This document shows positions 1-64,000 of a stretch of 64,000 bases of DNA, piece after piece (position 1 is the first letter of the stretch; the number at the start of each line of letters is the position of its first letter). Origin of the DNA: a phage. The notes below the pieces were generated by a model. That model was not told where the DNA came from, searched no databases, and was given only the letters and a program-made list of their open reading frames with translations. The position numbers were made by a program, and so were the translations under genes. The DNA lies in NCBI GenBank assembly GCA_018027755.1, contig GCA_018027755.1_4098.1; one strand, given 5' to 3'.

Positions 1-1
1 A

Positions 2-1252
2 AACAAATATGTACAAGTTGATGAACCAGCGGCTGACCGTTTAATTTGGGTTTGTCCTTTGTCTCAAGGCATTGATGGTTATGATTTCTATCGCAACGTT
101 GATGGTGAATGGGTTAAACTTGACAGTACTGACCAAAGTACACTAAATGGTATGATTTTCCAAGACTTTAATTTCCCAAGCCAAGTTCCTGCGGCGGCAT
201 TGTATCAAAATGGTATGCTTGCAGTTGACCTAGGTAACACTGAAGGTGTTGTTAAGAAAATGGTTAATGGTCAATGGGAAGTTGTTAGTGGTGTAAGTCT
301 TGATGGTGCTGGTCTATTTGGTCGTGCTGCACAACGTCAACTAGTAGTTGAAGCACTAGCTGCTGTTATTATTGGTAATGATGACATTCGTTCTGAATTT
401 ATTGATTTTAACCTAATTTGTGTACCTGGTTACGTTGAAACACTTGATGAATGTGTAACTTTAAACACTGATCGTAAAGAAACTGCATTTATTGTTACTG
501 ACGTTCCAGCACGTTTGAATCCAACCGGAAACGGTAGTGCTGTACAACAATGGGCTACTAATGCTAACAATGCACCAAGTAACGGTTCAGTTGGTCGCAC
601 AACTGCTTATGATTATGCTGCTCAGTATATGGGTTGGTGTCTAAGTACTAACGTTGATGGTGAAGAAGTTGCAGTTCCTGGTAGTACTATTGCAATGCGT
701 ACATATGCATATAGTGATAGTGTTAGTTATGTATGGTATCCACCTGCTGGTACAACTCGTGGTGTTGTAACAAACGCTGCAAGTACTGGTTTTATCAACA
801 GCGAAGGTGAATATCAACCAGTAGTATATAACCAAGGTCAACGTGACGTTATGTATACTAACAACATTAACCCAATTGCAATGCGTCCTAACCGTGGTTT
901 GCTTGTTTATGGAGATAAAACTCTATCTGCTAATCAAACTTCTGCACTAAGTCGTGTTAACGTTGCTCGTTTAGTTGTTTATATTCGTCGTCAACTAGAA
1001 ATTATTTCCGAACCATTCCTATTCCGTTTGAATACTCCAAGTACTCGTCAGGAATTTAGTGGTGTAGTTAATAGTTTCTTGGCTGAAATTGTTCAACAAC
1101 AGGGTCTTTATAACTTCGCAGTAGTTTGTGATGAAAGTAACAATACCGCAGAGCGTATTGACCGTAATGAACTTTGGATGGATATTGCAATCCAACCAAC
1201 TAAGAGTATTAACTTCATTTACGTACCAATCCGTATCGAAAAAACTCAATAA
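2..1252 (+). CDS. tail sheath protein, C-terminal part (gene runs off the 5' edge of the window)
   Basis: Frame is open from position 2 with no upstream stop; the 59 start in the ORF track is only an in-frame TTG. Sheath-type C-terminal motif NINPIAMRPNRGLLVYGDKTL. Followed by a terminator and tail-tube-family genes (canonical sheath-tube order). Confidence 0.7.
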   Translation, partial: NKYVQVDEPAADRLIWVCPLSQGIDGYDFYRNVDGEWVKLDSTDQSTLNGMIFQDFNFPSQVPAAALYQNGMLAVDLGNTEGVVKKMVNGQWEVVSGVSLDGAGLFGRAAQRQLVVEALAAVIIGNDDIRSEFIDFNLICVPGYVETLDECVTLNTDRKETAFIVTDVPARLNPTGNGSAVQQWATNANNAPSNGSVGRTTAYDYAAQYMGWCLSTNVDGEEVAVPGSTIAMRTYAYSDSVSYVWYPPAGTTRGVVTNAASTGFINSEGEYQPVVYNQGQRDVMYTNNINPIAMRPNRGLLVYGDKTLSANQTSALSRVNVARLVVYIRRQLEIISEPFLFRLNTPSTRQEFSGVVNSFLAEIVQQQGLYNFAVVCDESNNTAERIDRNELWMDIAIQPTKSINFIYVPIRIEKTQ

Positions 1253-1258
1253 AACACT

Positions 1259-1286
1259 AAGGGAACCTTTTGGTTCCCTTTTTTAT
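1259..1286 (+). terminator. intrinsic terminator after sheath gene
   Basis: GGGAACC-TTTT-GGTTCCC hairpin followed by a T-run. Confidence 0.7.
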
Positions 1287-1647
1287 TGTTTAAAATTAAA
1301 TACCTTTATATTGATGTTATAAAGGGACATTATGGATATGGAAGAAATACTAAAAAGAACAATACAAGATGTCAGTAAAATAGTTTTAACTCAGTTAGAA
1401 TCAATACACATACTAAATATATTTTTAAAAAATTTAGAAGATTGTCGGTATAATTGAAAAATACGAAGTATACACAAATGGAAAATGGTCTATATCAGTA
1501 AACTATATTGACCACACTAAACGAAAAAGATACTTATATTGTGTTAATATTAATTGGTTCCCTGTTGATGACACTTTAGTTAATTAAAAATATACTTCCA
1601 GATAGATAAATAATATAAAGATGTCATTCCATAATAGGAGAATATAA

Positions 1648-2334
1648 ATGGCTACAATGCTTGATCGATATGGCGTACCGCTCGCTGGCGGTGGTCGTAT
1701 CTCTATGAAACAACCAAAAGCAAAATACAAATTTCGTGTTATTTTCTTTGGTTTTGGTACTAATGATGATGGTAATATGATTACACTAGACACCAATACA
1801 GTTGGGGCAGTATCTGTATCACATGAAAACGTCACTGTTCATAGTTACAACAGTTCTGCACACTACAAAGGGAAATACACTTGGGATACAATTGATGTTG
1901 CTTTCCGTGACTCAGTAGGTAATGCTTCTGCTAAAGCACTATACAACCAAATGCGTAAAGAATTTAACTACTACAGTCAAGAATCTCGCATGACAGATTC
2001 ACAATTTAAATTTGAAATGTGGATTCAAGAGCTTGATGGTTCTAATAGTGAAAATACAACAAACTTGTTTGAAGGAACATTGAGTACTTGGGTATGTCAA
2101 GGTTGCTTTATTGAATCCAGCAACTTTGGTGATTGGGATTATTCCTCAAGTGAAGCACAAGTTATTTCAATGACTGTTCAACCAGATGGTTGTGCTAAAT
2201 TGGGTCCAAATGGCGAAGCGTTCGGTGATGAAGTTAGTGGCTTCGGTAATCCATCAACTGCTACCTCTATTTCTGGTGCACAAACTAATATTAGTAGTAC
2301 TACTCTACCAGATAGTAACTTCTACGAAAATTAA
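1648..2334 (+). CDS. tail tube family protein, paralog 1
   Basis: Immediately downstream of sheath gene; AGGAG RBS 8 nt upstream of ATG; N-terminus YGVPLAGGGRISMKQPKAKYKFRVIFF is near-identical to the next ORF and recalls the T4 gp19/gp48/gp54 tube fold N-terminal strand. Confidence 0.6.
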   Translation: MATMLDRYGVPLAGGGRISMKQPKAKYKFRVIFFGFGTNDDGNMITLDTNTVGAVSVSHENVTVHSYNSSAHYKGKYTWDTIDVAFRDSVGNASAKALYNQMRKEFNYYSQESRMTDSQFKFEMWIQELDGSNSENTTNLFEGTLSTWVCQGCFIESSNFGDWDYSSSEAQVISMTVQPDGCAKLGPNGEAFGDEVSGFGNPSTATSISGAQTNISSTTLPDSNFYEN

Positions 2335-2355
2335 TTTTATTTAAACTTAATATAT

Positions 2356-2384
2356 AGCCTCGAATCTATTCGGGGCTTTTTTTA
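2356..2384 (+). terminator. intrinsic terminator between tube paralogs
   Basis: AGCCTCGAA-TCTA-TTCGGGGCT hairpin (one G-U pair) followed by TTTTTTT. Confidence 0.65.
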
Positions 2385-2428
2385 TGCTAAATAAAGTATA
2401 ATGCCTTATAAAATAAAAAGAGGTTGCT

Positions 2429-3205
2429 ATGGCAAATAACATGATTAATAAATATGGCGTTCCTTTACCATCGGGGCGTAATCGTTCAATGCTACAACCG
2501 AAAGCAAAATACAAGTTTCGTGTTATTGTGTATAATTTCGGTACTGATATAGATGAACGTGATCACATCGCATTAGATGTTGATAAAATTGATAGACCTA
2601 CTGTAACATTTAGTACTCATAAACTATATCAATTTACTACTAATACTTCCTATATAGGTAGTCATGATTGGGAACCAATTACTATATCTATACGTGATTC
2701 AGTTGGAAATGCATCAGCAAAAGCATTATCACGCCAACTACAAAAACAACTGGACTTTCAACGCAGAATAACTTCAAGAAATGACCAAGATTATGGTTCT
2801 TATAAATTTGGTTTAGTTATACAGATGTTGAGTGGTCGTAACTCAGATGATACACTAGAAAATCTAGGAAGAGATACACTAGTAGATGCTGCAACTGCTG
2901 CAACAAATAATGCTGGCTTAGTAAATGCAGTAGATCAATTTATTGGTGGTTCTTCTTATAACAGTGCTGGTGTTATGGAATACTTTGTTTTAACCGGATG
3001 TGTTATTCAAAACATATCATACGATTCATTAGACTATAGTTCAAGTTCTCCAGTTGAAATGGTAGTGACTATCAAACCAGATAATTGTATACAATTTGAT
3101 AACATTGAAGAAATGTATAGTACCAGAATTAATTCACTTTTACCTGAAAATGTCAATCAAGGTTTAGATATCATTGATCGTGTTTTTGGTAGTGTAGGAT
3201 TTTAA
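2429..3205 (+). CDS. tail tube family protein, paralog 2
   Basis: N-terminus YGVPLPSGRNRSMLQPKAKYKFRVIVY paralogous to ORF 1648-2334; RBS AAGAGG upstream. Confidence 0.6.
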   Translation: MANNMINKYGVPLPSGRNRSMLQPKAKYKFRVIVYNFGTDIDERDHIALDVDKIDRPTVTFSTHKLYQFTTNTSYIGSHDWEPITISIRDSVGNASAKALSRQLQKQLDFQRRITSRNDQDYGSYKFGLVIQMLSGRNSDDTLENLGRDTLVDAATAATNNAGLVNAVDQFIGGSSYNSAGVMEYFVLTGCVIQNISYDSLDYSSSSPVEMVVTIKPDNCIQFDNIEEMYSTRINSLLPENVNQGLDIIDRVFGSVGF

Positions 3206-3216
3206 GGAGATAATGA

Positions 3217-5324
<2,108 letters not shown>

Positions 5325-5351
5325 ATTAAACGACCTTATGGAGTTATTAAA

Positions 5352-5888
5352 ATGAATAGATTACAACAAATCCTAACTGAAAAGAAACCAGTTTATGAAT
5401 ACCGAGTTAAGTTTGCAGTTGAACCAACACCTGAGCAACTTAGTAAAGTAACACAGCGACTAATGGATCGCTATGATGCGTTTGAAATTGGAGCACTAAA
5501 GAAAACAATTTTTATGGAAAAACCATTAGATTTCTATGAATTAGATTGTGGTGAAATTTGGATGTTTGACTTTAAATGTCATCGTGGCGTTCAATCAAAT
5601 GTACTAATGTATGAAATTGGCAATTTACTAAGCATGACAGAAGCATTGATTCGTGTTCGTAGTAAAGATGAACCTCGTCAAATTGAAATGACTGATTTGG
5701 AAGATGATATCGATTTTGATGATGTTGATGAACCAGTTATTGGAGTGGATTTTGGTAAACCAGAAGACAGTTATGACTTAGCTGGACAACAACGTGCAAA
5801 CACTGCCGTTGATGATGCAATTGAAGCATCGAAAAAAGACAATAAATACTCTCAATATATGAGTGCTGGTTTTGGTAAAAAGGATTAA
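5352..5888 (+). CDS. hypothetical protein
   Basis: ORF in tightly packed plus-strand gene series; acidic D/E-rich segment. Confidence 0.4.
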   Translation: MNRLQQILTEKKPVYEYRVKFAVEPTPEQLSKVTQRLMDRYDAFEIGALKKTIFMEKPLDFYELDCGEIWMFDFKCHRGVQSNVLMYEIGNLLSMTEALIRVRSKDEPRQIEMTDLEDDIDFDDVDEPVIGVDFGKPEDSYDLAGQQRANTAVDDAIEASKKDNKYSQYMSAGFGKKD

Positions 5889-5891
5889 CAC

Positions 5892-6434
5892 ATGAGTATA
5901 CTTAATGAAATGTTAGATTATGAAGACAATGAGTTAAATGAAGCTCGTCCTTATAGTCGTTCACAAAGTGCAGTTGATAGTGCAAAAGGAAAAGTAAAAG
6001 GCTTTTTTGGTAGTGGACAGATTGAACAAGGTGCACAAGAAGTTGGTGCTGAAGCCAACCGCTTATGGGCAGAGTTTAAACGTTATGTTGGACGTAAATA
6101 TGGTAAAGCTCAACCATCAGTACCTTACGCTGATGTGGCACAGTTTTTTAAAGGTAACAATCTTGATATTAAACATTTAGGGAACAATCCTCGTCGTTCT
6201 TTTACACCAAAAGATGTAGGTACTGCTCTATTAAATGCTGCTCGTGATATAATGAATGACTACCGTGACCAACAAGGTGGCGAAGAAAGTTCAGAATCAC
6301 AACCATCACAATCGACCTCAACTGAGCAACCAGCACAACAAGAACAACCAAAAGCACAAGGTTCCAGTATCCCTGATGCTCTACAAAAATTAAGTCCAGA
6401 GCAACGCGACCAACTGTTACGTATGCTTTCTTAA
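5892..6434 (+). CDS. hypothetical protein with Q/S/E-rich low-complexity tail
   Basis: ORF packed 4 nt after the previous stop. Confidence 0.4.
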   Translation: MSILNEMLDYEDNELNEARPYSRSQSAVDSAKGKVKGFFGSGQIEQGAQEVGAEANRLWAEFKRYVGRKYGKAQPSVPYADVAQFFKGNNLDIKHLGNNPRRSFTPKDVGTALLNAARDIMNDYRDQQGGEESSESQPSQSTSTEQPAQQEQPKAQGSSIPDALQKLSPEQRDQLLRMLS

Positions 6435-6447
6435 GGAGAATCAACAC

Positions 6448-7965
6448 ATGGATAATTTTTTCAGTACTGAAACTACCACAGTTCCTAATGGATATGTATA
6501 TACGTCACATACTGGTGCAAAATATGTATTTCTTGAAGGATTCTGGTTCAATGACAATAATATGTTAATGGTAGACCCTAGAAAATACCCATCCATGTAC
6601 GCAAGTGCTCGACAACAGATTGTCGAGCACAATCTAGCTTCAAATGAATATAAGATTGGTAACAAATATATTGTTGAAGGTAAAGAGTGTACATTTATTG
6701 GTGAAAACCGTTTCAATTCAAAAGATGGAATTCTATTAACTGAAAGTGAATTCATCACTGAATTAATGGCAGATGATCATCGAGTATATAATGTTTCTAA
6801 AGAAACACTACAAAAAGAATGGAATGCATTAAAATTTTACATTCTTCCACCATATGCTGATGATATATCAATTCCAGCAGGTATGGAAGTAAGTGGTTTT
6901 AAATTTGTGCCAAAGAATCACCGTTTTGTTGATATGAAATCAGGACGAGCAGTTGATCCAGCAATGACCCGTAAACTATCAGATGAAGGTATGCGTATTG
7001 CTCGTCAGTTAGCTTCTAAAAATAAACTAATTCCAATCAAATCAACCTTAGTTCAAGGCAATACACGTTGTGAGTGGAATGGTAAAGAATTTTGTGATAA
7101 TGATGGTAATGTAGTAATTCCAGAACAAAATGCACATGCAATTATTAATGCATATCAGCAATTTGTTAAGAATAACCCAAGTGATTTTCCTACATTAACG
7201 GGTGAACAAGAACATAGTGAGCAACGTTTTGGTTCAGGTGAAAAGCCACATAAAGCTTCACACCCTGCTAAACAGCCAGTATTTGCAACTAAAGAATCAA
7301 TTAATGAAGCAGATGAAGAAATTGAAGAATTTGAAAGCATTACTGTTCCTGACGGTTATAGAATGACTTCTTCTAAAGGAAAAACATACGCTAAGAAAAA
7401 TAACTTGTGGTATGATATCGAAAGTAAAAAGCAACTTAACACAAGTGCTTCTAAAAGTGTTGAACGAGCAGCACAGCGTGATATTTTCCGTCATAACAAT
7501 TCCGGTGCTATGAAAATCGGTACAAAAGTTAAATCCAAACAAGGCAAAGAATATTCGTATGTTGGTGGTGACAGATTCATTAGTGCTGATGGTAAGTTTA
7601 TACCAAAAGCAACTGCTGCTAAATTACTTGCCAAATATGAACAAGATAAAGAAGTTAAAAGTGATGAAACACCTGAAGTAGACTCTGGTACTGAGCAAAT
7701 TCAATCAAAAGAAGAACCTAAGAAAGAACCAGAATCTGAACAAAAACCAGACGAAGTTTCTGAACCAGAAACTAAATCTGAAACAATTGCTGGTGATGAT
7801 GTACAATCATTAGCTTCTAAAATTAAAGAGTCACCTTATGCTAAAAAAATCACAGTACTACTAACTCGTGGTGATGAGGTTTCTCTACTTGCTGCTGACA
7901 TTTTACTTTCAGGTAAAAAGGATGAAACAGTGCAAATTTTAAAATCATTAAATAATAATGATTGA
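6448..7965 (+). CDS. hypothetical protein with internal duplication
   Basis: Two copies of a unit: VPNGYVYTSHTGAKYVF...GNKYIVEGKECTFIGENRFNSKDG and VPDGYRMTSSKGKTYAK...GTKVKSKQGKEYSYVGGDRFISADG. Confidence 0.45.
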   Translation: MDNFFSTETTTVPNGYVYTSHTGAKYVFLEGFWFNDNNMLMVDPRKYPSMYASARQQIVEHNLASNEYKIGNKYIVEGKECTFIGENRFNSKDGILLTESEFITELMADDHRVYNVSKETLQKEWNALKFYILPPYADDISIPAGMEVSGFKFVPKNHRFVDMKSGRAVDPAMTRKLSDEGMRIARQLASKNKLIPIKSTLVQGNTRCEWNGKEFCDNDGNVVIPEQNAHAIINAYQQFVKNNPSDFPTLTGEQEHSEQRFGSGEKPHKASHPAKQPVFATKESINEADEEIEEFESITVPDGYRMTSSKGKTYAKKNNLWYDIESKKQLNTSASKSVERAAQRDIFRHNNSGAMKIGTKVKSKQGKEYSYVGGDRFISADGKFIPKATAAKLLAKYEQDKEVKSDETPEVDSGTEQIQSKEEPKKEPESEQKPDEVSEPETKSETIAGDDVQSLASKIKESPYAKKITVLLTRGDEVSLLAADILLSGKKDETVQILKSLNNND

Positions 7966-7987
7966 TAACTAAAAGGATTTATTTAAA

Positions 7988-8968
7988 ATGGCTAAAAAAA
8001 TTAATGAAGCACAAGTTAAAATCGATATCGCAGGTTTAGAATCTGATGATTTGGAAACTCTATCACGTATGTTAGCTCTTGCTGGTCAAGCTGAACGTCA
8101 AGACCCAGTAGTTGCCGCTCCAGTACCATCTATGGGGTCTATGACTCCATCTCTTCCACCTATTGCTCCACTAGATCTCGATTCTATTGGTGCTGAAGAA
8201 GAAATTGGTGGAATTGAAACTTCAGTTGAAGACCCACTAGCAGCGGCAGTTGATGATCTTTCCGCTGATGTTGGTGATTTTGGTGCTGACACAGATGAAG
8301 TTAGTATGGATGCTGAATTTTCAGAACCAGGTGTAGAAGGTGAAGAAGATTTTTCTCTTGACCTTAGTGGTCAACCTCAACTAGAATCAGTTGAAGAAGA
8401 CGATGAGGAAGAAGAAGAAATTATTGAAGAAGAATTCGATTTTAGTCGTATGCTATCTCTTGCTGGTATTAACGAAGAAGAAGACGAAGATTTTTCAGTA
8501 GAGGGTAATCCTGCTACCGATAAAGAAATGAAAGATACCCAATTTCTACCAGATCTAAGTATCTCTGAAGATGAAGAACCATCTAACAGTACTGATTATG
8601 GTCCATATGATACAGAAGCTGATGCCGTTCGTGATGGTCAACTAAAGACTAATGGTGTTGAAGGTGACCATTTTGTTGTAATTGCAAAAGGCAATCAATT
8701 TTATTGGAGACGTGTTGTAGATGAAGATCTTGACAATCGTCCAGAACCTGAGTATTATGATAATGAAGGGAACGAAAATCGTGTTCATAAATTTGAACCA
8801 AAATTCCCAGGCACTGCATTAGGAGATAACCCACTAAATGTTAATGAAAGTGAAGAAGATGATTCACCTGAAGGTAACATTGACTTGGAAGATGATTCTG
8901 ATGAAGAAGTAGAAGATATTTTTGAAAGTCTCCAAGAAAAATACAAGAAATTTTTAGGAGACAAATAA
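7988..8968 (+). CDS. highly acidic, low-complexity protein
   Basis: Very D/E-rich; repeated motif SRMLALAGQ / SRMLSLAGI; no fold recognised. Confidence 0.45.
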   Translation: MAKKINEAQVKIDIAGLESDDLETLSRMLALAGQAERQDPVVAAPVPSMGSMTPSLPPIAPLDLDSIGAEEEIGGIETSVEDPLAAAVDDLSADVGDFGADTDEVSMDAEFSEPGVEGEEDFSLDLSGQPQLESVEEDDEEEEEIIEEEFDFSRMLSLAGINEEEDEDFSVEGNPATDKEMKDTQFLPDLSISEDEEPSNSTDYGPYDTEADAVRDGQLKTNGVEGDHFVVIAKGNQFYWRRVVDEDLDNRPEPEYYDNEGNENRVHKFEPKFPGTALGDNPLNVNESEEDDSPEGNIDLEDDSDEEVEDIFESLQEKYKKFLGDK

Positions 8969-8969
8969 T

Positions 8970-9365
8970 ATGCAATATAATTATCGTGAACTAGTTGAAG
9001 CGTTAGACGAAATTACCGGAAGAGATGAAGACGAAAGTTTTTCAGTTGAAGTTGAATCCGATGTTGTAGCAGTTGATGTTCTTAAGGATATTACCAAATG
9101 TCTTATTGATATTGTTGATAAGATTAAATCTGGTGAAGACCAAAAAGAAATTGTAGATAAACTACAAAAAGCCTGTGACATTTTGTCTGACATTCGATAT
9201 AATGATGAAAGTACTGAAGTTGCTGATGAAGAAGTGTTGGAAGCCATTGCAGGTTGTTTTGGAACTGAAGGTATGGGACCAACAATTGACAAAGAAGGCG
9301 TACAACACTATAATGAGCCTGGTGCACCATCATATGCTGCACGTCAAGGTTTTGTTGGAGACTAA
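8970..9365 (+). CDS. small acidic protein
   Basis: 131 aa, strongly acidic; start 2 nt after previous stop. Confidence 0.4.
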   Translation: MQYNYRELVEALDEITGRDEDESFSVEVESDVVAVDVLKDITKCLIDIVDKIKSGEDQKEIVDKLQKACDILSDIRYNDESTEVADEEVLEAIAGCFGTEGMGPTIDKEGVQHYNEPGAPSYAARQGFVGD

Positions 9366-9368
9366 TAT

Positions 9369-9749
9369 ATGTTTCCAGAACCGTCACATAACAGTACTGA
9401 ATATCAAAATAATGTACTTTCCAAAGTTAGGGAAGTACATGAATCAGATTCAGAAATAACAGACCGTATGCTTCTGATGTCAATTTTTGAAAATTTCAGA
9501 ACTGGCGGTGGTTTACGTCTTAGCAAGTTTGGGTATGGAATTTGTAAAGAAAATAATCTTTATGAATTTACAAAAATCCCCTTGCAAAGAGAATTTAAAA
9601 GTTCTATAATGTTTACATCACTTGACAGAATATGTACTTCACCTTATTATGTTGAAGGTCAGTACATATATCTGACAGATGCAATGATAATAACTGAATT
9701 AACATTGTGTTGTGACGATTTTAAACAGTTATTTTCTATTCATATGTAA
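9369..9749 (+). CDS. hypothetical protein
   Basis: ORF following the acidic genes; Cys-containing. Confidence 0.35.
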   Translation: MFPEPSHNSTEYQNNVLSKVREVHESDSEITDRMLLMSIFENFRTGGGLRLSKFGYGICKENNLYEFTKIPLQREFKSSIMFTSLDRICTSPYYVEGQYIYLTDAMIITELTLCCDDFKQLFSIHM

Positions 9750-9773
9750 GAAAAAATGAATTAAAAATAAATG

Positions 9774-9801
9774 TTGACAAGATAGAATGATGTGATACAA
9801 T
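9774..9801 (+). promoter_or_regulatory. sigma70-type promoter P1 (TTGACA-16-TACAAT)
   Basis: TTGACA, 16-nt spacer, TACAAT preceded by TG (extended -10). Confidence 0.55.
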
Positions 9802-9866
9802 AAGCATCAGACATAAAGTTTTCAAGCGACACAAGATGTGAGTTTGAAAAAAAAGAAAAAAAGTGA

Positions 9867-9894
9867 TTGACAAGTTGAAACGATGTGATATAAT
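9867..9894 (+). promoter_or_regulatory. sigma70-type promoter P2 (TTGACA-16-TATAAT)
   Basis: TTGACAAG..GATGTGATATAAT; shares the GATGTGATAyAAT box with P1. Confidence 0.6.
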
Positions 9895-9993
9895 GTTCAC
9901 ATCAAGACAGCAAAGAGATTTACCTTTTAAACACACGGATGATTCATGAAGTAACAAAGGAACTGATAAGTTAAATTATTTTAACACAGTTCC

Positions 9994-10022
9994 TTTACTT
10001 TTGCCCACGGATTGGCTATAAT
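9994..10022 (+). promoter_or_regulatory. putative promoter P3 (TTTACT-17-TATAAT)
   Basis: Good -10 TATAAT, weaker -35; overlaps a 10-bp inverted repeat AAAGGAACTG/CAGTTCCTTT. Confidence 0.35.
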
Positions 10023-10063
10023 AGAAACTTAAACGATTTTATCCAACAAAAGGAAATATATAC

Positions 10064-11389
10064 ATGACTACTCAAAACGATATCCTGAACGTTAAACTGA
10101 CTCCAAAGAAAGCTAAAGAAGCAATGGCACTAGCTGACATGATTCAAGATAGCCTGATGATTTGGGGTAGCCCAGGTATCGGTAAGTCTGCAATCGCTCG
10201 TCAATACGCTGATGAAAATTACCCACTGCGTAAAGATAACGTAGCTAAAATCGAGTTCATGAAACAACAAATCGAAGCTGACCCTGAAAATGCTGATCAG
10301 CTACGCCGTGAACTGGCTGCATTTGAAGCAAAACTAATCGACCAAGATACTAACTTTATCGATTTCCGTTTGTCTCAAATCGAACCAAGTGACCTTCGCG
10401 GTATTCCAGTACCAGAGAAGCTTTTCCGTAAAACTGACGGTTCTCTTCTGAAAGAATCTGAGCTTGCCGAAGCAAAAGATTATGTAGCTGAAACTGCGGT
10501 AGTATGGGCTGCACCTAAAGTTCTGAAATTGTCCGAAGATTGGAAAGGTGTTATTCTGTTTGACGAAATTAACTCTGCAATGCCTATTGTTCAGGCAGCG
10601 TCTTATCAGCTAATCCTCGACCGTTGTGTTGGTGAGATGAAGCTACCTAAGACTGCACTGATTCTTGCAGCAGGTAACCGTGAAACTGATGGCGGTGTAA
10701 CTTTCTCTCTTGCTACACCACTGCGTGACCGTATGACTCACATTGAGATGATTCCTTATCATCAAGATTGGATTAACGATTATGCGATTGCAAAACGTTT
10801 GAACCCAGCAACTGTTGCGTTCATCAACAACACTGGTTCTAAGTACTTTAACACACTTAGTCCACAAGATCCTTCTCACAGTGGTGGTACTTCTCCACGT
10901 TCATGGGAAGCAGTAGCACGCTACGAAGATCTCAAGAAAACTAAGACAATTGATAAAGAAGTGTTCCGTGCAATGATTGCTGGGCGTGTTGGTGAAGGTG
11001 TTGCAACTGAATACATTGAGTACGTTGAGAACGTTGCTAAACTACCAGATACTATGTCTATTCTGTCTGGTGAAATCAAAGAAATCGACGCAACGCTGGA
11101 TATTTCTGCGAACTACTTTATCACTCTGAACTTGGTTTATAAAATTATCGACCTGTTCAATGAGAAGCAAGAACAACGTCTACCAGTGGAAGAATGGGGT
11201 AAACTGTGTAACAACTTCATCACCTTCCTAGACCATAACTTCTCTGCAACTCAAGCAGAACTGGCAGTACTGGCAATTCGTACCATCACGCTTCATAAGG
11301 TTGCGATTTCCATTAAAGATGTACCAGCGTTTAAAGATTTCATCGCTAAGTACTCTGAACTTGTACGTAAAGCACGCTCTCTTGGCTAA
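10064..11389 (+). CDS. MoxR/CobS-like AAA+ ATPase
   Basis: Walker A GSPGIGKS, Walker B ILFDEIN, sensor AAGNRE, Arg finger region RDR; RBS AAGGA upstream. Confidence 0.8.
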   Translation: MTTQNDILNVKLTPKKAKEAMALADMIQDSLMIWGSPGIGKSAIARQYADENYPLRKDNVAKIEFMKQQIEADPENADQLRRELAAFEAKLIDQDTNFIDFRLSQIEPSDLRGIPVPEKLFRKTDGSLLKESELAEAKDYVAETAVVWAAPKVLKLSEDWKGVILFDEINSAMPIVQAASYQLILDRCVGEMKLPKTALILAAGNRETDGGVTFSLATPLRDRMTHIEMIPYHQDWINDYAIAKRLNPATVAFINNTGSKYFNTLSPQDPSHSGGTSPRSWEAVARYEDLKKTKTIDKEVFRAMIAGRVGEGVATEYIEYVENVAKLPDTMSILSGEIKEIDATLDISANYFITLNLVYKIIDLFNEKQEQRLPVEEWGKLCNNFITFLDHNFSATQAELAVLAIRTITLHKVAISIKDVPAFKDFIAKYSELVRKARSLG

Positions 11390-11463
11390 TTAACAAAGAG
11401 TTGTTGACAAGAAGGATGCCTAATGGTATCCTTCTTTTATCTTAACTAAACGAGGAAATATAC

Positions 11464-12888
11464 ATGTCAGATAACAAATCTACTTCCAGATTCAATGAAG
11501 TATCTCCGGCACTCCAGAAAGAATGTCAAGATCGTCTGGTTCTGGCTCGTACATCTTTGATGTTAACTGCACCATTCTTTGGTGTACTCGCTTCACGTTT
11601 ACGTCCAGTTCCTAATAATACATGGTGTCGTACTCTAGCAGTTGATGGTAAACATCTATTCTACAACGTAGAATTTGTAATGGGTATTCAAGACCCATCT
11701 AAAAAGAAAGAATATGAAGAAGCTATTCGTGAAAAGCATCCTGAAGTTACAGACGAACAATTAAAAGAAATGACTGAAGGTTTGACTGATGAAAACCTTA
11801 TTGCTGTAATTTGTCATGAAATTCTACACTGTGCTTACGATCACTTCCTTCGTCGTGGTATGCGTGATCCACAACGTTATAACCGTGCAGCGGATTATGC
11901 CATTAACCAAATCATCGTTCGTGAGAAAATTGGAAAAATCCAAAGTTCATGGTTGTATGATAAAAAATATGAAGGTATGACCGCAGAAGAGATTTACATT
12001 CTTCTTGAAGAAGAAGAACAAAAAGAAGATGGTGAAGGTGAAGGTCAACCACAAAGTGGCGGCGGTGAAGGTGAAGGTAAAAATCGCGGTACTTTTGGTG
12101 ATATTAAAGATGGTAAGGGTAAACCAAAAGGTACTACCATTGACCAGCATGACGTTCCACAAGAAGGTCAAGAAGGTGGTTCAAGTGAACAGCAAAAACG
12201 TGATTATATGGATGATTTCAAAACAGCAATGATGAATGCTGCACGTGCAGGTGGTACACCAGCAGAAATCGCTCGTATGATTAACAACTTTAAAGAACCA
12301 AAGATTGACTGGCGTTCAAAACTTCAACGTACACTTCGTAGTTGGTTGAAGTCTGATGCAACGTATCAAAGTCCTTCTCGTCGTTCATGGGGTGCTGGTT
12401 TTGGTTCTAATGGTTCATTCTATGGTAATCCAATTTACCCAGGGATGAAACCAGATGATGATATTGATATTGCGATTGCACTAGATGCTTCTGGGTCTAT
12501 TTCTGAAGATATGCTTCGTGATTTCATTAGTGAAGTTCTTGGCATCACTAAACAATTCAAACAGTTTAAGATTCGTATCATGACTTTTGATACTGAAGTT
12601 TATACTGTAAAGGATTACAAAACTGGCGAAGAACGTAAGATTCTGGAATATCCAGTAAAAGGTGGTGGTGGTACTGACTTTGAAGCAGTATGGGTTCATA
12701 TGAAGAACGACAACTACAAGCCTAAACAGCTTGTAATGTTTACTGATGGTGAACCGTGGCAGTCATGGGGTGATCCAAACTACTGTAAAACACTGTTCGT
12801 GATTCACAGTAACCCAAATAAAGTTGCACCATTTGGTGAGACTGTACACTACGAATATGAAGCTGATAAAAAGCGTCAACGTAGTTAA
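11464..12888 (+). CDS. VWA-domain protein with N-terminal HExxH zincin-like motif (CobT-like / DUF2201-like partner of the ATPase)
   Basis: HEILH motif; MIDAS DASGS and downstream FTDGEPW; Gly/Glu-rich linker EGEGQPQSGGGEGEGK; RBS GAGGA. Confidence 0.7.
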   Translation: MSDNKSTSRFNEVSPALQKECQDRLVLARTSLMLTAPFFGVLASRLRPVPNNTWCRTLAVDGKHLFYNVEFVMGIQDPSKKKEYEEAIREKHPEVTDEQLKEMTEGLTDENLIAVICHEILHCAYDHFLRRGMRDPQRYNRAADYAINQIIVREKIGKIQSSWLYDKKYEGMTAEEIYILLEEEEQKEDGEGEGQPQSGGGEGEGKNRGTFGDIKDGKGKPKGTTIDQHDVPQEGQEGGSSEQQKRDYMDDFKTAMMNAARAGGTPAEIARMINNFKEPKIDWRSKLQRTLRSWLKSDATYQSPSRRSWGAGFGSNGSFYGNPIYPGMKPDDDIDIAIALDASGSISEDMLRDFISEVLGITKQFKQFKIRIMTFDTEVYTVKDYKTGEERKILEYPVKGGGGTDFEAVWVHMKNDNYKPKQLVMFTDGEPWQSWGDPNYCKTLFVIHSNPNKVAPFGETVHYEYEADKKRQRS

Positions 12889-12898
12889 GTACTAAATA

Positions 12899-12930
12899 AA
12901 GAGAACGGAATTTTCCGTTCTCTTCTTTTA
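12899..12930 (+). terminator. intrinsic terminator after VWA gene
   Basis: GAGAACGG-AATTTT-CCGTTCTC followed by TTCTTTTA. Confidence 0.6.
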
Positions 12931-12934
12931 TAAG

Positions 12935-12963
12935 TGGGACAACTTATAAAAATATGATATAAT
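12935..12963 (+). promoter_or_regulatory. putative extended -10 promoter
   Basis: TGATATAAT (TGnTATAAT) upstream of ORF 12998-13243; -35 weak. Confidence 0.35.
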
Positions 12964-12997
12964 AGTTAATGTACCAATATACATGGAGAGTATTAAA

Positions 12998-13243
12998 ATG
13001 GAACAAGAAAATAATCAAATTCAACTAACCCTTCTAGACCTAATCAATGCTGCAAAAATCATGGAAGCTGCTGTTGCACGAAACACCTTTAAAGTTGAAG
13101 AACTTGTTGAGGTTGCTCCAGTTGTATCTAAATTTGTTTCTTTTGCAAATGTAGCTCTTGAAGATATTAAAGCACAAGAAGATGCAGCTAAAGAAGAAGC
13201 TGAATCACAAGATAGTGAAACTCAAGAAGATAAAGGAGAATAA
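12998..13243 (+). CDS. small acidic protein
   Basis: ATG at 12998 has GGAG RBS (track start 12983 is inside the RBS region); acidic C-terminus. Confidence 0.35.
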   Translation: MEQENNQIQLTLLDLINAAKIMEAAVARNTFKVEELVEVAPVVSKFVSFANVALEDIKAQEDAAKEEAESQDSETQEDKGE

Positions 13244-13245
13244 TT

Positions 13246-13902
13246 ATGGCAGCTATTCGTCATGTTGGTGTAATGCGTAATACAGGTTCTCGTGTTTTTG
13301 TTGTTTGGCGTTCACTACCAGATGATCCTGAACACTGCCTTATCGTTTATCGTGATTCACTACCAGAAGCATATGTTCACGCAGTAACTGATATTGTTAT
13401 GGGTCATGGTCAATCTAATATTGATTTGTGGGAAGTAATGCATAAAATTGGTTATCTCGATGGACGCAAAATGCTAGATGTTCTACACAACATGCAGCAT
13501 CTACGTCGCGTTCGTACTTGTGACATTGATATGCACACTGGTGGTAATAATAAAATTTCTCTTGATGTTCTAAACAAAGCATTAGATGAAAATCAAGCGA
13601 AAGTACAAGAAGATGGTAAAGTAAAAGACTTTAACCCATTCAATCCACAAGAAGCAGACACTAAAGTAGAAGAAGCTACTATTGTAGAAAAACTTCTCTC
13701 TGATGCACAAAAATATGAACAACTGGCTAAAGAACATTATGAACGTGCATACAATTTAGAGCCAAGCTTGCGTCCGCAAACACAAGTTGTTGAACAACCG
13801 AAAGATAGTAAAACAATTTATCTAGAAATTCCAGAAGGTATTTCACAGACTAAAGCTATTGAGAAAGTAAAACAACTATTTGCAGAACGTAAAGCAAAAT
13901 AA
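13246..13902 (+). CDS. hypothetical protein
   Basis: AGGAG RBS; no fold recognised. Confidence 0.4.
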   Translation: MAAIRHVGVMRNTGSRVFVVWRSLPDDPEHCLIVYRDSLPEAYVHAVTDIVMGHGQSNIDLWEVMHKIGYLDGRKMLDVLHNMQHLRRVRTCDIDMHTGGNNKISLDVLNKALDENQAKVQEDGKVKDFNPFNPQEADTKVEEATIVEKLLSDAQKYEQLAKEHYERAYNLEPSLRPQTQVVEQPKDSKTIYLEIPEGISQTKAIEKVKQLFAERKAK

Positions 13903-13905
13903 AAT

Positions 13906-14499
13906 ATGAAAAAGAATGAATTAGATGAAGCAATTAAAGGTTTATCTAATGTATGTTTTAGTGGCGGGGCAGCAGGTGCTGACCGCCTTTTTTCTATCTA
14001 TGCAAAAAATAATGGATTTGAAGTTATTAATTTTTCATTCAAAGGTCATGAGCATAGTGTAGATGAAAGTACTATATTAGAAATACCATCCAATATTCTA
14101 TCTGATATTTCTATATTAAATCAACTAAACATTGCATGTTACTCGTTGCAGCGAAAAGTACCAAAGCCTGGTTCTTATGTTTACAACTTACTTGCAAGGA
14201 ATAGTTATCAGATACTTAATACAGAAAGAATATATTGTATTGCAAATATCACATCACCAACTAAGGTAAGTGGTGGTACTGCATGGGCAGTACAGATGTA
14301 TATGGATTCAGTTGAAAATCCTGAAATTTATTGTTATGATATGAATTCACGTTCAGTATTTTATTTCGATACAGTACTGAAAGAGTTCACACAAACATTC
14401 GTCGTTCCAGCACCACATGGTAACTGGACTGGTATTGGTTCACGCAATGCCACCGAAAAACATATGGAACATTTTATTACATTTTTCAAGGAAGAATAA
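13906..14499 (+). CDS. hypothetical Rossmann-like protein, possibly SLOG/DprA-like
   Basis: N-terminal motif FSGGAAGADRLFS resembles the glycine-rich motif of SLOG-superfamily proteins; stop overlaps the thymidylate synthase start. Confidence 0.3.
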   Translation: MKKNELDEAIKGLSNVCFSGGAAGADRLFSIYAKNNGFEVINFSFKGHEHSVDESTILEIPSNILSDISILNQLNIACYSLQRKVPKPGSYVYNLLARNSYQILNTERIYCIANITSPTKVSGGTAWAVQMYMDSVENPEIYCYDMNSRSVFYFDTVLKEFTQTFVVPAPHGNWTGIGSRNATEKHMEHFITFFKEE

Positions 14500-15428
14500 T
14501 GAAACAACTACAAGAACTATATCAAAAAATTCTAGATGAAGGCGTAGAAAGCGTTGACCGTACTGGTGTTGGAACAATCAAACTTATCGGTCAACAAATG
14601 CGTTTTGACCTTAAAGATGGTTTCCCAGCAGTGACGACAAAACGTCTAGCTTGGAAAGCAATGACTTCAGAATTACTATGGTTTATTGAAGGTTCCCATG
14701 ATGAGCGTCGCCTTTGTGAAATTTTGCATGGAACTCGTGATACAGAAAAGAAAACTATTTGGACAGATAATTACCTAAATCAAGGCGTTGCTCTTGGTTA
14801 TACTGATGGTGAGTTAGGTCCAGTGTATGGTAAGCAATGGCGTGAATGGGAAGATTATAAATTTAGTTCCAGTACTGAAGAAATTCAAGAATTAAAAGAT
14901 AAAGGATACAAAGTTATCGATTATACTGGATCGCATGGTGTTGTTATGAAACGTACAACTGACCAATTACAGGAACTAATCAAAGGTATAAAGTCCGATC
15001 CATATGGTCGTCGCCATATTCTAAGTGCATGGAACGTTGGTGAGCTTGATGATATGACGTTACCACCTTGTCATAGCTTTGTACAATTTTGTGTAGTACA
15101 AGGGAAACTAAGCTGCATTCTACATCAAAGATCCGCTGATCTATTTTTGGGAGTTCCATTTAATATCAGTAGTTATTCACTACTAACTCATATGATTGCA
15201 CAAATTACTGGTTTAGATGTTGGTGAATTTATTTGGAATGGTGGTGATTGTCACATTTATAAAAACCACGTTGAACAAGTAAAAGAACAACTACAGCGAA
15301 AACCTCGTGAATTACCTGAATTGTGGCTTGATCCTACAATTACTAATATTGAAGATTTCACTATGGATTCTTTTAAATTAGTGAATTACAACCCAATGCC
15401 AACAATTAAAGCACCTATGGCTGTATAA
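14499..15428 (+). CDS. td: thymidylate synthase (uninterrupted, no intron)
   Basis: Active-site LPPCHSFVQFCV, QRSADLFLGVPFNISSYSLLTHMIAQ, GGDCHIYKNH (Asn retained, dUMP-type), C-terminal IKAPMAV. Confidence 0.9.
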   Translation: MKQLQELYQKILDEGVESVDRTGVGTIKLIGQQMRFDLKDGFPAVTTKRLAWKAMTSELLWFIEGSHDERRLCEILHGTRDTEKKTIWTDNYLNQGVALGYTDGELGPVYGKQWREWEDYKFSSSTEEIQELKDKGYKVIDYTGSHGVVMKRTTDQLQELIKGIKSDPYGRRHILSAWNVGELDDMTLPPCHSFVQFCVVQGKLSCILHQRSADLFLGVPFNISSYSLLTHMIAQITGLDVGEFIWNGGDCHIYKNHVEQVKEQLQRKPRELPELWLDPTITNIEDFTMDSFKLVNYNPMPTIKAPMAV

Positions 15429-15431
15429 ACG

Positions 15432-15462
15432 AAAAGGGAGAACATCAGTTCTCCCTTTTTTA
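15432..15462 (+). terminator. intrinsic terminator at convergent junction
   Basis: GGGAGAAC-ATCA-GTTCTCCC followed by TTTTTTAT. Confidence 0.75.
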
Positions 15463-17427
15463 TTATCTAATTGTTACCAATGTTCTTCCGTCGAAACGTA
15501 CATCAGGAGTTGAAGGTATACTAAACACTACGTTAGTGCCGTTAAACGTAACGCTATCGACCTCAACACGAGTATAGACACCAGGACTAACCTGTTCCTG
15601 TATCTCTGCTGTGACGATGTTTGAGGCTGTTACAGTAAGGGTGTAGTAGTTACCACTTAATACCCAAGATGAAATTGTAAAAGCATCGGTTCTCACTGAA
15701 CCTGAACCAATTGGAACCCATTGACCTTGAACTTTTTGCATTGAAGTACGCTCGGTATTGGAGTATGCAATCATACCATCAACGCCAACAGAGTTATCAA
15801 TAGTAGCTAGTACTGGTAATTGGATACCATATCTATTAAAACGTGTTCTTATAGTTCCATTATCATAGATACTTACATCAGCATAATTACCCATTGATAG
15901 TTTTAAATCAGAACTAACTAATTGGATTGTACTTTGATTAGTAGTACTTTCTAATGTAATTATACCATTAGCTAATAGATTTATATTTTTAAATTTATTA
16001 GTTGTTCCATTGAAATTAGTGTTTGCTGTAAACGTACTAACTCCATTAACTGTAATTGTATCAGATGCAGCATCGCCTAATGTAGTATTACCTTGAATGT
16101 TCAAATTACCACTAGCAGTGATATTACTAGCTGATGTATCACCAGTCAATGTACTTGTACCATCAACCACAATATTACCATGAAACGCACTTTCACCATT
16201 TTTAAATTCAACTTGTACTTTATTCATTGAACTAAATGAAATAATATTACTACTAGCACTTAGTCCAACATTAGTATTGGTTGCATTATCAAATCTTAGT
16301 ACTGGGGTTGATGCTGGGGTTGAAGTTGTTTGGTATAATGTTAATGTTGAATTATTAATTCTAATACGTTCAGTTCCAGCAGTACTGAAACCAATTGCAT
16401 CATCTGCTGGATGAAACATACCAGTATTAGCGTCTGACCATTTTGCAGGATCATTACCTGGGTTATTGGTTGGATCAAATGGATTGTTATTAAATGTCAA
16501 TGCTGGTGCTGCTGCACTACCATAGACCACACCAAAACGCCCTGAGCCGCTTGTTCCATCATTATACATGGAATCACCAGTTCTACGTAAACACTCAATC
16601 ACAACGTTATCTATGGATGTTTGAACGGTCCCTGCGTTTGTCCTAAATTGACGATGATTTGCAATCATTACAGTATTGTCATATAATACTGAAGCAGCGG
16701 AAATGCTTGTTCTTGACTGGCGTAGACGTATGTTTTTATCTTCAGTTATAATAATCCAATCACCATCTGATAGTGCGGTTTGGTTCATTGGAACACCTGA
16801 AGCAAATGGTTTGGTTAAGTCAGCATCTGTTGCTAAATTTTTAAGACCATCATGACCAGTACTCGTAATAGATGCAGGAATAATTCTAGCGAAAGCGTAT
16901 GTTACTAGTTTAGCACCAGATATATTTGGATTGGAGTCAACATAATATAAAATTTCAATCCAATTACCTTGACCAGTTGGGTTCGTAGGTGTAAATGTAA
17001 CCGGACTTGTTTGTGGGTTATTTGCTTCAAAGTGTGCTTGTGCTGCATCCATAATACCACGAACAACATAATAATCACCATTTAGTGATGCTGCTGGTGC
17101 TGGTAGTGGTGTTTGTGCTAAAGGTGGATCAATATCATCTGGGATAGGATTGTATGTACCAACAAACTGTAAACCACTAGTTACTGAATCTGGTAATTGG
17201 GAAGTAAGAAGTTTACCATTTGCATCTAAGTTTGCAAAGCGGCGATATGCCATAGTACCATCTTCAAAATCCAGAACACCTTCAAATGATTTCCATTCCT
17301 TATTGTATCTAATCATCCCTGATCTTATTACATCAGCGGTTTCTTTTGATGGTGCTTTCGGTAACTCTAAAAAAGATTTACTATCAATAATTACACCACC
17401 ATCACCTCTAATTCGATTTATACTCAT
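15463..17427 (-). CDS. tail fiber-like structural protein
   Basis: 654 aa, G/S/T/N-rich beta-rich composition; located in fiber gene cluster; near-consensus late box TATAAATC about 25 nt upstream. Confidence 0.45.
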   Translation of the reverse strand: MSINRIRGDGGVIIDSKSFLELPKAPSKETADVIRSGMIRYNKEWKSFEGVLDFEDGTMAYRRFANLDANGKLLTSQLPDSVTSGLQFVGTYNPIPDDIDPPLAQTPLPAPAASLNGDYYVVRGIMDAAQAHFEANNPQTSPVTFTPTNPTGQGNWIEILYYVDSNPNISGAKLVTYAFARIIPASITSTGHDGLKNLATDADLTKPFASGVPMNQTALSDGDWIIITEDKNIRLRQSRTSISAASVLYDNTVMIANHRQFRTNAGTVQTSIDNVVIECLRRTGDSMYNDGTSGSGRFGVVYGSAAAPALTFNNNPFDPTNNPGNDPAKWSDANTGMFHPADDAIGFSTAGTERIRINNSTLTLYQTTSTPASTPVLRFDNATNTNVGLSASSNIISFSSMNKVQVEFKNGESAFHGNIVVDGTSTLTGDTSASNITASGNLNIQGNTTLGDAASDTITVNGVSTFTANTNFNGTTNKFKNINLLANGIITLESTTNQSTIQLVSSDLKLSMGNYADVSIYDNGTIRTRFNRYGIQLPVLATIDNSVGVDGMIAYSNTERTSMQKVQGQWVPIGSGSVRTDAFTISSWVLSGNYYTLTVTASNIVTAEIQEQVSPGVYTRVEVDSVTFNGTNVVFSIPSTPDVRFDGRTLVTIR

Positions 17428-17511
17428 TTAAATATTTCCTCAGAATAGATTTATATGATGTATTTATTTTAGTTAAAAGAAAAGGCCAAGCATAGGCTTG
17501 ACCTTAAAAAA

Positions 17512-18291
17512 TTAACGTATACGTTCAGGAATATCAATACCTTCATATACCCAAATTGCAGCTTGTTGTGCTTTATAAATTGCATCAGGATCTAAATCAT
17601 CAACTGCATCAATTGCAGCACACTGTTTGTCACATTCCGAAAACAATTGTTCAATCATTGCAAATGCTTCAGTATATAGTTGAGTCATTTCAGCAGCAGA
17701 TAATTTTACAATTGCGTCATCAAGAAAAATAGAAACACTTTCAGAGCCTGAAGTAACTTGTGTATAATAATTAAGAAGCATTTGACGACCAGACATATCA
17801 GTACTGTAACGATGACCATTGAACATATAACCAGAATTCATACGATTTGTACGTTCTGATATAGTTCTTGCTTTTAAATCAGCTTTAACATCTGCTATTG
17901 GCATATCAATATAATGATATGTTTTAAGAACAGTTAGTGCTTTATATTCTTCGGTAGCGTCTTCTAAAAATTCAACAATAGGTTGATTTTCATCTTTTAA
18001 TTTAATAAACTCCAACGGTTGTTCAATAGCATTAACATTTCCAAGATTTTTATACACTAACCACCAAAAACCTTCTTCTTTTCTAACAGCATCATTAGGT
18101 TCTACTGGGGAACCATCTTTACTTGAAATACCATAAAGAGTTCTAATATCACTATAAAGATAACGATAGGTTTGTGGATCTTCTGGTGTTGCACCTGGAC
18201 GTTCTTTAAGTCCTTTTACACCAATTGGATTGGAAATAATACTTCCCAATTCATAATTTTCTTTTGAATTTCCTTTCACATATGTGAACAT
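17512..18291 (-). CDS. hypothetical protein (between two fiber genes)
   Basis: ORF with GAGG RBS; minus-strand terminator hairpin at about 17475-17500 downstream. Confidence 0.4.
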   Translation of the reverse strand: MFTYVKGNSKENYELGSIISNPIGVKGLKERPGATPEDPQTYRYLYSDIRTLYGISSKDGSPVEPNDAVRKEEGFWWLVYKNLGNVNAIEQPLEFIKLKDENQPIVEFLEDATEEYKALTVLKTYHYIDMPIADVKADLKARTISERTNRMNSGYMFNGHRYSTDMSGRQMLLNYYTQVTSGSESVSIFLDDAIVKLSAAEMTQLYTEAFAMIEQLFSECDKQCAAIDAVDDLDPDAIYKAQQAAIWVYEGIDIPERIR

Positions 18292-18355
18292 ATAACTACC
18301 TCACTTGTTATGATGGTGTCACCCAAAATGAGTGACACCTTTATTATTATAATTA

Positions 18356-21300
18356 TTAAGCAGTACGTTGTGCAATAAACATATCTGTTACTGGACTCAC
18401 CCCGTCATAAATGACTTGGTAGATAGTTACAGAGTTTGCAGTTTTGTTTAGAGTTCCATCAACAACCGCATAAGTACCATCAGTAGTAAAGTTTCTATTA
18501 CCTGTTGCATCTTGTTTCACATAAATGTATACTGAAGATGCTTTACCACCACCGATTAGACCAGTGATTGGTGCTAGAGTGGTATCTTGATCTAGAGTGA
18601 TAAAGTATACGTTGCTAGTACCGTCTGGGGTCCAAGTACCAGTTGGTGCGATAACAGAAGAAGTTACTTGATTAGGAATAACATCATATTTTTTAGTAGT
18701 TACTGTTGTTGTAGTTAGGTCAGCATTAGTAGTTGTCAATTGACCAGTTACAGTTACATCTTTATCAAATACTGCATTTTCTTTGAAAGAAGATGTTGCA
18801 TTGACAGTTAATGTATCAGCAGCAGCGTCACCTAAAACAACACTACCATTTGCAGTCATTAAACCAGTAACAGTTAAAGTACCACCGATTGTTGCTGCTC
18901 CAGTAACAGATGCACTAGCAAGTGTTGCTGCACCAGAAGTAGTAATGGTAGTTACTGAAGTTGCTGCTAGGGTTGCAGTACCTGTTGCAGAAATATCACC
19001 ACCAACAGTTAGGTTACCAGAAGTAATTCCAACGGTTCCAGTAATGTTAGCACCACTTGACATCGTTACTGCACCACCAAATGAACCAGTAGTAGTTACT
19101 TCAAGGGTGTTCCCTTTTAGTAGACCAGTTGCAGTAATACTTGTACCTGCGGTAATACTAGTACCAGCAGCAACACTGTTGGTTGCAGTTAATGATTTAA
19201 CAGCCACGTCAGAGTTTGCTTGGTTTAGTGTTGCGTTTAGTAGACCAGTTACTGTAAAGTTACCGTTGTTAACTACGTTACCATTGATTGTTAAGTTGTT
19301 GTTTTGTGAACCAACATCACCAATAGTTGCTGATTTGGAAATCAACTCTGCACCAGAAGTAATGTTACCCGCTGCACTAATAGTGTCAGCCGCAACAACT
19401 GCATAAGGTTCAATTGTTTGACCACTAACGTCAATATCAGCGTTGATACCACCATCTACACGCAAGGAGCCTGCAATGTAAGTATTAGGGAAAATCTGAA
19501 CTGTCTCTGGTTGATCACCAATTTTAGTACCGATAATAACATCAGAACCAGTTTTAACTGCACCAGAGGTTGTTAGTGAACCTAAAGTTGTAGCACCAGT
19601 TACACCTAATGTTCCACCAATTGTTGCGTTATTGGTAACTGCTAATGCAGCACCTTCACCATTAAGAGCGATTGATGGAGCAGATACTGCACCAGTTACG
19701 CCTAATGTGCCACCAATTGTTGCGTTGCCATCTGAATGTAGAGTTGTAGCTACAGAAAGACTGTTAGCAACTACATCAGTACTAGCTAAATCCAATGCAC
19801 CTGGGGTTAATGTACCAGTAATGTTAACATTATTACCAAAGGTTGCTGCACCAGTCACATCTAGTGTAGTACTAAATGTACCAGAGGTTGCAGAGATTGC
19901 ACCTGAATCTAGTGATCCAACAGTTGCTTTCCCAGTTACACCTAAAGTTCCACCAACAGTTCCATTTGTGGTTACATCCAATGTACCAGTACTTAGTTCT
20001 TGTGCGGTTACCTTACCGGATGCAGTAACAGTTGAAGTGGAAACGCCACCAGTTAGAGTACTAGCACCAGTAACACTTAATGTGGTTGCAGCAGTTACGC
20101 TATTTACGCTAAGATCAGCACCGGATAAGTCCAAACCACCTTCAGGAACAAATACACCCTTAACAGTTAGTTTTTGTACTGTACTATCACCTGTTACATC
20201 CAAGGTAGAAGCAGTTAAACCACCATTCATACTTGCTGCACCAGTAACACCTAGTGTAGTGGTTACAGTAGCACTATTAAGTGTTGAACTACCAGAAATA
20301 TTAGCACTAGGAGCAGTAATAGTTCCAGAATCAACTTGTATACCACCAGCAACAACCTGAATTCCACCAGCATTAACTGTTAGTTTACCAGCAGTATTCA
20401 ATGTATTTGAAACTGTTGTTGCACCAGTTAAAGTTGTAGTACCAGTTACACCTAAGTTACCAGAAATAGATGGACTACCTGTAATATTACCAGTAGTTAG
20501 TATCAAATCAGTACCTACGGTAGTGGAGCCAGTACTTTCTAGTGTTACACCGACGATGTTTGCAGAACTTAGGTTAATAGTACCATCAACAGTTAAGTTA
20601 CCTTGAACGGTTGCATCACCTAGAGAAGTTAATGTCTTCACAGACACATCAGTTGTGCTAAGATCAATAACACCCGCAGTTAGTGTTCCAGATACTGCTA
20701 AATTACCAGTAATCGCGGTATTTTTAGTAATGGATACATTTTCTGCCGCTGAAGTAATAGAACCAACAGTAAGTACACCACCAACAGTTGCGTTATTAGT
20801 TACATTTAGAGCAGTTCCAACACCAGATAGTGTTGCTGACCCACCAGTAATTGCACCTGAGATTGAAGCTGTTGCTGCTGAAACATCACCAGAAACTACT
20901 GCATTTGTTGCATTTAGAGCAGACACTGTAACTTCAGTACTTTGAACTTTAGGTAGAACGTTGATACCTTCTGCACTACTAACTGTAATAATACCAGTAC
21001 TTGTTAGAGATTTAACAGATACATCAGCACCACTTAAATCAACTGTACCAGAAACAACAAGATCTCCACCAATATTTGCTCCAGCGGTAGTAGTAATGGA
21101 TTTTGCACTTACATCAGTTGTGCTCAAATCAATTGCACCTGGTGTTACTGTACCAGAAACTGTTAGGTCACCAGTAATAGATGTATTATTGGAAATAGAT
21201 ACACCATCAACGTTACTAATTGTTGGGGTTTCTACAGAAACTGCTTTAACTTTACCTGAAGAAGTTACGTCAGCTACGGTAGATGCACCAGTAACATTCA

Positions 21301-23881
21301 AATTAGTAATATTTGCAGTTGTTGAACCAAGGGTTGCAATAGTTGCATCAGTACTTTGAAGTTTAGGTAGAACACTACTAATTGTGGATTCATTACTAAC
21401 AATTGCACCAGTACTAGTTAAAGATTTGACAGTAACATCAGCCGTAGTAAGATCTACTGTACCATTAACAGTTAGGTTACCACCAATAGTTGCACCAGCA
21501 GTAGTAGTAATGGATTTAGCATTAACATCAGTTGTTGCTAGATCGATAGAGCCTGGAATAACTGCACCAGTAACAGTTAGGTCACCAGTTACATTTGTAT
21601 TATTGGAAATAGTGACACCACTTGCATTTGAAATGGTTGGGGTAACCAACGATGCAGTTGTAGTTTCACCAGTTACAGTTAAAGTTGACCCAACTAGAAC
21701 AGATGAGCTTGAGTAAATTGTACCCAAATTAGCAGATCCGGTAACAGTTATATCATCAGCATTAACAGTAGTTGCCGTTATGGTAGTACTATTAAGTACT
21801 GGAAGTACGTTAGCATTAACAAGATCATTACTTTTAACAATACCAGAAGTAGTTAATGATTTAACATTAAGGTCGGCTGCTGATAAATCAAAAGAGCCTT
21901 GAACTACTAAATCACCACCAATAGTTGCACCAGCAGTAGTAGTGATTGATTTAGCATTAATATCGGTAGTGCTCAAGTCTAGAGAACCAACAGTTAAGCT
22001 ACCAGTAATATCAACATTTTCTGTAAAGTTAGTATTACCACTAATAGTTGGTGCAGTCAGAGTTGTTGCACTAATATTAGTACCGTTAATTGTTTGCCCA
22101 CTTACAGTTCCACTCGCAGTGATAGTAGGGGCCGTTACTTCAGTAGATGCACTAATTGTTGGTGCAGATACAGAAGTTGTACCAGTAATAGAACCAGAAC
22201 TTACTGAACCAGCGGATAATGCACCAGAAAGAGTTGCAGTTGTACCAGCAATATCACCAGTAACAGTTAGTTTAGCACCCACGGTAGTGTTACCAGTACT
22301 TTCAAGTGTTGCACCTTTAATATTTGCTGCCGCGACAACAGAATTAGGTGTTAGATCCTGCCCACTAACATCAACAGTTAGTCCAGTTACTGTTCCAGTA
22401 AATTCAACATCATTAAGAATTGCTTTACCACCAACTTGTAGGAATGGTGTACCTGGAGCTTGTGTTTCGTTACCAGTAATAGTTAGGTAATCTAGTTTGT
22501 TTAGACCGTTACCAGTAATACCATAAGTGGAAAGAGAAGCGTTACCGAAAGTTGCTGTTTTAAGAACGTTCAATGTAGAAGGAGAAACGACTTCTGATTG
22601 AACTTCGTTAGGTAGAATAACTGTTGGGCGTTGACCTGGTGCAGTATATCCAAAACCTAGTTTCACTGCCGCATCTTGACTATTTTGGCCTAAGCTGATA
22701 GATTTAAAGGATGCAGTACTGTTATAACCAGTAATATTAGAACCAAGAGTAACACCACCAACTAATGAAGTTGCACCAGTAACGTTCAATGATACTGCAT
22801 TAATATCGTCTAGTTGGAATGATCCACCAAGAAGACCAGAAACATTAATGTTATTAAAATTAGCAGTTCCAGTACTTTCAATATTTGGAATAGTTGCAGT
22901 TCCGGTTACTTCAAAGTCAGCAACTTTGGTTTTGCCTTTTTGAACTTCTAATAGTGGTGTGTCTGGAGATTGTGTGTTGTTACCAGAAACTGTTAGATAA
23001 TCCAATTTGTTTAGACCATTACCAGTAATACCATAAGAAGATAATGACGCATTACCAAAAGAAGCAGAGGTCAATACTGTCAAGTTTGCAGGTGACATTA
23101 GCTCGGACTGAATTTCGTTTTGTAGAATAACAGTTGGGCGTTTACCAGGAGCAGTGTAAGGGAAGCTTAATCTGAAGGTTTGTGATTCAGAGTTAGAACC
23201 AATACGAATGTCTTTAAAAGTAGCAGTACTGTTAATACCAGTTACGTTAGCACCGAAAGTCACTGCACCTTGTTGGTTAGATGCACCAGAAACGTTCAAT
23301 GTTACTGCATTTAAGTCAGAAAGATTAAACTGACCACCTAATGTACCACTAATGGTTACATCTTTAAAAGTAGCAGTTCCAGTACTACTAATATCGGTTG
23401 TACTTACATTAGTAATTTCTGCGGAATTAGCAGTAATTTTATCAAATGCAGAAGTAGTACCAACATCAGCAGTAATATTACCTTTAAATGCTGTTGTTTC
23501 AGCAACTTCTAAGTTTTTAACTTTAGTTGCTTGTAGAGTGGTTGTACCAGCAGTTTGTGTGAAATCAGAACCAACTGATACAGTACCGTTAAAGGTAGCG
23601 TTTGAATTAATTGTTGCTGTATCAGACCCGACAACTGCACTACCGATTGTAGTATTACCCTCAACACCAAGACCACCAGAAAGTGTTGCTTTGCCACCAA
23701 CATCTAAAGTAGATGTAATGTTGGCAGTTGATGATTCAATGGCAGTAAAAGTTGCATTTGCAAAAGTTACAGTACCATTTACAGTTAGGTTATTATTGAA
23801 AACAGCATTTCCTTTGACTAAAAGATCCTTACCAACCGTACCAGCACCAGTAATATCTAAGTCAGTTTTTATTGAGTACAT
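18356..23881 (-). CDS. very large repetitive tail fiber protein (1841 aa)
   Basis: T/G/S/A/V-rich; about 130-aa units repeated at least 4 times (IDLxTTDVxAKSITTTAGAxIGGxLxVxGxxDLxxADVxVKSLTSTG); a second duplicated unit FGNASLSxYGITGNGLNKLDYLT. Confidence 0.7.
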   Translation of the reverse strand: MYSIKTDLDITGAGTVGKDLLVKGNAVFNNNLTVNGTVTFANATFTAIESSTANITSTLDVGGKATLSGGLGVEGNTTIGSAVVGSDTATINSNATFNGTVSVGSDFTQTAGTTTLQATKVKNLEVAETTAFKGNITADVGTTSAFDKITANSAEITNVSTTDISSTGTATFKDVTISGTLGGQFNLSDLNAVTLNVSGASNQQGAVTFGANVTGINSTATFKDIRIGSNSESQTFRLSFPYTAPGKRPTVILQNEIQSELMSPANLTVLTSASFGNASLSSYGITGNGLNKLDYLTVSGNNTQSPDTPLLEVQKGKTKVADFEVTGTATIPNIESTGTANFNNINVSGLLGGSFQLDDINAVSLNVTGATSLVGGVTLGSNITGYNSTASFKSISLGQNSQDAAVKLGFGYTAPGQRPTVILPNEVQSEVVSPSTLNVLKTATFGNASLSTYGITGNGLNKLDYLTITGNETQAPGTPFLQVGGKAILNDVEFTGTVTGLTVDVSGQDLTPNSVVAAANIKGATLESTGNTTVGAKLTVTGDIAGTTATLSGALSAGSVSSGSITGTTSVSAPTISASTEVTAPTITASGTVSGQTINGTNISATTLTAPTISGNTNFTENVDITGSLTVGSLDLSTTDINAKSITTTAGATIGGDLVVQGSFDLSAADLNVKSLTTSGIVKSNDLVNANVLPVLNSTTITATTVNADDITVTGSANLGTIYSSSSVLVGSTLTVTGETTTASLVTPTISNASGVTISNNTNVTGDLTVTGAVIPGSIDLATTDVNAKSITTTAGATIGGNLTVNGTVDLTTADVTVKSLTSTGAIVSNESTISSVLPKLQSTDATIATLGSTTANITNLNVTGASTVADVTSSGKVKAVSVETPTISNVDGVSISNNTSITGDLTVSGTVTPGAIDLSTTDVSAKSITTTAGANIGGDLVVSGTVDLSGADVSVKSLTSTGIITVSSAEGINVLPKVQSTEVTVSALNATNAVVSGDVSAATASISGAITGGSATLSGVGTALNVTNNATVGGVLTVGSITSAAENVSITKNTAITGNLAVSGTLTAGVIDLSTTDVSVKTLTSLGDATVQGNLTVDGTINLSSANIVGVTLESTGSTTVGTDLILTTGNITGSPSISGNLGVTGTTTLTGATTVSNTLNTAGKLTVNAGGIQVVAGGIQVDSGTITAPSANISGSSTLNSATVTTTLGVTGAASMNGGLTASTLDVTGDSTVQKLTVKGVFVPEGGLDLSGADLSVNSVTAATTLSVTGASTLTGGVSTSTVTASGKVTAQELSTGTLDVTTNGTVGGTLGVTGKATVGSLDSGAISATSGTFSTTLDVTGAATFGNNVNITGTLTPGALDLASTDVVANSLSVATTLHSDGNATIGGTLGVTGAVSAPSIALNGEGAALAVTNNATIGGTLGVTGATTLGSLTTSGAVKTGSDVIIGTKIGDQPETVQIFPNTYIAGSLRVDGGINADIDVSGQTIEPYAVVAADTISAAGNITSGAELISKSATIGDVGSQNNNLTINGNVVNNGNFTVTGLLNATLNQANSDVAVKSLTATNSVAAGTSITAGTSITATGLLKGNTLEVTTTGSFGGAVTMSSGANITGTVGITSGNLTVGGDISATGTATLAATSVTTITTSGAATLASASVTGAATIGGTLTVTGLMTANGSVVLGDAAADTLTVNATSSFKENAVFDKDVTVTGQLTTTNADLTTTTVTTKKYDVIPNQVTSSVIAPTGTWTPDGTSNVYFITLDQDTTLAPITGLIGGGKASSVYIYVKQDATGNRNFTTDGTYAVVDGTLNKTANSVTIYQVIYDGVSPVTDMFIAQRTA
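20640..22000 (-). repeat. in-frame tandem coding repeats (about 390-nt period) inside fiber gene
   Basis: Repeated peptide units above and near-identical antisense ORF translations in the track (20961-21359, 21384-21716). Confidence 0.55.
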
Positions 23882-23977
23882 TTATACCCTCCATTATAAC
23901 CTTGTTAATATGTATATATTTAGTTTTATTATGCTGTTATCCAACAATTAATATGTTATTTGACAAAAGCAAATATA

Positions 23978-24010
23978 ATAAAAACCAGACTTATTTAGAA
24001 CAAGTCTGGT
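23978..24010 (-). terminator. bidirectional intrinsic terminator
   Basis: CCAGACTT-loop-AAGTCTGG with A-run on one side and T-run on the other. Confidence 0.65.
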
Positions 24011-24018
24011 TAATTTTT

Positions 24019-24915
24019 TTACTTACCAGAGATGACAATCTTACCACTGAAAGAAATATCAGAAGTGAAGATTACATCACCAGTACTACTAATTTGTGTA
24101 TCAGTCACTACCAATTCAAATGGAGATGACGAAACACTCCCAGGTGTTTTATTTGCATAAATTGAAATATACAAATTATCTGGTGTTTGATTGTGTTCAG
24201 ATGCAGGAATAGTGATTGTAAAATCACCATCACTAGAAACCCAATCTGCTTGGTTTACCAATTTACTATAAGGTACTGTCATTGTTGTTGCTCCTATAAT
24301 GTTTACTTTAACACTTGCATAATCTGTGATTTGACCAATCACATCAATTGTTATATCCCCAATACCACTAACTGTTACTGTGGTTTGGAATACTGATTCC
24401 AATGCAACATTACCTGGGTCACCTTGTAGTTGGATCATAATATCAGAACCTCTACCATGAACTGATTCTGGTAGTGTGTAAGTATAATGATCAGTAGTAT
24501 CTGGCACTAATGTAAATGCAGAAACAGGAACTATTTCAGTAGTTACATATGAGCTATCAGTCCCAGGTGAGCTACCTTTAAATGGTTTCCAAATACCAAG
24601 ATCTTTAATATAAATTTGAAGAACATTAGTACTATCAACCAAAAAGTAAACGTCACCATCTAGACCGATCGAATCGGATGGTGCTGTTGTTCCACGTAAG
24701 ATACCAGAACTACCACCACCACTGTGTGCGTTTAAATATCCCAATGTAACCAAGTGTGTGTTTGCAGTTGGTTCACCTGCTGAAATTGGAAGAAGTTGTG
24801 TTCCTGAGTAGTTTTGAATTTGCACAACACTACCATTTGTGGTAATCTGTGCACCATTCTTCCCAAGAATGAAGGACTTCTTCATGGTTCCTTCTAAATT
24901 AGAAAAAACTGCCAT
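24019..24915 (-). CDS. tail fiber/spike protein sharing N-terminal adapter with next gene
   Basis: N-terminus MAVFSNLEGTMKKSFILGKNGA paralogous to MAVFSNFEGTMQPKFILGKKGA of ORF 24932-27073; GGAG RBS. Confidence 0.55.
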   Translation of the reverse strand: MAVFSNLEGTMKKSFILGKNGAQITTNGSVVQIQNYSGTQLLPISAGEPTANTHLVTLGYLNAHSGGGSSGILRGTTAPSDSIGLDGDVYFLVDSTNVLQIYIKDLGIWKPFKGSSPGTDSSYVTTEIVPVSAFTLVPDTTDHYTYTLPESVHGRGSDIMIQLQGDPGNVALESVFQTTVTVSGIGDITIDVIGQITDYASVKVNIIGATTMTVPYSKLVNQADWVSSDGDFTITIPASEHNQTPDNLYISIYANKTPGSVSSSPFELVVTDTQISSTGDVIFTSDISFSGKIVISGK

Positions 24916-24931
24916 TTTAATATAATCTCCT

Positions 24932-27073
24932 TTATGGTAGGGTTATGTAAGTTACGGGTTGGGCAGCTTTTAATGCTGCACCAGCGGCAGTTGCTGTTAT
25001 GATAGGATCTGCAATATCAATTCTATATACGTTGTTTACAACATACACTGCACGAGTTATATACGTTCTCAAATCACCACCATTTTCACCAGCACCGGAT
25101 ATAATGATCTCAGTACCAGCAGCTTTTGCATATTGGTTTTCACCCCATGACACACCCAATGCTTCTATGTATGTTTGTCCTGCTACCGTTTGTCTAATTG
25201 TGTCATATTTTCCGAAAAAAGAACCACCAACAGTTACAATATATTTTCCACCCGATTGTTTATGAATAATCGTGCCTTCAGAGAAATAGCGTCCCCCAGG
25301 AAAAGTATCGTATGGAATATAATATTGCTCAACTACAGGTATCAGTACTGGGCCACGGTGTCCTGTACCATCGATTGCAGTTGTAACTTTAAAGTTATTA
25401 GATGATTGGTCTATTCTGTCTACATACATTTTAGAAAAACTATATTTTGAAACATTACAATCATCTTGAACAACACAGTTAGTCCAATTAGTATAAGTAT
25501 ATTTAGAGCGAGTATAGATACCACCACCTTCGCCTTCTGTAGAGAGGTGTTGACCAATTACATCTAATTCTTTAGTTCTAATATCACTAAATTTAGATGA
25601 TGATGGCAAACCACGCCAAAGAATTTTAGAACAGGTGATATTGCTCAATTCTGTATTATTTAACCAATTATCAGAACCGGAAGTATAAACAAGTATAGAA
25701 GACTCTGGAATATAGAGATTAGAAATTTTAAAGTTTCTAGGTGGTCCAGCAAAACGACCAGAAGTTACACCCCAGTTTATTGAAACCATTCTATTTGTGA
25801 TAGAAGGATCATTAAGCAAATGACCAGTCAACCCATCAATAATGAATTCTTTAGAACCATAAGTTATAACACCAGCAGTGGTTAATCCAGTACCGACAGA
25901 AACTAAAGATGATGGATAAACTTCATTATTAAGTATTTTAAAGTCCATGCCTAATTCAACGTGGATACATTGTCTAACATTATATAGTCTGTTATTTTTA
26001 ATAACAAAGTTTCTTACATATTGTGTGTCTGGTGCATCTAAACCATAAGGTCCAGAACCAGCAACTCCAATACCAATACCCCAGTTTGAAAGTGGGATTG
26101 GAGCGTTAGAACCATCAACGTTTTCAATTATGTTCCCTTCAATAACAAAACCATCAGGATAGTGTGAGTTAATTACGTTTAGTTCAATTGCATCACCATA
26201 TATATCATGTATGTGGTTATATGAATATCTACCAACCTTCATTTTCTCACCAGTACCTTGTTGAAGAACGCCATACTTACATTGGGTCATTTCATTAAAG
26301 CAAAAATCTATTGTACCTGGTTGTGTCATACCTTGCATTAAAAATGCAGCAGTACTTGTGATGTTTATAAATTTATTAAAATAAAACTTACCATCGCCGC
26401 CGAAGAATTTTAAATAACATCCAGTAAGTGTTGCAAATTGTATTTGGGAATTAATAACGGATACCATAGTACCACCGTTACCAGTAATAGTTCCCCCAAA
26501 CCAAGTTACATCTTCCAGATATATTGCAGTTTTGATACGGTAATTACCACCAGCCTGAATTTGGATTTTATTTTCTTTAGCATAAGCAGCACATAAATTT
26601 ACAGCAGCAGTGTCATCAGTTTCGCCATCACCTTTAGCACCAAATTCTTCTGGTGTTATATAAAACTGTGCCTGTTGAACTGTACCTCCAGTAATAAGTC
26701 CGATGAAATCTCCACCATTTTTACTGGATAGAACTTTTTTATTAATGTATAATGATTTTACCCATGTACCATTGCTTTTTGCAAAAATATCAACAATACC
26801 ATCTTCATCAATTTGAAAATACGTATTATTGTTCTTTCCTATATCATCGGTAGGTGGTACAACACCAAATAATGCATTAGGGTTATCTTCAAGATATTTT
26901 ACGTTAACTGCTGAATTAGGATCAGATGAAGTTCCTACCTTCAGTGGTAGGAACTGTTCTCCTAGATAATCTTTTATAGAAACTGAATCATTGATAAAAT
27001 TTATTGAAGCACCTTTTTTCCCCAATATGAATTTGGGCTGCATAGTTCCTTCAAAATTAGAAAATACTGCCAT
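24932..27073 (-). CDS. tailspike protein with pectate-lyase-type (right-handed beta-helix) depolymerase domain
   Basis: Hallmark motif FGAKGDGETDDTAAVNLCAAYA; shared N-terminal adapter; GGAGG RBS. Confidence 0.7.
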   Translation of the reverse strand: MAVFSNFEGTMQPKFILGKKGASINFINDSVSIKDYLGEQFLPLKVGTSSDPNSAVNVKYLEDNPNALFGVVPPTDDIGKNNNTYFQIDEDGIVDIFAKSNGTWVKSLYINKKVLSSKNGGDFIGLITGGTVQQAQFYITPEEFGAKGDGETDDTAAVNLCAAYAKENKIQIQAGGNYRIKTAIYLEDVTWFGGTITGNGGTMVSVINSQIQFATLTGCYLKFFGGDGKFYFNKFINITSTAAFLMQGMTQPGTIDFCFNEMTQCKYGVLQQGTGEKMKVGRYSYNHIHDIYGDAIELNVINSHYPDGFVIEGNIIENVDGSNAPIPLSNWGIGIGVAGSGPYGLDAPDTQYVRNFVIKNNRLYNVRQCIHVELGMDFKILNNEVYPSSLVSVGTGLTTAGVITYGSKEFIIDGLTGHLLNDPSITNRMVSINWGVTSGRFAGPPRNFKISNLYIPESSILVYTSGSDNWLNNTELSNITCSKILWRGLPSSSKFSDIRTKELDVIGQHLSTEGEGGGIYTRSKYTYTNWTNCVVQDDCNVSKYSFSKMYVDRIDQSSNNFKVTTAIDGTGHRGPVLIPVVEQYYIPYDTFPGGRYFSEGTIIHKQSGGKYIVTVGGSFFGKYDTIRQTVAGQTYIEALGVSWGENQYAKAAGTEIIISGAGENGGDLRTYITRAVYVVNNVYRIDIADPIITATAAGAALKAAQPVTYITLP

Positions 27074-27087
27074 TATGACATCCTCCC

Positions 27088-28215
27088 TTAAATATTATCT
27101 TGAATCGGTTGGATAGGAGCTTGCCATGAAAGAGTACAAATAATTTCCATTTTTCCATAAGGACTGTTGTTAACAGAATCGTTGAATACACATGAAATAA
27201 TTTCATCAACATCGGATGCTGCATGATTAGTTTCATTAACAATAAAACGCATCTGACGATTGATATCAAAGTAGGAAGTTGGTGCAATTACAGTTCCACC
27301 AATATCTTCTTGTGCTTCACCACCAAAACGTACAAACATATCAGTTACAGGAAGAGAATAAGGTTGTATAACGTTTACATCAATATTAGAAACTACATAT
27401 CCAGCAGGACACGTACCAATAACTAATAGTGCGTTAGTCCATGAGCTATCTATTGTATTTCTAATAGAAATTGTATCTTTACCTGGTGCACCTGGTTCGC
27501 CTTGTATACCTTGAATACCTTGCTGACCTTCTTTACCACGGAATAGAATACCATCACTCCACTCTTTTGAAGGAGGGGTAGTTGTAGTTACTTCATCAAC
27601 ATAATATAGTTTTCCATCAGTGTTGTTATAAAAACAATAATCAACTGGAAGATTTTCAATACTTGGAAATTGATCACCACTACTATCAATATGGAAACGA
27701 CCACGCGGACCTTGTTCACCACGGAAAGGGATACCATCACTCCAAGTGGCAGTTACACTTTGATAGAAATAAAGCTTACCATCTTGAGTATTATAAAATG
27801 TATAGTTATTAAAAAGACCAGTTGTTGGGAAAGTAGTCCCAGCACTATCAATGTGGAACGGCTTACCCGCTTCACCAGTATCACCTTTACCAAACTCAAC
27901 ACTAATCCATGTACTTGTCGGATCTTGTGCATCGTTTGATTTAAAGTATAGAGTACTGGTGTTGTTAGCCAAGCTTAAGTAGCACCACCCAAGTGGTTCA
28001 CCAACTTTAAATTGTTCGGAAGGAATTTCAAAACCAATCTCATTAGGATAAAAGTTTTTACCATTCTCGCCATTCTGTCCTACAACAAGACCTAAATCTT
28101 GAATTGTGTTATCTGCATAGGTTACAATTAAATGCCCAGCACCATTAATAACTAGACTTTTGATGCCGGAGTTATTACATGAACCACTGGACCCATTGTT
28201 AAATGAAATTGTCAT
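27088..28215 (-). CDS. collagen-like repeat tail fiber protein
   Basis: G-X-Y runs GQNGENGKN, GEQGPRG, GKEGQQGIQGIQGEPGAPGKD; ATG at 28215 has AGGGA RBS (track start 28251 is TTG). Confidence 0.55.
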   Translation of the reverse strand: MTISFNNGSSGSCNNSGIKSLVINGAGHLIVTYADNTIQDLGLVVGQNGENGKNFYPNEIGFEIPSEQFKVGEPLGWCYLSLANNTSTLYFKSNDAQDPTSTWISVEFGKGDTGEAGKPFHIDSAGTTFPTTGLFNNYTFYNTQDGKLYFYQSVTATWSDGIPFRGEQGPRGRFHIDSSGDQFPSIENLPVDYCFYNNTDGKLYYVDEVTTTTPPSKEWSDGILFRGKEGQQGIQGIQGEPGAPGKDTISIRNTIDSSWTNALLVIGTCPAGYVVSNIDVNVIQPYSLPVTDMFVRFGGEAQEDIGGTVIAPTSYFDINRQMRFIVNETNHAASDVDEIISCVFNDSVNNSPYGKMEIICTLSWQAPIQPIQDNI

Positions 28216-28325
28216 AATATTTCCCTTGTATGAGTTAATGTCATATACCAATATTTATCAGTACAAAATACATTTCGTTATCATTAATAAATAAATGAAA
28301 GTTCACTACTAAAAGGGCTTAAACA

Positions 28326-28823
28326 ATGGCATTAAGATCAAAAGACTTTCTCTTCAGAAGAAAAACAAAAGATGGTTCATGGCAAGATTTTCCTGAATCT
28401 GATAGCTGGTATCCAGCTAACTTGGATTATCACTGGAATGAACAAACGTTACCACTAGCAAGTGGTGGCTACTATGGCTGTACTACAGGTTTACATACGA
28501 TTTCATTTACACTACGTAATTTTATTGGTAGAATTTATGTGTTAGCTACATTAGCTAGTAATCCTACTGATGATGATTGGTTTCCAATTAAATTCACTGA
28601 AAGTTGTAATTATTATCTTGAATTTACTGATATGGTTATTTTAAATCCAAATGGTGGAGATTTAATTAGACAACAAGGAACTACCGGAACATTTGCTGAA
28701 ACAGTAACTGGTAATTTTACTTACCTTAAAGTTGGTATAGACCGTGATTATATTAGTAAGTATCCATCAGATGTCCAAAAAAGTTTAGCTGGGAAGTTAG
28801 AACAAATTTTAATTAACTACTAA
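28326..28823 (+). CDS. hypothetical protein
   Basis: First gene of a 3-gene plus-strand island. Confidence 0.35.
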   Translation: MALRSKDFLFRRKTKDGSWQDFPESDSWYPANLDYHWNEQTLPLASGGYYGCTTGLHTISFTLRNFIGRIYVLATLASNPTDDDWFPIKFTESCNYYLEFTDMVILNPNGGDLIRQQGTTGTFAETVTGNFTYLKVGIDRDYISKYPSDVQKSLAGKLEQILINY

Positions 28824-28832
28824 GGATTAGAA

Positions 28833-29441
28833 ATGAAATTAGAAACAGAACAACCAAAACTATTTGTTAAAGGTCATGTCCTAATTACTGACGTTACTGA
28901 TCCATCAAATCAAAAAATCGTTTTAGATAAATCTAACGCTATTCACCCTGAAAATATGAGTACTGCCATTGCTAATGCGTTAGCATATAATCAAGACAGT
29001 ACTGGTATTCCTATTGGTTCTATTAGCGAGATGCGTTTTGGTAATGGTGGTACAGTAGTTTTAAGTACTGGGCGTGTTACTTATAAAAAACCACGTGTTA
29101 CATCATTTGGTGGTTTGTATTCACAAACATATTTGAAAAAAATCAACCCACGAATTACGGCAGGTATTGATTCACAATACAATAATATTACAACTGTACA
29201 TATACCAGGTCAGTCCTATACTGATATTGTATGTATTTGTACTCTAGGGTTAGGTGAACCATCCGACCAAGGTGTAAGCTCAGGGACAAGCATGGATGGA
29301 ACTTATGTATTTGATGAATTGGGATTGTACACGGATGGCGATAGTGGTATTCCTTTAACCCATATCATTTTTCACCCAGTTGAGAAAAGTGCAAACCGTG
29401 TCTTACAAATTAAATACACAGTTCGTGTACAATTACAATAA
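28833..29441 (+). CDS. hypothetical protein
   Basis: ORF, tightly packed. Confidence 0.35.
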   Translation: MKLETEQPKLFVKGHVLITDVTDPSNQKIVLDKSNAIHPENMSTAIANALAYNQDSTGIPIGSISEMRFGNGGTVVLSTGRVTYKKPRVTSFGGLYSQTYLKKINPRITAGIDSQYNNITTVHIPGQSYTDIVCICTLGLGEPSDQGVSSGTSMDGTYVFDELGLYTDGDSGIPLTHIIFHPVEKSANRVLQIKYTVRVQLQ

Positions 29442-29453
29442 TGGGGACATATA

Positions 29454-30554
29454 ATGAGTGTTAATTATACAATTTATAGAAGTAATGGTAGTGTTTATGC
29501 TACCATTCCAAATAATGTTATTTTAGGACCAAACCAGCCAGGAAGTAACCCAGTTCCGTTAAATTTAGTTGGTAGAAACAAAGTAAGTTATGGTCAAGCA
29601 TGGAACGAAAACTTTTTACATTTAGTTGAAAATTTCAGTTCAGCATCTGCACCACGTGGCAACGTCAATGGTCAACTTTGGTATAGAAACACTGGTAGTA
29701 CTGGTGAGTTATTGATATCATTAGTTGATAATGCTAGACAACCTGCTGATATGGTAAGTGAAGCTGAATGGGCGGCTATCCCTATGATTACTGTTTTTAA
29801 CACAGTACCTGATGGTGAAAATAGTGTTATGGGTCGTATGGTATTAACTAGTAACGGTGATTCTCTTCGTGTGTTAATGAAAAACAAAGAATGGCGTGAA
29901 ATTCAAACATCTAGACCAGAAAACAAAGAGTATTCATCATTATTAGATATTAACTATGATAATGGTAAAAAATATATAGAGTTCACACAAAGTAACAGTA
30001 CTAAACCAATTGCGTATTTTAACTTAGGCGGTACTTCACAAGTAGATACAAATAACTGGACAACATTAACTAATGGTACTGGTGTCTTTGAATTTGGTAG
30101 CAACTATTTCTATGAATTAAAAATTATGATTAGAGAAGTAAATGATTCTTCTGGTGAGATAGTTTCTCTTCCATACAATTCAAAAACCTTTTTTATAAAA
30201 GGGCAATTTTATGTAGATAATCAAGGAACTTTTGTTCCTGGTTCGGTGGGGGCAAGTCAAATGCCAGACCCACGTAGGATTACACAATTAGAATCCATAA
30301 AAGATGTTATTACCAGTAGTCGCCCAAACTGGGACGTAAATATTGTTATTAATGGTGTAGATCCATCTATCCCAAATCCTAATGGAACATCTAAAGCTGA
30401 TTATGAAAATTGGGTTATCAATTCTCTAAACTCAAATAAAAATTTAGGTTTTCGAGTTGATGGTAGCATTAGTAATCTAACTGCTGGTGAATCCGTTAAA
30501 CTACAAGCATCCGTGTTGTTAAATATTACAGGTATTCCGATTATTGGAGTATAA
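29454..30554 (+). CDS. hypothetical protein, possibly fiber-associated
   Basis: ORF; N/S/T-rich; ends at a bidirectional terminator. Confidence 0.35.
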   Translation: MSVNYTIYRSNGSVYATIPNNVILGPNQPGSNPVPLNLVGRNKVSYGQAWNENFLHLVENFSSASAPRGNVNGQLWYRNTGSTGELLISLVDNARQPADMVSEAEWAAIPMITVFNTVPDGENSVMGRMVLTSNGDSLRVLMKNKEWREIQTSRPENKEYSSLLDINYDNGKKYIEFTQSNSTKPIAYFNLGGTSQVDTNNWTTLTNGTGVFEFGSNYFYELKIMIREVNDSSGEIVSLPYNSKTFFIKGQFYVDNQGTFVPGSVGASQMPDPRRITQLESIKDVITSSRPNWDVNIVINGVDPSIPNPNGTSKADYENWVINSLNSNKNLGFRVDGSISNLTAGESVKLQASVLLNITGIPIIGV

Positions 30555-30585
30555 AAAAAGGAGCCACACGGCTCCTTTTTGTTTT
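30553..30585 (+). terminator. bidirectional intrinsic terminator
   Basis: AAAAAAA-GGAGCC-ACAC-GGCTCC-TTTTTGTTTT. Confidence 0.75.
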
Positions 30586-31048
30586 AATATCTATATGGTA
30601 AACTGTTGACAAACTGTGTACCTTCACGTATACTTTCCCATAGTGAGTAAAAATCTTTCATTAAGTTTGTGTTAAGTAAAGTATTTTTAGCACCAGGGTG
30701 TAATGGTTTAGGCCAAGAACCAATTCTAACCCAAGCATAACCAGAGCTTTCATGATTTAAAGTTGGTACAAATTCATTCTCAACTACAATAACAAATGAA
30801 TAATATTTAAATTTACCATTTTTTGTACAAAATACATCAAACGGTATAATATCAATAATGTTAGGTATTGAGTTGCCCAACTCTTCTTTAATTTCTCTCA
30901 TCAGACCTTGTAGTGGTGTTTCGTTATGTTCAAGCTTTCCACCAACAAATGCCCAGTTGTTAGAATAGGTACTTCTTTCAGAACGCAAGTTTAACATCAT
31001 ATGTCCAGTACTTTTTGATAAAAATATAGCACCAACCGCTTCATTCAT
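30584..31048 (-). CDS. Nudix hydrolase
   Basis: Nudix box GGKLEHNETPLQGLMREIKEELG matches Gx5Ex7REUxEExGU. Confidence 0.85.
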   Translation of the reverse strand: MNEAVGAIFLSKSTGHMMLNLRSERSTYSNNWAFVGGKLEHNETPLQGLMREIKEELGNSIPNIIDIIPFDVFCTKNGKFKYYSFVIVVENEFVPTLNHESSGYAWVRIGSWPKPLHPGAKNTLLNTNLMKDFYSLWESIREGTQFVNSLPYRY

Positions 31049-31061
31049 AACAACACCTCCT

Positions 31062-32405
31062 TTATTTGTCAGTGAAAGTTATTTTCCAATATCCCTGACG
31101 ATACACAGGCATGATACTTTTATGCCATTTAAATTTGTCATTATATCTATAATAACCATTGTCTTCTTTATTATAAATGTAATTTCGTACAGTAGATGGA
31201 TCAATTAATTGTGCACCATCATTTGTAATTTTAAACAAATAATTTGATGGGATTTCGGTTTCTTTATAAATGATGTTATGTATACTGTTATTTACATAAT
31301 ATTGTTCAGGTAATGCACTTGAAAGTACTGAATCTTTCTGCACAAACCCATGTATAGTGTAATCAACAGTATAATTGGTATTATCAAGCTGTACTATAAT
31401 TTTGTTGGCATCTTCATTTTCACCATACGACGCTATATGACCTTTTAGTGGGTTGTCTTCTTCAATAGATTGTTGAAATTTAATCCCTACTTTTTTGTCA
31501 TCAAAATTTGGTTCTAGATATTTAAGATATTTTTCCCATGAATATATTCCACCGTTGGGAGAAACCGCAGATAGCGATTGGCTAACCAAGGTAAGTTGGT
31601 ATGTATCAGGTAAATTATACTTGGAATTAGTAATTTCTTCAACTTTAATGCATAAATTCTTGGGTGTAAAAACATCTGTTATTATATCTGAATAATTTCC
31701 CATTTCAAAATCAAATTCGTCACGAGCACCTTTAATATTTGTAGTAATCTGTTGGATTAATTTTGGTTTTTCAACAATAGCTGGTAAAGAAAACCATATT
31801 GTCGTTTCAAATGTTAAAACCATTATATCCAAATCTGGGTCAGTTCCTTGTGGAAAACCACGAGTAGAAAACTGACAATCTATTAGTTCAACATCACTAA
31901 GCGATGTCCAATCTAACGGGTTATCAGATAATTGAAGTTGTATACTAGGTGCAAACAAAGTTGAGATTTGTTCGAATAATTCCATTTTAGTTTGAGTTTG
32001 AGTTACCCAAATATTCAAATCAAACGTAAAAGTCCAAGGTACTGGGTTATGTCTTACAATTTTGTATTGTGTGTCAAGATCTTTTGTGTACTCATTAATA
32101 GCAGGGGACTTGTTAGACCCCATTACTATAGTTTCGTTGGCATTAGAACGAATATTTTTACGATCCAACTTTAGTTGATTAACACTTATGGTCATTATAG
32201 GTGCTGATGGGAGAACATTTTCACTATTCCCATTTATAATTGCTGCTGCCATTCTTGAAATATCGGCATAGCGACATGGAACCTTTTTGTATTTTGGGTT
32301 TCCATTAGCATCAATACCATTTTGTACTTGAAATTCACCAAAAACTCTGATAAGATGTTTCAGTACTCTGCGAAATTGACCGTCATAATAATAATCTATT
32401 TTCAT
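31062..32405 (-). CDS. hypothetical protein
   Basis: 447 aa; start overlaps upstream gene stop by 4 nt. Confidence 0.4.
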   Translation of the reverse strand: MKIDYYYDGQFRRVLKHLIRVFGEFQVQNGIDANGNPKYKKVPCRYADISRMAAAIINGNSENVLPSAPIMTISVNQLKLDRKNIRSNANETIVMGSNKSPAINEYTKDLDTQYKIVRHNPVPWTFTFDLNIWVTQTQTKMELFEQISTLFAPSIQLQLSDNPLDWTSLSDVELIDCQFSTRGFPQGTDPDLDIMVLTFETTIWFSLPAIVEKPKLIQQITTNIKGARDEFDFEMGNYSDIITDVFTPKNLCIKVEEITNSKYNLPDTYQLTLVSQSLSAVSPNGGIYSWEKYLKYLEPNFDDKKVGIKFQQSIEEDNPLKGHIASYGENEDANKIIVQLDNTNYTVDYTIHGFVQKDSVLSSALPEQYYVNNSIHNIIYKETEIPSNYLFKITNDGAQLIDPSTVRNYIYNKEDNGYYRYNDKFKWHKSIMPVYRQGYWKITFTDK

Positions 32406-33907
32406 TCTGTGTCCTTATGTATGCGATAAACAGTATTAGGTTTAACTGCGTCATGTAATGGAACTTTGTTATCACTATTTACAAACTGTGTAAGTGCTAA
32501 GTCTGCACCTTCCCACGGTTTTCTTCCACCATAATCAAAAATAACCCATGAATTCTTAGTTGCATTGAATTCCCATAACGTAACTGGAGTATAATCGGTG
32601 CGATAGAAATAGTCACCATCTACTGCATCAGTTGGGAACATATTTCCTTCAGGGACTGTACCTCGTGCTGGTGGAATTTTAGGACGATAATCTTGTTGCG
32701 AATCAATATTACCATATACACAATTGGACGTGAATGGTTCATTGACATAAGTTACCTTTGGTTCCCCCCACTTGTCATCATTATACTGATAAATGTGTGG
32801 TTCTTTATAAAAAATACAAAAATCTTCCACATCTTCTGGTGGAACATCACTGGTAGTATATTCTACATCACAATTTAACCATTTTTTAGCACTTTTATCA
32901 TATTGATACAACGTATAACCTGTCACATCTGCGTCATTTTCTTTAAAGAAGAAGTCACCATCCATTGGTTTTCTGGGAAAGATGGTTCCACGCTTGACTT
33001 CCACAGAAATCCATGTATCATTAACAAACTCTTTGAGTACTGGGTATGTTTTTTTCAAAAAATACATTCCATCGGCAGGTTCTTCTGGAAAATCATAACC
33101 GTTAAGCATATATTTTGATAAATCTACTGTATCAGGTCGATCATCATACAAATGTTCATTTGTATAATGAATATAGGGTACTTCATCATCAGCTTGCATG
33201 ATGATACGGTTCATGATATCCATTTCATTGCCATAGTTACTGTTTTCCGACGAACCATCATCGGTATTTCCATTACCATTATTAGGGTCATCTGGATTAT
33301 CAGGATAATTATTGTTACCGAGTAAATCGGAGTACTCAGGTGAGTCGGTTAGCGGTTTAACTCTAAGTTTATAAATGTGATGTTGCCACGTAACCGAGTA
33401 TCCCTCAGATGTACGAAATGCATCTTGGACGACATAGAAGCGGTTTAGACCTGTATCTTTACCCAATACATCAAAATCACGTAAATTTGGTAGTTCTATC
33501 ACATCCCCTGGCATGATTTTTCTACCTAAACGCTGCATCATTGTATTATAATGGATTGTGATGTCCATAGTGTTGAAATTAAAGAACAATCCTGGGATTT
33601 TCAAGTCTGGAGTTGCTTCTTGAACTTGATAGACACAACTAAGTGTGATAGCTTCAAGGTTGTAGTTTCTGTTTGGTGTGTCACCAAAAATTAAATCGCC
33701 AATACTTGACACAACTGATCCTGAAGATGTATAATCACCTCCATAGGATAAGTCAGTGTTGTCAGCAACTTGTTTTGGACCGACATATGCATAAAGCCAC
33801 ATGTCAACTCCACCAATGTTGTATTGTTCAGCAATGGCAGAATCAATGAACTTGTAATCATTGGTTCTCCCTTTTTTCCACATTCTATATGTCATGTTTG
33901 TCTCCAA
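32402..33907 (-). CDS. hypothetical protein with internal DGxYF repeats
   Basis: Repeats PADGMYFLKKTY, PMDGDFFFKEND, AVDGDYFYRTDY; GGAG RBS. Confidence 0.4.
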   Translation of the reverse strand: METNMTYRMWKKGRTNDYKFIDSAIAEQYNIGGVDMWLYAYVGPKQVADNTDLSYGGDYTSSGSVVSSIGDLIFGDTPNRNYNLEAITLSCVYQVQEATPDLKIPGLFFNFNTMDITIHYNTMMQRLGRKIMPGDVIELPNLRDFDVLGKDTGLNRFYVVQDAFRTSEGYSVTWQHHIYKLRVKPLTDSPEYSDLLGNNNYPDNPDDPNNGNGNTDDGSSENSNYGNEMDIMNRIIMQADDEVPYIHYTNEHLYDDRPDTVDLSKYMLNGYDFPEEPADGMYFLKKTYPVLKEFVNDTWISVEVKRGTIFPRKPMDGDFFFKENDADVTGYTLYQYDKSAKKWLNCDVEYTTSDVPPEDVEDFCIFYKEPHIYQYNDDKWGEPKVTYVNEPFTSNCVYGNIDSQQDYRPKIPPARGTVPEGNMFPTDAVDGDYFYRTDYTPVTLWEFNATKNSWVIFDYGGRKPWEGADLALTQFVNSDNKVPLHDAVKPNTVYRIHKDTE

Positions 33908-33934
33908 AATAAATCGGGTATATCTTTATTTACC

Positions 33935-33965
33935 TTGTAGACAAACCGTAAGAATGTGATATAAT
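33935..33965 (+). promoter_or_regulatory. sigma70-type promoter for Clp-like gene
   Basis: TAGACA-16-TGATATAAT (extended -10), same GAATGTGATATAAT box as the promoters near 9790 and 9880. Confidence 0.5.
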
Positions 33966-34005
33966 GTTTATTAATTAGAGTGACGTGAATCACATAGGAG
34001 AATAC

Positions 34006-36294
34006 ATGAATCTTACTCAATTGTTCAAAAAAAGCGACGAACTGGCAACATCTCTAGGTCATACATTCTTGACTATTGACCACGTAAGTGCCACAGTACT
34101 GACTATTGATAGCATCAAGAACGTATTTGAAGATATGAACATTGATGCAGACAAACTGCACAACCGCCTGATGAACTATCTTAAAAATACAACAGTTCCA
34201 CATGCACCAAAAAGTGTTAAAGATGAAGACGCGAATCGCACTTCACTTCTAGTGAATCGCGTTGTACATGAGCTTTCTAAAAAATCAGTTATTGAACAAC
34301 TAAAAAGTGATGATTTTTCGATTGATGCATATTTTGTTCTATTCGAATGTCTGTCTTTCCCTAACACAGCACTAGAAGCTGCGTTGAAAGAAGAAGGTGT
34401 TAGCTGTACTGAAGCTGCACGTGCATTGCAAAAACACGTTGAGTCACTTGATAAGGGTATCAACTTACAAAGTATTAATGACGAACCGATTGGAGATAAA
34501 AAAGTGGCCCAACAGCAGCAATCATCTAAACAAAAAGGTTTGGAAGACTATACAACGAATCTAACTGCTCTTGCAAAAGAAGGCAAACTAGATCCTATGA
34601 TTGGTCGCCAGAAAGAATTGTCTGCATTGATTGAGACTCTTGCTCGCAAAACCAAAAAGAATGCTATTCTTACTGGTGAAGCTGGTGTAGGTAAAACACA
34701 AATCATCGACGGTCTTGCACAAGCTATTGCTGACGGCAACGTACCTGAACACCTGAAAGACGTTGAAATTCTTTCACTAAATGTTGGTGCATTGACTGCT
34801 GGTACTAAGTATCGTGGTGAGTTTGAAGAACGCATCGACAATTTGCTAAAAGAACTAAAGAAACGTGAAAATACTATTGTTTTCATTGATGAAATTCATA
34901 TTATGGTTGGGGCTGGTTCCGCTAGTAATGGTTCTATGGACATGAGCAATATGCTTAAGCCAGCACTTTCACGTGGTGAGATTCGTGTAATTGGTGCAAC
35001 AACATATGATGAATATCGTAAAAATATCGAGAAAGATAGTGCATTAACTCGTCGTTTTATGAAAATTGATGTAGTTGAGCCGTCAATTGATGAAACTCGT
35101 GCAATTGTTAATGGTTTGAAACCAACTTATGAAAAATTCCATAATGTTGAGTTCACAACTGATGCAATGGATGCTGTAATTTCTCTCAGTGATAAATTCC
35201 TGAAGAATAAGCACTTCCCAGATAAAGCAATTGATCTAATGGACGCTGCCGCTGCAAAAGTTCGTTCACGTGACAACAATAGTAAGCTTATTACTGCCAA
35301 TTTGATTCAAGAAGTTGTTGCTGGTATTGCCAATTTGGATATCAACGTGGTTGCATGTACTGAAAGTGATCGTATGCGTAATCTACCAGATGCACTACGC
35401 TCACGTGTATACGGTCAAGAGGAAGCTATTCAAAAATTAGTTGATAACGTGATGGTAGCTCGTGCAGGACTGCGTGACAAATCTAGTGTTCAGGGTGCAT
35501 TTATGTTTGTTGGACCATCTGGTACTGGTAAAACAGAAATTACCAAAGCATTAGCAGATGCAACTGGTGCGGAACTGATTCGCTTTGATATGTCAGAATT
35601 TTCTCAAGAACATACTGTTTCTAAACTAATTGGTTCACCTCCAGGTTATGTTGGTCATGATTCTGGTAACGGTTTACTGTTGGATAAAATTGAGCAGTTC
35701 CCTAATGCAGTACTGTTACTTGATGAAATTGAAAAAGCAGATCGTAAAGTACTACTAACCTTCCTACAGGTTTTGGATGAAGGTCGCCTGACTGGTTCAC
35801 AAGGTAAAACTGTATATTTTAATAACGTAACTGTTATTATGACTACAAACCTTGGTGCGGCAGATTCAACGAAGCGTAGCATTGGTATGAGCGGTAGTGA
35901 TACTGCACAAGACAAGGCAATTAAAGCATTCTTGCCACCAGAGTTTATTAACCGTATTGATAGTATCGTTACGTTTAAAGACCTAAGCAGTGAAGCTATT
36001 GACAGCATCATTGATAAGTTCATGGGCAGTTTGAATGAACAAGTCAAAGACCGCAATGTTAAAGTTACATTGACAAAAGCTGCACGTGAATGGCTTGCGA
36101 AAAATGGGGTAAAAGTTGGCATGGGTGCACGTCCAATGAAACGTACCATTGAACAAAACATTCGTGTACCACTAGCTAAAGAAATGTTGTGTGGTTCACT
36201 TGTGAATGGTGGTAACATTACATTTGATGTTATTGATGGTAAAATCGGTATTAAACCGAAACGTTCCAAAGCTGTAGATAAAGCACTGGCATAA
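34006..36294 (+). CDS. ClpA/ClpB-family two-ring AAA+ unfoldase
   Basis: D1 Walker [10 protein letters not shown] and Walker B VFIDEIH; D2 Walker [10 protein letters not shown] and Walker [10 protein letters not shown]; Clp N-domain; IGM tripeptide at the position of the ClpA IGL loop; AGGAG RBS before ATG 34006 (track start 33985 is GTG). Confidence 0.85.
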
Positions 36295-36330
36295 AAAAGA
36301 AAAGGAGAGCAATATGCTCTCCTTTTTTAT
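36295..36330 (+). terminator. bidirectional intrinsic terminator
   Basis: AAGGAGAGC-AATAT-GCTCTCCTT flanked by A-run and T-run. Confidence 0.75.
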
Positions 36331-39300
36331 TACTTAACTAATAATATATTTTTAATATCATTACCACTAACTTGTAGACTATCAGTGTATACTGAAAGAT
36401 CTATAGTGTAACTATTTTGTGTGTAACGTTTTAACATATCATAATTACCTAAATTAATTCCATTGAAAGAATATGTAGTATTAAGTTTAAAATCATGTTC
36501 TGCACTATACATTACACCACGGAGTAAATTATTTGCATTTCTAACTTCAACTTTTTCATATCCAATCGATATAATATCATTCATGTTCGCGGCTGAACCG
36601 GATAAAACATTATTTCTAATACTATAAGGACTTATTGATTTAGGTTGAGAAACATAGGTTGTATTTTCTTCACTAATGGTTGTGATGTTAGTAACAGTAC
36701 CACCAACAACACCGATGTACATACCGTCAACCATTGGATATCCATAAACCCATATACCTTCATTATTTCTAAACGGTTGAATAACACTTGAGTCATATTC
36801 AATAACGTTGATTTCTAAACTATCAGTCATTTTAGTTCTTGCTAATTCACTAAGAACTCCCGCACCAGTAATTGGTAGGTTATAACCGTTGTCGATAGTA
36901 ATTCCATCAACATCAAATATTTCGTTAGAGATTATCCAAACGTCAACGTCATCTGGTGTTATTCCGTCATTGTACTTACCACCATTTAAAGTAGTATCGT
37001 AGAAAACATCATAATTAATTACATCAATTGTGTAATTTCTATTTTGTTCGTACAATTTGATACCATTCTTCACAAATTCTGGGTCAGCAAATGTTCTAAC
37101 ACGAACAATGTTCAATGCAAGAGGCTGTACTGGCTCATTTTGTTGTGCAAGAGTGATATTATCATAACGGAGAACTGTACCAGTACTCTCATCAATCAAT
37201 TCAATCGTTTCTTTACCTGTATTTCTTACAGTGAATAGGATCGGAGTTGTATTGTTTTTGATGTTAGATACACGCAAGATTGTTTCCCATGTGTGATTTT
37301 GATATCTCACAAAATCTTCACCATCAGGAGTGAAAATCATCACCTTATCACCATCAGATAGGTCATTGTCAACTATTTCTGCTTCAGTTAAGCTATTAAT
37401 AGATCTCACACGATAGAAATATTTTTCATCAAACTTCGATGTTGTTTTATTAATATCATTTTCAATCTTAGCATATGAAGGAATACTTACAATTGCTTCT
37501 GTATGTTTATATGGATTGATAATTGCCATACCTTCAGTTTGATATCTGCTGTTATCACGTAATTGTACAAGAGATACATTGTCAAACCCATATCCATCAA
37601 CTGTAAATCTAATTTGACCTACATCACGCCCAGAAGGGTTTATGTCAGATATATCCACAATATAAGGATCAACTTCATCATCTTTAACTTCCCATTTTAT
37701 TGAAGAAGTTTGAGATTCCAATGCTAGGTTATCAAATGCATTCATATCATTGAAGTACTTAGCTTCAGTAATACTATCAAGTATATATTGATAATCAGAA
37801 TACATTGGATTATTTTGATCTAGTGGTAAATCATCAAGATTTATTTCAGCTAGTTCAACCATTTCACCATTTGTGATAAAATAATCTTCCATGAAATCAT
37901 CAATACTTTGTTCATCAGGTATGCTTTGATATACACCGTTAACATTTAAGTAAACATATTTTCGTGGAATCATTGTAATTGCATAGATATCAATTGGGGT
38001 CTTACTAAGAATCTCTTCAGCTTTTTCGTACTTATCAGTAGCGTCTTTGTCGAATAACCCTCTCATACCTGCTAATACGTGAATAGCATCAGTATAGAAA
38101 CGGGTATCACCACCTACTTCATCATAACGATAAACATATACACCATACTCAACTTCAAGTTTAACTTTTACTTCATAGTCTGATGCGTCAGGATTTTTAT
38201 CTTTAATTAATGAAATGTATTTTTGATACAATTCACTGCTTATTTCAAAATATCCATAGTTATAATCATTACTAGAAGAAAAGCCTAATGGAAGTCTAGT
38301 ACTAGGATTGTCATTATAAGTAAGTCCACTAAATCCACATCCAACTTCATCGTGAATTTTCTCATCACTTATATCTTTATAAAGTTTCAAACGGTTTGCC
38401 AATGTGTTATACTGAACATATTGTCTAAGGTCAGTAAACATATCGTTATGCGTTGATTCTTTATAAACACGTTCCAATGTAGCAGTGAATTCATCAGTTG
38501 CTTCTAAATCTTCCGCATGGTCTTTATACCACTGGTTAACGCCATATGCTGTTCCTAGTGTTACATCCAATTCTGGATAGTAGATTTGCATTTGATAAGC
38601 AATAAGAAGATCGAAAGTTTCTTCACTATATTCTGGGAAAGAATATATATAACGTTGTAATTCATAGTTACTAACAGCATCCTTTTCATTGGATTGATAT
38701 TTGTTATTAACACTTACTAATTCATTTATGCTTGCCAAATCTTCATTTGGTTTACACTGAATATTATCATAATGCATAATAATATCAATTTCTTGGAATC
38801 TTCTATTTGGTGTAACGAAATCACTTGGTAGTGAACCTACCTGTTCCCATTTTTGGGTAATTTCATTAAATTGAGCGTACTCATAATCCCAAATATCTTT
38901 TTCAGTTTTGATCCAAGAACCATCAACGAAAATATATCCATTAGGATCTAAATCATTACATAGACCTTTTATTAAATCATCATCAGATGTCTTTTGCTCT
39001 ATTTGTGAACGAATTTTAGTTCTATAAGGTTTAACTTCTTCAAAATATTCAACAATTTGATTAATCAAATTATCGTTTGAATAGTTTTGAACTAATGATT
39101 GTTCCAAACCAACAATATAGATATATGATGTTTTAAATACCCAATCCACAACACTTTGTTCAACATGTACATATTTGACCATATCAAAAACAATTTCGCT
39201 TTGATGTAAATCGAAAGAATTTTTGAGTAAAGCTAGTGCTTTACGAACGTTGATTTCACGATTGCTTAGTGAACCATTATCATTATGAACACTATAATCT

Positions 39301-42300
39301 GCGTAAAGCATATCATTGAGTTCAACTGTACTGTTTTCACGACCAATCGCTTTCCAATAAATTGAATCGCGTGATTGTGATTTAATATACAATGTCCAAA
39401 TGTTTTCACTATCGGTAACTCTGATAATATCGCCAACTTGGTAGTTTTTAGTATTAGCATCTTCTAAGCTTGACTCTTGAGTATAAGTCGTGTTACTATC
39501 ATACCCAACATCATACCAATCAGCATATGACCAGTACTGAGTCATGTCCAATGAAGTTCCTAGTGATTCAACATAATCAGATTGTTTAATCATTTTATGT
39601 TGTCCCTCACCTTTGTTCTCTAACGTTATAGTAACAACACTACCCGCGTTTGCTGGACTATTCATTAACTGAATATATCCATTTTCGTCGAAGTGAATAA
39701 AATAAACAGCACTAGAAGTTAATGGATTTGGTAGATATCCACTAGTACTTAAAATAACAGCGTCATTTTCTTTAAATTTATCACTTTCAACTGCAATAAC
39801 TAATTCATTATTGTAAGACAATACACGGAAAGAAACTTCATTCGGATTAACTTCAGTGGTTTTAACATTAAACACATCTTCCATAACAACACTATTAGTG
39901 GTTATGTTTTGTGACCTATAATAATTATTAGCACTTTCTACAAAGTTTCTACGAGCTTCTATAACATTTTGGAACCAAGTTTTGTTTGATCCTAAACCGT
40001 TATCAACATCTGGATATAATAAATTAATCACAGAACCTGATTCAGTTGTTTCTTGACCAATTAGTGAGTTCCACATTGAATCCCAAATTAGTGGGTTAAA
40101 GTTATAGCTGTCACCTTCTTTACATAGTTGATACTGGTCATGTTTAACAACTTCAGTACTATCCATGTAATAAGAAACAGTTAAAATACTGGTATCATCA
40201 TTCACTTTAAATTGCATATTACTAAGAATAAACGAGTTTTCATTGATTGGAGCGAACCAAGGAATGTTTAGCTGTGTTGGATCTTTAATAATACGAGCAA
40301 TGTCAGTACATGATTTTGTTCTGGTATGTAGTGGTGGTACATAAATTGTATCACGTACCCAGAAATAGTATTTTGTCACATAACTATCAGTTGAACTATC
40401 ATATTCCAAAAATGTACTATAATTATCTTCAAGTGCAGTTCCACTTGGTAGATACATAGTATTATTTTTGTTTTTCTTAGCAACATCTTTACAGTATTTG
40501 TCCCAGTTATATGGCTCAACTGGTGAACAAACCCACTCTAACACATCAATTGTACTATGTGGTAATAAACGACCCCAGTTGTAACGTTTGTATTCATTGG
40601 TTGCATCAATGTCAACATTACCGTCTGCGTCATAAATTGCACGTGTATAATCCAAATAAAATGCAGTACTTGTATTCCACCATACTTGACCAACTTTATC
40701 AGCACCCCAAGCCTGAATTAATTCACCATTGCTATTATATTGTGCTGGGTCTATTGGTGACGTATAAGTTACGTTTTGCATTGCTGCACCAGGAATAACC
40801 CCATTGATAGGGTCATACACATTTAGATATAATGCAGTAATGTTAGTACGTTCATCATATGTAGTTGGACGGTCAAAAAAAGTACTTTGTGGTGCTTTGT
40901 AACTATACTTTTTGTCAATATATGCTTGACGCTCTTCTGCACTGGCAAAACGTGATACATAACGATACAAACGTGGACGTGTATCTGGATCAGTAAATTC
41001 AATATCAATAGATGTGTCAAATGGAACTACCATAACTTTAGGATCAGAACCAGCAGTATAATATTGACTTTCTACTGTTAAAGTATCTGGCATAAAGTTA
41101 GTTTCATCAACAAAATAATAATAATCACCATCTTCAAGTGGTACATTATCAGTTAAAGTTACTTTACAAAATTGTTCAGCATACACATCGGTATTTTCAA
41201 TAGGTGTTATAGAAACCATTTGTACATTAGTATCAACCAATTCAAAAATGTTCCACAAACCATTACCGTCTTTAAACATCCACACAGATTCAGGATTTTC
41301 ACCTTTACCATTAGTATAAGTTATGCGGTCATTATATGCAGTACTGAAATCTTTTGTTGTGTACGATACTTCATCCAATGTTACTGGACCAATATCTGGA
41401 AGTTGGATATTTTCACTTCTTCCACTACGCATTGGGAATGAGAACTTACCATTTGGACGTGTAATCCAACGAGGATCTTTACCCTGCTCACCGAAGTATA
41501 CAATATGATTACCATTACCATTTGAAGTTGCATTTACATCAAAAGAAACCATTTGAGGTTGTTGTTTAAATTGGTCATTAATCAATTTAAATTGAAGATT
41601 TTTCTTACCATCAATATTACCATATGTACCAATTTTAAATGCCCATTCTTGTAATGCTTTATATTCATCTGTGTCATATGATTTAGAAACACGAAGTACA
41701 CGTTCTAAAACTTGGTTAGTACCTTTATCATGAATGAATCCTTTATAGAAATCAACACGACTAACATCACTACTAATCATACGCTGTAGATAATCACGAG
41801 ATTGATAACCAATCAAATGGTTTGACAACTCTTGTAATTGTACATCACTTACTGGAGTTTCACTATCATAATAATGTTGGAAATCCGACACTAATTTTTC
41901 AAATGATGGTAGTGTTCCAGCTTCCAAGATAATAAATCCAGGAGCTTGTAGACGACCAGTCCATGAACCAGTAATGTAGCCATACATTTTAATTAATTCT
42001 TGAATAGAACCATAAGTTGGCTGATAGATATAATCACCAAAAATAGTCTTATCATCAAAAATAACAGCATGTTCATATGAACACAAACTTAAACGAATTA
42101 ATGCTATACGTTTATTGGATTCTAAAGTTCTAACAGTAAAGATATTACCAATACGAGAAGTTTCAATTTCATATTGACGTATACCTTGGTTGTTATCATC
42201 AAGTAATGACCACACACCACCGTTATTTTGTGTAATAGATTGAACTGAACCAAAGTCTGCACCAAATTTAGCATTTGCTGCACTTGGTGTACAAGAAATA

Positions 42301-45300
42301 AATTCACCCGTTACCAGAGAATTCTGACTCCAGATCACAAAATCTTTAGCAATAGTGTTCCAATCTTGTTGAGCACCACTATCATTTACATCTTCAAAAA
42401 TCCAGCCATGTTCTTTAAGATATTCACCATAACCACAAATAAAAGTATAAACTTCTTGGTAACTATTAAAAACTTTACCATATTCAATGGAAGCTTCAGA
42501 TTTCCATTCGTTATAATGAACAACATTGCGGTTTTCTAATTTAAGAGTTACTTTTCTACCATTTTTTACGGGAAGTTTATATTTAAATTTAGCACCAACT
42601 AGATCATATCCATCAATCTGATATGCACTACCATTCCAAGTAATTTTGATCGCACTCATTTGCTCATCACGGATATTATTAGAACGAACAAGACCAATGG
42701 TTTGGTTTTCTTGTGAAATAAGACCGAAAGATTTAGCATTGAATGTTAGCTGATCTGCTTTAGTAAAACCACCAATTTTATGACCAACATTTATATAAGA
42801 AGAACGAACTACATCCCCATATTTGGTTGTAATGTTTTTATTTTGATACATCAAATAATCACTAACAAACATTTGATAACCAATTGTTCTTGTGTTATTT
42901 TCACCATGAACTACAGTGTTTTTATCAAAATTAATACGCTTACGTGTATCACCATAAAGGAATTGTGAACCATCAGTGAATACTTCTTTTAAATTGTCAT
43001 TTCGGGTATCCCAAAAATAGTTAGCAAATTGTGCTGGTTTAGCTTTATACAAAAGCATCATTTGGTCATATGCAAACAATGTAGTGTTCATGTATGTAAA
43101 TTCCATGTCACCCATATCACCATATGTCCAAGGTTCTGCTCTATGATTTAAAGATCCAGACACTAAACCTAAAATTTCAGGTGCAATATATTCAACCACA
43201 CAAATATCAATACCAGAAGATGTTTTATTTCCAGTTTTTGTAATTTTGAATGGCTGTACACCAAATCTTTTATATTTGTCATATTGACCACGACGATCAC
43301 CAAATAAAATAGTTCCAGTACTGCTATCTCCGATAGTGCCGTCGATATCCCATAGACCACTAGGAACTAAATCTCCTTGTTCATTCATAACAAGTGCTTC
43401 ATATACATATACCACATCACTATCACGCTCACCAACTTGAACAGCAGTTGGTTCATATTCTTGGTTCCACCAAGTTGGACGCTGTGAAAAGCCAAACATT
43501 TCCCACGGATGTGTTGCAGGGCGATATGTACCATATTGGTCAGTATAAATTGCACGCCATGAACCACGAGCAGGAATTTCAGTACTTTGACCATTAACTA
43601 CATAATAAGTGCCAGTATAGTTCCAAGTTCTCCAATTGTTAGGATCATAATCATGTGTACTATTACTGATACCATTAGTTGCGGTGAAGTTAATGTATCC
43701 ACGTAGTAATAATGTTTGTTTCTCTTCAGCACTATATTCAGTTTTAGTGAAATATGGTGTAGGGAAAAGGTCATCACTATTCAATACTGGTACGTAATCA
43801 ACATCTTTGAATTTATTATCAATACTATTAAAAATTCTATTTTCTAATTCATATACAACATCATCCATTTTATCAACACCATTGATAACACGGTATGCTT
43901 TGGAAATAATACCAGTATGACTGATGTTATAACAGCTTGGTTTACTACCAGCAGTGAGGAATGTCGCTTTTTCTGGTACATATGCTTGAAGAATACCTAA
44001 GAACTGTGGTGTTGGTGGTATAAATGCACGAATGAATCCAGAAGTACTTCCAACATTATCATAATAGAATGGGAATGAACTATCACGTCCCATATTAATA
44101 GTAGTTAAAATTGCATCAACAATGTTTGCAGCACTATTTTGTAAAAAGTCTGATGGATTTTCATCATACATACGAAGCATTTGTGTATTAAATTTATTAA
44201 TGAATCTAAAATATTCAGATTGCATAAACATAGTTGCTTCAAACAAATCAATATCTTCATTTGCAGTATGTGCCATCAATGGAAGCATAGATGCTTCATT
44301 TTGGATAATTTTAGTACCTACGCCATTATTAACCAATCCTTTAGCCAAACGTTCTTCATAGTCATTGAAATCATCAGAAGAACCACGTGTAATGTTCTTT
44401 TGAATAATATCCTGAAAATGTAAAGTGTAGTCACCTTGGTTAATGTATATAATATTAGAATTATATGGGTTATTTTGTAGGTTGATTGGAACTTCATATG
44501 CACCTAATTCTTTATTAGGAGTTACAGTACTGCTATAAGTTCTGATTTGAATAACAGAATCTTCATCCAAATCTACAGTACTATCTAGAGTGATGCTTTG
44601 TACTTGACCTTTTGAAACATTTTTGGTATATTTGGACACATCAACACCATCAACCACAACTTCAATAATATCAGAATCATTATCTAAAACTTTTTGTGCC
44701 AATTCGAATGTATGGTCATATTTTACAATCTGAACACCATCACCAGTAATTGGATGCCAATCTAGATAAGTTTCACGGTCAGCTTTATAGTACTGATATG
44801 TTCTATCAACTTCAATAACATATGCATACATACCATCAACTGGTTCTTTAAAAACTTCCATATCATAAACAGTACTGAATACACGATACATATCAGTACG
44901 TTGGACTTGTGGAGTTTGTTTTACAAATTGTTTAGAGTACTCTTCTGAACGAACCCAATCGGTTTGAAGATTCATTTCATTATTTTCATCAATAATGTTA
45001 TAATAGTATAAACCATCAATTTCAACTTCTTTCCCAAGATGGTCATAGGTATAACGTTGGGATTGTAAAAAGTTTTCATAAATGTAATAATTATAATCAC
45101 CAAGTTCAATGTTATATCCATATACACTATCAGTTGCATAGTTGTAATTTATTTTAAAACCAAACAACTCTGAACCTTTAAAGTTACTTGATGGATATGT
45201 AGTACTGTTGTCAAGTTTGATACCATTACGATCATAAAGTTGGAATTTAGGGAATACGTTAACACTAGTTTTTGATTGTGCACGAACCCACAAAGATCCA

Positions 45301-46331
45301 TTCCAGTACATAGAACTATTACCATACTCATTACCTTTAGTGATTAGAACAACATCACCATCTTGTGGTTCACCACTTGGGCGTGATTCGGTTTCTTCTT
45401 CTGGATCTAGTGCTAAACCATAAACACGAGTACCATCTTGCATTTTTTTCACATATACATTATAAATTCTATTGTTTTCACCATTGTTACCAATACTGGT
45501 GAATAGAATACGCATTCCATCTTGCGGAATAATACCATCAATACGTATACCACTATTAATATCTTTTTGAACGATATCTTCAGGTTTAATAATATCAGAG
45601 AACAGATCAACAGTTCCACGGAATTTTGTACCGTAGTTAATTAGCTCAATATTTTTATTATATTCAATAATTGGTGCACGTGCACGAATAAAACGTGAAT
45701 CTTGCATTAATTCTTCAGTTAATATTGAGCCATCTTCTAATGTTTCACCTAAAGTATACCAAAAGTTTTGTAGTGACCATGTATTACCATTAAGTGCTCC
45801 ACGTTCCATTACAATGTAATCAGGTGAAGTAATATTATAAGAGTTTTTAGTATCCCAAAGATATGAGCTAAAATTGTTCATTTTATTTGGGTTAATAGCT
45901 GGAGTCCATGCATAAAACTTACCGTTGAACAAACGGCTTTCATTATCGGTTAGTGCTCCATAATGATTCATGTATCCAACTAGATCATCATAAAATTGAA
46001 TTGAACGAATTGTCGAATCATCATTTTTTGAGACGTAAGCAGTGGACAACTGATAAAGTTGACGTGCTACAGTACTTTCATGTAAGAAGATATTACCAGC
46101 AGCGGCAGGAGAACCCATATCACCAATATAGCCGTCAACTAATTCGTTTTCAGCCGGATTAAACCATTGTTGAATAACATCATCACTGACTTTTTGAATA
46201 TCTTCTAAGCCTTGCATCCACTCAGGCAATCTTTTAATAAAAAGCTTCTTCTGTACTGCTTCAGCCATCTGTGTAGGTTGAAACTTAAAATTATTAGTCA
46301 TTTTTGGACTCCATATAATTCGTTCATTCAT
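36330..46331 (-). CDS. giant 3333-aa virion protein, possibly expanded baseplate wedge/fiber-network (gp7-position) protein
   Basis: Single uninterrupted 10-kb ORF; sits directly downstream of the gp25-like and gp6-like genes where the gp7/I-type wedge protein lies in T4/P2-like baseplate modules; no catalytic motif recognised. Confidence 0.55.
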   Translation of the reverse strand: MNERIIWSPKMTNNFKFQPTQMAEAVQKKLFIKRLPEWMQGLEDIQKVSDDVIQQWFNPAENELVDGYIGDMGSPAAAGNIFLHESTVARQLYQLSTAYVSKNDDSTIRSIQFYDDLVGYMNHYGALTDNESRLFNGKFYAWTPAINPNKMNNFSSYLWDTKNSYNITSPDYIVMERGALNGNTWSLQNFWYTLGETLEDGSILTEELMQDSRFIRARAPIIEYNKNIELINYGTKFRGTVDLFSDIIKPEDIVQKDINSGIRIDGIIPQDGMRILFTSIGNNGENNRIYNVYVKKMQDGTRVYGLALDPEEETESRPSGEPQDGDVVLITKGNEYGNSSMYWNGSLWVRAQSKTSVNVFPKFQLYDRNGIKLDNSTTYPSSNFKGSELFGFKINYNYATDSVYGYNIELGDYNYYIYENFLQSQRYTYDHLGKEVEIDGLYYYNIIDENNEMNLQTDWVRSEEYSKQFVKQTPQVQRTDMYRVFSTVYDMEVFKEPVDGMYAYVIEVDRTYQYYKADRETYLDWHPITGDGVQIVKYDHTFELAQKVLDNDSDIIEVVVDGVDVSKYTKNVSKGQVQSITLDSTVDLDEDSVIQIRTYSSTVTPNKELGAYEVPINLQNNPYNSNIIYINQGDYTLHFQDIIQKNITRGSSDDFNDYEERLAKGLVNNGVGTKIIQNEASMLPLMAHTANEDIDLFEATMFMQSEYFRFINKFNTQMLRMYDENPSDFLQNSAANIVDAILTTINMGRDSSFPFYYDNVGSTSGFIRAFIPPTPQFLGILQAYVPEKATFLTAGSKPSCYNISHTGIISKAYRVINGVDKMDDVVYELENRIFNSIDNKFKDVDYVPVLNSDDLFPTPYFTKTEYSAEEKQTLLLRGYINFTATNGISNSTHDYDPNNWRTWNYTGTYYVVNGQSTEIPARGSWRAIYTDQYGTYRPATHPWEMFGFSQRPTWWNQEYEPTAVQVGERDSDVVYVYEALVMNEQGDLVPSGLWDIDGTIGDSSTGTILFGDRRGQYDKYKRFGVQPFKITKTGNKTSSGIDICVVEYIAPEILGLVSGSLNHRAEPWTYGDMGDMEFTYMNTTLFAYDQMMLLYKAKPAQFANYFWDTRNDNLKEVFTDGSQFLYGDTRKRINFDKNTVVHGENNTRTIGYQMFVSDYLMYQNKNITTKYGDVVRSSYINVGHKIGGFTKADQLTFNAKSFGLISQENQTIGLVRSNNIRDEQMSAIKITWNGSAYQIDGYDLVGAKFKYKLPVKNGRKVTLKLENRNVVHYNEWKSEASIEYGKVFNSYQEVYTFICGYGEYLKEHGWIFEDVNDSGAQQDWNTIAKDFVIWSQNSLVTGEFISCTPSAANAKFGADFGSVQSITQNNGGVWSLLDDNNQGIRQYEIETSRIGNIFTVRTLESNKRIALIRLSLCSYEHAVIFDDKTIFGDYIYQPTYGSIQELIKMYGYITGSWTGRLQAPGFIILEAGTLPSFEKLVSDFQHYYDSETPVSDVQLQELSNHLIGYQSRDYLQRMISSDVSRVDFYKGFIHDKGTNQVLERVLRVSKSYDTDEYKALQEWAFKIGTYGNIDGKKNLQFKLINDQFKQQPQMVSFDVNATSNGNGNHIVYFGEQGKDPRWITRPNGKFSFPMRSGRSENIQLPDIGPVTLDEVSYTTKDFSTAYNDRITYTNGKGENPESVWMFKDGNGLWNIFELVDTNVQMVSITPIENTDVYAEQFCKVTLTDNVPLEDGDYYYFVDETNFMPDTLTVESQYYTAGSDPKVMVVPFDTSIDIEFTDPDTRPRLYRYVSRFASAEERQAYIDKKYSYKAPQSTFFDRPTTYDERTNITALYLNVYDPINGVIPGAAMQNVTYTSPIDPAQYNSNGELIQAWGADKVGQVWWNTSTAFYLDYTRAIYDADGNVDIDATNEYKRYNWGRLLPHSTIDVLEWVCSPVEPYNWDKYCKDVAKKNKNNTMYLPSGTALEDNYSTFLEYDSSTDSYVTKYYFWVRDTIYVPPLHTRTKSCTDIARIIKDPTQLNIPWFAPINENSFILSNMQFKVNDDTSILTVSYYMDSTEVVKHDQYQLCKEGDSYNFNPLIWDSMWNSLIGQETTESGSVINLLYPDVDNGLGSNKTWFQNVIEARRNFVESANNYYRSQNITTNSVVMEDVFNVKTTEVNPNEVSFRVLSYNNELVIAVESDKFKENDAVILSTSGYLPNPLTSSAVYFIHFDENGYIQLMNSPANAGSVVTITLENKGEGQHKMIKQSDYVESLGTSLDMTQYWSYADWYDVGYDSNTTYTQESSLEDANTKNYQVGDIIRVTDSENIWTLYIKSQSRDSIYWKAIGRENSTVELNDMLYADYSVHNDNGSLSNREINVRKALALLKNSFDLHQSEIVFDMVKYVHVEQSVVDWVFKTSYIYIVGLEQSLVQNYSNDNLINQIVEYFEEVKPYRTKIRSQIEQKTSDDDLIKGLCNDLDPNGYIFVDGSWIKTEKDIWDYEYAQFNEITQKWEQVGSLPSDFVTPNRRFQEIDIIMHYDNIQCKPNEDLASINELVSVNNKYQSNEKDAVSNYELQRYIYSFPEYSEETFDLLIAYQMQIYYPELDVTLGTAYGVNQWYKDHAEDLEATDEFTATLERVYKESTHNDMFTDLRQYVQYNTLANRLKLYKDISDEKIHDEVGCGFSGLTYNDNPSTRLPLGFSSSNDYNYGYFEISSELYQKYISLIKDKNPDASDYEVKVKLEVEYGVYVYRYDEVGGDTRFYTDAIHVLAGMRGLFDKDATDKYEKAEEILSKTPIDIYAITMIPRKYVYLNVNGVYQSIPDEQSIDDFMEDYFITNGEMVELAEINLDDLPLDQNNPMYSDYQYILDSITEAKYFNDMNAFDNLALESQTSSIKWEVKDDEVDPYIVDISDINPSGRDVGQIRFTVDGYGFDNVSLVQLRDNSRYQTEGMAIINPYKHTEAIVSIPSYAKIENDINKTTSKFDEKYFYRVRSINSLTEAEIVDNDLSDGDKVMIFTPDGEDFVRYQNHTWETILRVSNIKNNTTPILFTVRNTGKETIELIDESTGTVLRYDNITLAQQNEPVQPLALNIVRVRTFADPEFVKNGIKLYEQNRNYTIDVINYDVFYDTTLNGGKYNDGITPDDVDVWIISNEIFDVDGITIDNGYNLPITGAGVLSELARTKMTDSLEINVIEYDSSVIQPFRNNEGIWVYGYPMVDGMYIGVVGGTVTNITTISEENTTYVSQPKSISPYSIRNNVLSGSAANMNDIISIGYEKVEVRNANNLLRGVMYSAEHDFKLNTTYSFNGINLGNYDMLKRYTQNSYTIDLSVYTDSLQVSGNDIKNILLVK

Positions 46332-46345
46332 TTGATTTATTTATG

Positions 46346-46376
46346 ATATAAAAAAGGCGTTCCGAAGAACGCCCGT
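46346..46376 (-). terminator. intrinsic terminator between gp6-like and giant gene
   Basis: Minus strand GGGCGTTC-TTCG-GAACGCC followed by TTTTTTAT. Confidence 0.6.
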
Positions 46377-46380
46377 TATA

Positions 46381-49300
46381 TTAAGAACCGATATTAATAT
46401 TACTTTTAGCTAGTGAGTTAACAATTTGAACATTTTCAACAGATGCAGTACTCAAAAATATTTGGTCTGAACGTGAAGGGATTTCAAATAGAGAGCCAAA
46501 TTTTGAATTTGGATTTTGTGCAACTATAACAATGGTACTAATATGTCTACCTAACTGTGAGTGTATGTAAGTACACAAATCAGTATAATAGAAACTTTCA
46601 CCGAAATCCCAGTTATCAACATTGAAGTATTCATTAGTTAATGCTATGACATTTTGACGAATTTCATCGTCACTCATTGTGCTGTTTGGTAATTTCACTA
46701 CTTTAAAATCAGCTTTGTAATCTTCCGCAGCACTGTTGCCAAATAAAGGTAAGTACTCAGCACTATGCCAAATAATACTATCACTAATGACTATTTTTTG
46801 TTCAACATCTTTGAACATATCTTTCAATTCAACCGATGTAGGTGGTTTAGGAATACTACCAACAGCATTATTTTTCAACCAAACGTCAACTTCAGTTTTA
46901 TATGAATTGGTTAATACATACATATCAATTAAGTTTGTTCTACTAGGATCAATGCGATTGTCGTCAGGTGCATAGTGTTTCCAATGGAAGTCTATGCTAG
47001 TACGTGCATTAGTTTTAACAGTGTACTGTGAAGTAACATCTTTGTATCCATAATAATCTAGCTTCTGATTCTCGTCAGCATTAGTTCCCATGTTATTAAT
47101 TGCACGATAAAAAGCCAATTCAGGACTAACAGTGCCAGTATCATCGGAATAAGTTAAATTACTAATTAGCTGTCCTAAACGATCATTGTTATTACCAACT
47201 GTTTGTTCAATAAAATAATATTTACCATCATAGTTAAAACCAACTAAAAATCCAGAACCTTTACTATATAATCCACTCAATGTGGTTGAACGAATTGCGT
47301 TATTTCTAACAAATTCAGTTCTTTTATATGCATTCGGCTCTGCCAAGGCTTGTTCCATTGTATAAGACCAAGATGAATCAAGAAGTGTGAAAGTATCATT
47401 TGGTAAAGATAGTACTGATATAGTGAAATCACTATTTTCCTGAAATACCAAAATACCACCATATTTTAATGCATCGGTTCCAGTCCAAGTAGGGACAATT
47501 TCTTTAAATTGGTTTGGTTCCAATGGTATACCATTACTATCTACTTTCCTAGATGTAACAATAACACGAGAACCATCTAGATAGCCATTCTCTTGTTGAA
47601 TTGTGTCATAAATTTGAAAATCTATATTACTTGTCAATCCTGAATTACTACTACTAGTAGTGTTAGATGATAAAATTTCAATCTTATCACTTTGAACTGT
47701 ACCAGTACTAATATCAGTGATTTTTTTAGATGATACAAAGTAAAATCTTACTTTTTCTCCACCCACAAAAATATATTCAATACCGTTAGCATCAAATTCC
47801 CAAGTTTCTGCTGTATATTTTACATTAATTATAATTAAAACTTCATTGCCATTATATACAATAGTATCATCATTGGTACTTACTTCAATAGGAACCCATG
47901 ATGTCGTTTCTTTGTCATGTACAATAACAAAATCAGTTTTTTTATCTAGCATAGCAGAAATTGCTTGAACTTCAACCGAGTTAAATCTAGTTCTATATGG
48001 TAAAATGTACTCTATGGCTTGCATTCCACTTGGAACCGATGTACTCAGTACATAAAATCCATTATCCAATACACTAACTACACTAGCCCATATAGTAGTT
48101 CCAGAATTAGAAAATTTAATTAGAGTACCAACCTGATATGAACCATAAACTGTACCAGATGAACCCAAAATTCTACCATATGTGTTAGTTGTATAATTTG
48201 AATTGTATACCGGAGTCCATGCTTGTTGTATTTCAATACCAATTGTATTTGATGGAAACGCTTGGTAACGTTGTATTACCGCATTTTCACCAATCAATGG
48301 TTGAATATTGTCAATAACAATACTAGCATTTGTTTTTGTAGTTGGTAGCAATAATGATCTATTAAATTGTGTGTTTTCTTGATATAATGCACCATCATCA
48401 CTAAAAACATCGGTATTTTGATACTTACCAGTAGGATCATTAATATCAATAAATCTTGATTGTCCACTATAAATTCTATTAATAGCTTTAGATTTAAGTA
48501 CAGTATTGCCTAAACTAAGTGGTGCAATATTATAATCTTCACCATTGACAAAACGGTTTTGTGTATAGTACATTTGTGGTGCACGTGCTTTAATCTGCTC
48601 AATAGTCTCTGCACTTTGTGCACGGTCGGACTCATATTGTAATGAAAAACGTATATCCAATGTACTAGATTCATAACTTGACTGTGTTTTTGTACGATAT
48701 GTATATTTTACGCTTTTATTTTGAATTTCAGAAGTTTTAATGTTATATGTTTTACCATTACTAACACGATACCATACACGGAACGTCCCACGGGGAACAA
48801 CACCACTTCTTGAGTCTGGGTACTTAATTGTTATTTGGTCTTTATCACGAGTAGTAACAGCAAAAATTGTTTTTAATTGACGATTAACAGTGTTATATGC
48901 AATACTTTCCATTGATGGAACTTTTGTCCATTTGGTACGAACAATACCATCTTCATTTATTTCTTGAACCCATACATCAGTTTCGTTGATATTATCAACG
49001 TTAATATCTTGTATACGGTTCTCTTCACGGATAGCATATTGATAATCTTGATATGTCAATGTACCTTGTACGAAATATACAAAAAACCCAGTATTTGGTG
49101 AGCTAAATCCATTACCATCATTTTGATAAACAATATATTTTTGCTCTTGTGGTTCTGGATGTCGTTCTTCAACACCAACAGACGTAATATCAGGATTCAC
49201 TACTTCAAATGTCATAGATTCACCATTGACAGTTGCAACAAATGGAATACTGGGTGCTGTCATTGGGATGGTGTTCATTCGATATAGTTGGCGGGAGACA

Positions 49301-49842
49301 CCATTAACATCAATACGCTTGACTGGATTACCAAATTGGTTAGTACTGACAAATGAACTGTTCATTACTAGAATAAAGTTTTCATACCAGTTAGCATCCA
49401 TCGGGTCATTCCAACGAATGATTTTATCTTTTAATGATTCATTAAAACTATTACGAACATCTTGGTTTGTTTTAATTTCGGTTAATTTAGCAACTGCACG
49501 ACCTGGATATGAGCGGCGTGGTGAGTAAGAAATCATTTTAGCTAGTTTTAGTACTGATGCACGACGAGTTGCAGTATCTAAAAAGTTTTCACGTGTGTTC
49601 AAATCCATACGAAATGCCAAGTTCTGACCTAGCATAGAAATCGTATCTAAAATAAAAATAAACTGGTCGTTTTCGATCCAGTCGTTGAATGAGTCTGGGT
49701 AAGTTGCACGTAGATAATCAATCATACTCTGACGGATAGTATCGAAATCATAAGCTGTTAGATTGATTTTATAAAAACTTTCATATACTTGAGTCCAATC
49801 CTCACCACTATATAAATTAGACTGTCTTTTTTGTTGTGACAT
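46381..49842 (-). CDS. baseplate wedge protein, gp6/Baseplate-J-like (by synteny)
   Basis: 1153 aa immediately downstream of gp25-like gene (conserved W-J order); AAAGGA RBS. Confidence 0.4.
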   Translation of the reverse strand: MSQQKRQSNLYSGEDWTQVYESFYKINLTAYDFDTIRQSMIDYLRATYPDSFNDWIENDQFIFILDTISMLGQNLAFRMDLNTRENFLDTATRRASVLKLAKMISYSPRRSYPGRAVAKLTEIKTNQDVRNSFNESLKDKIIRWNDPMDANWYENFILVMNSSFVSTNQFGNPVKRIDVNGVSRQLYRMNTIPMTAPSIPFVATVNGESMTFEVVNPDITSVGVEERHPEPQEQKYIVYQNDGNGFSSPNTGFFVYFVQGTLTYQDYQYAIREENRIQDINVDNINETDVWVQEINEDGIVRTKWTKVPSMESIAYNTVNRQLKTIFAVTTRDKDQITIKYPDSRSGVVPRGTFRVWYRVSNGKTYNIKTSEIQNKSVKYTYRTKTQSSYESSTLDIRFSLQYESDRAQSAETIEQIKARAPQMYYTQNRFVNGEDYNIAPLSLGNTVLKSKAINRIYSGQSRFIDINDPTGKYQNTDVFSDDGALYQENTQFNRSLLLPTTKTNASIVIDNIQPLIGENAVIQRYQAFPSNTIGIEIQQAWTPVYNSNYTTNTYGRILGSSGTVYGSYQVGTLIKFSNSGTTIWASVVSVLDNGFYVLSTSVPSGMQAIEYILPYRTRFNSVEVQAISAMLDKKTDFVIVHDKETTSWVPIEVSTNDDTIVYNGNEVLIIINVKYTAETWEFDANGIEYIFVGGEKVRFYFVSSKKITDISTGTVQSDKIEILSSNTTSSSNSGLTSNIDFQIYDTIQQENGYLDGSRVIVTSRKVDSNGIPLEPNQFKEIVPTWTGTDALKYGGILVFQENSDFTISVLSLPNDTFTLLDSSWSYTMEQALAEPNAYKRTEFVRNNAIRSTTLSGLYSKGSGFLVGFNYDGKYYFIEQTVGNNNDRLGQLISNLTYSDDTGTVSPELAFYRAINNMGTNADENQKLDYYGYKDVTSQYTVKTNARTSIDFHWKHYAPDDNRIDPSRTNLIDMYVLTNSYKTEVDVWLKNNAVGSIPKPPTSVELKDMFKDVEQKIVISDSIIWHSAEYLPLFGNSAAEDYKADFKVVKLPNSTMSDDEIRQNVIALTNEYFNVDNWDFGESFYYTDLCTYIHSQLGRHISTIVIVAQNPNSKFGSLFEIPSRSDQIFLSTASVENVQIVNSLAKSNINIGS

Positions 49843-49907
49843 AATTTATTCCTTTAAATCAGTAAAGTACTAGATCAGTACTGGGAATTATATATAGAAA
49901 TATTTAT

Positions 49908-49942
49908 TCAAAAAGAAAAGCACTCCGAAGAGTGCTTTTATA
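49908..49942 (-). terminator. bidirectional hairpin terminator
   Basis: GCACTC-CGAA-GAGTGC flanked by A/T runs. Confidence 0.55.
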
Positions 49943-49943
49943 A

Positions 49944-50339
49944 TTATAAAGACGAAACTGAATATGTTGCCATTCGATTATTACTTCTTGCATCAAATAC
50001 TATAGTAAGTTCTTCTAATGTGTCCAATACTACGTACTGTAATACAATATTCATTTGGTATCCATATTCTATTCTTGAAATTTGTAATTTTTTAAGATTT
50101 AAACGTGGGTCTAAGCTAATTATTCTACGGGCATCTGCTTCTAAAAGGTTGATAGTATTATAACCTTCCAATTCAAATAGCAAATCCCATGCAATAAACC
50201 CATAGTCAGCATCAAATGCTCGTTCACCTTTTTTTGTATTGAAATGATTCATTAAATCTTGGCGAACCAATTCACTATCATACAATGTTTCAGTTCTACC
50301 AACTACAGGGGTAGAAAACCCTTTAAAAACAACTGCCAT
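49944..50339 (-). CDS. baseplate wedge subunit, gp25-like
   Basis: 131 aa; KGERAFDADYGFIAWDLLFE matches T4 gp25 KGSRPFDPEFGCDLSDQLFE region. Confidence 0.65.
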   Translation of the reverse strand: MAVVFKGFSTPVVGRTETLYDSELVRQDLMNHFNTKKGERAFDADYGFIAWDLLFELEGYNTINLLEADARRIISLDPRLNLKKLQISRIEYGYQMNIVLQYVVLDTLEELTIVFDARSNNRMATYSVSSL

Positions 50340-50354
50340 TGTCTATTTCCTTTA

Positions 50355-50843
50355 TTATACGGATTCAACGATACGTGCCATCTTTTCCGCTCGTGAAGTG
50401 GTTTGTTTATACCATGTACTATCACGCAATTCTTTACCAGCAGTTTTGTAATCAGCTTTACCTAATGCGGTCATTGCTTTTTTAAATTTCAAAACTTTGG
50501 TTTTTCCCATTTGGAATACCATTAACCATAATACACGTTGTACCTGTACTGGTGCGGTCATACCGAATTGTTCATAAATTGATTTTGCATCATTGTACGC
50601 AGTTTGAGCATCTTTGAGAAGAAGTTGGTCAGCTTGAGCTTCGGTCAAACCATTCTTGAAATTTTCACCAGGAAGAACTAGATGACCATAACCAATAGTA
50701 TCAAGACCTAAACTGTCTTTATATACCCAAAACTTATCATTTTTAAAATAACCAAGTTTTTTCTGATAAGCAATAGTTCCTTCAAATTCTTTAATTTCCT
50801 TAAAAAATTGCTCATCTGTATTTTTAATTTCCCATTTACTCAT
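50355..50843 (-). CDS. T4-type lysozyme (GH24 endolysin)
   Basis: EFEGT...DTIGYGHL and MVFQMGKTKVLKFKK...STWYKQTTSRAEKMARI align with T4 lysozyme catalytic Glu/Asp/Thr and C-lobe. Confidence 0.85.
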   Translation of the reverse strand: MSKWEIKNTDEQFFKEIKEFEGTIAYQKKLGYFKNDKFWVYKDSLGLDTIGYGHLVLPGENFKNGLTEAQADQLLLKDAQTAYNDAKSIYEQFGMTAPVQVQRVLWLMVFQMGKTKVLKFKKAMTALGKADYKTAGKELRDSTWYKQTTSRAEKMARIVESV

Positions 50844-50859
50844 AAAGATATCCTCGTTT

Positions 50860-50867
50860 TATTTATA
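50860..50867 (-). promoter_or_regulatory. T4-type late promoter box TATAAATA
   Basis: Exact TATAAATA on minus strand about 17 nt upstream of lysozyme ATG, followed by GAGGA RBS. Confidence 0.5.
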
Positions 50868-50879
50868 GTGCTAAAATAT

Positions 50880-53543
50880 TTATTGACATGCCTCCAAACG
50901 ACGAGCCATTAACTCCGCACGGCGTGTGGTTTGGCGATACCAAGCAGAATTGCGGATTTGTGCCGCTGCTTGTTTATAATTACCTTTTGCCATTTCTGAT
51001 AACATAGTTTTAAATTTCAATACACCACCTTTACCCATCTGAAATACCATTTGGCATAGTACTTGTTGAGCAAGATAAGGAGTTTTCATGTTATATGAAG
51101 CATAAATTGATTTGGCATCATAAATTGCTTTACTACTATCACGAACTAACATATCATTTGCTTGTTGTTCAGTTATTCCATCAGAGAAGTTTTCACCGCT
51201 AACAATTAAGTGACCGTAACCAATAGTTGGATATCCACGACTATCTAAATAACGCCAGAACTTACCATTACGATAATATCCCTTTGCTTGTTGATATTGT
51301 AATGTACCCTCATATTCTTTTAATTCAGAAATAAACTGAGCATCACCTGGAACAACTTTCCAATCTATGGCTGTTTTATCAACATTACCTATATTATAAG
51401 TTGGTTGCTCAACTGGCGTAGTTGAAACACCACTTCTTTGTGTTCTTCTCCTACGAGGAACATGTCGTGAACCACGTTGTGAATAACCTGTACCAATTGT
51501 TTTAATTTTTGTAGTAACTACTAATTCATCACTATCAACAGAAGGTTGCACTACTGCTTGAGGTGCAGATTGATTGGTTGCTTTTCCTGCAATTAATGTT
51601 TTATTGGCTGCGTCAGAACCAGTACCAGTTTGAGATGCATAAAATAGACCCGGATCAACTGAACCGCTAAAACCAAGCACGTTAGCTGATGTAACACGTA
51701 TTTCAAACTGTATAACACCATTTGCTTTACCAACAACTTGGCCTTTTTGAACAACATCTTTGTTTAATAAATCAGATTGAATATTATAAAATACAGATTT
51801 ATATCCTGACTTATGTTGTATTAACAGTGCACCATTAGTAATTACTATTACACCACCATCGGGTGCAACTATGTCACCTTTACATTGTATTTCCCATCCA
51901 GAACGATCTGACTTCCCACCACTTTGTGTTGGAACACCTTTCCCCCAATAACCATATTGGCGAATAGTACCACTACATGGCATGAACATATGTAAACCTT
52001 CATATGTAATACTATATCCAGTCATCCCAGGGTCAGATGTCATTAAATCTTGAGATTGCACTTGTTCAGTTTCTGATGTATAGTTAACAAACTGAACAGC
52101 TTCAGTGTCTTGTGCTACGGGTAATTCTGGTGATACATCATTTGCTGGTTGTGGTTGTACTGGTGATTCACTAGAACCACTTCCACCACCTTGTCTTGGT
52201 GGTTCAACATAACTACCATGATTTTCAGCGTTAACCCATGCAGCAATATCATGAATGTGTTCATTAAGACCAGCAGATGGTGTTCTAAAGTTTGGTGCAG
52301 TAAATTCAGCAGTACCGCTATTACCACCACTATTAACTGTTAATGTTTGACCACCACCACTAATAATTGCTGATGATGATCCAATTAGGTTTGCAGATGT
52401 TGCGGCAGAAATAGAAGCATTTGAACCAGCCGTAATATCAGTACTGCTACCACTTTGCATACGTAATGATGCAGCAGTAACTAAACGAAGGTCTGCCCCA
52501 GAATTAACAACAACTTGACCACCAACTTTTGCATCAAGAGCACCAATTAGATCTAATTTAGTATTTGCACCAACTCGTGCATTGAAATCTTGTCCGGTTT
52601 CAATATTATATGAACGTCCAGCAGTAATATTAATATCTTGACCAGCACGAATATTAATATTCTTATCACAATGCATGTCAATATCACCTTCACCAGTGAA
52701 TTTTATACGTGCAGTGCCATCACGGTTAATTAAAAGAACATCACCAGTAGCTTCTGATAAAAGAAGTTGTGCACCACTACGTGTTTTTATTACGACACCT
52801 TCATTTTTACGAGAACCAACACGTGTATCGTTTACTGGGTTATTAAATTGTGTATCTTGATATCCATCTGGGTCTTGATCCCACGTTGGTGCTGTTAATT
52901 CCTCTTCAGTATATCCATCATCAATAATAAAACTATTACCACGTGGCGAAGACATACCATATACAGTACTGGTGGTTTGACGAGTACTACTACGATTCGC
53001 CAACCCAGCTTCTTCGTCATATAAAAGGTTTTGCTTTTTAAGACCTGCGATAATTGGAACGTTAGCATATTTGTCTTGCATATCGGTAGTGATAGTGTTA
53101 CGATCATAGTCAGTAACAGGAAGTGGCATATCAGTTCCACCATAATTACTTACTTCAGTTGCCATACCAGGAACCATAGTATTCATACGCTGGTCATATA
53201 CACAACCAATCCAATATGCTTGGAATGTACGGGCTTGTGCAAAAATTACAACAACTGTACACCCTACATCTGGTGGTACTGCCCAAAAACCATATCCTTT
53301 TGGATATTGACCATATGCATCAGCACTTGGAATACCTGGTGTTTTGCCAGCAAAAGGAGACATGTAAGATGCTTCTATCCATGATTCTTTTGAGTTTTTA
53401 TCACTTTGAGAACCTTGTATCCAAACTTTCAGTTTTCCTGATTTAGTTGGATCTCTGTTATCCATAACAGTTGCTAACTGCGGATAAGATGGGTCAAAAC
53501 GACCCAACTGCTGTTGTGCATACTTTTTACTTGTATCTGCCAT
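50880..53543 (-). CDS. baseplate central spike (gp5-like) with degenerate M23-like domain and C-terminal lysozyme domain
   Basis: N-terminal OB-type motif DPTKSGKLKVWIQG; beta-helix-like repeats NINIRAGQDINITAGRSYNIETGQDFNARVGANT; M23-like segment lacking the His ligands (CKGDIV, YNIQS, VIQFE); C-terminal GH24 domain EYEGT...PTIGYGHL...MVFQMGKGGVLKFK. Confidence 0.75.
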   Translation of the reverse strand: MADTSKKYAQQQLGRFDPSYPQLATVMDNRDPTKSGKLKVWIQGSQSDKNSKESWIEASYMSPFAGKTPGIPSADAYGQYPKGYGFWAVPPDVGCTVVVIFAQARTFQAYWIGCVYDQRMNTMVPGMATEVSNYGGTDMPLPVTDYDRNTITTDMQDKYANVPIIAGLKKQNLLYDEEAGLANRSSTRQTTSTVYGMSSPRGNSFIIDDGYTEEELTAPTWDQDPDGYQDTQFNNPVNDTRVGSRKNEGVVIKTRSGAQLLLSEATGDVLLINRDGTARIKFTGEGDIDMHCDKNINIRAGQDINITAGRSYNIETGQDFNARVGANTKLDLIGALDAKVGGQVVVNSGADLRLVTAASLRMQSGSSTDITAGSNASISAATSANLIGSSSAIISGGGQTLTVNSGGNSGTAEFTAPNFRTPSAGLNEHIHDIAAWVNAENHGSYVEPPRQGGGSGSSESPVQPQPANDVSPELPVAQDTEAVQFVNYTSETEQVQSQDLMTSDPGMTGYSITYEGLHMFMPCSGTIRQYGYWGKGVPTQSGGKSDRSGWEIQCKGDIVAPDGGVIVITNGALLIQHKSGYKSVFYNIQSDLLNKDVVQKGQVVGKANGVIQFEIRVTSANVLGFSGSVDPGLFYASQTGTGSDAANKTLIAGKATNQSAPQAVVQPSVDSDELVVTTKIKTIGTGYSQRGSRHVPRRRRTQRSGVSTTPVEQPTYNIGNVDKTAIDWKVVPGDAQFISELKEYEGTLQYQQAKGYYRNGKFWRYLDSRGYPTIGYGHLIVSGENFSDGITEQQANDMLVRDSSKAIYDAKSIYASYNMKTPYLAQQVLCQMVFQMGKGGVLKFKTMLSEMAKGNYKQAAAQIRNSAWYRQTTRRAELMARRLEACQ

Positions 53544-53556
53544 AATATTTTATTCC

Positions 53557-55806
53557 TTAATCAACTATACTATCGTGACGTTTGAGTGCACGAATTACAA
53601 TTGCAGCTTGAATTTGTTGTGTAAAAGAACCACCTGCACCAAAATCATGAACAATTTTATTAACACGATAAATTGTTTGGTTAAATGTGGTTGGTGTATT
53701 AATATCCAAAACACCAGTGTTATCATTTATTGATATTACTGGTTGTAATTTCAGTAATAGATACGCTTCAGATGTTATATAATTTGCTACATGATAATCA
53801 TCTGGGTTAATTTCCATATCTTCACCATTAATTACTTGTTCTAGATATTGTAAGTAAGAGTAATCACTCCACCCTAACCAGTACGGGTCGCCTACTACAC
53901 GCATATCGAGTTTACACAAAAAAGGTCTATTGTAATAGTTGTCACGTATTTTACGTCTATCCATTTCATATGTGCTGCTGTTATCGTTTAACGAAGCGGA
54001 TAAAGTTGTTTCATTGTTAGTTGCTTCGGTTGGCATTGTGAACACTTCACCATAACGGTGACCAACACCATCAGTACCGCCATCGTTTTCTTCATAAGTG
54101 GTTACATAATCCTCAATATATTGAGGTAAAACATTGACTTGATAGTTATTATAACGGTCTTGTTCTTCTGCGTTACCAACCTGCATTTGATTTTTTGCTA
54201 AAGTTTCAACTTCAGTTAACAATTGTTGTTGGGCTTGTGTTAACATCCCTCCTAAATCACGAGTTACACGTAAATCACTTGTTTTTGCCCATGCGTCTGG
54301 TATACTATTGTATTGTACACCTTGAATATTGAGTTCTTGGGATGTATGTGTACCTGCATGGTTCGCTACATCTTGTATCGGACCAGGGTTACGTGTAGTG
54401 GCTACGAAAAATTGCTGATCGAATTTCAAATCCAAATCAAGTATCTCACTATTAAGCCCACTAAATTGATAATTATAAGTTTTCATGTTTATTTTTGGTT
54501 TTTGATCATTAGGATCTACGTATTTTTCTGCGTTCTCGAAAAAGTACTCAAATGTGAAATTTTCAGGTTGTAAATCCGATTCATGAACAATATCACCTAT
54601 TTTAAATCTAACAATATAAAAAATTACTTTATAAACAGAAGTATTACGATAATTATCAAAACCAACGTATTGTTTAACTGGTATAATGTTTACAAATTGA
54701 CGCACACTAGTACTATCATCGGCTTGTACAGTACATGTATCAATAACGTCATCAATAATTCGAGATATAGGAGTACTTGGGTTCCATGAAAAGTTTTTAG
54801 AACCTTGTGCACCACTTTTAGTTGTTCCGGCCTCTGCCATTTGTTTAGAATCATAGTTTATAAACAAATCTTGCAAATCAGGTGCTACTTTAAATTCGAA
54901 AAATTTACCTTCGGATAATTCACCAAATTTATATCTAAGATAACCATATTGTTGGTCAGCCATCTGATTTAATTTATCTTCTAAATCAAAGCAGAAGTCA
55001 CCAAAGTTTTCAGCAGTACAATTGAATGGTTCTTTTAAGGTCCATTCAATGTTATCAACTAAAGCTGCTCTATTATGAACTAAGTTCATAGTATACATCA
55101 TAGTACTACCACTTTGTGAAGCACTTGCAGTAACACTATTAATTTTAACTGACCAGCGTCTTGTTGTTTCTGGGATAATTTCAGGTATTCCATTTTTATT
55201 AAAGCCAATAAACTTTAATTCCAAGATCAATGGCAAGTCCATAAATTTATGATATCTAAGTTTGTTACTTAACGAAATTAATTCATCATAAAGACTCATA
55301 CTATTATTTTCAGACATATTAAGTACTGCTGTATTAAAACAATAGTTTGTTGTCATTCCTGGTGTTGAAGGTCCAGCTTGTGTCATTTGTACACTAGTGA
55401 TATTATATTTGCCAGTAACACCACTTTCTGATATCACATGTCGTTGCACTTCTGCATCTGGGTAAAGCCAAAAGTTTTTAAAATCATCTTTATCTAAGGC
55501 AAATAAACAAAAGTGCCATGTTGGATTATCATATTTCAATAATTTATTGTCATACGGTATTACAAACTGACTTAAATCTAGATCTTCATAAACTTGATCA
55601 ACACTAGCACTTTGTTTTGGTAATGATACTACATTACTTACATTTGCTTTGTAATTATTTTTTGTAATAGTTTTCACATCATTTTGTAATGTATTTGCTG
55701 TAGCTTTCAAACTATCAAGTGCATTAGATGTGGTGGTTTTAGCCTTACCAGTAATACTTGTAATATCATTTTGAAAATTATCAACTGTACTTCGTAAATC
55801 TGCCAT
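53557..55806 (-). CDS. hypothetical baseplate-module protein (hub-like by position)
   Basis: 749 aa between LysM-like gene and spike gene; no motif recognised. Confidence 0.35.
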   Translation of the reverse strand: MADLRSTVDNFQNDITSITGKAKTTTSNALDSLKATANTLQNDVKTITKNNYKANVSNVVSLPKQSASVDQVYEDLDLSQFVIPYDNKLLKYDNPTWHFCLFALDKDDFKNFWLYPDAEVQRHVISESGVTGKYNITSVQMTQAGPSTPGMTTNYCFNTAVLNMSENNSMSLYDELISLSNKLRYHKFMDLPLILELKFIGFNKNGIPEIIPETTRRWSVKINSVTASASQSGSTMMYTMNLVHNRAALVDNIEWTLKEPFNCTAENFGDFCFDLEDKLNQMADQQYGYLRYKFGELSEGKFFEFKVAPDLQDLFINYDSKQMAEAGTTKSGAQGSKNFSWNPSTPISRIIDDVIDTCTVQADDSTSVRQFVNIIPVKQYVGFDNYRNTSVYKVIFYIVRFKIGDIVHESDLQPENFTFEYFFENAEKYVDPNDQKPKINMKTYNYQFSGLNSEILDLDLKFDQQFFVATTRNPGPIQDVANHAGTHTSQELNIQGVQYNSIPDAWAKTSDLRVTRDLGGMLTQAQQQLLTEVETLAKNQMQVGNAEEQDRYNNYQVNVLPQYIEDYVTTYEENDGGTDGVGHRYGEVFTMPTEATNNETTLSASLNDNSSTYEMDRRKIRDNYYNRPFLCKLDMRVVGDPYWLGWSDYSYLQYLEQVINGEDMEINPDDYHVANYITSEAYLLLKLQPVISINDNTGVLDINTPTTFNQTIYRVNKIVHDFGAGGSFTQQIQAAIVIRALKRHDSIVD

Positions 55807-55817
55807 ACGTTACTCCA

Positions 55818-56132
55818 TTAGCCTATGTTTCGAGTACCATTAAGATAATTTTGTACTCTTTGATTTGCTGGTATTCTAATTGTTACTCCACTTTTAAAAT
55901 TATATATAGGATCTTCTCCTAGTATGTCTGGATTTAACAATGCGAAAATATAATATAAGCGTTCATTACCATACATTTCGTATGCTAAACGCCAAGGTTG
56001 ATATTCATATTTCAATGGGATCTCATAAAAATCATCAGTATCAGCCGGAACAATATCACGTGGTAAATTATACCCAAGATACCATGTTTGTTTCACCTTA
56101 GCGTAAGGTGAGTATTGACTATAGTTGGACAT
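55818..56132 (-). CDS. LysM-like small baseplate protein (gp53 / P2 X-like)
   Basis: YEIPLKYEY...RLAYEMYGNERLYYIFALLNPDI...GVTIRIP resembles a LysM fold; position upstream of hub/spike. Confidence 0.35.
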   Translation of the reverse strand: MSNYSQYSPYAKVKQTWYLGYNLPRDIVPADTDDFYEIPLKYEYQPWRLAYEMYGNERLYYIFALLNPDILGEDPIYNFKSGVTIRIPANQRVQNYLNGTRNIG

Positions 56133-56863
56133 TAAATGAATCCTCCTTTACGTAATAGTTCACCACGTTTGAATGCATTGAGGTTGAACGTTTTAGTCAT
56201 ATAATCCGATGTTGGTTGTTCTTCAAGTTGTAACATAACTGAGATTTTTTGTGGAACCCAAACTTCATCTTGTGGGTTCATATATCCAGTACTTCTAAGT
56301 TGTTCGAAGAATTTTCTACTATCCATGTCGGATAAATTAAAAGTACTATCGCTACTATTCAACGGAACTTGAATATAAGAAACATCATTTGGGTAAGTAA
56401 AATTATAAGATTTTAAAATAACAGGAATATCATTATATGTATAACGACCATATCCACTTAGAAGTAAGATTGGTGGTGGTGCACCTGCAATTGCGAGTTC
56501 GGGGTTATTAGCCGAAGCAGCTTGTCTACCAAAATCCATCAACGAAACAGAACGTATAAAATGAACACATGCCAACGCATACATAGCTTCTGCTGCTGTA
56601 TTCGCATAAAATTCACCCTGAATCGTGAAAACTGTATTAGTAGTGTTCTTATAGTTGTTATAGTTACTGTTAGTATGTATAGGGGACTGTGTTTCATACT
56701 GAATTGACCTTTGTTCAGTAATTGTTGGTGTTACAGTCCAAACCAACCCATTAGTTGGACGCAGAAACGAAAGTAGAGTTGGTTCGGAGCTATCTCCAAA
56801 ATCACCATATACATAGTTAGCACCTGCGGCTTTAGGTCGTAATCGAATTCTACGATCAATCAT
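56132..56863 (-). CDS. hypothetical structural protein (first gene of baseplate operon)
   Basis: ATG at 56863 with GGAG RBS; the longer track ORF (to 56953, TTG) would contain the late promoter. Confidence 0.4.
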   Translation of the reverse strand: MIDRRIRLRPKAAGANYVYGDFGDSSEPTLLSFLRPTNGLVWTVTPTITEQRSIQYETQSPIHTNSNYNNYKNTTNTVFTIQGEFYANTAAEAMYALACVHFIRSVSLMDFGRQAASANNPELAIAGAPPPILLLSGYGRYTYNDIPVILKSYNFTYPNDVSYIQVPLNSSDSTFNLSDMDSRKFFEQLRSTGYMNPQDEVWVPQKISVMLQLEEQPTSDYMTKTFNLNAFKRGELLRKGGFI

Positions 56864-56898
56864 CTTTTTGATTCTCCATAATAAGGGAACATTTGATG

Positions 56899-56906
56899 TA
56901 TTTATA
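56899..56906 (-). promoter_or_regulatory. T4-type late promoter box TATAAATA
   Basis: Exact TATAAATA on minus strand about 35 nt upstream of ATG 56863. Confidence 0.5.
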
Positions 56907-56994
56907 CGTGGGACAAACTGCTTTTTGGTGCTATAATAACATTGATGGTACAAGGATTGTACCTATTGGATTTAAACATGGAGAGTAAAATACA

Positions 56995-57834
56995 ATGACA
57001 AATAGACCAAAGCGTAAAAAGTATCTCAATAATGCTGATTTACTGCGTGAAATACAAAAAAGTAAAATTTCATATTGCTGGTTATTAGACAAATCATATA
57101 GTATGTATGATTATATTGTTTTTCATGAGTCAGAAATTACTGCTGAGTTACTAGAAAAAGCTAAGGCAGCCCGAATTAAACGACTGAACAATGAAATGCT
57201 TGATAGTATTCGTGAAAAGGAAAATATGAGTGCTAAAAAAGCTAAAGAATATGCAGATGAACACAATTTAGTTATCACTGACGTTCCAATTGATGAAGTT
57301 GTTATTCGTGTTATTACAGATGAACATATTCCACCAGATACTAGAGTTAACTTTGAACCATTCAAGCATTATATTGTAGATAATGAAGGTATTCTCTATG
57401 AAGTTTGTCGTTCTCACTGGAAAGGCGACCTTGAAACTGGTGAATTCAGTACTGTTCATGGTAAAATTACAAATGAACTTGGGAAGATGTTCATTAAACT
57501 TGCAGAGGAAATCTCACACAAATCTAATTACAGAAACTATACATACTTAGATGAAATGATGGGTGATGCAAGAATACAATTAGTTAAAAACGCACTTCTC
57601 TTTAAAGAGAGCATTCTTTATAAAAAAGATAAACCAGCAGTTCAGCTAAATCCTTTCTCTTACTATACATCATTCGTAAACAATAGTTTTCGTTCTATAT
57701 TGAATAGTGAGAAAAATGTTCGAAATATACGTGATGATTTACTTGAAATGCATGGCTTTACGCCATCACATACACGTCAAATTGAAATTGAATTGAACAT
57801 GATTGAAAGGAAAAATGAAGATGGCTCTGTTTGA
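56995..57834 (+). CDS. gp55: late-transcription sigma factor, gp55-like
   Basis: N-terminal KKYLNNADLLREIQKSK parallels T4 gp55 KYNYVNNKELLQAIIDWK; followed by gp47/gp46 homologs as in T4. Confidence 0.6.
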   Translation: MTNRPKRKKYLNNADLLREIQKSKISYCWLLDKSYSMYDYIVFHESEITAELLEKAKAARIKRLNNEMLDSIREKENMSAKKAKEYADEHNLVITDVPIDEVVIRVITDEHIPPDTRVNFEPFKHYIVDNEGILYEVCRSHWKGDLETGEFSTVHGKITNELGKMFIKLAEEISHKSNYRNYTYLDEMMGDARIQLVKNALLFKESILYKKDKPAVQLNPFSYYTSFVNNSFRSILNSEKNVRNIRDDLLEMHGFTPSHTRQIEIELNMIERKNEDGSV

Positions 57835-58852
57835 TAAAGCAATTACATTCACTGATATTCACTTAGGTTTAAAGAATAACAGCAAGCAACACAATGAAGA
57901 TTGTTTAAACTTCATTAAATTCATGATTGATGTAGCTAAAAAAAATAATATCAAAGTTTGTGTTTTTATGGGAGATTATTTTCATAATAGAAGTAATATC
58001 AATATCCAAACACTAAACTATGGTTTACAAATTCTTCAATTATTAAATGATAATTTTGAAAAAGTATATTTTTTAGTAGGCAACCATGATATGTATCATA
58101 AAAACAAACGTGATATAACAAGTATCAATATGGCTCAAGTTTATGAAAATATAGAATTCATTAATGAAATTACAACATTTGATGATTGTACTTTCATTCC
58201 ATTTATGATTGAAGATGAATATAAGTTGTTACCTCAACTAAAAAGTAAGTATGTTTTTGGTCACTTAGAGTTACCAGGTTACTTGCTTAACAAGATGGTA
58301 GAAATGCCTGATCATGGAAAAGAAACAGAAGGTTCTTTTGGTGGTTGTGAGTATGTTTTTAGTGGGCATTTTCATAAAAGGCAGTCAAAAACAACTTCAA
58401 AAGGAACTCGTGTAGTTTATACTGGTAATTGTTTTCCACATAATTTTTCCGATACATGGGATGATGCAAGAGGTGTGATGATTCTTGAACATGGTAAAGA
58501 ACCTATTTTCAAGTCATGGGATAATGCACCAAAATATAGAACATTCACACTTTCTGAATTGTTGACTGATCCAAGCTATTATCTACAAGATAACACAATA
58601 TCAAAAGTTCAAGTTGATATATCAATAACAACTGATGAGATTAGTTTTATTCGTGATACATTTACTAAACTTTATAACATTAGGGAGTTTAATGTTGTAA
58701 CTAGCAAGCAAAGTATTTCAGAATTAATCGAAGATGGTGTTAGTTTTGAAAGTACTGAATCAGTTGATGAGATAGTTTTACAGCAAATTATGGAAATTGA
58801 TTCACCAATGTTTGATAAAAATCTTCTAATCCAAATTTACAGATCGTTATAA
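57821..58852 (+). CDS. gp47: recombination nuclease subunit, Mre11/SbcD-like (gp47)
   Basis: Phosphoesterase motifs FTDIHLG, GDYFHN, VGNHD, GHLEL, SGHFH; start chosen at ATG 57821 (AGGA 9 nt upstream; track start 57803 lacks RBS). Confidence 0.85.
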   Translation: MALFDKAITFTDIHLGLKNNSKQHNEDCLNFIKFMIDVAKKNNIKVCVFMGDYFHNRSNINIQTLNYGLQILQLLNDNFEKVYFLVGNHDMYHKNKRDITSINMAQVYENIEFINEITTFDDCTFIPFMIEDEYKLLPQLKSKYVFGHLELPGYLLNKMVEMPDHGKETEGSFGGCEYVFSGHFHKRQSKTTSKGTRVVYTGNCFPHNFSDTWDDARGVMILEHGKEPIFKSWDNAPKYRTFTLSELLTDPSYYLQDNTISKVQVDISITTDEISFIRDTFTKLYNIREFNVVTSKQSISELIEDGVSFESTESVDEIVLQQIMEIDSPMFDKNLLIQIYRSL

Positions 58853-58860
58853 GGGACTAT

Positions 58861-61008
58861 ATGCTAAACATTACACGTATATCTATGAGGAACTTCTTTT
58901 CATTTGGTAATGCACCACAATCAATTGATTTGAATGGTTCCGACATTTCATTAGTACTGGGTCAAAATAATGATGCAGTTATTGAAGGTGGTGACAGTAC
59001 CGGACGTCGAAATGGTGTAGGGAAAAGTGCTATTATTCAAGGATTAGTTTTTGGATTATTTGGTAAAAGTATTGGTAATGATATTAAAATTCCGAACCTA
59101 GTCAATAAAACTAATGGCAAAAATTGTGAAGTAGTTGTAGAGTTTGAAAAAGATGGTGTACAATATCTGGTTGAACGTGGGAGAAGTCCCACGTATTTCA
59201 ATTTTGTTACTTTAGGGAAAGATAATAAAATTGAAGATGAATCAAGGGGAGAAAAGAAAGACACACAAGAAGATTTGAATGAAATTCTTGGTATATCTCA
59301 ATTATTATTTGAACATATTGTAGTACTGAATGCTAACGTTGAACCTTTCTTAGCTTTATCCACACAAAAACAACGTGATATGATAGAAGAACTTCTTGGA
59401 ATAACACAGTTGACGGAAAAAGCTGAAATGCTAAAGGAGATGTATAAGGATACTAAACGTTTAGCCGAACAAGAAAAGTTCAAAAATGAAACTGTAGCTG
59501 CAAGTAATGAACGTATTCAAAAAAGTATTGAGACACTACAAGAACAGGCAAACCAGTTTGAAATTGATAAAAATAATAGAGTATCTAAGTTAAATGAAGA
59601 GTTGAATATATATAAAACTTTAGACTTTAATGACCTCTATGAAGCTGCTGATATAAAAGAGAAAGCTCTTATTCATAACGCAAAGCGTGGGGAAATCGAA
59701 CGCCGTGTACAAGAGTTGGCTTTAAAATTTGATGCATATGACCGTGAACTTGAAAGATCTAAAAGAGAATTAAATCTAAGCATTGATAAGCTAAAAACTA
59801 TTGATATTAGTGCAGAATTGGAAAATCATAATGAGTTGGAGATATGGAAACAGTTAGAGGGTATTCTAAAAGAGAATAATAACCAAAAACGTTTCAAAGA
59901 ACAAAAACTAAACTCACTAAAAATAGCTTTAAAAGGATATGAATGTTCAATTAATGCTGAAATTGACAAATTATCAACAGTTGAAAACAGCAAATGTCCA
60001 CTTTGTATGTCTGAATTAGAACATAACGAACATACTTCTTCAATTAAAGACAAAATCCAAAGTACTATTAATGATCTTCAAGCTAAAATTGATAGTTCTT
60101 CTTCTGAAATTGAAACATTACTTCAAGAAATTGATAGTATTGAGATTTTTGATATGCCACCTAAGCCTGTGACATATTATAATACACTTTCAGAAGCACA
60201 AATGCATGAACATAAGCTTCAAGAATTGGTCAGAAAGAGTGAAGAAGAACAAATAAACATCTATGCAAATGAACTTATGTCATCATATGATGAACTTAAC
60301 TCATATGAACTAATGGAAGTTCCAGATACATTAAACAAATATGAAGTTAAAGAGTTAGAAATGACTGTAAATTCATTATCACAGCAATTAGATCGTGAAT
60401 TGAAGACTACTAACACATTTATTAGCCAAATTAATACCCTGAAGACTGATTCTTTAGTACCAATCGATTATAGCGACTATAATAATCTTGATAAAATGTC
60501 AAATCACCAAGATTTCTTGGTTAAATTACTTTTAAACAAGGATTCTTATGTCCGTAAACGTATTATTGAGCAAAATATCTCATATTTGAATACACGACTT
60601 CAGTACTATATCGATATGTGCGGTTCTGAGCATAATGTTGTGTTTTTGAATGATTTGAGTGTTGAAATTGAGAAGAGTGGACAGTACTTTGACTATAAAC
60701 AGCTTAGTAGAGGTGAGCGTACAAGGGTAAACATCGCATTATCTTGTGCTTTCCGTGATACATATGAGTCATTATACCAAAGTATTAATATTCTTATCAT
60801 TGATGAGATGATTGACCAAGGTCTTGACTCGAGTGGTGTTCTACGTGTGTGGTCTATCTTCCAAGATATGGCTGCTGTACGTGGTAAGAACGTTTATGCT
60901 ATTTCCCACAGAGAAGAGTTACTATCTAAGACTGAAAAAATCCTCAAAGTTGTTAAAGAGGACGGTTTCAGTACTGTTGAATATGCAACCCTTGACGATG
61001 TTTTCTAA
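58861..61008 (+). CDS. gp46: recombination ATPase subunit, Rad50/SbcC-like (gp46)
   Basis: Walker A GVGKSAIIQG, long coiled-coil middle, signature LSRGERTRV, Walker B LIIDEMIDQGLD. Confidence 0.85.
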   Translation: MLNITRISMRNFFSFGNAPQSIDLNGSDISLVLGQNNDAVIEGGDSTGRRNGVGKSAIIQGLVFGLFGKSIGNDIKIPNLVNKTNGKNCEVVVEFEKDGVQYLVERGRSPTYFNFVTLGKDNKIEDESRGEKKDTQEDLNEILGISQLLFEHIVVLNANVEPFLALSTQKQRDMIEELLGITQLTEKAEMLKEMYKDTKRLAEQEKFKNETVAASNERIQKSIETLQEQANQFEIDKNNRVSKLNEELNIYKTLDFNDLYEAADIKEKALIHNAKRGEIERRVQELALKFDAYDRELERSKRELNLSIDKLKTIDISAELENHNELEIWKQLEGILKENNNQKRFKEQKLNSLKIALKGYECSINAEIDKLSTVENSKCPLCMSELEHNEHTSSIKDKIQSTINDLQAKIDSSSSEIETLLQEIDSIEIFDMPPKPVTYYNTLSEAQMHEHKLQELVRKSEEEQINIYANELMSSYDELNSYELMEVPDTLNKYEVKELEMTVNSLSQQLDRELKTTNTFISQINTLKTDSLVPIDYSDYNNLDKMSNHQDFLVKLLLNKDSYVRKRIIEQNISYLNTRLQYYIDMCGSEHNVVFLNDLSVEIEKSGQYFDYKQLSRGERTRVNIALSCAFRDTYESLYQSINILIIDEMIDQGLDSSGVLRVWSIFQDMAAVRGKNVYAISHREELLSKTEKILKVVKEDGFSTVEYATLDDVF

Positions 61009-61016
61009 TTAAAGAT

Positions 61017-61043
61017 AAAGGGAGCCTTAGCTCCCTTTTTTTA
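61017..61043 (+). terminator. bidirectional intrinsic terminator
   Basis: GGGAGC-CTTA-GCTCCC followed by TTTTTTTA; stop codon of the minus-strand gene lies in the loop. Confidence 0.7.
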
Positions 61044-61518
61044 TATCAACCATATTTAATTTACCGTCCTTAATCAGCTTTCTAGCTTGCTTTACACGAG
61101 CAGTAGTGTTACTACCAGGGACAACTCCTAACCCTTCCAGAATCGCGTTTTGCTGTGTTGCTGGAAGCCTTTTAAACTTATTAACATCCACAGTTAGTGC
61201 TGTGTGATGTATGACTTGCTCTTCAGGTGGAATGTTATTGTTCTTTTCAAGATAATCTGCCAGATTTCTTAGTACTTCATGAAGAGGTTTATCAGTTAAA
61301 TGGCCCAGACAGCGTTTAAATGAATTTGCGACCCTTCCTTCCCATCCATTCACCTCATTTTGAAGAACCTGTCTACAATGTTGATTTCCACCATGATAGT
61401 GGTCAAGTACTGGTTTAGTTATTTTTATTCCTATAATGGGGTCAATACCATTTTGTTTTTTTAGTAGTTCTTTTCTGTAAGCTGCTGCTTCATTGGGATT
61501 TTTCAATCTCTTTTTCAT
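61027..61518 (-). CDS. gp49: endonuclease VII-like (Holliday junction resolvase, His-Cys box)
   Basis: LDHYHGGNQHCRQVLQNEVNGWEGRVANSFKRC parallels the T4 endo VII LDHDH...LCNLCN zinc/His box. Confidence 0.6.
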   Translation of the reverse strand: MKKRLKNPNEAAAYRKELLKKQNGIDPIIGIKITKPVLDHYHGGNQHCRQVLQNEVNGWEGRVANSFKRCLGHLTDKPLHEVLRNLADYLEKNNNIPPEEQVIHHTALTVDVNKFKRLPATQQNAILEGLGVVPGSNTTARVKQARKLIKDGKLNMVDIKKGS

Positions 61519-61563
61519 AGCGTTTTGTCCTGTTTCTGTAAATAATGTATATTAAAAAGTTTT

Positions 61564-62115
61564 GTGAGGTACACAAGAATAGCTAAAATTACACAACAAC
61601 AATTCATAGATAAATCAATGAATATTCATGGTAGTATTTACACATACAATAAAACAATATATGTCAATGCACACCATCCAATAACTGTTACGTGTAACAT
61701 TCACGGTGACTTCACAGTAGTTCCTAATAAACACATTTCTGCAAAACAAGGGTGTCCAGTTTGTTCAGACCAAGAACTAAAATCAAAACCTGTTATTGAA
61801 ATTCAGAATTTTTTAAAAACGTGTGATATAATGTTTGAAATGGAAAAGAAATTTGATAGTTGTAAAAACATCAATCATTTACCATTTGATTTTTATATTC
61901 CTGAACTTAATCTACTAATAGAATATGATGGTATCCAACACTTCAAACCAATAGAATACTTCGGTGGAGAAGAAGGTTTAGCTGAACAACAACGAAATGA
62001 TGAAATTAAGAATAAGTATTGTTATGATAATAATATTACTTTACTTAGAATAAAGTATTCAGATGACCACATTAAAATTATAAAAGACTTCATATCAAAA
62101 AATATAAATTATTGA
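61564..62115 (+). CDS. DUF559/Vsr-like PD-(D/E)xK nuclease-domain protein
   Basis: Motif FDFYIPELNLLIEYDGIQHF ... RNDEIKNKYCYDNNITLLRIKY; start uncertain (GTG 61564 or ATG 61618), no clear RBS. Confidence 0.45.
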   Translation: MRYTRIAKITQQQFIDKSMNIHGSIYTYNKTIYVNAHHPITVTCNIHGDFTVVPNKHISAKQGCPVCSDQELKSKPVIEIQNFLKTCDIMFEMEKKFDSCKNINHLPFDFYIPELNLLIEYDGIQHFKPIEYFGGEEGLAEQQRNDEIKNKYCYDNNITLLRIKYSDDHIKIIKDFISKNINY

Positions 62116-62127
62116 ATAGTTTTTATG

Positions 62128-62160
62128 AACCAAGTAATGTTTTGTTACTTGGTTTTTTTA
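62128..62160 (+). terminator. intrinsic terminator
   Basis: AACCAAGTAA-TGTTTTG-TTACTTGGTT followed by TTTTTTTA. Confidence 0.7.
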
Positions 62161-62227
62161 TACTTCAAAAATGTACTAAGTACTTTTTTATTTTTTTATG
62201 ATATTAGTGGGAAGATTTTAAAAATAG

Positions 62228-62236
62228 TGCTATAAT
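62228..62236 (+). promoter_or_regulatory. extended -10 promoter (TGCTATAAT)
   Basis: TGnTATAAT about 10 nt upstream of the GC-richer non-coding block. Confidence 0.4.
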
Positions 62237-62242
62237 GTTTGT

Positions 62243-62697
62243 TGTAGTAATGACAATCCTGTTGAATGCAGAAATGCATATAAATTAGAACCTGATCCTA
62301 TCGAAAATGTAGATGGCAGATGAGCAGTTCAACAGTGCGATGAGCAAAAGAAACCCGTTAGATGTGGGCATAGTTTGAACCCCTCACGGCAATGCGGCTC
62401 AATAAAGAACTCCGATAAGCATACAGAGAGTTCCTAGATAGACATATAAGGATCGCACCTTACCAGATTTGCTAAGGGAGTTTATTAAGTGATTTTAATA
62501 AACAGCCTGAAGTTTGATTGTATAGACTTTCAGGTGAGTGTCAGGATGATTAAGACTGACGACCGTTGCACATGACTGCGATAGAGAGAAACAGAGCAAC
62601 CCGCTTTCGTTCTTAATATATTTTTAAGAAATTCGCAATACAATAAATGCTGAAACCATCAGCGTCAAGAAATAGAGACTTCATTGTCTCTTTTTTA
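62243..62697 (+). ncRNA. candidate structured non-coding RNA (unclassified)
   Basis: About 450 nt with no ORF of 60 aa or more in any frame, visibly higher GC than flanks; promoter-like box upstream and AGAGAC-TTCATT-GTCTCT+T-run terminator at 62674-62697; several stem-loops incl. ATGCA-GAAA-TGCAT and CCTGAAGT...ACTTCAGG. Confidence 0.35.
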
Positions 62698-62914
62698 TTG
62701 TCTTCATTCCCCTGCGGGGGGATGAAAATGTCCTCAACAAATCCCGTCAAGTATTAAATCTTTTAAAGTTCTTTATAATTAATTTAATTAAATGAATATG
62801 AGTTACGTAGTAACGAATATTCTTCAGCTAACGAATGAAATGAGTTAGATGAATCCAATAATATTAAAATTAATCCTTTCATAATTCAATTCAAATAATT
62901 CTGTAGTTTAAAAC

Positions 62915-62945
62915 CAAAAAAAAACCAGCAACAATGTGCTGGCTA
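62915..62945 (-). terminator. intrinsic terminator (minus strand)
   Basis: Minus strand CCAGCA-loop-TGCTGG followed by T-run (A9 on plus strand). Confidence 0.55.
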
Positions 62946-62953
62946 TATGAAAA

Positions 62954-63163
62954 TTAGTGCTTCTCGTTTTGTTTTTTAATTTTTTTATTAAAAGACTTAA
63001 CTAATAAGTCTCTATCTATTAATGGCATATTAAGGAGTGTTCCATAGTCAATGTTATCCATATATACAGAACATTCCATTAGTGCATTTTTGATTTCTGA
63101 CTTATTCAGTTCTATCTCCTTCAGTACTTCTTGTATTTCTTCAGGAGATGACTGGAGAAGCAT
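62954..63163 (-). CDS. small hypothetical protein
   Basis: 69 aa; start overlaps upstream gene stop. Confidence 0.3.
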   Translation of the reverse strand: MLLQSSPEEIQEVLKEIELNKSEIKNALMECSVYMDNIDYGTLLNMPLIDRDLLVKSFNKKIKKQNEKH

Positions 63164-63999
63164 TACTCGAAAAAATGACTAGGATCATATTTTAGTCCAT
63201 CAATTTCCCATTGATGATTACATCCATCACATTCTACTTCCATACTATGAGATACACCAATTTCAAGTACTTCATCCATTTTTTCACGAATTAGTTTAAG
63301 TACTCCCTTCGATTGTTGTCCAAGCCATTCATTAATAAATTCTTTTTCAACTACTTCATCACCATCTGGTGTTATAATTTTTGCAATAACTCCACCAATC
63401 ATATCGAAGTTAAGTTGAGCCATGTTTTCAAATACTTCAGAAAATATTTTTACTTTTTCATCTTTATCAATATCAGCAGTTTCAAGAAACTTAGTCTTCT
63501 GCTGCTCACTGAACATGCGTTCAGCAAACGATGAATATTCTTTCCATGTCAGTGGTCTAAATTCTAAACGGAGTCCATTATCTAAATCAATTGATGGGAT
63601 TTCTTCAAATGCTTGTGCAGTTTCAAGAAGATATGATAGATTACGTTCAAATCGACCTTCTTTTTCACATTCAGGACATACAACGTTAATATCATATGTT
63701 TCTTCTTTAGAAGCAACTTTAATAGCAATAAGAAGCATTTCAACGTCATTTACATACAACTCATCAGCGTCAATTACATTAGGAACACAGTTTTCAATAA
63801 CACGGGATACTGCATCTCCGTTTAGTAACATATCGGGGGTATTAAGTGTCATTTCATCACGTGCACTACGTGCACAAACTCCACATTTGACACCTTTTGG
63901 ACCTAGAACTCCTTCTTTATAAGGAATAACGCCGTTTGTAACTAACTTAGTACTGATCTCTTCAATTTTAGTGTACTTAGCAAGTGGATTCATAGCCAT
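63163..63999 (-). CDS. hypothetical zinc-ribbon protein (may extend past window edge)
   Basis: Three CxxC pairs: CGVC, CPEC, CDGC; start codon sits at the last bases of the window. Confidence 0.4.
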   Translation of the reverse strand: MAMNPLAKYTKIEEISTKLVTNGVIPYKEGVLGPKGVKCGVCARSARDEMTLNTPDMLLNGDAVSRVIENCVPNVIDADELYVNDVEMLLIAIKVASKEETYDINVVCPECEKEGRFERNLSYLLETAQAFEEIPSIDLDNGLRLEFRPLTWKEYSSFAERMFSEQQKTKFLETADIDKDEKVKIFSEVFENMAQLNFDMIGGVIAKIITPDGDEVVEKEFINEWLGQQSKGVLKLIREKMDEVLEIGVSHSMEVECDGCNHQWEIDGLKYDPSHFFE

Positions 64000-64000
64000 T

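Follow-up and report, generated by a model that had tools for sequence, protein, structure and literature searches.

The stretch of DNA analyzed here, which we call the window, spans 64 kb and belongs to an Asteriusvirus (Rak2-like) jumbo coliphage, with 98.6-99.4% identity to phages 121Q and PBECO4. It contains a gene for a ClpA-like AAA+ unfoldase, whose features are collected in Table 1. The reading frame, ending at 36294 on the plus strand, has two alternative starts, GTG 33985 and ATG 34006, the latter being the annotated start of the gene in 121Q and phAPEC6. As the original prediction of a monocistronic gene had it, the clpA-like gene is alone on its strand, both neighbors being virion genes on the minus strand. 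The phAPEC6 counterpart of the convergent neighbor, gp245 (382 kDa), was found in virions by mass spectrometry (PMC7247149), and a gp580-type neighbor is also present beside the clpA-like gene in RaK2 and GAP32.

Table 1. Features of the clpA-like locus, in window coordinates
Feature	Position	Strand	Remarks
Virion structural gene, counterpart of 121Q gp580	32402..33895	-	Divergent from the clpA-like gene
Distal sigma70-type promoter P1, TTGACA-18-TATAAT, 12/12	33706..33735	+	About 300 nt before the clpA-like start
Proximal sigma70-type promoter P2, TAGACA-16-TATAAT, extended -10 TG	33938..33965	+	In the 110-bp intergenic region
Shine-Dalgarno AGGAG	33996..34000	+	5 nt before ATG 34006; read from the sequence
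ClpA-like AAA+ unfoldase CDS	34006..36294	+	762 aa, then TAA stop
Divergent Clp N-domain, aa 1-150	34006..34455	+	Clp_N profile, AF2 helices
D1 core	34675..34899	+	Nearly invariant in 119 homologues; PF00004
D2 core	35512..35739	+	PF07724 AAA_2, 168 bits; motifs conserved in homologues
IGM tripeptide, aa 626-628	35881..35889	+	At the ClpA IGL ClpP-docking position
Hairpin terminator, 12-bp stem, 3-nt loop, A-run and T-run flanks	36300..36326		RNAfold -19.1 kcal/mol
3333-aa virion protein gene, counterpart of 121Q gp582 / phAPEC6 gp245	36330..46331	-	Convergent with the clpA-like gene

The gene had also been credited with its own sigma70-like promoter and terminator. Both are present, the former as P2, and we found a second promoter, P1, further upstream. 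P2 has positional counterparts at -77 in RaK2 (12/12 plus TG) and at -65 in GAP32 (10/12 plus TG), while P1, which falls near the 5' end of the virion gene's coding sequence on the other strand, has counterparts at -303 in RaK2 (11/12) and at -292 in GAP32 (12/12 plus TG). Promoter matches of 11/12 or better occur at only 11 sites in the 64 kb, against a mean of 4.3 after shuffling. The terminator hairpin can end transcripts of the clpA-like gene as well as those of the giant virion gene converging on it, and equivalent hairpins follow the clpA-like gene in RaK2 and GAP32; a search of the window against Rfam returned no structured RNA. In phAPEC6, the corresponding protein gp246c is not among the 62 virion proteins, although its neighbors gp245 and gp248 are. 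Taken with the promoters conserved in RaK2 and GAP32, this absence points to a role that would be early and non-structural, the timing being read only from promoter type.

The encoded protein belongs to the ClpA type. The TIGR02639 ClpA model matches it in one unbroken stretch (residues 3-740 against profile positions 5-732 of 734; 755 bits), while the matches of the ClpB, ClpV, ClpK and ClpG models are all broken in two. Likewise, phmmer against the PDB yields E. coli ClpA as a single stretch (E=6.5e-181), with ClpC, ClpB and Hsp104 split. The single-stretch match to ClpA and the split matches to the others imply that the protein lacks a middle domain. ClpB/Hsp104 and ClpC, which share the class-I Hsp100 two-ring core with the phage protein, both require such a coiled coil between D1 and D2, and the phage protein is about 100 aa shorter; the lack of this domain also sets ClpA apart from ClpE. 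An identity as ClpB, ClpC, ClpV, ClpK or ClpG is thereby ruled out. The alignment that the original prediction proposed as a check, in search of a ClpB-type middle domain, thus came out on the side of ClpA, and the protein is, as announced, a complete two-ring Clp ATPase with N-domain, D1 and D2.

Likeness to E. coli ClpA (PDB 1KSF, 6W1Z, 7UIV) extends to length (762 versus 758 aa), to domain order, to the Walker, pore-loop, Arg-finger and sensor motifs, and to the place of the docking loop. An AF2 model of the phage protein (mean pLDDT 79.5) aligned by Foldseek to the ClpA chains of ClpAP cryo-EM structures with a TM-score of 0.82-0.87, at 47-48% identity over D1-D2. The protein nevertheless misses the NCBIfam equivalog cut-offs for ClpA (TIGR02639, 755.2 versus 993.15 bits; NF008263, 656.3 versus 1350 bits); it is a ClpA-like protein and no equivalog of the bacterial one. 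The phage family phrog_4871 matches it over its full length with 1036 bits.

Motifs of both rings are intact: Walker A GEAGVGKT (aa 224-231), pore loop GTKYRGEFE (266-274) and Walker B FIDEIH (293-298) in D1, and GPSGTGKT (503-510), SPPGYVGHD (544-552) and LLLDEIEKA (570-578), respectively, in D2. The Walker motifs of both domains, the KYR and GYVG pore loops, the Arg finger and sensor-2 are almost invariant among 119 homologues, and the alignment shows all ATPase and pore-loop motifs to be under strong purifying selection. The N-domain, which in ClpA consists of two 4-helix repeats, differs in sequence from that of E. coli ClpA to the point of being barely recognizable (E~0.01 to ClpA-N), yet it is real. 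Its first repeat (aa 11-59) passes the Clp_N cutoff of 20.7 bits with a score of 24.8, and the second goes undetected at the sequence level; the AF2 model places eight helices within residues 1-148. Of the folded parts of the protein the N-domain evolves fastest, its mean column entropy being 1.77 bits and that of the large AAA+ subdomains 0.67-0.78.

The gene itself is already known. The window protein is 99.3% identical to 121Q gp581 (5 differences in 762 aa), which has been annotated "ClpA-like" since 2014. Its counterparts 121Q gp581, phAPEC6 gp246c, RaK2 ORF069 and GAP32_229 (PHROG 4871) have the same flanks, promoters and terminator, so that the window copy shows no difference of substance and represents another isolate of the same gene. 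The ClpA-like annotation in RaK2, GAP32 and 121Q is more than 10 years old, jumbo-phage reviews mention the gene, and its conservation in Rak2-like phages is recorded in the literature. Beyond annotation-level remarks, our search of the literature on phage Clp genes retrieved no functional or transcriptomic study.

Could the gene be a recent capture from a host, or a decaying passenger that plays no part in infection? It has cellular homologues and, lying on the opposite strand in a structural block, it resembles an insertion. However, its identity to E. coli ClpA is only 39-48%, and megablast against 5,426 complete E. coli genomes found no match to its DNA, which speaks against a prophage as well. 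It belongs to a deep phage-only clade of at least 114 clusters (53-93% identity, mostly on contigs of about 350 kb), set apart from cellular ClpA by a large gap, scores dropping from 845 to 652 bits at the next relatives. In three genera at least, it sits in the same place, flanked by two virion genes of the other strand, and all catalytic motifs are invariant. Capture or decay is effectively refuted; the comparisons show a gene long resident in Rak2-like jumbo phages and inherited vertically.

The ClpP-docking motif of Clp unfoldases is (L/I/V)-G-(F/L), carried on a flexible D2 loop (PMC8745299). The original prediction had placed an IGM tripeptide at this position, and a misalignment would have spoken against it. 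None occurred: a ten-residue stretch of the phage protein aligns column for column with 'rksIGLihqd' of E. coli ClpA, IGM standing exactly under IGL. A loop at the docking position also distinguishes the phage protein from ClpB/Hsp104. The phage loop is 2 residues shorter than that of E. coli ClpA, and residues 625-630 have low pLDDT in the AF2 model, as for a flexible segment. The third residue, Met, lies outside the canonical set. Variants in the clade include IGM, LGL, IGV, IGA, IGG, MNM and MSM; only 12 of 69 non-redundant members have a canonical (L/I/V)-G-(F/L), and 30 (with tripeptides such as IGG, IGA, MNM or MSM) do not even keep a hydrophobic-G-hydrophobic pattern, a change from which one would expect a loss of canonical docking. 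The tripeptide is in fact the least constrained element of a very conserved D2 (entropy 1.79 versus 0.67 bits).

This variability suits a protein that would act as an unfoldase or chaperone independently of ClpP, with the loop as a relic and, possibly, very large virion proteins or host complexes as clients. E. coli ClpA itself remodels RepA without degradation. The gene stays between two virion genes, one of them encoding 3333 aa, across genera, and the ClpP pocket described below is likewise unconstrained. Translocase or assembly roles have also been suggested for jumbo-phage ClpA and ClpX (Iyer et al. 2021; PMC7824862). Against this, the loop is not drifting freely, since position 1 is hydrophobic in 66 of the 69 members and Gly is retained in 56. 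With promoters of the sigma70 type and a strand opposite to the late virion genes, the gene is not co-transcribed with those, the ClpB-type middle domain for DnaK-coupled disaggregation is absent and, as shown below, ClpP accompanies ClpA throughout the clade. We regard ClpP independence as a possible but rather unlikely explanation.

No ClpP or ClpS gene was visible to the first reading of the window, and tblastn with E. coli ClpP and ClpS queries gave only noise in the 64 kb. The observation is true, yet it is due to the window's extent and not to the phage's gene content, as the genes lie elsewhere in relatives; the same queries did recover the ClpP gene gp464 in 121Q, so the search works. 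Relatives with 98.6-99.4% identity to the window encode a full-length ClpP (121Q gp464) and a ClpS-like protein (gp48) outside the window region, about 84 kb and 85 kb, respectively, from clpA and with no operon link to it. The two genes are known from these near-identical relatives, the window's own genome being represented by 64 kb.

121Q gp464 has the S14 fold of ClpP: it matches Pfam CLP_protease (PF00574) with 141 bits and ClpPs of the PDB with E~1e-36, and is 35.6% identical to E. coli ClpP. Its catalytic triad S97/H122/D171 is intact and kept in seven phages, whose ClpPs also conserve an N-terminal axial-loop motif, P-x-V-x-E...GER-x-YD. It scores 151.6 bits with TIGR00493 clpP, against 51.3 for a ClpP-related head-maturation model. 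With a ClpP score three times higher and a separate T4 gp21-like prohead protease encoded by 121Q gp601, gp464 is unlikely to be a mere prohead protease. PHROGs places gp464 under 'head maturation protease'. Another 121Q protein, gp473, is an unlikely ClpP partner, having a partial CLP_protease match of 16.7 bits, below the cutoff, and a signal-peptide-like N-terminus. One peptide of a ClpP homologue was reported from a virion preparation of phage CBB (PMC5259590), and an annotation note reports the PA5oct ClpP homologue in a virion preparation; together these reports hint at a morphogenetic role for ClpP.

In E. coli, the C-terminus of ClpP adjoins the IGL loop (PMC7707817), and the residues of the docking pocket have been listed (bioRxiv 10.1101/2023.03.01.530711). 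Phage ClpPs have a common C-terminal extension, ...VKRRGGVEEWV. Their pocket retains R22, Y62 and mostly I90 and M92, while Y60, F82, L114, V44 and F49 are replaced, by residues that differ between phages; a comparison of six phage ClpPs finds just 2 of 17 pocket positions unchanged, while over the whole protein the invariant share is 33%. Varying tripeptides and a varying pocket fit a phage-private or relaxed interface better than docking on host ClpP, which is conserved. That loop and pocket both vary could reflect relaxation, with no docking, rather than co-evolution, six ClpA/ClpP pairs being too few to separate the two.

The ClpS-like gp48 scores 24.7 bits with PF02617 (cutoff 23). By E. 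coli ClpS numbering, its N-degron pocket residues are presumably altered. At E<=1e-5, gp48-type homologues turned up only within the Rak2-like clade. Within the clade, ClpA, a gp464-type ClpP and the ClpS-like gene co-occur throughout, in jumbo phages of Escherichia, Klebsiella, Salmonella, Erwinia, Yersinia, Serratia, Cronobacter, Pectobacterium and Xanthomonas. Comparable sets exist in more distant phages. Agrobacterium phage Atu_ph07 encodes ClpA (gp292), ClpP (gp676), ClpS (gp708), ClpX and ClpB (PMC6102473). Both Atu_ph07 and Pseudomonas phage PA5oct thus resemble the present case in combining a ClpA-type ATPase with ClpP, Atu_ph07 having ClpS too but differing by its additional ClpX and ClpB. 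Their ClpAs are much more distant, with 38-42% identity to the window protein, and their ClpPs are 33-40% identical to gp464.

In our reading, to which we give about an even chance, the gene product is the unfoldase subunit in a set of Clp proteolysis proteins supplied by the phage itself. Because these phages carry their own ClpP and ClpS-like adaptor, it is more likely that the protein works with phage partners than that it hijacks host ClpP. Of the original prediction, the ClpA class and the docking position stand; the pairing with host ClpP is weakened by the phage's own ClpP and ClpS-like genes, their co-occurrence across the clade, the drifting tripeptide and the remodeled ClpP pocket. 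A hijack would have the phage ClpA dock through IGM on the abundant ClpP14 of the host, compete with host ClpA and ClpX and redirect host proteolysis to substrates of the phage's choice. IGM is indeed of the hydrophobic-Gly-hydrophobic form, a single conservative change from IGL at the exact docking position, in a D2 that is 47-48% identical to that of E. coli ClpA. Moreover, the sigma70 type of the promoters implies that the gene is expressed early, at a time when host ClpP is available, and a hijack is compatible with additional docking on phage ClpP. However, a pure hijack would make needless the catalytically intact ClpP that the lineage keeps. Enterobacterial ClpP is highly conserved, so that a tripeptide docking on it should stay fixed; instead, it drifts widely among phages of closely related Enterobacterales hosts. 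On balance, a hijack of host ClpP seems to us improbable.

Under the preferred reading of a phage-encoded set, host sigma70 RNA polymerase would transcribe the clpA-like gene early in infection, and ClpA hexamers would dock via their IGM loops, mainly on the phage's own ClpP. The ClpP pocket and the phage-specific C-terminal extension may have changed in step with the tripeptide, so that the interface became private to the phage, and the fast-evolving N-domain may be the landing site of an equally fast-evolving ClpS-like adaptor. The complex would degrade selected host or phage proteins, in the service of takeover, counter-defense, amino-acid recycling or quality control, and would have no part in building virions. 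We may further hypothesize a truly private, orthogonal Clp protease, in which the tripeptide has co-evolved with pocket and extension so that no cross-reaction with host ClpP, ClpA or ClpX occurs, and in which the divergent ClpS-like adaptor directs the machine, early in infection, to specific host proteins, for example targets in defense or takeover. This extended version is tentative, and we hold it to be considerably less than an even bet.

The gene being no news in itself, the question of interest is that of a complete, self-contained ATP-dependent protease, made of ClpA, ClpP and a ClpS-like protein, and of its targets. If the interface is truly phage-private, these phages would possess a natural orthogonal AAA+ protease pair, with a bearing on phage takeover and anti-defense biology and possible use as a targeted-degradation tool. 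If the loop is instead relaxed, the family would provide an example of ClpA evolving into a ClpP-independent unfoldase.

The protein encoded by the clpA-like gene is a two-ring Clp ATPase with an N-domain and two AAA+ modules, D1 and D2, as first described. It contains the Pfam domains AAA (D1), AAA_lid_9, AAA_2 (D2, 168 bits) and ClpB_D2-small. The NCBIfam ClpA model TIGR02639 matches it from end to end (residues 3-740 against 5-732 of 734, 755 bits), whereas models of ClpB, ClpV, ClpK and ClpG match it in two pieces only. Similarly, the top PDB match, E. coli ClpA (E=6.5e-181), aligns without interruption, whereas the alignments with ClpC, ClpB and Hsp104 come in pieces. The protein thus lacks a middle domain and is of the ClpA type; a ClpB-type class is ruled out. 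An AlphaFold2 model built on a 30-sequence alignment (mean pLDDT 79.5) gives TM scores of 0.82-0.87 against ClpA subunits of ClpAP cryo-EM structures, with 47-48% identity over D1-D2. The N-domain is highly divergent, with only its first repeat above the Pfam Clp_N threshold; the model shows the expected eight helices. The IGM tripeptide (aa 626-628) lies exactly beneath the IGL docking motif in the alignment with E. coli ClpA, in line with the original prediction, and falls in a low-confidence, loop-like segment of the model (625-630), as expected of a flexible docking loop.

Coordinates of the clpA-like gene, its expression signals and neighbours (window positions), and of proteostasis genes in phage 121Q (positions in genome stretches L002 and L006)
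Feature	Position	Strand	Remarks
clpA-like ORF	ATG 34006 to TAA 36292-36294	+	762 aa
Shine-Dalgarno AGGAG	33996-34000	+	precedes ATG 34006
Promoter P2	33938-33965	+	sigma70-type TAGACA-16-TATAAT, extended -10 TG; intergenic
Promoter P1	33706-33735	+	sigma70-type TTGACA-18-TATAAT, perfect 12/12; within 5' coding region of opposite-strand 32402..33895
Upstream neighbour	32402..33895	-	~500-aa virion protein gene; 5' side at 33895
Downstream neighbour	36330..46331	-	3333-aa virion protein gene
Hairpin	36300-36326		12-bp stem, flanking A run and T run; 3' of clpA-like stop codon
gp464	L006 14364-15059		full-length ClpP; CLP_protease 141 bits
gp473	L006 18420-19028		weak, very divergent ClpP-fold protein; signal-peptide-like N-terminus
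gp475	L006 19356-19952		HslV-like peptidase
gp48	L002 34461-35006		ClpS domain, 24.7 bits (cutoff 23); 181 aa
gp49	L002 35078-35623		KTSC-domain ('DnaJ-like') gene; adjoins gp48

Since both neighbours lie on the minus strand, the clpA-like gene is transcribed alone, and the proposed monocistronic unit with its own promoter and terminator stands. P1 is located about 300 nt upstream of the start codon, with counterparts at -303 in RaK2 and -292 in GAP32; both phages carry promoter-like sites at the same two relative positions and a terminator hairpin downstream of the gene. Sigma70-type sites with at least 11/12 matches number 11 in the 64 kb, against 4.3 expected from shuffled sequences. From the host sigma70 consensus, the conservation of positions in three genera and the strand opposite to the surrounding virion genes, we infer that the gene would be transcribed early by host RNA polymerase. 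Transcripts from P1 would run antisense to the start of the upstream virion gene. The 3333-aa ORF and the clpA-like gene converge and have the terminator hairpin in common. The annotations examined give this ORF no function; its phAPEC6 counterpart, of about 382 kDa, was detected in virions with 17 peptides (PMC7247149).

Elsewhere in the window, six of the 11 strongest sigma70-like matches fall within 1.2 kb (8730-9894, plus strand), upstream of ORF 10064..11389. Two of these occupy the gap directly before a 441-aa AAA-type ATPase gene, the counterpart of 121Q gp563; the phAPEC6 equivalent, gp265c, listed as an ATPase of 49.5 kDa, belongs to the set of virion proteins (PMC7247149). Matches to the T4 late-promoter motif TATAAATA are limited to two sites (50867 and 56906, minus strand) across 64 kb in which structural genes predominate. 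This phage probably has late promoters unlike those of T4.

The window shares 98.6-99.4% identity with Asteriusvirus jumbo coliphages (121Q, PBECO4, slurp01, phAPEC6 and G17 among them), and 5 of the protein's 762 residues differ in 121Q gp581. The protein has been annotated before; it belongs to a known family of phage proteins and has its own PHROG (phrog_4871). According to Iyer et al. 2021, the AAA+ chaperones of jumbo phages include ClpA and ClpX (PMC7824862); we found no functional work on this protein in the literature searched. Among 5.8 billion proteins searched, at least 114 clusters are 53-93% identical to this one, most of them on contigs of about 350 kb, and the score falls from 845 to 652 bits between phage clusters and the next, presumably cellular, relatives. 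No similar DNA is found in 5,426 complete RefSeq E. coli genomes. The counterparts in RaK2 (76% identity) and GAP32 (62%) are found at the equivalent location, flanked by the same two virion genes, which are on the other strand. Together, these observations rule out a recent capture: the clpA-like gene has long resided in phages and been inherited vertically. For several near-identical proteins (P0001, P0010, P0015, P0077), the source is a contig of 350-380 kb that NCBI labels as Escherichia coli or Salmonella enterica; such contigs appear to be complete jumbo-phage genomes recovered in assemblies of bacterial isolates.

The phAPEC6 counterpart, gp246c, is missing among 62 virion proteins identified by mass spectrometry while gp245 and gp248, from the flanking sides, were detected (PMC7247149), which argues that the protein is not structural. 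Reading of the whole genome of 121Q, a near-identical relative, shows genes that are not in the window. Its gp464 is a full-length ClpP, 35.6% identical to that of E. coli, scoring 151.6 bits with the clpP equivalog model versus 51.3 with a ClpP-related head-maturation model. As 121Q encodes a separate T4 gp21-type prohead protease, gp601, gp464 is probably not needed for head maturation. The ClpS domain of gp48 is flanked by extensions of about 65 (N-terminal) and 40 (C-terminal) residues, and this type of protein is confined to Rak2-like phages (72 records). What we take to be the N-degron-binding positions of E. coli ClpS (NDD/H66) align with DDP/N in gp48, whose specificity may, on this alignment, differ from that of E. 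coli ClpS. GroES-like and DnaJ-like genes are also present, forming a sizeable proteostasis set; no HslU is annotated in the 121Q genome tables examined.

One and the same set of Rak2-like phages in the phage collection carries the ClpA-like, gp464-type ClpP and gp48-type ClpS-like genes; the hosts of these phages are Escherichia, Klebsiella, Salmonella, Erwinia, Yersinia, Serratia, Cronobacter, Pectobacterium and Xanthomonas. Lowest identities to the 121Q or window copies among enterobacterial members are about 60% (ClpA), 66% (ClpP) and 38% (ClpS-like), and those of Xanthomonas phage XaC1 are 53%, 45.5% and 35%. The Ser-His-Asp triad and N-terminal axial-loop motif are intact in 7/7 phage ClpPs examined.

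Across the phage clade, hardly any change is seen in the ATPase and pore-loop motifs, and such catalytic conservation excludes a decaying passenger gene. The docking tripeptide, in contrast, varies (LGM, IGA, IGM, IGG, VGF, IGV, MNM, MGM, MSM and IGF are among the forms seen); no part of the D2 ring is less conserved in this clade. Only 12 of 69 non-redundant members have a canonical (L/I/V)-G-(F/L) (PMC8745299); hydrophobic-G-hydrophobic is found in 39, and 30 fit neither pattern. Host ClpPs are nearly identical, so a host-docking loop should not vary in this way. The suggestion that the unfoldase hijacks host ClpP draws on the closeness of this phage's IGM to IGL and need not exclude docking on phage ClpP; given this variability and a phage lineage with its own ClpP, we consider it improbable.

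ClpP pocket positions (E. coli residues listed in bioRxiv 10.1101/2023.03.01.530711, mapped on phage ClpPs) are partly replaced relative to E. coli (Y60>T/V/S, F82>S/Y/N/C/M, L114>G/T, V44>K/S, F49>W/Y), and 2 of 17 are invariant in six Rak2-like ClpPs, versus 33% over all positions. These ClpPs (121Q, RaK2, GAP32, 7t3, pEa_SNUABM_19, XaC1) share a C-terminal extension of about 20 residues (...NExGxxxVKRRGGVEEWV), missing in E. coli and PA5oct ClpP. It emerges at the apical, ATPase-docking face; in E. coli, the ClpP C-terminus is near enough to the ClpA IGL loop for crosslinking (PMC7707817). This pattern would fit either phage-private ClpA-ClpP co-evolution or joint relaxation of a disused interface, six pairs being too few to choose. 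The main rival, an unfoldase or chaperone acting independently of ClpP, appears rather unlikely.

The feature is real and was rightly described and classified, every particular of the original observation being confirmed; what we add is its context, a phage-borne ClpP and ClpS-like protein, and the variability of its docking motif. In the reading we favour, to which we give about an even chance, the clpA-like protein serves as unfoldase in a Clp protease that the phage itself encodes: it would dock chiefly on the phage's own ClpP, and substrates would enter through the fast-evolving N-domain and the ClpS-like protein.

What the first reader, a model, noticed from the sequence alone, without database searches (positions are those of the whole stretch)
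36330..46331. 3333-aa giant ORF in the gp7 position of the baseplate module
An uninterrupted 10-kb gene directly after the gp25-like and gp6-like wedge genes. T4 gp7 is about 1000 aa, so this is a threefold or greater expansion if homologous, and may carry extra fiber-anchoring or enzymatic domains. Short antisense ORFs in the track are almost certainly artefacts.
Basis: partly seen in the sequence, partly recalled or inferred. Interest (0 to 1): 0.6.

Follow-up and report, generated by a model that had tools for sequence, protein, structure and literature searches.

The report
Giant baseplate-module virion protein of jumbo coliphage
The 10-kb gene is real and is the known but uncharacterised 382-kDa virion protein of PBECO4/121Q-type jumbo coliphages, sitting where a baseplate "gp7" gene normally sits; it belongs to a very large family of giant phage proteins, but I could not show that it is related to T4 gp7.

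Summary
The ORF is confirmed: window 36330-46331, minus strand, 3333 codons, no interruption. The likely true start is M11 (ATG 46301, with a GGAG 7 nt upstream), giving 3323 aa and 381.9 kDa.

The window is an Asteriusvirus (98.4% nt identity to PBECO4, phAPEC6 and 121Q). Orthologues are annotated "virion structural protein" and were detected in virions by mass spectrometry.

It lies directly after gp25-like and gp6-like genes. This order recurs in five of six distant metagenomic relatives (~28% identity) and in PA5oct.

The family is very large: 1220 clusters at 50% identity. Nearly all of the 150 members listed are 2000-6281 aa.

T4 gp7 homology was not demonstrated. Pfam, NCBIfam, PDB sequence and profile searches and fold searches of aa 11-2250 gave nothing significant. 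hhalign gave only short, weak motif matches (P 0.002-0.1), no weaker than the gpI versus T4 gp7 positive control.

A new result is that the protein is a fusion of two modules. In two relatives aa ~2376 onward is a separate 1330-aa gene.

No enzymatic domain was found. Relatives carry carbohydrate-binding inserts at hot-spots, and the C-terminal ~830 aa evolve fastest.

Best reading: a wedge-to-periphery baseplate scaffold in the gp7 slot, with the function inferred.

The parts
36330..46331 (-). Uninterrupted ORF of 3333 codons plus stop (as annotated in PBECO4 gp538)
36330..46301 (-). Probable real CDS starting at M11 (3323 aa, 381.9 kDa)
   Evidence: GGAG at 46312-46309, 7 nt before ATG 46301. 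Homologues and phrog_10938 start at residue 11. The computed mass equals that listed for phAPEC6 gp245.
39222..46301 (-). Module A (aa 11-~2370). This is the family-wide conserved core. Distant homologues have insertion hot-spots at aa ~160, ~767, ~1280 and ~1784.
   Evidence: AlphaFold models cover aa 11-1050 (pLDDT 76) and aa 1051-2250 (pLDDT 67).
41412..42134 (-). Most conserved block (aa 1400-1640). It contains the motifs EH..IFDN, WNGR..APG, HLIGYQ and FY.G.I..KGT...LLR...EEWAF..G.YG. It is predicted helical but modelled with low confidence as a monomer.
36333..39206 (-). Module B (aa ~2376-3333). It is a separate 1330-aa gene in two relatives.
   Evidence: The N-terminal 125 aa of the L126 1330-aa gene align to aa 2376-2499 (31% identity, E 2e-12). 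The same gene matches phrog_10938 positions 2369-2446 (6.7e-17).
38985..39245 (-). Conserved junction block at the start of module B (aa 2363-2449; motif FF.M..YV..EQ..VDW.FKTS.I...G...L.Q......YI.EVKPY.TKIR)
   Evidence: Present in 232 of 262 family members; alignment A9. Weak, convergent hhalign matches to the gp6-like N-terminal helical domain, T4 gp7 833-875 and gpI 127-149.
36333..38834 (-). Fast-evolving, lineage-specific C-terminal region (aa 2500-3333)
   Evidence: Identity to close relatives is 30-50% here against 56-76% in the core, and it is not alignable in distant relatives. No stand-alone homologues of similar length were found.
46355..46374 (-). Terminator-like hairpin with a T-run between the gp6-like gene and the giant gene
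36300..36326 (-). 12-bp-stem terminator-like hairpin immediately after the stop codon
46381..49842 (-). gp6-like baseplate wedge protein (1153 aa), upstream neighbour
   Evidence: phrog_219 1.2e-20 and phrog_10646. Counterparts in relatives carry PF27647.
49944..50339 (-). gp25-like sheath initiator / wedge protein
   Evidence: Pfam GPW_gp25 1.2e-8
55818..56132 (-). gp53-like wedge protein (104 aa)
   Evidence: Pfam Phage_gp53 1.1e-4, above the curated cut-off; phrog_7145
50880..53543 (-). gp5-like hub/spike protein with a C-terminal lysozyme domain
   Evidence: Pfam Phage_base_V, DUF2345 and Phage_lysozyme
28833..29441 (+). 202-aa protein (phrog_11259). Its homologues lie immediately downstream of the giant gene, or of module B, in distant relatives.
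   Evidence: tblastn 41-45% identity, E 1e-31 to 1e-44; phrog_11259

Best explanation
The ORF encodes the largest virion protein of an Asteriusvirus jumbo myophage. It belongs to the baseplate gene module and most likely acts as the wedge-to-periphery scaffold of the baseplate.

Shown: it is a real, conserved, virion-associated protein encoded right after the gp25-like and gp6-like wedge genes.

Inferred: it fills the slot that gp7 (P2 gpI, TssG) fills in other contractile systems. One copy per wedge would dock on the (gp6-like)2 pair through one of its conserved helical blocks. These blocks are modelled poorly as a monomer: aa 1477-1548, or the junction block at aa 2363-2449. The remaining ~3000 mostly beta-rich residues would build the outer baseplate and provide docking sites for the phage's several fibres and tailspikes.

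The chain is a fusion of two modules: A (aa 11-~2370) and B (aa ~2376-3333). In some relatives these are consecutive genes.

The fast-evolving C-terminal ~830 aa, and the carbohydrate-binding modules inserted at fixed hot-spots in relatives, suggest that the distal parts face the host surface or lineage-specific fibres.
For: - ORF and conservation.
- Virion presence of orthologues: phAPEC6 gp245, 381.88 kDa, 17 unique peptides (PMC7247149); CBB_236, 21 peptides, next to the CBB_237 baseplate wedge (PMC5259590).
- Module context in the window: gp53-like, gp5-like, lysozyme, gp25-like, gp6-like, then the giant gene.
- The same order occurs in relatives at 25-31% identity (L003, L004, L005, L125, L126) and in PA5oct (gp130, gp129, gp128). 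The gp6-like and giant genes overlap in three of these loci. Tail-fibre genes follow the giant gene in L003 and L004.
- No other ORF in the module matches a gp7-type family.
- Family size and giant length: 1220 clusters, and nearly all of the top 150 are 2000-6281 aa.
- Relatives carry CBM_5_12 (7 of 16 scanned), He_PIG, and Laminin_G_3, FG-GAP and TIG inserts.
- The C-terminus evolves fastest.
- The fused and split architectures are shown.
Against: - No statistically sound link to gp7, gpI or TssG was found. Pfam, NCBIfam, PDB sequence and PDB profile searches were empty.
- T4 gp7 did not appear among the fold-search results for aa 11-2250.
- The hhalign matches are short (19-67 columns) with P 0.002-0.1, and lie in three different places.
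- In one relative (L127, P0089) the giant gene is not next to gp25 or gp6 genes.
- Baseplate location, copy number and binding partners have never been measured.
- aa 2251-3333 were not modelled.
- PHROGs files the family under 'head and packaging'. This is a default label for MS-detected virion proteins.
Confidence: 0.55

Rival explanations
1. It is a true, highly expanded homologue of T4 gp7 / P2 gpI. A diverged gp7 core would be embedded in the chain, and the rest would be lineage-specific additions.
For: - Synteny and gene overlap with the gp6-like gene.
- The best hit of a P2 gpI family profile over the whole 3333-residue profile is the invariant KGT motif: gpI 79-103 against aa 1534-1563. 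P is 0.043 against the full length, 0.0026 against the region and 0.0017 with 262 family sequences.
- T4 gp7 833-875 and gpI 127-149 both align to the EVKPYRTKIR motif (P 0.015 and 0.098).
- The positive control, gpI versus T4 gp7, itself reaches only P 0.009, so the method is too weak to exclude homology.
Against: - Every match is short and near noise. Unrelated T4 baseplate queries give similar top scores: gp6 27.6 and gp10 24.0.
- The two motifs lie about 900 residues apart, in different modules.
- There are no Pfam Gp7 or Tail_P2_I hits in any of 16 diverse members.
- There is no gp7 fold hit.
Confidence: 0.3
2. It is a peripheral baseplate or fibre-network scaffold that is not part of the wedge heterotrimer. 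This would be analogous to phiKZ gp27, gp139 or gp26, or to T4 gp8, gp10 or gp11. The gp7 role would be played by another protein, such as the 749-aa or 273-aa proteins of the module, or by module B alone.
For: - phiKZ shows that jumbo phages build large outer baseplate platforms from dedicated scaffold proteins (PMC13250141).
- Weak fold hits go to gp10-like TSP4 domains and to phiKZ outer-periphery chains.
- Module B is a stand-alone gene in some relatives, and it begins with a block that weakly resembles the gp6-like N-terminal helical domain (P 0.011).
- The 749-aa and 273-aa module proteins have no assigned function.
Against: - The gene adjacent to gp6 is gp7-like in T4 and P2 and, from established knowledge not tested here, in Mu, T6SS and eCIS.
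- The 749-aa protein lies between gp53-like and gp5-like genes, a position more consistent with a hub (gp27-like) protein.
- No candidate shows any gp7 signal.
Confidence: 0.3
3. It is not a baseplate component. It would be a head-internal or ejected protein, or part of the tail 'hair' fibres seen on phAPEC6 and CBB.
For: - PHROGs category 'head and packaging'.
- phAPEC6 and CBB carry unusual hair-like fibres of unknown composition.
Against: - The genomic position inside the baseplate module is conserved.
- The family also occurs in phages for which the sources consulted here do not mention hairs (RaK2, PA5oct).
- The protein is beta-rich and multi-domain, with no repeats, unlike fibrous or internal-body proteins.
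Confidence: 0.07
4. The ORF is an artefactual fusion of neighbouring genes caused by sequencing or assembly error.
For: - Some Salmonella phage SD-* records annotate the region as 3-4 CDS.
- Split forms exist in distant relatives.
Against: - The ORF is intact in dozens of independently sequenced genomes and in hundreds of metagenomic clusters of the same length.
- The measured mass listed for phAPEC6 gp245 fits the full chain.
Confidence: 0.01

Closest known systems
PBECO4 gp538 / phAPEC6 gp245 / 121Q gp582 / CBB_236 / PA5oct gp128 (phrog_10938, 'virion structural protein')
   Same: These are orthologues: 98% nt identity within Asteriusvirus and 58% aa identity to CBB. They have the same length and the same neighbours, and they are MS-detected virion proteins.
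   Different: Nothing differs; this is the same gene. None of the papers read assigns it a role.
T4 gp7 (baseplate wedge, 1032 aa; Pfam Gp7_helical, Gp7_5th, Gp7_6th)
   Same: The gene lies immediately after the gp6 homologue in a gp53/gp5/gp25/gp6 module. It is a large multi-domain virion protein. The expected role is the adaptor between the inner wedge and the periphery.
   Different: It is three times longer. There is no sequence, profile or fold match. The only signal is a 42-column hhalign match at P 0.015.
P2 gpI / Tail_P2_I (PF09684), the minimal gp7-like protein
   Same: The gene order W-J-I-fibre resembles gp25 - gp6-like - giant - small protein - fibres. J/I-type start-stop overlap is seen in relatives. 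Shared short motifs are KGT...EW and a helix followed by K-P-x-R.
   Different: gpI is 176 aa. The matches are not significant. In the giant protein the two motifs lie ~900 aa apart and in different modules.
phiKZ baseplate (gp87 x2 + gp128 wedge; gp27, gp139, gp26 and gp130 outer platform; PDB 9xqs, 9xqd)
   Same: It is a jumbo-phage baseplate with a very large outer periphery that serves as a fibre platform. Weak fold matches to gp87 and to outer-periphery chains were found.
   Different: phiKZ builds its periphery from many separate proteins of at most ~960 aa. Here one (or two) giant chains would do the job. No reliable homology was found.
CBA120 TSP4 N-terminal region (gp10-like XD domains; PDB 7rfv, 7rej)
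   Same: It is the best fold match of aa 11-1050. Such domains are docking sites for further fibres and spikes in branched adsorption organelles.

Membership tests
T4 gp7 baseplate wedge protein | Match to the Pfam gp7 domain models (Gp7_helical PF21428, Gp7_5th PF21427, Gp7_6th PF21456) | tested here: not met
   T4 gp7 hits all three models at 1e-30 to 1e-47. The giant protein, its 500-aa tiles and 16 diverse family members hit none, even at E <= 5-10.
T4 gp7 baseplate wedge protein | Pairwise or profile-profile sequence similarity to gp7 | tested here: inconclusive
   BLASTP gave nothing (best E 0.79). hhalign of the T4 gp7 core family aligned gp7 833-875 to aa 2408-2449 at P 0.015, probability 3%. 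The positive control, gpI versus gp7, reached only P 0.009.
T4 gp7 baseplate wedge protein | Fold similarity to the gp7 core in solved baseplates | tested here: inconclusive
T4 gp7 baseplate wedge protein | Gene immediately downstream of the gp6 homologue within the wedge module | tested here: met
   Met in the window, in L003, L004, L005, L125 and L126 and in PA5oct. One exception is L127.
T4 gp7 baseplate wedge protein | Forms the (gp6)2-gp7 heterotrimer through a three-helix core bundle and trifurcation unit | not testable with these tools
   This needs multimer prediction or cryo-EM.
T4 gp7 baseplate wedge protein | Structural component of the virion | tested here: met
   Published MS of orthologues: phAPEC6 gp245 (17 peptides) and CBB_236 (21 peptides). 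This shows virion presence, not baseplate location.
P2 gpI / Tail_P2_I (PF09684) / TssG-type minimal gp7 | Match to the family HMM or profile | tested here: inconclusive
   There was no Pfam hit. hhalign of an 11-member gpI alignment aligned the KGT motif, gpI 79-103, to aa 1534-1563, at P 0.043 (full length) down to 0.0017 (block profile) and probability 1-16%.
gp6 / Baseplate_J wedge proteins (possible paralogy of the core) | Fold or profile similarity to the gp6 N-terminal helical domain and domain II | tested here: inconclusive
phrog_10938 (RaK2-like giant virion structural protein) | Full-length match to the family profile | tested here: met
   E = 0, 5791 bits, residues 11-3330 against profile positions 1-3324.

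The most novel reading that the evidence does not exclude
A very large clade of jumbo phages (at least 1200 clusters at 50% identity) replaces the multi-protein outer baseplate of T4 or phiKZ with one giant chain, or two consecutive chains. Its ~2400-residue conserved core has no detectable relative among solved structures. It docks on the gp6-like pair in place of gp7. It also carries fixed 'display' hot-spots (aa ~160 and ~1784) into which lineages insert carbohydrate-binding and Ig-like modules. This would make it a new baseplate architecture and a possible host-range determinant.
Probability: 0.35. Interest if true: 0.65.

Novelty: new variant of a known kind. Interest (0 to 1): 0.4.

Why it matters
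RaK2-like jumbo phages (PBECO4, 121Q, RaK2, K64-1, GAP32, CBB, PA5oct) are candidates for therapy and biocontrol. Their adsorption apparatus is unusually complex, and no baseplate structure was found for them. No relative appears among solved structures, and the only tail reconstruction seen, for phAPEC6, is at ~25 A.

This gene takes ~3% of the genome and about 382 kDa per copy. If there are six copies per baseplate it would contribute ~2.3 MDa, which is an inference. Assigning it to the gp7 slot would complete the conserved wedge set (gp25, gp6, gp53, gp7) for this clade.

The two-module, fused-or-split architecture and the insertion hot-spots give concrete construct boundaries for structural work and for engineering. 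The family is also one of the larger blocks of conserved phage protein sequence with no structural or functional annotation.

Tried and rejected
1. Sequence searches against Pfam, NCBIfam and PDB were run on the whole protein, on 500-aa tiles, on the most conserved block in 9 members and on 16 diverse members. Only accessory CBM_5_12 and He_PIG domains in relatives were found.
2. PDB profile searches were run with a full-length 29-sequence profile and with two block profiles. Nothing relevant was found.
3. Fold searches of two AlphaFold tiles gave only weak tail and baseplate hits and no gp7. Whole-tile searches of ~1000-1200-residue multi-domain models are a poor test. All prediction and fold-search quotas are used.
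4. A search for T4 gp7 relatives to build a profile returned only 5 proteins of 283-733 aa. The C-terminal 853 aa as query returned nothing, although full-length homologues exist. That tool evidently reports only hits of comparable length, so 'all homologues are giant' was re-tested with the filter-free search, and it held.
5. The search for related loci for P2 gpI and T4 gp7 gave only close relatives. A diverse gpI alignment was therefore assembled by hand from 10 phage records.
6. By eye, the N-terminus (RLP...E...WFNP) resembled the gpI N-terminus (LLP...E...WNPD). hhalign did not support this.
7. The T4 gp6 domain II match to aa 172-229 (P 0.059) vanished with a richer profile.
8. I tested the idea that the conserved ~195-aa protein downstream of the giant gene in relatives is the real gpI. 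It is beta-rich, belongs to phrog_11259 and shows no gpI similarity.
9. Self-BLAST for internal repeats found none.
10. The T4 late promoter TATAAATA is not enriched: 2 sites against 10.6 expected, and none at this gene.
Full report
**1. Observation**

The window contains one uninterrupted ORF at 36330..46331 on the minus strand: 3333 codons starting at an ATG. With the window's composition the stop-codon frequency is 0.072 per codon. A stop-free run of this length then has a probability of about 1e-108.

The three antisense ORFs of 80-95 aa are what chance gives. The longest antisense stop-to-stop stretch is 105 codons, against 108 +/- 18 in 200 codon-order shuffles.

The real start is probably the second ATG (46301, M11).
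- It has a GGAG 7 nt upstream, whereas the first ATG has no ribosome-binding site.
- Database homologues and the PHROG profile begin at residue 11.
- The mass computed from M11 is 381.93 kDa. This equals the 381.88 kDa listed for the phAPEC6 orthologue.

Terminator-like hairpins flank the gene at 46374-46355 and 36326-36300.

**2. Identity of the window and of the gene**

The gene is 97.9-98.4% identical in nucleotides, over its full length, to Escherichia phages phAPEC6, G17, PBECO4, 121Q and others of the genus Asteriusvirus (~350 kb). It is 60-90% identical to the Klebsiella (RaK2, K64-1), Cronobacter, Erwinia and Serratia relatives.

In PBECO4 RefSeq it is gp538, 'virion structural protein'. 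So the gene is known, but none of the papers I read gives it a role.

The orthologues are virion proteins by mass spectrometry.
- phAPEC6 gp245: 17 unique peptides, 7.6% coverage (PMC7247149).
- CBB_236: 21 peptides, listed next to the CBB_237 baseplate wedge (PMC5259590).

That test is therefore passed for orthologues.

**3. Context**

On the minus strand the order of genes is:
1. a 273-aa protein;
2. a gp53-like protein of 104 aa (Pfam Phage_gp53, 1.1e-4);
3. a 749-aa protein;
4. a gp5-like hub with lysozyme (887 aa);
5. a lysozyme (162 aa);
6. a gp25-like protein (131 aa; GPW_gp25, 1.2e-8);
7. a gp6-like protein (1153 aa; phrog_219, 1.2e-20 over the N-terminal helical region);
8. the giant gene.

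A convergent AAA+ protease gene follows, then a 501-aa virion protein and a gp15-like sheath stabiliser. Tail-fibre and tailspike genes lie further downstream.

The gp25, gp6-like, giant order recurs in five metagenomic relatives that share only 25-31% identity: L003, L004, L005, L125 and L126. It also recurs in PA5oct (gp130, gp129, gp128).
- In L003, L004 and L125 the start of the giant gene overlaps the stop of the gp6-like gene, as P2 J/I and T4 6/7 do.
- In L003 and L004 fibre genes follow.

One relative, L127, lacks this context. No other ORF of the module matches a gp7-type family.

**4. The family**

A word-indexed search found 198 homologues, all 2780-5638 aa long. That tool appears to return only proteins of comparable length. 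I therefore repeated the question with a filter-free HMMER search of 1.84 billion representatives, using a profile of aa 1400-1640.
- 1220 clusters reached E <= 1e-3, and 748 reached E <= 1e-30.
- Nearly all of the best 150 are 2000-6281 aa long.
- The block always lies ~1300-1900 residues from the N-terminus; the few short hits are presumably fragments.

In cultured phages the family covers the whole RaK2-like supergroup, including PA5oct, Atu_ph07, Phosso, RsoM2USA and Xoo-sp13. It is always annotated as hypothetical or structural.

The conserved core is aa ~14-2470.
- Distant members have insertion hot-spots at aa ~160 (median insert 157 aa), ~767, ~1280 and ~1784 (median 287 aa, up to 1194 aa).
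- The C-terminal ~830 aa is not alignable in distant members, and evolves fastest even among close ones: 30-50% identity against 56-76% in the core.

The only Pfam domains in the family are accessory ones in relatives. These are CBM_5_12 in 7 of 16 scanned members, He_PIG, and, from precomputed hits, FG-GAP_2, Laminin_G_3 and TIG. The window's protein has none. It has no internal repeats and a pI of 4.6.

**5. A two-module fusion**

On the contigs carrying P0072 and P0073 (L005 and L126), the homologue stops at 2780 and 2779 aa. In L126 the next gene begins 46 nt later, in another reading frame, with its own GGAG and a GTG start.
- It encodes a separate 1330-aa protein (the copy in L005 is cut off by the contig end at 384 aa).
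- Its first 125 residues align to aa 2376-2499 of the window protein (31% identity, E 2e-12).
- It also matches positions 2369-2446 of phrog_10938 (6.7e-17).

Of 262 family sequences, 232 carry this junction block in the same chain. The other 30 include fragments and about 15-20 long proteins that end before the block.

The window protein is therefore module A (aa 11-~2370) fused to module B (aa ~2376-3333). Module B is a conserved ~100-residue block followed by a variable ~860 residues.

A conserved ~195-210-aa protein (phrog_11259) follows the giant gene, or module B, in relatives. In the window its homologue is the 202-aa ORF at 28833-29441 on the other strand.

**6. Is it gp7?**

Direct tests were negative or inconclusive.
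- BLASTP against T4 gp7 gave nothing.
- The Pfam gp7 models, Tail_P2_I and TssG models never hit.
- NCBIfam gave nothing.
- phmmer and three profile searches against all PDB sequences gave nothing relevant.

I modelled aa 11-1050 (pLDDT 76) and aa 1051-2250 (pLDDT 67) with AlphaFold2, using 23-sequence alignments. Most domains are beta-rich and confidently modelled. Several conserved helical stretches are poorly modelled as a monomer: aa 22-52, 1075-1106 and 1477-1548.

The fold searches gave only weak matches.
- For aa 1051-2250, the best matches are a phiKZ inner-baseplate chain (E 6.9e-4, probability 0.11) and lambda gpJ (E 0.028).
- T4 gp7 never appeared.

All the better hits are tail or baseplate proteins. 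That fits the context but proves no homology.

I then built a diverse P2 gpI alignment (11 sequences) and a T4 gp7 core alignment, and ran hhalign locally.
- The best gpI hit over the entire 3333-column profile is the invariant KGT motif: gpI 79-103 against aa 1534-1563. P is 0.043, improving to 0.0026 against the region alone and to 0.0017 with a 262-sequence block profile.
- Three queries converge on the junction block. These are gp6-like aa 17-90 against aa 2363-2429 (P 0.011), T4 gp7 833-875 against aa 2408-2449 (P 0.015) and gpI 127-149 against aa 2421-2443 (P 0.098).
- The positive control, gpI versus T4 gp7, which are accepted structural homologues, reaches only P 0.009.
- Unrelated T4 baseplate queries give similar raw scores.

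The method can therefore neither establish nor exclude homology.

**7. Most likely mechanism**

Shown: this is a real, strongly conserved, virion-associated protein. It is encoded in the gp7 position of a T4-like wedge and hub module, and it is a fusion of two modules.

Inferred:
- One copy per wedge binds the (gp6-like)2 pair through one of the conserved helical blocks that do not fold confidently alone.
- The remaining ~3000 residues form the outer baseplate and the docking platform for this phage's several fibres and spikes.
- The variable C-terminus, and in relatives the inserted carbohydrate-binding modules, face the host surface or lineage-specific fibres.

Confidence in this general reading is 0.55. 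Confidence that it contains a genuinely homologous gp7 core is about 0.3.

The main rival is that it is a purely peripheral scaffold and that another protein, or module B alone, is the gp7 equivalent.

**8. Novelty and verdict**

The gene is already in the databases and in virion proteomes, so its existence will not surprise a specialist.
- the corrected start codon;
- the size of the family;
- the conserved synteny, including gene overlap with the gp6-like gene;
- the insertion hot-spots;
- the fused and split two-module architecture;
- a documented failure of sequence and fold methods to link ~2400 conserved residues to anything solved.

It is best filed as a new variant of a known kind: a baseplate wedge-to-periphery protein. 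Interest is moderate at 0.4. It would be higher if a structure shows a single-chain outer baseplate.

Noticed in passing
window 28833-29441 (+): This 202-aa ORF (phrog_11259, unknown function, beta-rich) is 41-45% identical to the ~195-210-aa protein that lies immediately downstream of the giant gene, or of module B, in distant relatives (L003, L004, L125, L126). Here it sits ~7 kb away on the opposite strand. It is likely a conserved partner of the giant protein.
   Followed up: partly
L126 18387-22379 and L005 18377-19528: This is the split form of the family. A separate 1330-aa gene (the copy in L005 is cut off by the contig end) starts with the block that is internal (aa 2376-2499) in the window protein. 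It carries a weak DUF4183 match (3.1e-5).
   Followed up: yes
window 33985-36294 (+): A 769-aa AAA+ 'ATP-dependent protease' gene (phrog_4871) is inserted convergently between the giant gene and the 501-aa virion protein / gp15-like genes. It shares the strong hairpin at 36300-36326. This is an odd location for such a gene, inside a baseplate and tail module.
   Followed up: no
window 50355-50843 and 50880-53543 (-): There are two lysozyme-domain proteins side by side in the hub region: an 887-aa gp5-like protein (OB domain, DUF2345 and C-terminal lysozyme) and a separate 162-aa lysozyme. One of only two exact TATAAATA motifs in the window lies just upstream of the small one, at 50860-50867.
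   Followed up: no
window 53557-55806 and 56132-56953 (-): The 749-aa and 273-aa proteins of the baseplate module have counterparts of similar size at the same position in distant relatives, but no Pfam, NCBIfam or PDB sequence match. The 749-aa protein lies between gp53-like and gp5-like genes and could be the gp27-type hub.
   Followed up: partly
window 46355-46374, 49916-49939, 36300-36326 (-): GC-rich hairpins with T-runs follow the gp25-like, gp6-like and giant genes individually. Ten terminator-like sites were found, against 5.1 +/- 2.3 expected. This suggests attenuation or RNA-stability elements between the wedge genes. In distant relatives the same genes overlap instead.
   Followed up: no
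L127 (contig of P0089): In this relative the 2879-aa family member is not next to gp25 or gp6-like genes. It lies between terminase-region genes and a 312-aa protein with a weak T4_baseplate match. No junction block was found within 10 kb.
   Followed up: partly
phage records OR699183.1, OR699181.1, OR699182.1 (Salmonella phage SD-*): The orthologous gene is annotated as 2-4 CDS, and the match is split into 2-3 pieces in two of the records (OR699181.1, OR699182.1). These are probably assembly or sequencing errors in those records rather than biology.
   Followed up: no
tool behaviour: the search for homologous proteins returned only hits about 0.65-1.7 times the query length. A 432-aa fragment of T4 gp7 gave only 283-733-aa proteins, and an 853-aa fragment of the giant protein gave nothing. 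Length distributions taken from that tool alone are biased.
   Followed up: yes
window 18356-23881 (-): The 1841-aa tail-fibre protein matches phrog_4549 in nine separate stretches, so it is an internally repetitive fibre. phAPEC6 gp256 (180 kDa) is its MS-detected orthologue.
   Followed up: no

Follow-up and report, generated by a model that had tools for sequence, protein, structure and literature searches.

The central spike described here is probably a complete needle of the P2 gpV type that continues, beyond its tip, into a tethered, catalytically dead LytM domain and a live lysozyme, and whose lysozyme has been duplicated to give a free enzyme encoded next door. The window, i.e. the whole stretch of 64,000 nucleotides that was analysed, is Escherichia phage 121Q-like DNA (99.7% identity, including 121Q genes 586 and 587), and the phage is a 121Q/Rak2-like (Asteriusvirus) jumbo myovirus of the coliphage type.

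The two open reading frames named in the initial annotation are both present on the minus strand, as are all features located below: the spike gene at 50880..53543 (887 aa plus stop; open reading frame and RefSeq annotation) and a free GH24 lysozyme gene of 162 aa at 50355..50843. The 887-aa protein is the tail-tip or baseplate central spike. Its gene is orthologous to 121Q gene 587 (gp587), RaK2 ORF078/gp5, CBB_240 and phAPEC6 gp241, and its product matches phrog_13211 along positions 1-887 of 887. The published orthologues are 52-99% identical to it and share its domain order and gene neighbours, and two of them, phAPEC6 gp241 and CBB_240, are present in virions according to mass spectrometry (PMC7247149, PMC5259590). 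The layout is kept in every relative found, namely eight clusters from a search of 1.84 billion representatives and 73 phage records. PADLOC defence-system models matched neither the spike nor the free lysozyme.

From the N-terminus, the spike consists of an OB domain, a VgrG-like beta-helix, an M23/LytM-fold domain and a C-terminal GH24 lysozyme. That this order departs from T4 gp5 had been claimed before and is borne out, with the OB domain, the helix and the lysozyme all scoring above their Pfam cut-offs. In a scan of the whole spike, the OB-fold domain (residues 23-116; 53196..53477) matches Phage_base_V (PF04717) at 29.8 bits against a cut-off of 23.8. It aligns with residues 364-448 of 9jg8_G, the OB domain of a VgrG protein, is almost constant in length across the family (118-119 aa) and is expected to anchor the spike on the hub or tube. 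The adjoining neck region (residues 117-254; 52782..53195) has no Pfam family match, is poorly modelled as a monomer in the full-length structure prediction and is highly conserved (column conservation 0.66-0.83), measuring 134-136 aa in all members. It leads into a triple-stranded beta-helix of the VgrG/gp5 type at about residues 255-415 (52299..52781), which is 154-196 aa long in the family and is recognised in the whole-spike Pfam scan as DUF2345 (34.9 bits; cut-off 30.7). The helix finds its best sequence matches among VgrG proteins, its profile matching VgrG1 (4uhv) as well as 4mtk, 8gra and 9gtr among solved structures; regular short strands appear at residues 248-404 of the full-length model, and the helix is predicted to form a trimer. 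As the full-length prediction, made for a monomer, is poor (pLDDT 48), it served for linker boundaries alone and for no inter-domain contacts.

Directly after the helix comes a feature that the initial annotation had missed and that requires the architecture to be read differently. A candidate Apex at about residues 416-448 (52200..52298) contains the motif H429-I-H431, both histidines of which are invariant in 20/20 family members. HxH is an accepted marker of spike Apex domains, and fibres too have HxH cages, which there act as plain trimer clamps (preprint 10.1101/2023.02.25.529910). The best solved-structure match of the apex profile is the tip of a gpV-type spike (9ndy_G, residues 171-205 of 207), whose 'HTH' is aligned with the motif, at a marginal E of 0.015. 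The top helix match, 4uhv, was discarded as evidence for the Apex, since there the HIH motif is aligned to the His-tag of that entry and the likeness is an artefact. In the trimer, the motif is predicted to build a histidine cage that binds iron. With HxH at residues 429-431 of 887, a further 456 residues come after it, which means that the Apex is not at the C-terminal end. Residues 1-450 would thus represent a complete P2 gpV-type spike, to be followed by about 440 residues of tethered cargo.

Two linkers separate the cargo modules from the needle and from each other. Linker 1, at about residues 449-514 (52002..52199), is rich in Gly, Ser, Pro and Gln, varies between 57 and 112 aa across the family and shows low conservation. 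Its pLDDT is among the lowest of a model that is poor overall (blocks of 25-36), with no secondary structure predicted at residues 405-489, and it is probably a flexible tether. Linker 2, at about residues 637-724 (51372..51635), contains a stretch that is conserved and basic in the family alignment (ELVV...IG.GYSQRGSRHVPRR) and then becomes very variable, its conservation dropping to 0.29 at residues 701-720; its length in the family is 80-103 aa. The full-length model gives it pLDDT values of 26-44 and no secondary structure at residues 629-717. Because that model is so poor, it hints only weakly that the linkers are disordered or flexible.

The domain between the two linkers (residues 515-636; 51636..52001) is a degenerate LytM (M23-fold) domain. 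In the whole-protein Pfam scan of the spike, M23 is absent at E<=1. When the isolated domain is scanned, M23 (PF01551) appears with an E of 2.9e-4, and its 21.4 bits fall short of the cut-off of 28.7, which two other family members pass (P0004 with 30.1 bits and P0008 with 33.4 bits). A phmmer search of solved structures with the middle region as a single sequence returned a chance match to a lectin and nothing else, and a word-indexed protein search with residues 440-725 yielded a single partial fragment and thus no depth for an alignment. Profile and structure methods, on the other hand, find the LytM beta-sheet fold in this domain, so that the M23-like segment proposed earlier, weak from a single sequence, is firm by these methods. 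The best structural matches are degenerate LytM factors of the EnvC, NlpD, DipM and SpoIIQ type, at about 20% identity (19-22% in the case of EnvC), and the 'FEIR' motif of such factors is retained in the phage domain. Active M23 enzymes score nearly as well in the structure comparison, i.e. StM23 with 12.9, Csd3 with 12.8 and LytM with 12.0.

The suggestion that this is an inactive, dLytM-type module likewise stands: the fold is there, and the metal ligands and catalytic histidines are lost. With E. coli MepM as the ruler, the HxxxD motif aligns to R547-S-G-W-E551, the histidine of Y-x-H to N589 and H-L-H to V610-I-Q612. All five zinc-binding or catalytic positions are thereby replaced relative to MepM and LytM-type enzymes (R547, E551, N589, V610 and Q612). 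Of the three motif equivalences put forward previously, 'YNIQS' and 'VIQFE' had been placed correctly, whereas 'CKGD' was out of register, KGDIVAP being the next strand. Among 20 family members, the residues R, S, H and N occur at position 547 and E, I, T and D at position 551; no conserved His, Asp or Glu is found at any of the five positions, and His occurs at those of N589, V610 and Q612 in 0/20. The sole invariant histidine of the domain, H577, corresponds to no known catalytic residue, since it lies outside HxxxD and HxH and aligns with a histidine kept by EnvC and NlpD. Judged from this alignment, the middle domain is a LytM fold devoid of zinc ligands and catalytic histidines and is predicted to be incapable of peptidase activity. 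In all known members the M23 module is inactive but has been strictly conserved, which argues for a role other than cutting peptides. Known dLytM proteins such as EnvC, NlpD, DipM and SpoIIQ act mainly via protein-protein contacts.

The C-terminal T4-type lysozyme (GH24; residues 725-887; 50883..51371) is well recognised, with Phage_lysozyme (PF00959) matching residues 765-882 at 44.5 bits against a cut-off of 22.3 and pLDDT values of 70-91 in the full-length model. The free 162-aa protein matches the same family at 37 bits (cut-off 22.3), and its proposed paralogy to the spike domain is confirmed: a gap-free alignment of 158 residues with spike residues 728-885 shows 52% identity (E 7e-57). 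An alignment to T4 lysozyme, with which the presence of catalytic Glu, Asp and Thr in the free protein was checked, places the equivalents of Glu11/Asp20/Thr26 at E745/D767/T773 in the spike and at E21/D43/T49 in the free enzyme, so that both copies have the triad. A conserved 13-residue insertion between Glu and Asp, common to the spike-borne and the free lysozyme, widens their spacing to 21 residues in both copies, compared with 8 in T4 lysozyme, and for this reason the assignment of the Glu rests on the invariant E-G motif. The spike-borne lysozyme is thus predicted to be catalytically intact. In some lineages, it has lost the equivalent of Thr26, suggesting that catalysis by the spike lysozyme may be dispensable in places.

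The free gene lies between the spike gene and a gp25-like gene in 12/13 genomes examined, which represent several genera; a relative from a Vibrio phage has a spike with the LytM domain and no adjacent free lysozyme copy. In a neighbour-joining tree, all free copies (12/12) fall into a single clade within the spike-borne lysozyme domains, and divergent spikes branch outside the duplication. This topology fits a single duplication, from spike to free copy, in an ancestor of the enterobacterial Rak2-like phages. The initial annotation had gone further and proposed divergence into a tail-associated and a soluble form; the duplication stands, and the soluble form is plausible, the free lysozyme being undetected in virion proteomes, namely those of CBB (PMC5259590) and phAPEC6 (PMC7247149), which contain no detected orthologue of it. 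Virion proteomics of RaK2 missed even the spike protein, and the free lysozyme (18.8 kDa and possibly of low copy number) may escape mass spectrometry even if it is in virions. LysUE1, a 96%-similar orthologue of the free lysozyme, has been purified and is soluble and muralytic on its own (PMC12805682). A third lysozyme paralogue in these phages is the predicted endolysin (PMC3622015, PMC5259590).

Two kinds of putative late-promoter box accompany these genes. The exact TATAAATA box reported ahead of the free lysozyme was recovered at 50860-50867, 16 nt upstream of the ATG, and is one of two copies in the whole window, where 10.6 would be expected by chance. At this place, it is exact in 121Q and JNE01 only, the closest relatives; in RaK2, TATAAATA has a different spacing from the free lysozyme, and in other genera the box is degraded or missing. 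Better kept than TATAAATA is the sequence 'CAATAAATA' at the junction between the spike stop and the free lysozyme, which is conserved across genera. It contains an ATAAATA box (50877..50883) that resembles a late promoter, overlaps the spike stop codon and precedes the ATG of the free lysozyme by 33 nt; this late motif has been published for CBB and GAP32 (PMC5259590). In the window, 11/12 ATAAATA sites lie <=60 nt upstream of an open reading frame on the same strand, and 8 of those 11, the box at the spike stop among them, are 28-43 nt away from it. The second TATAAATA box (56899..56906) stands at the head of the string of baseplate genes that includes the spike gene. Since the spike gene, the 749-aa gene and the gp53-like gene all lack an ATAAATA immediately ahead of them, transcription of the spike probably starts at this second TATAAATA box. 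The 749-aa gene upstream of the spike, a candidate hub partner, has no Pfam family and no relative among solved structures.

Taken as a mechanism, this architecture would work as follows. Within residues 1-450, the OB domain would dock on the hub, the helix would form the trimeric shaft and the short Apex would be shut by the HxH histidine cage, after which each of the three chains would run on via the Gly/Ser/Pro/Gln-rich tether into two modules directed at the cell wall, i.e. the dead LytM domain and, behind the second tether, the T4-type (GH24) muramidase. The position of these C-terminal modules in the virion is predicted from sequence. Sheath contraction would push the spike across the outer membrane, and the tethered modules would presumably arrive in the periplasm, where the lysozyme could cut glycan strands locally and let the tail tube pass. 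The dead LytM domain would most likely serve as a non-catalytic binding module that uses its remnant substrate groove and that may keep the lysozyme bound to peptidoglycan or attach it to a partner. The free lysozyme, with its own late promoter box or boxes, would be produced in larger numbers than the three spike copies and would probably be a non-virion enzyme. We infer both the delivery into the periplasm and the roles of the dead LytM domain and the free enzyme.

Other readings of the two accessory parts deserve consideration. A middle domain that is an active M23 peptidase, making the spike a carrier of two enzymes like phi29 gp13, is hardly credible given that the five zinc or catalytic positions are replaced, that no conserved His, Asp or Glu is found there in 20 members and that the invariant H577 is outside the catalytic motifs. 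The dead domain might instead mimic EnvC or NlpD, bind AmiA, AmiB or AmiC, lift their autoinhibition and so recruit host autolysins at entry. We regard this as improbable: the fold match cannot tell activators from enzymes, given the nearly equal scores of StM23, Csd3 and LytM, the identity to EnvC is low, and just three copies are delivered per infection. Very doubtful, too, is the full scenario in which the domain, from behind an iron-tipped needle, activates host periplasmic amidases and the wall is breached partly by host autolysins. A role within the molecule, as a regulator or dock that restrains the lysozyme or folds it along the beta-helix until contraction frees it, would explain why both modules occur together and in the same order in 20/20 family members. 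It could also draw on the ability of dLytM grooves to bind hydrolase helices, as in the EnvC-AmiB complex (8c0j), and on the partial inhibition of T4 gp5 lysozyme within the gp27-gp5 complex (Kanamaru et al. 2005, cited in PMC7318152). Nevertheless, a poorly conserved linker of 80-103 residues between the modules speaks against a fixed interface and leaves this role rather improbable. A primary function of the dead LytM domain as a dock for the free lysozyme was rejected, since the Vibrio phage has the domain without an adjacent copy and divergent spikes branch outside the duplication in the tree.

As to the free lysozyme, it could be a low-copy component of the baseplate or one associated with the spike, or else an assembly factor. 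Its gene is inside the baseplate module in 12/13 genomes, the phage already encodes a separate predicted endolysin, and mass spectrometry easily misses small low-copy proteins, as it did the RaK2 spike itself. Still, the enzyme was undetected in CBB and phAPEC6 virions, its own promoter box or boxes suggest more copies than the spike, its orthologue LysUE1 is soluble and active alone, and the Vibrio phage spike, lacking an adjacent free copy, evidently needs none. We therefore consider a structural role unlikely and favour the non-virion enzyme.

The spike can be compared with several known systems. It resembles T4 gp5 and gp5.4 in combining an OB domain, a trimeric beta-helix and a GH24 lysozyme on a central spike, and the likeness extends to a free paralogous lysozyme (gene e) encoded elsewhere in the T4 genome as well as to late TATAAATA-type promoters and a gp55-like sigma factor. 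In T4 gp5, however, the lysozyme is inserted between OB and helix, and the helix is C-terminal and capped by a separate PAAR protein, while the helix of the present spike terminates in an HxH of its own, and the chain finishes with the lysozyme, behind the extra dead LytM domain. Residues 1-450 follow the OB/beta-helix/Apex plan of P2 gpV, phi92 gp138, R-pyocin PA0616 and 9ndy_G, which have an iron-loaded HxH Apex and a chain that ends about 12 residues past HxH. To our knowledge, no gpV-type spike has been described in which some 440 residues of each chain extend beyond a sharpened Apex. A parallel for the cargo exists in 'evolved' VgrG proteins of the T6SS with C-terminal effectors, such as V. 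cholerae VgrG-3 with its peptidoglycan-degrading domain, where a DUF2345 beta-helix is likewise followed by tethered enzymatic cargo delivered on contraction. VgrG differs in having N-terminal gp27-like hub domains and in belonging to a bacterial secretion system; in the phage, the hub must be a separate protein. EnvC, NlpD, DipM and SpoIIQ share the LytM fold without zinc ligands but are bacterial periplasmic amidase regulators or channel components, and the tail-knob protein phi29 gp13, a cell-wall-degrading enzyme, has lysozyme-like and M23 domains in the opposite order and unfused to a spike needle.

Much of this is already on record. A 2013 description of RaK2 covered the unusual composition relative to T4 gp5 as well as the paralogous lysozymes (PMC3622015), and a 2017 one of CBB covered the N-terminal OB domain, the central Pfam M23 match (E 6.5e-4) and the C-terminal lysozyme (PMC5259590). 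The layout, the M23 match, the paralogous lysozymes and the late motif are hence largely known from these publications; the published wording for the middle module is 'M23 family peptidase domain'. In the papers surveyed on the spike orthologues, we found no statement that M23 is dead, none of an HxH or gpV-type Apex and none that places the duplication on a tree. New here are the invariant HxH right after the helix and the second, better conserved box, ATAAATA, at the spike stop.

The result is a correct re-reading of a family whose odd layout had been published, and as such it changes little. Two details could nonetheless interest specialists in contractile injection systems, one being the conserved but dead LytM domain. 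The other is a spike that appears to be a complete gpV-type needle and yet continues into about 440 residues of cargo, so that a sharpened tip would have to accommodate three trailing chains and the cargo would have to be stowed somewhere until the tail contracts. If the dead LytM domain were indeed to bind or activate host hydrolases, this would constitute a new entry strategy.

The 887-aa spike (50880..53543, minus strand) and the 162-aa free lysozyme that adjoins it (50355..50843, minus strand), both delimited by ORF calling, lie within a tightly packed minus-strand string of baseplate genes, in DNA that is 99.7% identical to that of Escherichia phage 121Q (Asteriusvirus, 348 kb), one of the Rak2-like jumbo myoviruses. 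The string runs from a structural gene (56132..56863) through genes for a gp53-like protein, a 749-aa virion structural protein, the spike and the free lysozyme to gp25-like and gp6-like genes, and a gp55-like late sigma factor gene is found just past it on the opposite strand. The 749-aa structural gene (53557-55806, minus strand), directly upstream of the spike, matches no Pfam family, and no solved structure is related to it; going by its position, its product might be the separate gp27-like hub needed by the spike.

In the 121Q RefSeq record, gene 584 (765 nt; 7756-8520 of the fetched locus, L001), an HNH endonuclease gene bearing the remark ‘associated with group I intron’, separates the gp6-like and gp25-like genes, and an equally long ORF occupies this position in phage JNE01 (L013 5853-6617). 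In the window, the gap between these two genes is only ~100 nt (49843-49943), so the mobile HNH gene is missing from this strain. In RaK2, four small hypothetical genes, two per strand, split the spike from the free lysozyme gene (L002 5022-6515); the pair stays adjacent in all other genera examined. As for database entries, the features under the spike/lysozyme match in CRJP21 (OQ708376.1) read ‘nuclease subunit’ and ‘RNA polymerase sigma factor’, suggesting that the annotation is shifted or wrong there, and the spike match in CMSTMSU (MH494197.1) comes in three separately annotated pieces, one of them as ‘VgrG protein’.

Most of the interpretation is already in print. The RaK2 genome paper of 2013 reported three paralogous lysozymes and placed the orthologous ORF078 among the largest baseplate lysozymes, with a ‘very unusual domain composition’ (PMC3622015). 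The CBB paper of 2017 covered a gp5 OB domain at the N-terminus, a lysozyme at the C-terminus and the contrast with T4 gp5, as well as a central pfam01551 match (E 6.5e-4) common to other Rak2-like phages; it stated that a structural role had been confirmed for the gp25-like protein and the spike alone, and it assigned the endolysin to a different gene, CBB_187 (121Q gp532) (PMC5259590). The 95.9-kDa spike is among the entries of the phAPEC6 proteome, and the free lysozyme is absent from them (PMC7247149). The free lysozyme has a 162-aa orthologue in phage UE-S1, LysUE1, which has been purified and is muralytic (PMC12805682). The literature searched contained no mention of a degenerate M23 module or an HxH motif in these spikes.

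The domain layout proposed in the initial annotation was borne out for the OB domain (PF04717, residues 23-116), the beta-helix (DUF2345, VgrG-type) and the C-terminal phage lysozyme (PF00959, residues 765-882), all of which score above the curated Pfam cut-offs; in a profile search of solved structures, the beta-helix matches VgrG spikes. What had been overlooked is an H-x-H motif directly past the beta-helix, present in every family member and here H429-I-H431. In the P2 spike study, an HxH motif that forms an iron-binding histidine cage is given as the sole universally conserved mark of the gpV-type Apex domain, and spikes that lack the motif, T4 gp5 among them, bear a separate PAAR tip (preprint 10.1101/2023.02.25.529910). 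A profile of residues 405-450 found its best solved match in the last 35 residues of 9ndy_G, a 207-aa phage ‘puncture apparatus’ spike, with its HTH aligned, at a marginal E of 0.015. A match of HIH to 4uhv was discarded, as the aligned residues are the His-tag of that entry. On this reading of the sequence, residues 1-450 would form a complete gpV-type spike and the remainder its cargo.

Within this cargo, the M23-like segment was the claim most open to doubt. M23 was not listed in a whole-protein Pfam scan at E<=1, and a single-sequence search of solved structures with the segment returned nothing relevant. By tblastn, the segment is present in 73 phage records, all from Rak2-like jumbo phages; 12 loci were fetched and their proteins aligned for a profile. 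With the profile of residues 505-645, the seven best solved structures all have the M23/LytM fold (LasA, pseudoalterin, zoocin A, two entries of SpoIIQ and two chains of DipM; best E 1.6e-4). Searched in isolation, the domain matched PF01551 in 11 of 11 members (best 7e-7), the window copy reaching E 2.9e-4 and 21.4 bits, under the cut-off of 28.7. HMMER over 1.84 billion representative proteins placed the domain in only eight clusters, i.e. seven proteins of 872-984 aa and an 84-aa fragment; all seven full-size clusters share the four-domain architecture, and two exceed the Pfam M23 cut-off (30.1 and 33.4 bits). Finally, hhalign with the E. coli LytM domains (MepM, EnvC and NlpD) gave an alignment of 97 columns at 97.1% probability and E 5.9e-11. 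The profile, isolated-domain, representative and profile-profile searches thus settle the M23-like nature of the segment. The distant marine Vibrio phage 2.275.O carries the same four-domain spike at 41% identity (L003 2142-5176).

The zinc-binding and catalytic positions of the domain were placed against MepM. The HxxxD motif corresponds to R547 ... E551, Y-x-H to N589 and HxH to V610 and Q612, and none of the 20 family members has a conserved His, Asp or Glu at these columns; the domain is therefore a degenerate LytM domain family-wide, as had been proposed from a single sequence. Two of the motif equivalences originally offered, ‘YNIQS’ and ‘VIQFE’, were right, but ‘CKGD’ (554-557) was six to seven residues out of register and belongs to the strand after the HxxxD-equivalent motif. 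With these positions replaced, an active peptidase is effectively excluded on motif grounds. The most conservative reading is that the dead LytM domain (residues 515-636) serves as a peptidoglycan- or partner-binding module, a role that we infer. Under two rival explanations, it would either mimic EnvC and NlpD, the amidase activators of the host, or act as an intramolecular restraint on the lysozyme. The only invariant His of the domain, H577, lies outside HxxxD/HxH and aligns to a His also kept by EnvC and NlpD.

The free protein matches PF00959 and aligns without gaps to spike residues 728-885 (52% identity, E 7e-57), so that its description as a paralogue of the spike domain holds. By alignment with T4 lysozyme, the catalytic equivalents are E745/D767/T773 in the spike and E21/D43/T49 in the free protein, whose possible lack of this triad had been named as one of two points on which the proposal might fail. 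Both paralogues share a 13-residue insertion between Glu and Asp (spacing 21 vs 8 in T4 lysozyme; free copy residues 22-42, window 50718-50780; spike residues 746-766, window 51246-51308), because of which HMM alignments begin past the catalytic Glu. The full triad, Thr included, is kept in 12 of 12 free copies. In spikes, the Thr26 equivalent is replaced by Asp in Munch and Hallingskeid, Ser in XaC1 and Ile in P0006, a protein from the representative search, and another such protein, P0009, has lost at least Asp and Thr; catalysis by the spike copy may be under relaxed selection. Neighbour-joining groups the free copies in one clade nested within the enterobacterial spike domains, and the Vibrio-phage spike and the divergent spikes from the representative search branch outside it. 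Vibrio phage 2.275.O has no free lysozyme next to its spike, which is directly followed by a 123-aa gene. The nesting and this absence support one duplication event, in which the free copy arose from the spike domain.

Two poorly conserved stretches flank the LytM domain (~449-514, 57-112 aa across the family; ~637-724, 80-103 aa), unlike the OB domain and neck, whose lengths are constant within two residues. Both lack secondary structure and are among the lowest-confidence parts of a full-length monomer model, which is poor overall (pLDDT 48), so that linker disorder in it counts for little. Within the otherwise variable second linker, the family alignment contains a conserved ELVV...IG.GYSQRGSRHVPRR stretch (in full S-x-ELVV...IG.GYSQRGSRHVPRR(RR); window 51444-51542, spike residues 668-700), which has no family match and could be a processing site or docking strand.

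The late motif of the CBB paper, ATAAATA (PMC5259590), occurs at 12 sites in the window, of which 11 are followed within 60 nt by an ORF on the same strand, eight of them 28-43 nt from the ATG. The window is 95% coding, yet nearly all sites are upstream of ORFs, making ATAAATA a very specific upstream motif. The free lysozyme gene has two boxes: an ATAAATA overlapping the spike stop codon (50877-50883), 33 nt before its ATG in a ‘CAATAAATA’ context conserved across genera, and the exact TATAAATA noted in the initial annotation (50860-50867), 16 nt before the ATG and exact only in 121Q and JNE01. Full TATAAATA is depleted (2 copies in 64 kb vs 10.6 expected from shuffles), and it looks as if stray late promoters are selected against. 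No box belongs to the spike gene itself, which probably depends on the one at 56899-56906.

The initial annotation thus stands as an observation, and its interpretation was mostly right, apart from the mis-registered motif and the missed HxH. The best-supported reading is a needle with tethered LytM/lysozyme cargo delivered to the periplasm: a gpV-type needle would bear three copies of a tethered pair of dead LytM domain and active lysozyme, contraction would carry these pairs into the periplasm, and the spike lysozyme would then open glycan strands, while the free paralogue, expressed from a late box of its own, would be an enzyme that is not part of the virion. What interest remains concerns this combination of needle and cargo and the conserved, dead LytM domain.

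Follow-up and report, generated by a model that had tools for sequence, protein, structure and literature searches.

We found that positions 62228-62697 of the window, a 64,000-nucleotide stretch of DNA from an Asteriusvirus (a 121Q/PBECO4-like jumbo coliphage), hold a promoter-driven, non-coding and highly structured phage RNA unit, as had been predicted from the sequence of this stretch. On the evidence of homologous sequences, the putative RNA belongs to a set of four to five related copies that every RaK2-like jumbo phage carries, and the family is undescribed, matching no described RNA family. Comparison of the copies supports a predicted fold of about 15 helices and four pseudoknots (PK1-PK4) arranged in two domains. 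We think it reasonably probable that this is an autonomous large non-coding RNA that owes its activity to its tertiary fold and serves as a ribonucleoprotein (RNP) or ribozyme core.

No open reading frame (ORF) of 60 or more amino acids overlaps 62228-62697, in agreement with the original prediction; the longest are 45, 37 and 36 amino acids. The region was also correctly described as richer in GC than its surroundings, at 0.37-0.415 inside and 0.18-0.31 in the immediate flanks. Coding DNA nearby (60700-61400) is as GC-rich as 62228-62697. Stable folding is confined to the + strand, which gave a folding z of -3.2 with none of 100 shuffles equally stable, compared with -1.9 for the - strand, and the RNA was assigned to the + strand because of conserved G.U pairs. 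The 5' boundary of the unit at 62228 was rightly placed; the predicted 3' boundary at 62697 is probably too short, because conserved, covarying hairpins extend to about 62848. We place the start of the RNA gene at about 62243 and its end no earlier than 62697, probably at about 62750-62850, which would give an RNA of about 450 nt, possibly longer.

The box of the TGnTATAAT type on which the promoter had been predicted is kept in 62 of 64 family copies, and in nearly all of those 62 the motif TG[AG][AG]A[CT] lies about 14 nt upstream, so the match is not due to chance. From this arrangement, transcription is predicted to start at about 62243-62244. A generic sigma-70 scan did not list the site at 62228-62236, since the -35 element of the family promoter differs from TTGACA. 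The -35-like element of the RNA agrees with the 'divergent RpoD-like' TGAAACG promoters that have been reported in CBB and GAP32 (PMC5259590). In 121Q, promoters of the same class precede ssb, primase, exonuclease, topoisomerase and DNA-polymerase-region genes, which suggests that the RNA is co-regulated with replication genes.

A homology search for the RNA returned 72 phage records, all of them RaK2-like jumbo phages with several matching places in each. Matches among isolates and in IMG/VR were likewise all to RaK2-like jumbo phages, with divergent metagenomic relatives in addition; pattern-scan matches in genomes and metagenomes were mostly chance, and nhmmer picked out about 25 real homologs. 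Phage 121Q has four dispersed paralogs, about 70% identical, at 90.3, 192.8, 247.5 and 326.6 kb (55-112 kb apart), and GAP32 and BF have five copies each. No other paralog was found within the 64 kb by blastn (word size 7) or with a covariance model, the remaining copies lying outside the window. The locus at 62228 is the member that we call C1, at the endonuclease VII/baseplate-hub locus, and its synteny, convergent with the hub gene, is retained even in a divergent metagenomic phage. The paralogs appear to be the products of ancient duplication.

To compare the structures, we used 25-27 copies in MAFFT alignments of related sequences. Structural covariation across related phages, proposed earlier as a check, was abundant (Table 1). 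In the 5' domain, 87% of pair cells were paired compared with 34-41% when the partners were slid, and two-sided changes occurred in 37 of 53 pairs, a number that 0 of 500 shuffles reached; the shuffle control ignores phylogeny and the slide control does not. PK1 was found as a complementarity of 5-9 bp in 27 of 27 copies and in at least ten sequence versions, such as ACAACGG/CCGUUGU and CUGAAAGG/CCUUUCAG. Its loop partner is the GTTCAAC motif to which the original prediction had drawn attention, and the GAAA-tetraloop hairpin that it listed exists as well (62266-62279), at a position where all copies carry a variable hairpin. The unpaired AAGGGAG segment is retained in the divergent homologs L253 and L277; its final G is near-invariant in alignment A3, being A in two copies. 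At the position of hairpin H8, other copies carry a branched insertion of 60-100 nt. Thus the copy in the window has the 5' features of the new family, namely PK1, the H3/H4/H5 junction, H6, PK2, the invariant AAGGGAG and the promoter TGRRAC-N14-TGnTATAAT, and many junction and loop nucleotides of the RNA are invariant among copies.

The 3' domain gave a similar picture, with 93.4% of pair cells paired compared with 37-51% after sliding and compensatory changes in 24 of 31 pairs. Its centre is a knotted core at 62565-62637, the most conserved part of the family, in which PK3 crosses P-b and P-c; all 26 copies keep one G.U pair of P-c unchanged. This copy contains the family's 3' core, GACCGTTR-N17-23-GAAAC-N-G-N4-ACCCGC together with PK3, P-b, P-c, P-d and PK4, and the covariance model of that core (R1) scored 156 bits here and 79-119 bits in divergent homologs. 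PK4 is also present in the divergent homologs L253, L277 and L260. The 8-bp stem predicted in this domain is indeed a covarying hairpin (H9), with one extra T in its second strand, so that CCTGAAGT (62506-62513) faces ACTT(T)CAGG (62526-62534). RNAalifold proposed a long-range GAC/GUC pairing, the nucleotides of which are invariant or shift in register. An all-against-all scan of column covariation recovered known helices only and is too noisy for new tertiary pairs because of phylogenetic signal.

Table 1 Features of the RNA locus, with positions in the window and the evidence for each.
Feature	Position	Strand	Evidence
183-aa homing-endonuclease-like ORF, outside the RNA	61564-62115	+	PHROG 559, PHROG 9084
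-35-like element TGGGAAG, promoter class TGRRAC	62208-62214	+	upstream motif kept in family copies
Extended -10 box TGCTATAAT	62228-62236	+	no variation in alignments A1 (orthologs) and A2 (paralogs)
PK1, CTGTTGAA (62259-62266) with H4 loop TTCAACAG (62328-62335)	62259-62335	+	complementarity in all copies
H2 hairpin, GAAA loop, between PK1 strands	62267-62278	+	variable hairpin in all copies
H3 hairpin, near-invariant loop GAAAATGTA	62292-62319	+	8 pairs, 7 compensatory; 92% paired
H4 hairpin carrying PK1 loop	62324-62338	+	100% paired; 2 compensatory pairs
H5 branched outer helix	62341-62401	+	97.7% paired; 4 compensatory pairs
H5 inner helices, conserved loop CATAGTTTGAA	62355-62389, 62361-62385	+	91.9% paired; 4 compensatory
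H6 hairpin	62407-62433	+	99% paired; every pair compensatory
PK2, H6 loop AGCA with TGCT	62418-62421, 62470-62473	+	91.8% paired; 3/4 pairs compensatory
H7 hairpin between PK2 strands, loop ATCGCA	62447-62462	+	88.5% paired; 3 compensatory
AAGGGAG, unpaired, Shine-Dalgarno-like	62474-62480	+	A225-A230 invariant in A3
H8 variable-length hairpin GTTTATTAA..TTAATAAAC	62480-62504	+	alignments of copies
H9 hairpin CCTGAAGT / ACTT(T)CAGG, conserved loop TTGATTGTATAGA	62506-62534	+	9/9 pairs compensatory
PK4, H9 loop ATTGTAT (62517-62523) with ATACAAT (62638-62644)	62517-62644	+	99.4% of cells paired (20-43% slid); 5/7 pairs compensatory
H10 hairpin, conserved TAAGA(C) loop	62539-62561	+	98.7% paired; 2 compensatory
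PK3, GTTGC / GCAAC	62565-62569, 62596-62600	+	100% paired; 3 compensatory
P-b, TGCGA / TCGCA	62577-62581, 62633-62637	+	100% paired; 4 compensatory
P-c, GAGAG / CTTTC	62584-62588, 62604-62608	+	100% paired; 3 compensatory
P-d hairpin inside core	62610-62630	+	94% paired
H12 putative hairpin GCTGA..TCAGC, then invariant CGTCA	62649-62663	+	this copy; register varies between subgroups
H13 terminator-like hairpin (62674-62691) and T run	62674-62697	+	terminator scan; 99% paired, 4 compensatory
H14 hairpin TTCATTCCCC-TGC-GGGGGGATGAA, tandem U.G pairs	62703-62726	+	93.5% paired; one-sided changes only
Linear conserved box CAAATCCCGTCA	62738-62749	+	near-invariant among 25 copies
H15 hairpin, tandem G-A internal loop	62794-62822	+	judged by eye only; MAFFT misaligns H15
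H16 hairpin	62828-62848	+	3 compensatory pairs, e.g. CAUUC/GAAUG, CAAUC/GAUUG, CUACC/GGUAG

The same comparisons speak to whether the region could instead be a protein-binding element acting at the level of DNA, or a set of small protein-coding genes, as might be supposed from the GenBank records that annotate two to four 'hypothetical proteins' across it, from 121Q gene 516, which overlaps paralog C2, and from the palindrome-like appearance of H14. We consider this reading hardly credible. It is contradicted by the covariation pattern across the aligned copies, in which helix changes are compensatory and G.U pairs are strand-specific; indels are not multiples of three, and the position, strand and frame of ORFs are not conserved. 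A search for a conserved small coding sequence in relatives, another check proposed for the prediction, found none, the longest ORFs varying in strand, place and length. The box CAAATCCCGTCA is not coding, because its reading frame differs between copies, and the U.G pairs of H14, found in 22 and 20 of the 25 copies, argue for a + strand RNA and against a DNA palindrome. No start codon downstream of AAGGGAG is conserved among the aligned copies. A small ORF, starting either at a GTG served by AAGGGAG or at an AUG after a G run, was considered and set aside, as neither start codons nor frames are conserved.

We compared the RNA with known families. Rfam 15 yielded no relevant match, either at the gathering score across the 64 kb, at E <= 10 across 61900-63100 or at E <= 0.1 across 12 orthologous or paralogous loci, the divergent homolog L260 and PA5oct ncRNA004. 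Neither the GOLLD, ROOL, OLE, raiA, HEARO and other large non-coding RNA models of Rfam nor its RNase P RNA and 6S RNA models matched. No tRNA or tmRNA was found in the 64 kb by ARAGORN, and no IscB or TnpB-like gene lies beside any copy. A likeness of the segment ACAGAGCAACCCGCUU to the RNase P CR-V sequence gains support from no model score. An unrelated - strand terminator at 62923-62944 accounts for the sole Rfam matches (Arrc14, CyaR and similar). We found no description of the RNA in literature on jumbo phages (RaK2, phAPEC6, CBB, UE-S1 and fEgEco12) or in a 2026 ncRNA-mining preprint, and in the GenBank records that we examined the region is either unannotated or mis-annotated as small 'hypothetical proteins'.

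The original prediction had named an intron-derived or ribozyme-like element as one possibility, and we considered such an element, group-I-like and possibly tied to the neighbouring nuclease genes. Group I introns, with crossing helices P3 and P7, occur several to a genome in T4-like phages. Those introns (td, nrdB and nrdD) resemble the family in that one genome holds several pseudoknotted RNAs that are related to one another and a few hundred nucleotides long, with homing-endonuclease genes nearby, and the helices of the 3' core, in the order a, b, c, a', c', d, d', b', bear a loose likeness to P3-P7-P3'-P8-P7'. Unlike them, the RNA has its own promoter in each copy and no flanking exons, C1 lying between opposite-strand genes; nothing equivalent to P4-P6 stands between the 'P3' and 'P7' strands, where the joiner is 7 nt, and no Rfam intron (RF00028) or ribozyme matched even at E <= 10. 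The 7-nt complementarity GTGCGAT/ATCGCAC, which had been likened to R/S pairing, does occur in this copy but is not conserved among orthologs in alignment A3, where GAP32 has UUCGCA at both sites, and is therefore best read as chance; ATCGCA is in fact the loop of hairpin H7. The intron reading is largely refuted, and we give it very little weight.

Also in favour of an intron-derived element is the homing-endonuclease-like ORF of 183 amino acids directly upstream at this locus. It matches PHROG 559 (HNH endonuclease, E = 1e-50) and PHROG 9084 (homing endonuclease); it had been predicted to be DUF559-like, but its Pfam matches were sub-threshold only and none was to DUF559. It has its own terminator (62127-62155) and is an insertion with the endonuclease VII gene on one side and the RNA promoter on the other. 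The ORF is absent from 121Q and most relatives, the matches of which begin at query position 78. The proximity of the RNA to nuclease genes is incidental, because this ORF is an insertion and the other three 121Q paralogs lie elsewhere in unrelated gene contexts. Taken together, the four 121Q paralogs occupy four unrelated gene contexts with no consistent neighbouring gene.

The 3' part of the unit bears on whether the RNA is autonomous. The terminator predicted there as strong was detected by a terminator scan and its stem (H13) covaries, but the stem has only 6 bp with three G-C pairs, and H13, present in 20 of 25 copies, is missing from paralogs C3 and C4 as well as from Kaldavass and XbC2. 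As a terminator, H13 is probably leaky or serves to define isoforms; we identified no alternative pairing that would act as an anti-terminator, and in C3 and C4, which lack it, transcription must continue. Beyond H13 the conserved unit goes on with H14, which is retained in divergent homologs, the box, and hairpins homologous to H15 and H16 in all copies. The family could also be read as a cis-acting leader, that is, the 5' part of longer transcripts that controls read-through at H13, by antitermination like that of HK022 put or as an attenuator, or that acts through H14-H16 in message processing or stabilisation.

The order of elements in many paralogs (for example BF_b, Yen_b, IMG32 and 121Q C2-C4), where promoter, folded RNA, terminator and hairpins are followed by a ribosome-binding site and a co-oriented gene, is what such a leader would show, and in Yersinia phage fHe-Yen9-04 a methyltransferase gene has been inserted after the C1 copy. 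The module past H13, with a co-oriented gene right after it in many paralogs, fits a cis-acting or processing role too, as does the lack of a terminator in C3 and C4. HK022 has two put copies, one in each early operon; like them, the RNA occurs in more than one copy per genome, between promoter and terminator, with a fold conserved by covariation. Unlike put, which is about 70 nt with two stem-loops, it has at least 430 nt and four pseudoknots; in size and degree of knotting, no known antiterminator or attenuator comes near it. A riboswitch or cis-regulatory leader would be expected upstream of co-oriented genes with a common function. No such set was found, since the genes downstream of different paralogs, and often of different orthologs, are unrelated. 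At the C1 loci of most genera there is no co-oriented gene or operon to antiterminate at all, because RNA and hub operon converge, and still the entire unit is conserved there; conservation of the distal hairpins at these loci argues against a mere 5' UTR. We therefore regard a cis-acting leader as unlikely.

A second alternative gives the dispersal of the copies a role. Each copy might be one of several origins of replication in the genome of about 350 kb, the RNA from the middle-class promoter forming a persistent R-loop downstream and priming the leading strand, for which T4 ori(uvsY) and ori(34) and ColE1 RNA II are precedents. The folded 5' part would then hold the primer in place or shield it, and nucleation of the hybrid would fall to the conserved GGGGGG hairpin. 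The dispersed copies (four to five per genome), the replication-class promoter and the G-run hairpin would also fit an origin transcript. T4 origins use middle promoters, and genes 25 and 26 lie close to ori(uvsY); here the promoter class is common to replication genes, the C1 copy adjoins the baseplate-hub gene, and the phage's replication and recombination genes are of the T4 type, with UvsW, UvsX/Y, gp46/47 and RNase H among them. The invariant G-run hairpin and box come after the folded core, with AT-rich DNA (GC 0.25-0.31) beyond the box at this locus.

The family shares with the T4 and ColE1 RNAs a non-coding transcript from a promoter of the replication-gene (middle) class and a G-rich segment near the 3' part, with the T4 origins several loci per genome, and with RNA II a folded RNA of about 500 nt whose structure is functionally important. 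However, no conserved pseudoknotted tertiary core is known in those RNAs, and known origin transcripts need no 400-nt fold with four pseudoknots and invariant loops; conservation of such a fold suggests that the folded RNA itself has a function. Other paralogs have no consistent AT-rich unwinding element but hairpins and a gene in its place, the gene starting about 40-140 nt past the conserved unit; an intrinsic terminator precedes the G-run hairpin in most copies, and iterons or repeats were not seen. An origin transcript is to us an improbable reading. If the RNA does mark origins, this would be the first account of how replication starts in these giant genomes.

We thus favour an autonomous RNA that acts as RNA. 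Host RNA polymerase would transcribe the + strand from the phage promoter TGRRAC-N14-TGnTATAAT, a class that would also drive the phage's replication and nucleotide-metabolism genes, so that the RNA would work, presumably in trans, in the replication (middle) phase of infection. Its two domains, locked together through PK1-PK4, may form an RNP core or a ribozyme-like catalyst, and its mode of action would be neither simple antisense pairing, nor that of a message or a DNA site; the long conserved single-stranded segments have no antisense targets in 121Q or the 64 kb besides the paralogs. This role is suggested by analogy with other large pseudoknotted RNAs. To our knowledge, few large RNAs combine several pseudoknots with invariant junction nucleotides, and nearly every such class that we know of proved to be a ribozyme, an RNP core or a self-assembling particle. 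It is possible, and we put this forward more tentatively, that these RNAs make up a new class of large functional RNA. They would be ribozymes, or RNA subunits of a phage RNP that targets nucleic acids in the replication phase, and the paralogs, each with its own PK1, would have distinct specificities or build a higher-order RNA particle; in a variant of this idea they would be structured origin or primer RNAs.

A catalytic or RNP-forming RNA would extend a very short list by a new class. At a minimum, the family merits an Rfam entry and the spurious coding-sequence calls need correcting. Some of the RaK2-like carriers have been studied as therapeutic phages against E. coli, Klebsiella, Salmonella and Erwinia, and the RNA offers a testable handle on jumbo-phage biology, with tractable E. 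coli infected by 121Q or PBECO4, copies that can be deleted and a size suited to SHAPE and cryo-EM.

Among known RNAs, GOLLD and ROOL, large structured RNAs often found in phages and prophages, are alike in having hundreds of nucleotides, many helices and pseudoknots, and conserved unpaired nucleotides, and in being phage-borne and independently transcribed without a linked protein gene. The jumbo-phage RNA differs from them in matching neither Rfam model, in having four to five diverged paralogs per genome, in being limited to one clade of jumbo myophages of Gammaproteobacteria and in having no adjoining tRNA genes here. The phi29 pRNA is also a phage-encoded structured RNA, and its self-complementary loop pair could mediate oligomerisation, and PK1 is self-consistent within each paralog; the pRNA differs in having 174 nt, in being single-copy and in being tied to the packaging motor. 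In Pseudomonas jumbo phage PA5oct, from a related clade, RNA-seq defined four long non-coding transcripts (ncRNA001-004) of 236-619 nt, two of them very abundant (PMC7318152). Searches of ncRNA001-004 by eye, with nhmmer --max and with a covariance model found no significant homology to the RNA core. The 3' end of ncRNA004 has a C-rich/G-rich hairpin followed by a CCCG..TAT..AAG box, an arrangement that resembles H14 and its box.

The region at 62228-62697 is almost certainly a genuine structured RNA gene, and its description in the original prediction was accurate apart from two details. Every ORF that overlaps it is shorter than 60 aa, the TGnTATAAT box is present as TGCTATAAT at 62228-62236, a hairpin with a T run forms the predicted terminator at 62674-62697, and G+C content is 0.37-0.415 within the RNA versus 0.18-0.31 in the immediate flanks. 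Folding stability gave z = -3.2 for the + strand and -1.9 for the - strand. The first detail is an 8-bp stem, which is present but carries an extra T in its 3' arm. The second is a 7-nt complementarity, GTGCGAT/ATCGCAC, likened to group I intron R/S pairing, which is confined to the window copy. We rejected this pairing: ATCGCA is the loop of hairpin H7, and phage GAP32 reads UUCGCA at both sites. A group I or intron-derived reading is essentially excluded.

The same holds for the readings as coding sequence or as a DNA site. Across 64 copies the longest ORFs fall on different strands and at different positions and vary in length, frameshifting indels occur, and a conserved linear box is read in differing frames. 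Public annotations place one to four 'hypothetical protein' CDSs atop RNA copies (121Q gene 516 and CDSs in SHEFM2K, E9.1, JP4 and Hallingskeid); these ORFs lack conservation from one copy to the next and are probably spurious. Rfam 15 gave no match at the window locus or at 12 homologous loci, ARAGORN found no tRNA or tmRNA, and the RNA goes unmentioned in the literature on RaK2, CBB, phAPEC6, UE-S1, fEgEco12 and jumbo phages generally, as well as in a 2026 ncRNA-mining preprint. By sequence, structure and context the RNA fits no Rfam 15 family and no published description that we found; all that it shares with GOLLD and ROOL is large size, an ornate structure, carriage by phages and the lack of a known function.

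Features of the window locus and of the four RNA copies (C1-C4) in phage 121Q
Feature	Location	Strand	Remarks
Endonuclease VII gene	61027-61518	-	upstream border of RNA gap; PHROG 423
Homing-endonuclease-like ORF, 183 aa	61564-62115	+	matches PHROG 559 and 9084; inserted just upstream of RNA
5' domain	62250-62480	+	PK1, H2, H3, H4, branched H5, H6, H7, PK2
3' domain	62503-62673	+	H9, H10, knotted core
H14	62703-62726	+	C-rich/G-rich hairpin, conserved tandem U.G pairs; kept in all copies
Linear box CAAATCYCGTCA	62738-62749	+	kept in all copies
H15 + H16	62794-62848	+	two hairpins kept in all copies
Baseplate-hub gene	63163-63999	-	downstream of RNA gap; Pfam T4_baseplate
C4	90.3 kb in 121Q		after sigma-factor gene
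C3	192.8 kb in 121Q		upstream of dam methyltransferase
C2	247.5 kb in 121Q		overlaps dubious CDS 516
C1	326.6 kb in 121Q		ortholog of window copy
121Q gene 516	47799-47954 of sequence L022		CDS placed over RNA copy

Structures were derived by hand and scored on alignments of 25-27 distinct copies. In the 5' domain, pseudoknot PK1 pairs CTGTTGAA (62259-62266) with the H4 loop TTCAACAG (62328-62335), with 5-9 complementary bases in all 27 copies and at least ten sequence versions. Cells of this domain were 87% paired, compared with 34-41% when the partners were slid, and 37 of 53 pairs had two-sided changes, a score equalled by none of 500 shuffles. In the knotted core of the 3' domain, PK3 (GTTGC/GCAAC) crosses helices P-b (TGCGA/TCGCA) and P-c (GAGAG/CTTTC), with hairpin P-d inside; here 93.4% of cells were paired versus 37-51% slid, and 24 of 31 pairs were compensatory. 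PK4 joins the H9 loop ATTGTAT to ATACAAT (62638-62644), is 99.4% paired with five of seven pairs compensatory, and also holds in divergent homologs. One G.U pair in P-c is strictly conserved (26/26 copies); because such pairs would be C.A mismatches on the opposite strand, the structure belongs to a + strand transcript. RNAs with a defined tertiary structure hold many invariant unpaired nucleotides, and so does this family: the GAAAAUGUA loop, AAAAGAAACCCGUUAG, the CAUAGUUUG loop, AGAUAGACAUAU, AAGGGAG, GACCG and AAACAG. The family is conserved, promoter-equipped, strand-specific and multi-pseudoknotted.

A distant blastn search matched the RNA region in 72 phage records, all from RaK2-like jumbo phages (Asterius-, Eneladus-, Mimas- and Alcyoneusvirus and unclassified relatives) of Escherichia, Salmonella, Klebsiella, Erwinia, Yersinia, Serratia, Pectobacterium, Cronobacter and Xanthomonas, with 2-5 matching places per record. 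The gap between the endonuclease VII and hub genes holds orthologs in 121Q, A4, EJP2, Hallingskeid, BF, pEa_SNUABM_19, CBB and GAP32, and in Munch and fHe-Yen9-04 the site has an additional inserted ORF. The best match in XbC2, Kaldavass and RaK2 falls elsewhere, in a gap that precedes a hypothetical gene and dam methyltransferase, which indicated that paralogs exist. Phage 121Q has four copies on the same strand with mutual identity of about 70%, GAP32 and BF have five each, and the 64-kb window has none besides C1. Pattern scans of IMG/VR matched only ~350 kb jumbo-phage contigs and their fragments, at 4-5 copies per genome; each genome carries 4-5 ancient syntenic paralogs. Searching the genome and metagenome scan output with nhmmer added more copies as well as three divergent homologs, L253, L277 and L260, which scored 119, 114 and 79 bits with a 3'-domain covariance model. 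In L253, too, the RNA and a baseplate-hub homolog are convergent, so the C1 arrangement is ancient. The L277 copy (1-1800) has a truncated MFS-transporter-like bacterial ORF on one side and large phage tail-fibre-like genes on the other, and could stem from the end of a prophage, from capture of a gene fragment or from chimeric assembly. A full-length copy on a 212 kb contig (L095) of an 'uncultured Enterobacteriaceae bacterium' MAG most likely reflects a jumbo-phage contig swept into a bacterial bin. About 2 kb of 121Q lacking an annotated gene (135194-137161; 35194-37161 of sequence L019) is not a copy of the family.

Over its last 6 kb the window shares 99.5% identity with Escherichia phage EC22.5-2 and ~98% with 121Q, PBECO4 and phAPEC6, all of them jumbo myophages of ~350 kb in the genus Asteriusvirus. 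The downstream border of the RNA gap is formed by a 69-aa ORF and the hub gene. The 183-aa ORF, with its own terminator, is an insertion (61564-62155) that separates the endonuclease VII gene from the RNA promoter; the window phage and EC22.5-2 carry it, and 121Q, PBECO4 and most relatives do not. It had been called DUF559-like, yet its Pfam matches are all sub-threshold and DUF559 is not among them. At this site Salmonella phage Munch carries another ORF, of 957 nt, and in Yersinia phage fHe-Yen9-04 a methyltransferase gene is inserted directly behind the RNA. The edges of the RNA gene appear to be a hotspot for the insertion of mobile genes. A G+C-rich hairpin between an A run and a T run (62923-62944), kept at orthologous loci, is the terminator of the - strand 69-aa ORF/hub operon; weak Rfam matches to the sRNAs Arrc14, CyaR and RyhB were all caused by this terminator and cover it alone.

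TGnTATAAT occurs in 62 of 64 RNA copies, and nearly all of these 62 have TG[AG][AG]A[CT] ~14 nt upstream. Judged by these motifs, the promoter is of the 'divergent RpoD-like' class (-35 TGAAACG) that the CBB and GAP32 genome papers tied to DNA-synthesis genes (PMC5259590). Two more promoters of this class (TGGGACA-N14-TGnTATAAT) lie on the + strand of the window at 12935-12963 and 56909-56937. In 121Q the motif closely precedes the ssb, primase, exonuclease and topoisomerase genes and the DNA-polymerase region, and this sharing suggests that the RNA is probably co-expressed with replication genes. The family has no linked protein gene, and its conserved single strands have no antisense targets in the phage genome. 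We propose that it may act as a folded RNA during the replication phase, most plausibly as an RNP core or ribozyme-like catalyst, a reading that we consider, taken whole, reasonably probable. Dispersed copies, a replication-class promoter and a G-run hairpin would also suit a transcript that serves as origin or primer RNA, like those of T4 ori(uvsY)/ori(34) or ColE1 RNA II, but this is unlikely given that an elaborate fold is conserved and a consistent unwinding element is missing. Specialists would be surprised by a new pseudoknotted RNA of more than 400 nt that every member of a jumbo-phage clade carries as several diverged copies and that appears to be co-regulated with replication genes; it is open to direct testing in E. 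coli.

The terminator-like hairpin H13 is 99% paired with four compensatory pairs and is missing in C3, C4, Kaldavass and XbC2. Beyond it lies a distal module (H14-H16), with compensatory changes in H16, and in many paralogs a co-oriented gene begins directly after H16. This layout of promoter, fold, terminator, hairpins and gene might point to a cis-acting leader controlling read-through or processing; we regard that as improbable, as the downstream genes are unrelated and C1 loci have no co-oriented gene there. Since the distal module is conserved even at these C1 loci, the functional RNA probably reaches beyond 62697, at least as a read-through isoform, and its 3' end is uncertain. In the related Pseudomonas jumbo phage PA5oct, the RNA-seq-defined lncRNA ncRNA004 ends just after a similar hairpin-plus-box (PMC7318152). 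The remainder of ncRNA004 has no detectable homology to the family core, and its end (MK797984, 1375-1435), UUUCCUUCCC-AAAC-GGGGAGGAAAU followed by CCGCCCGAAUAUCAUAAG, resembles H14 and the box.
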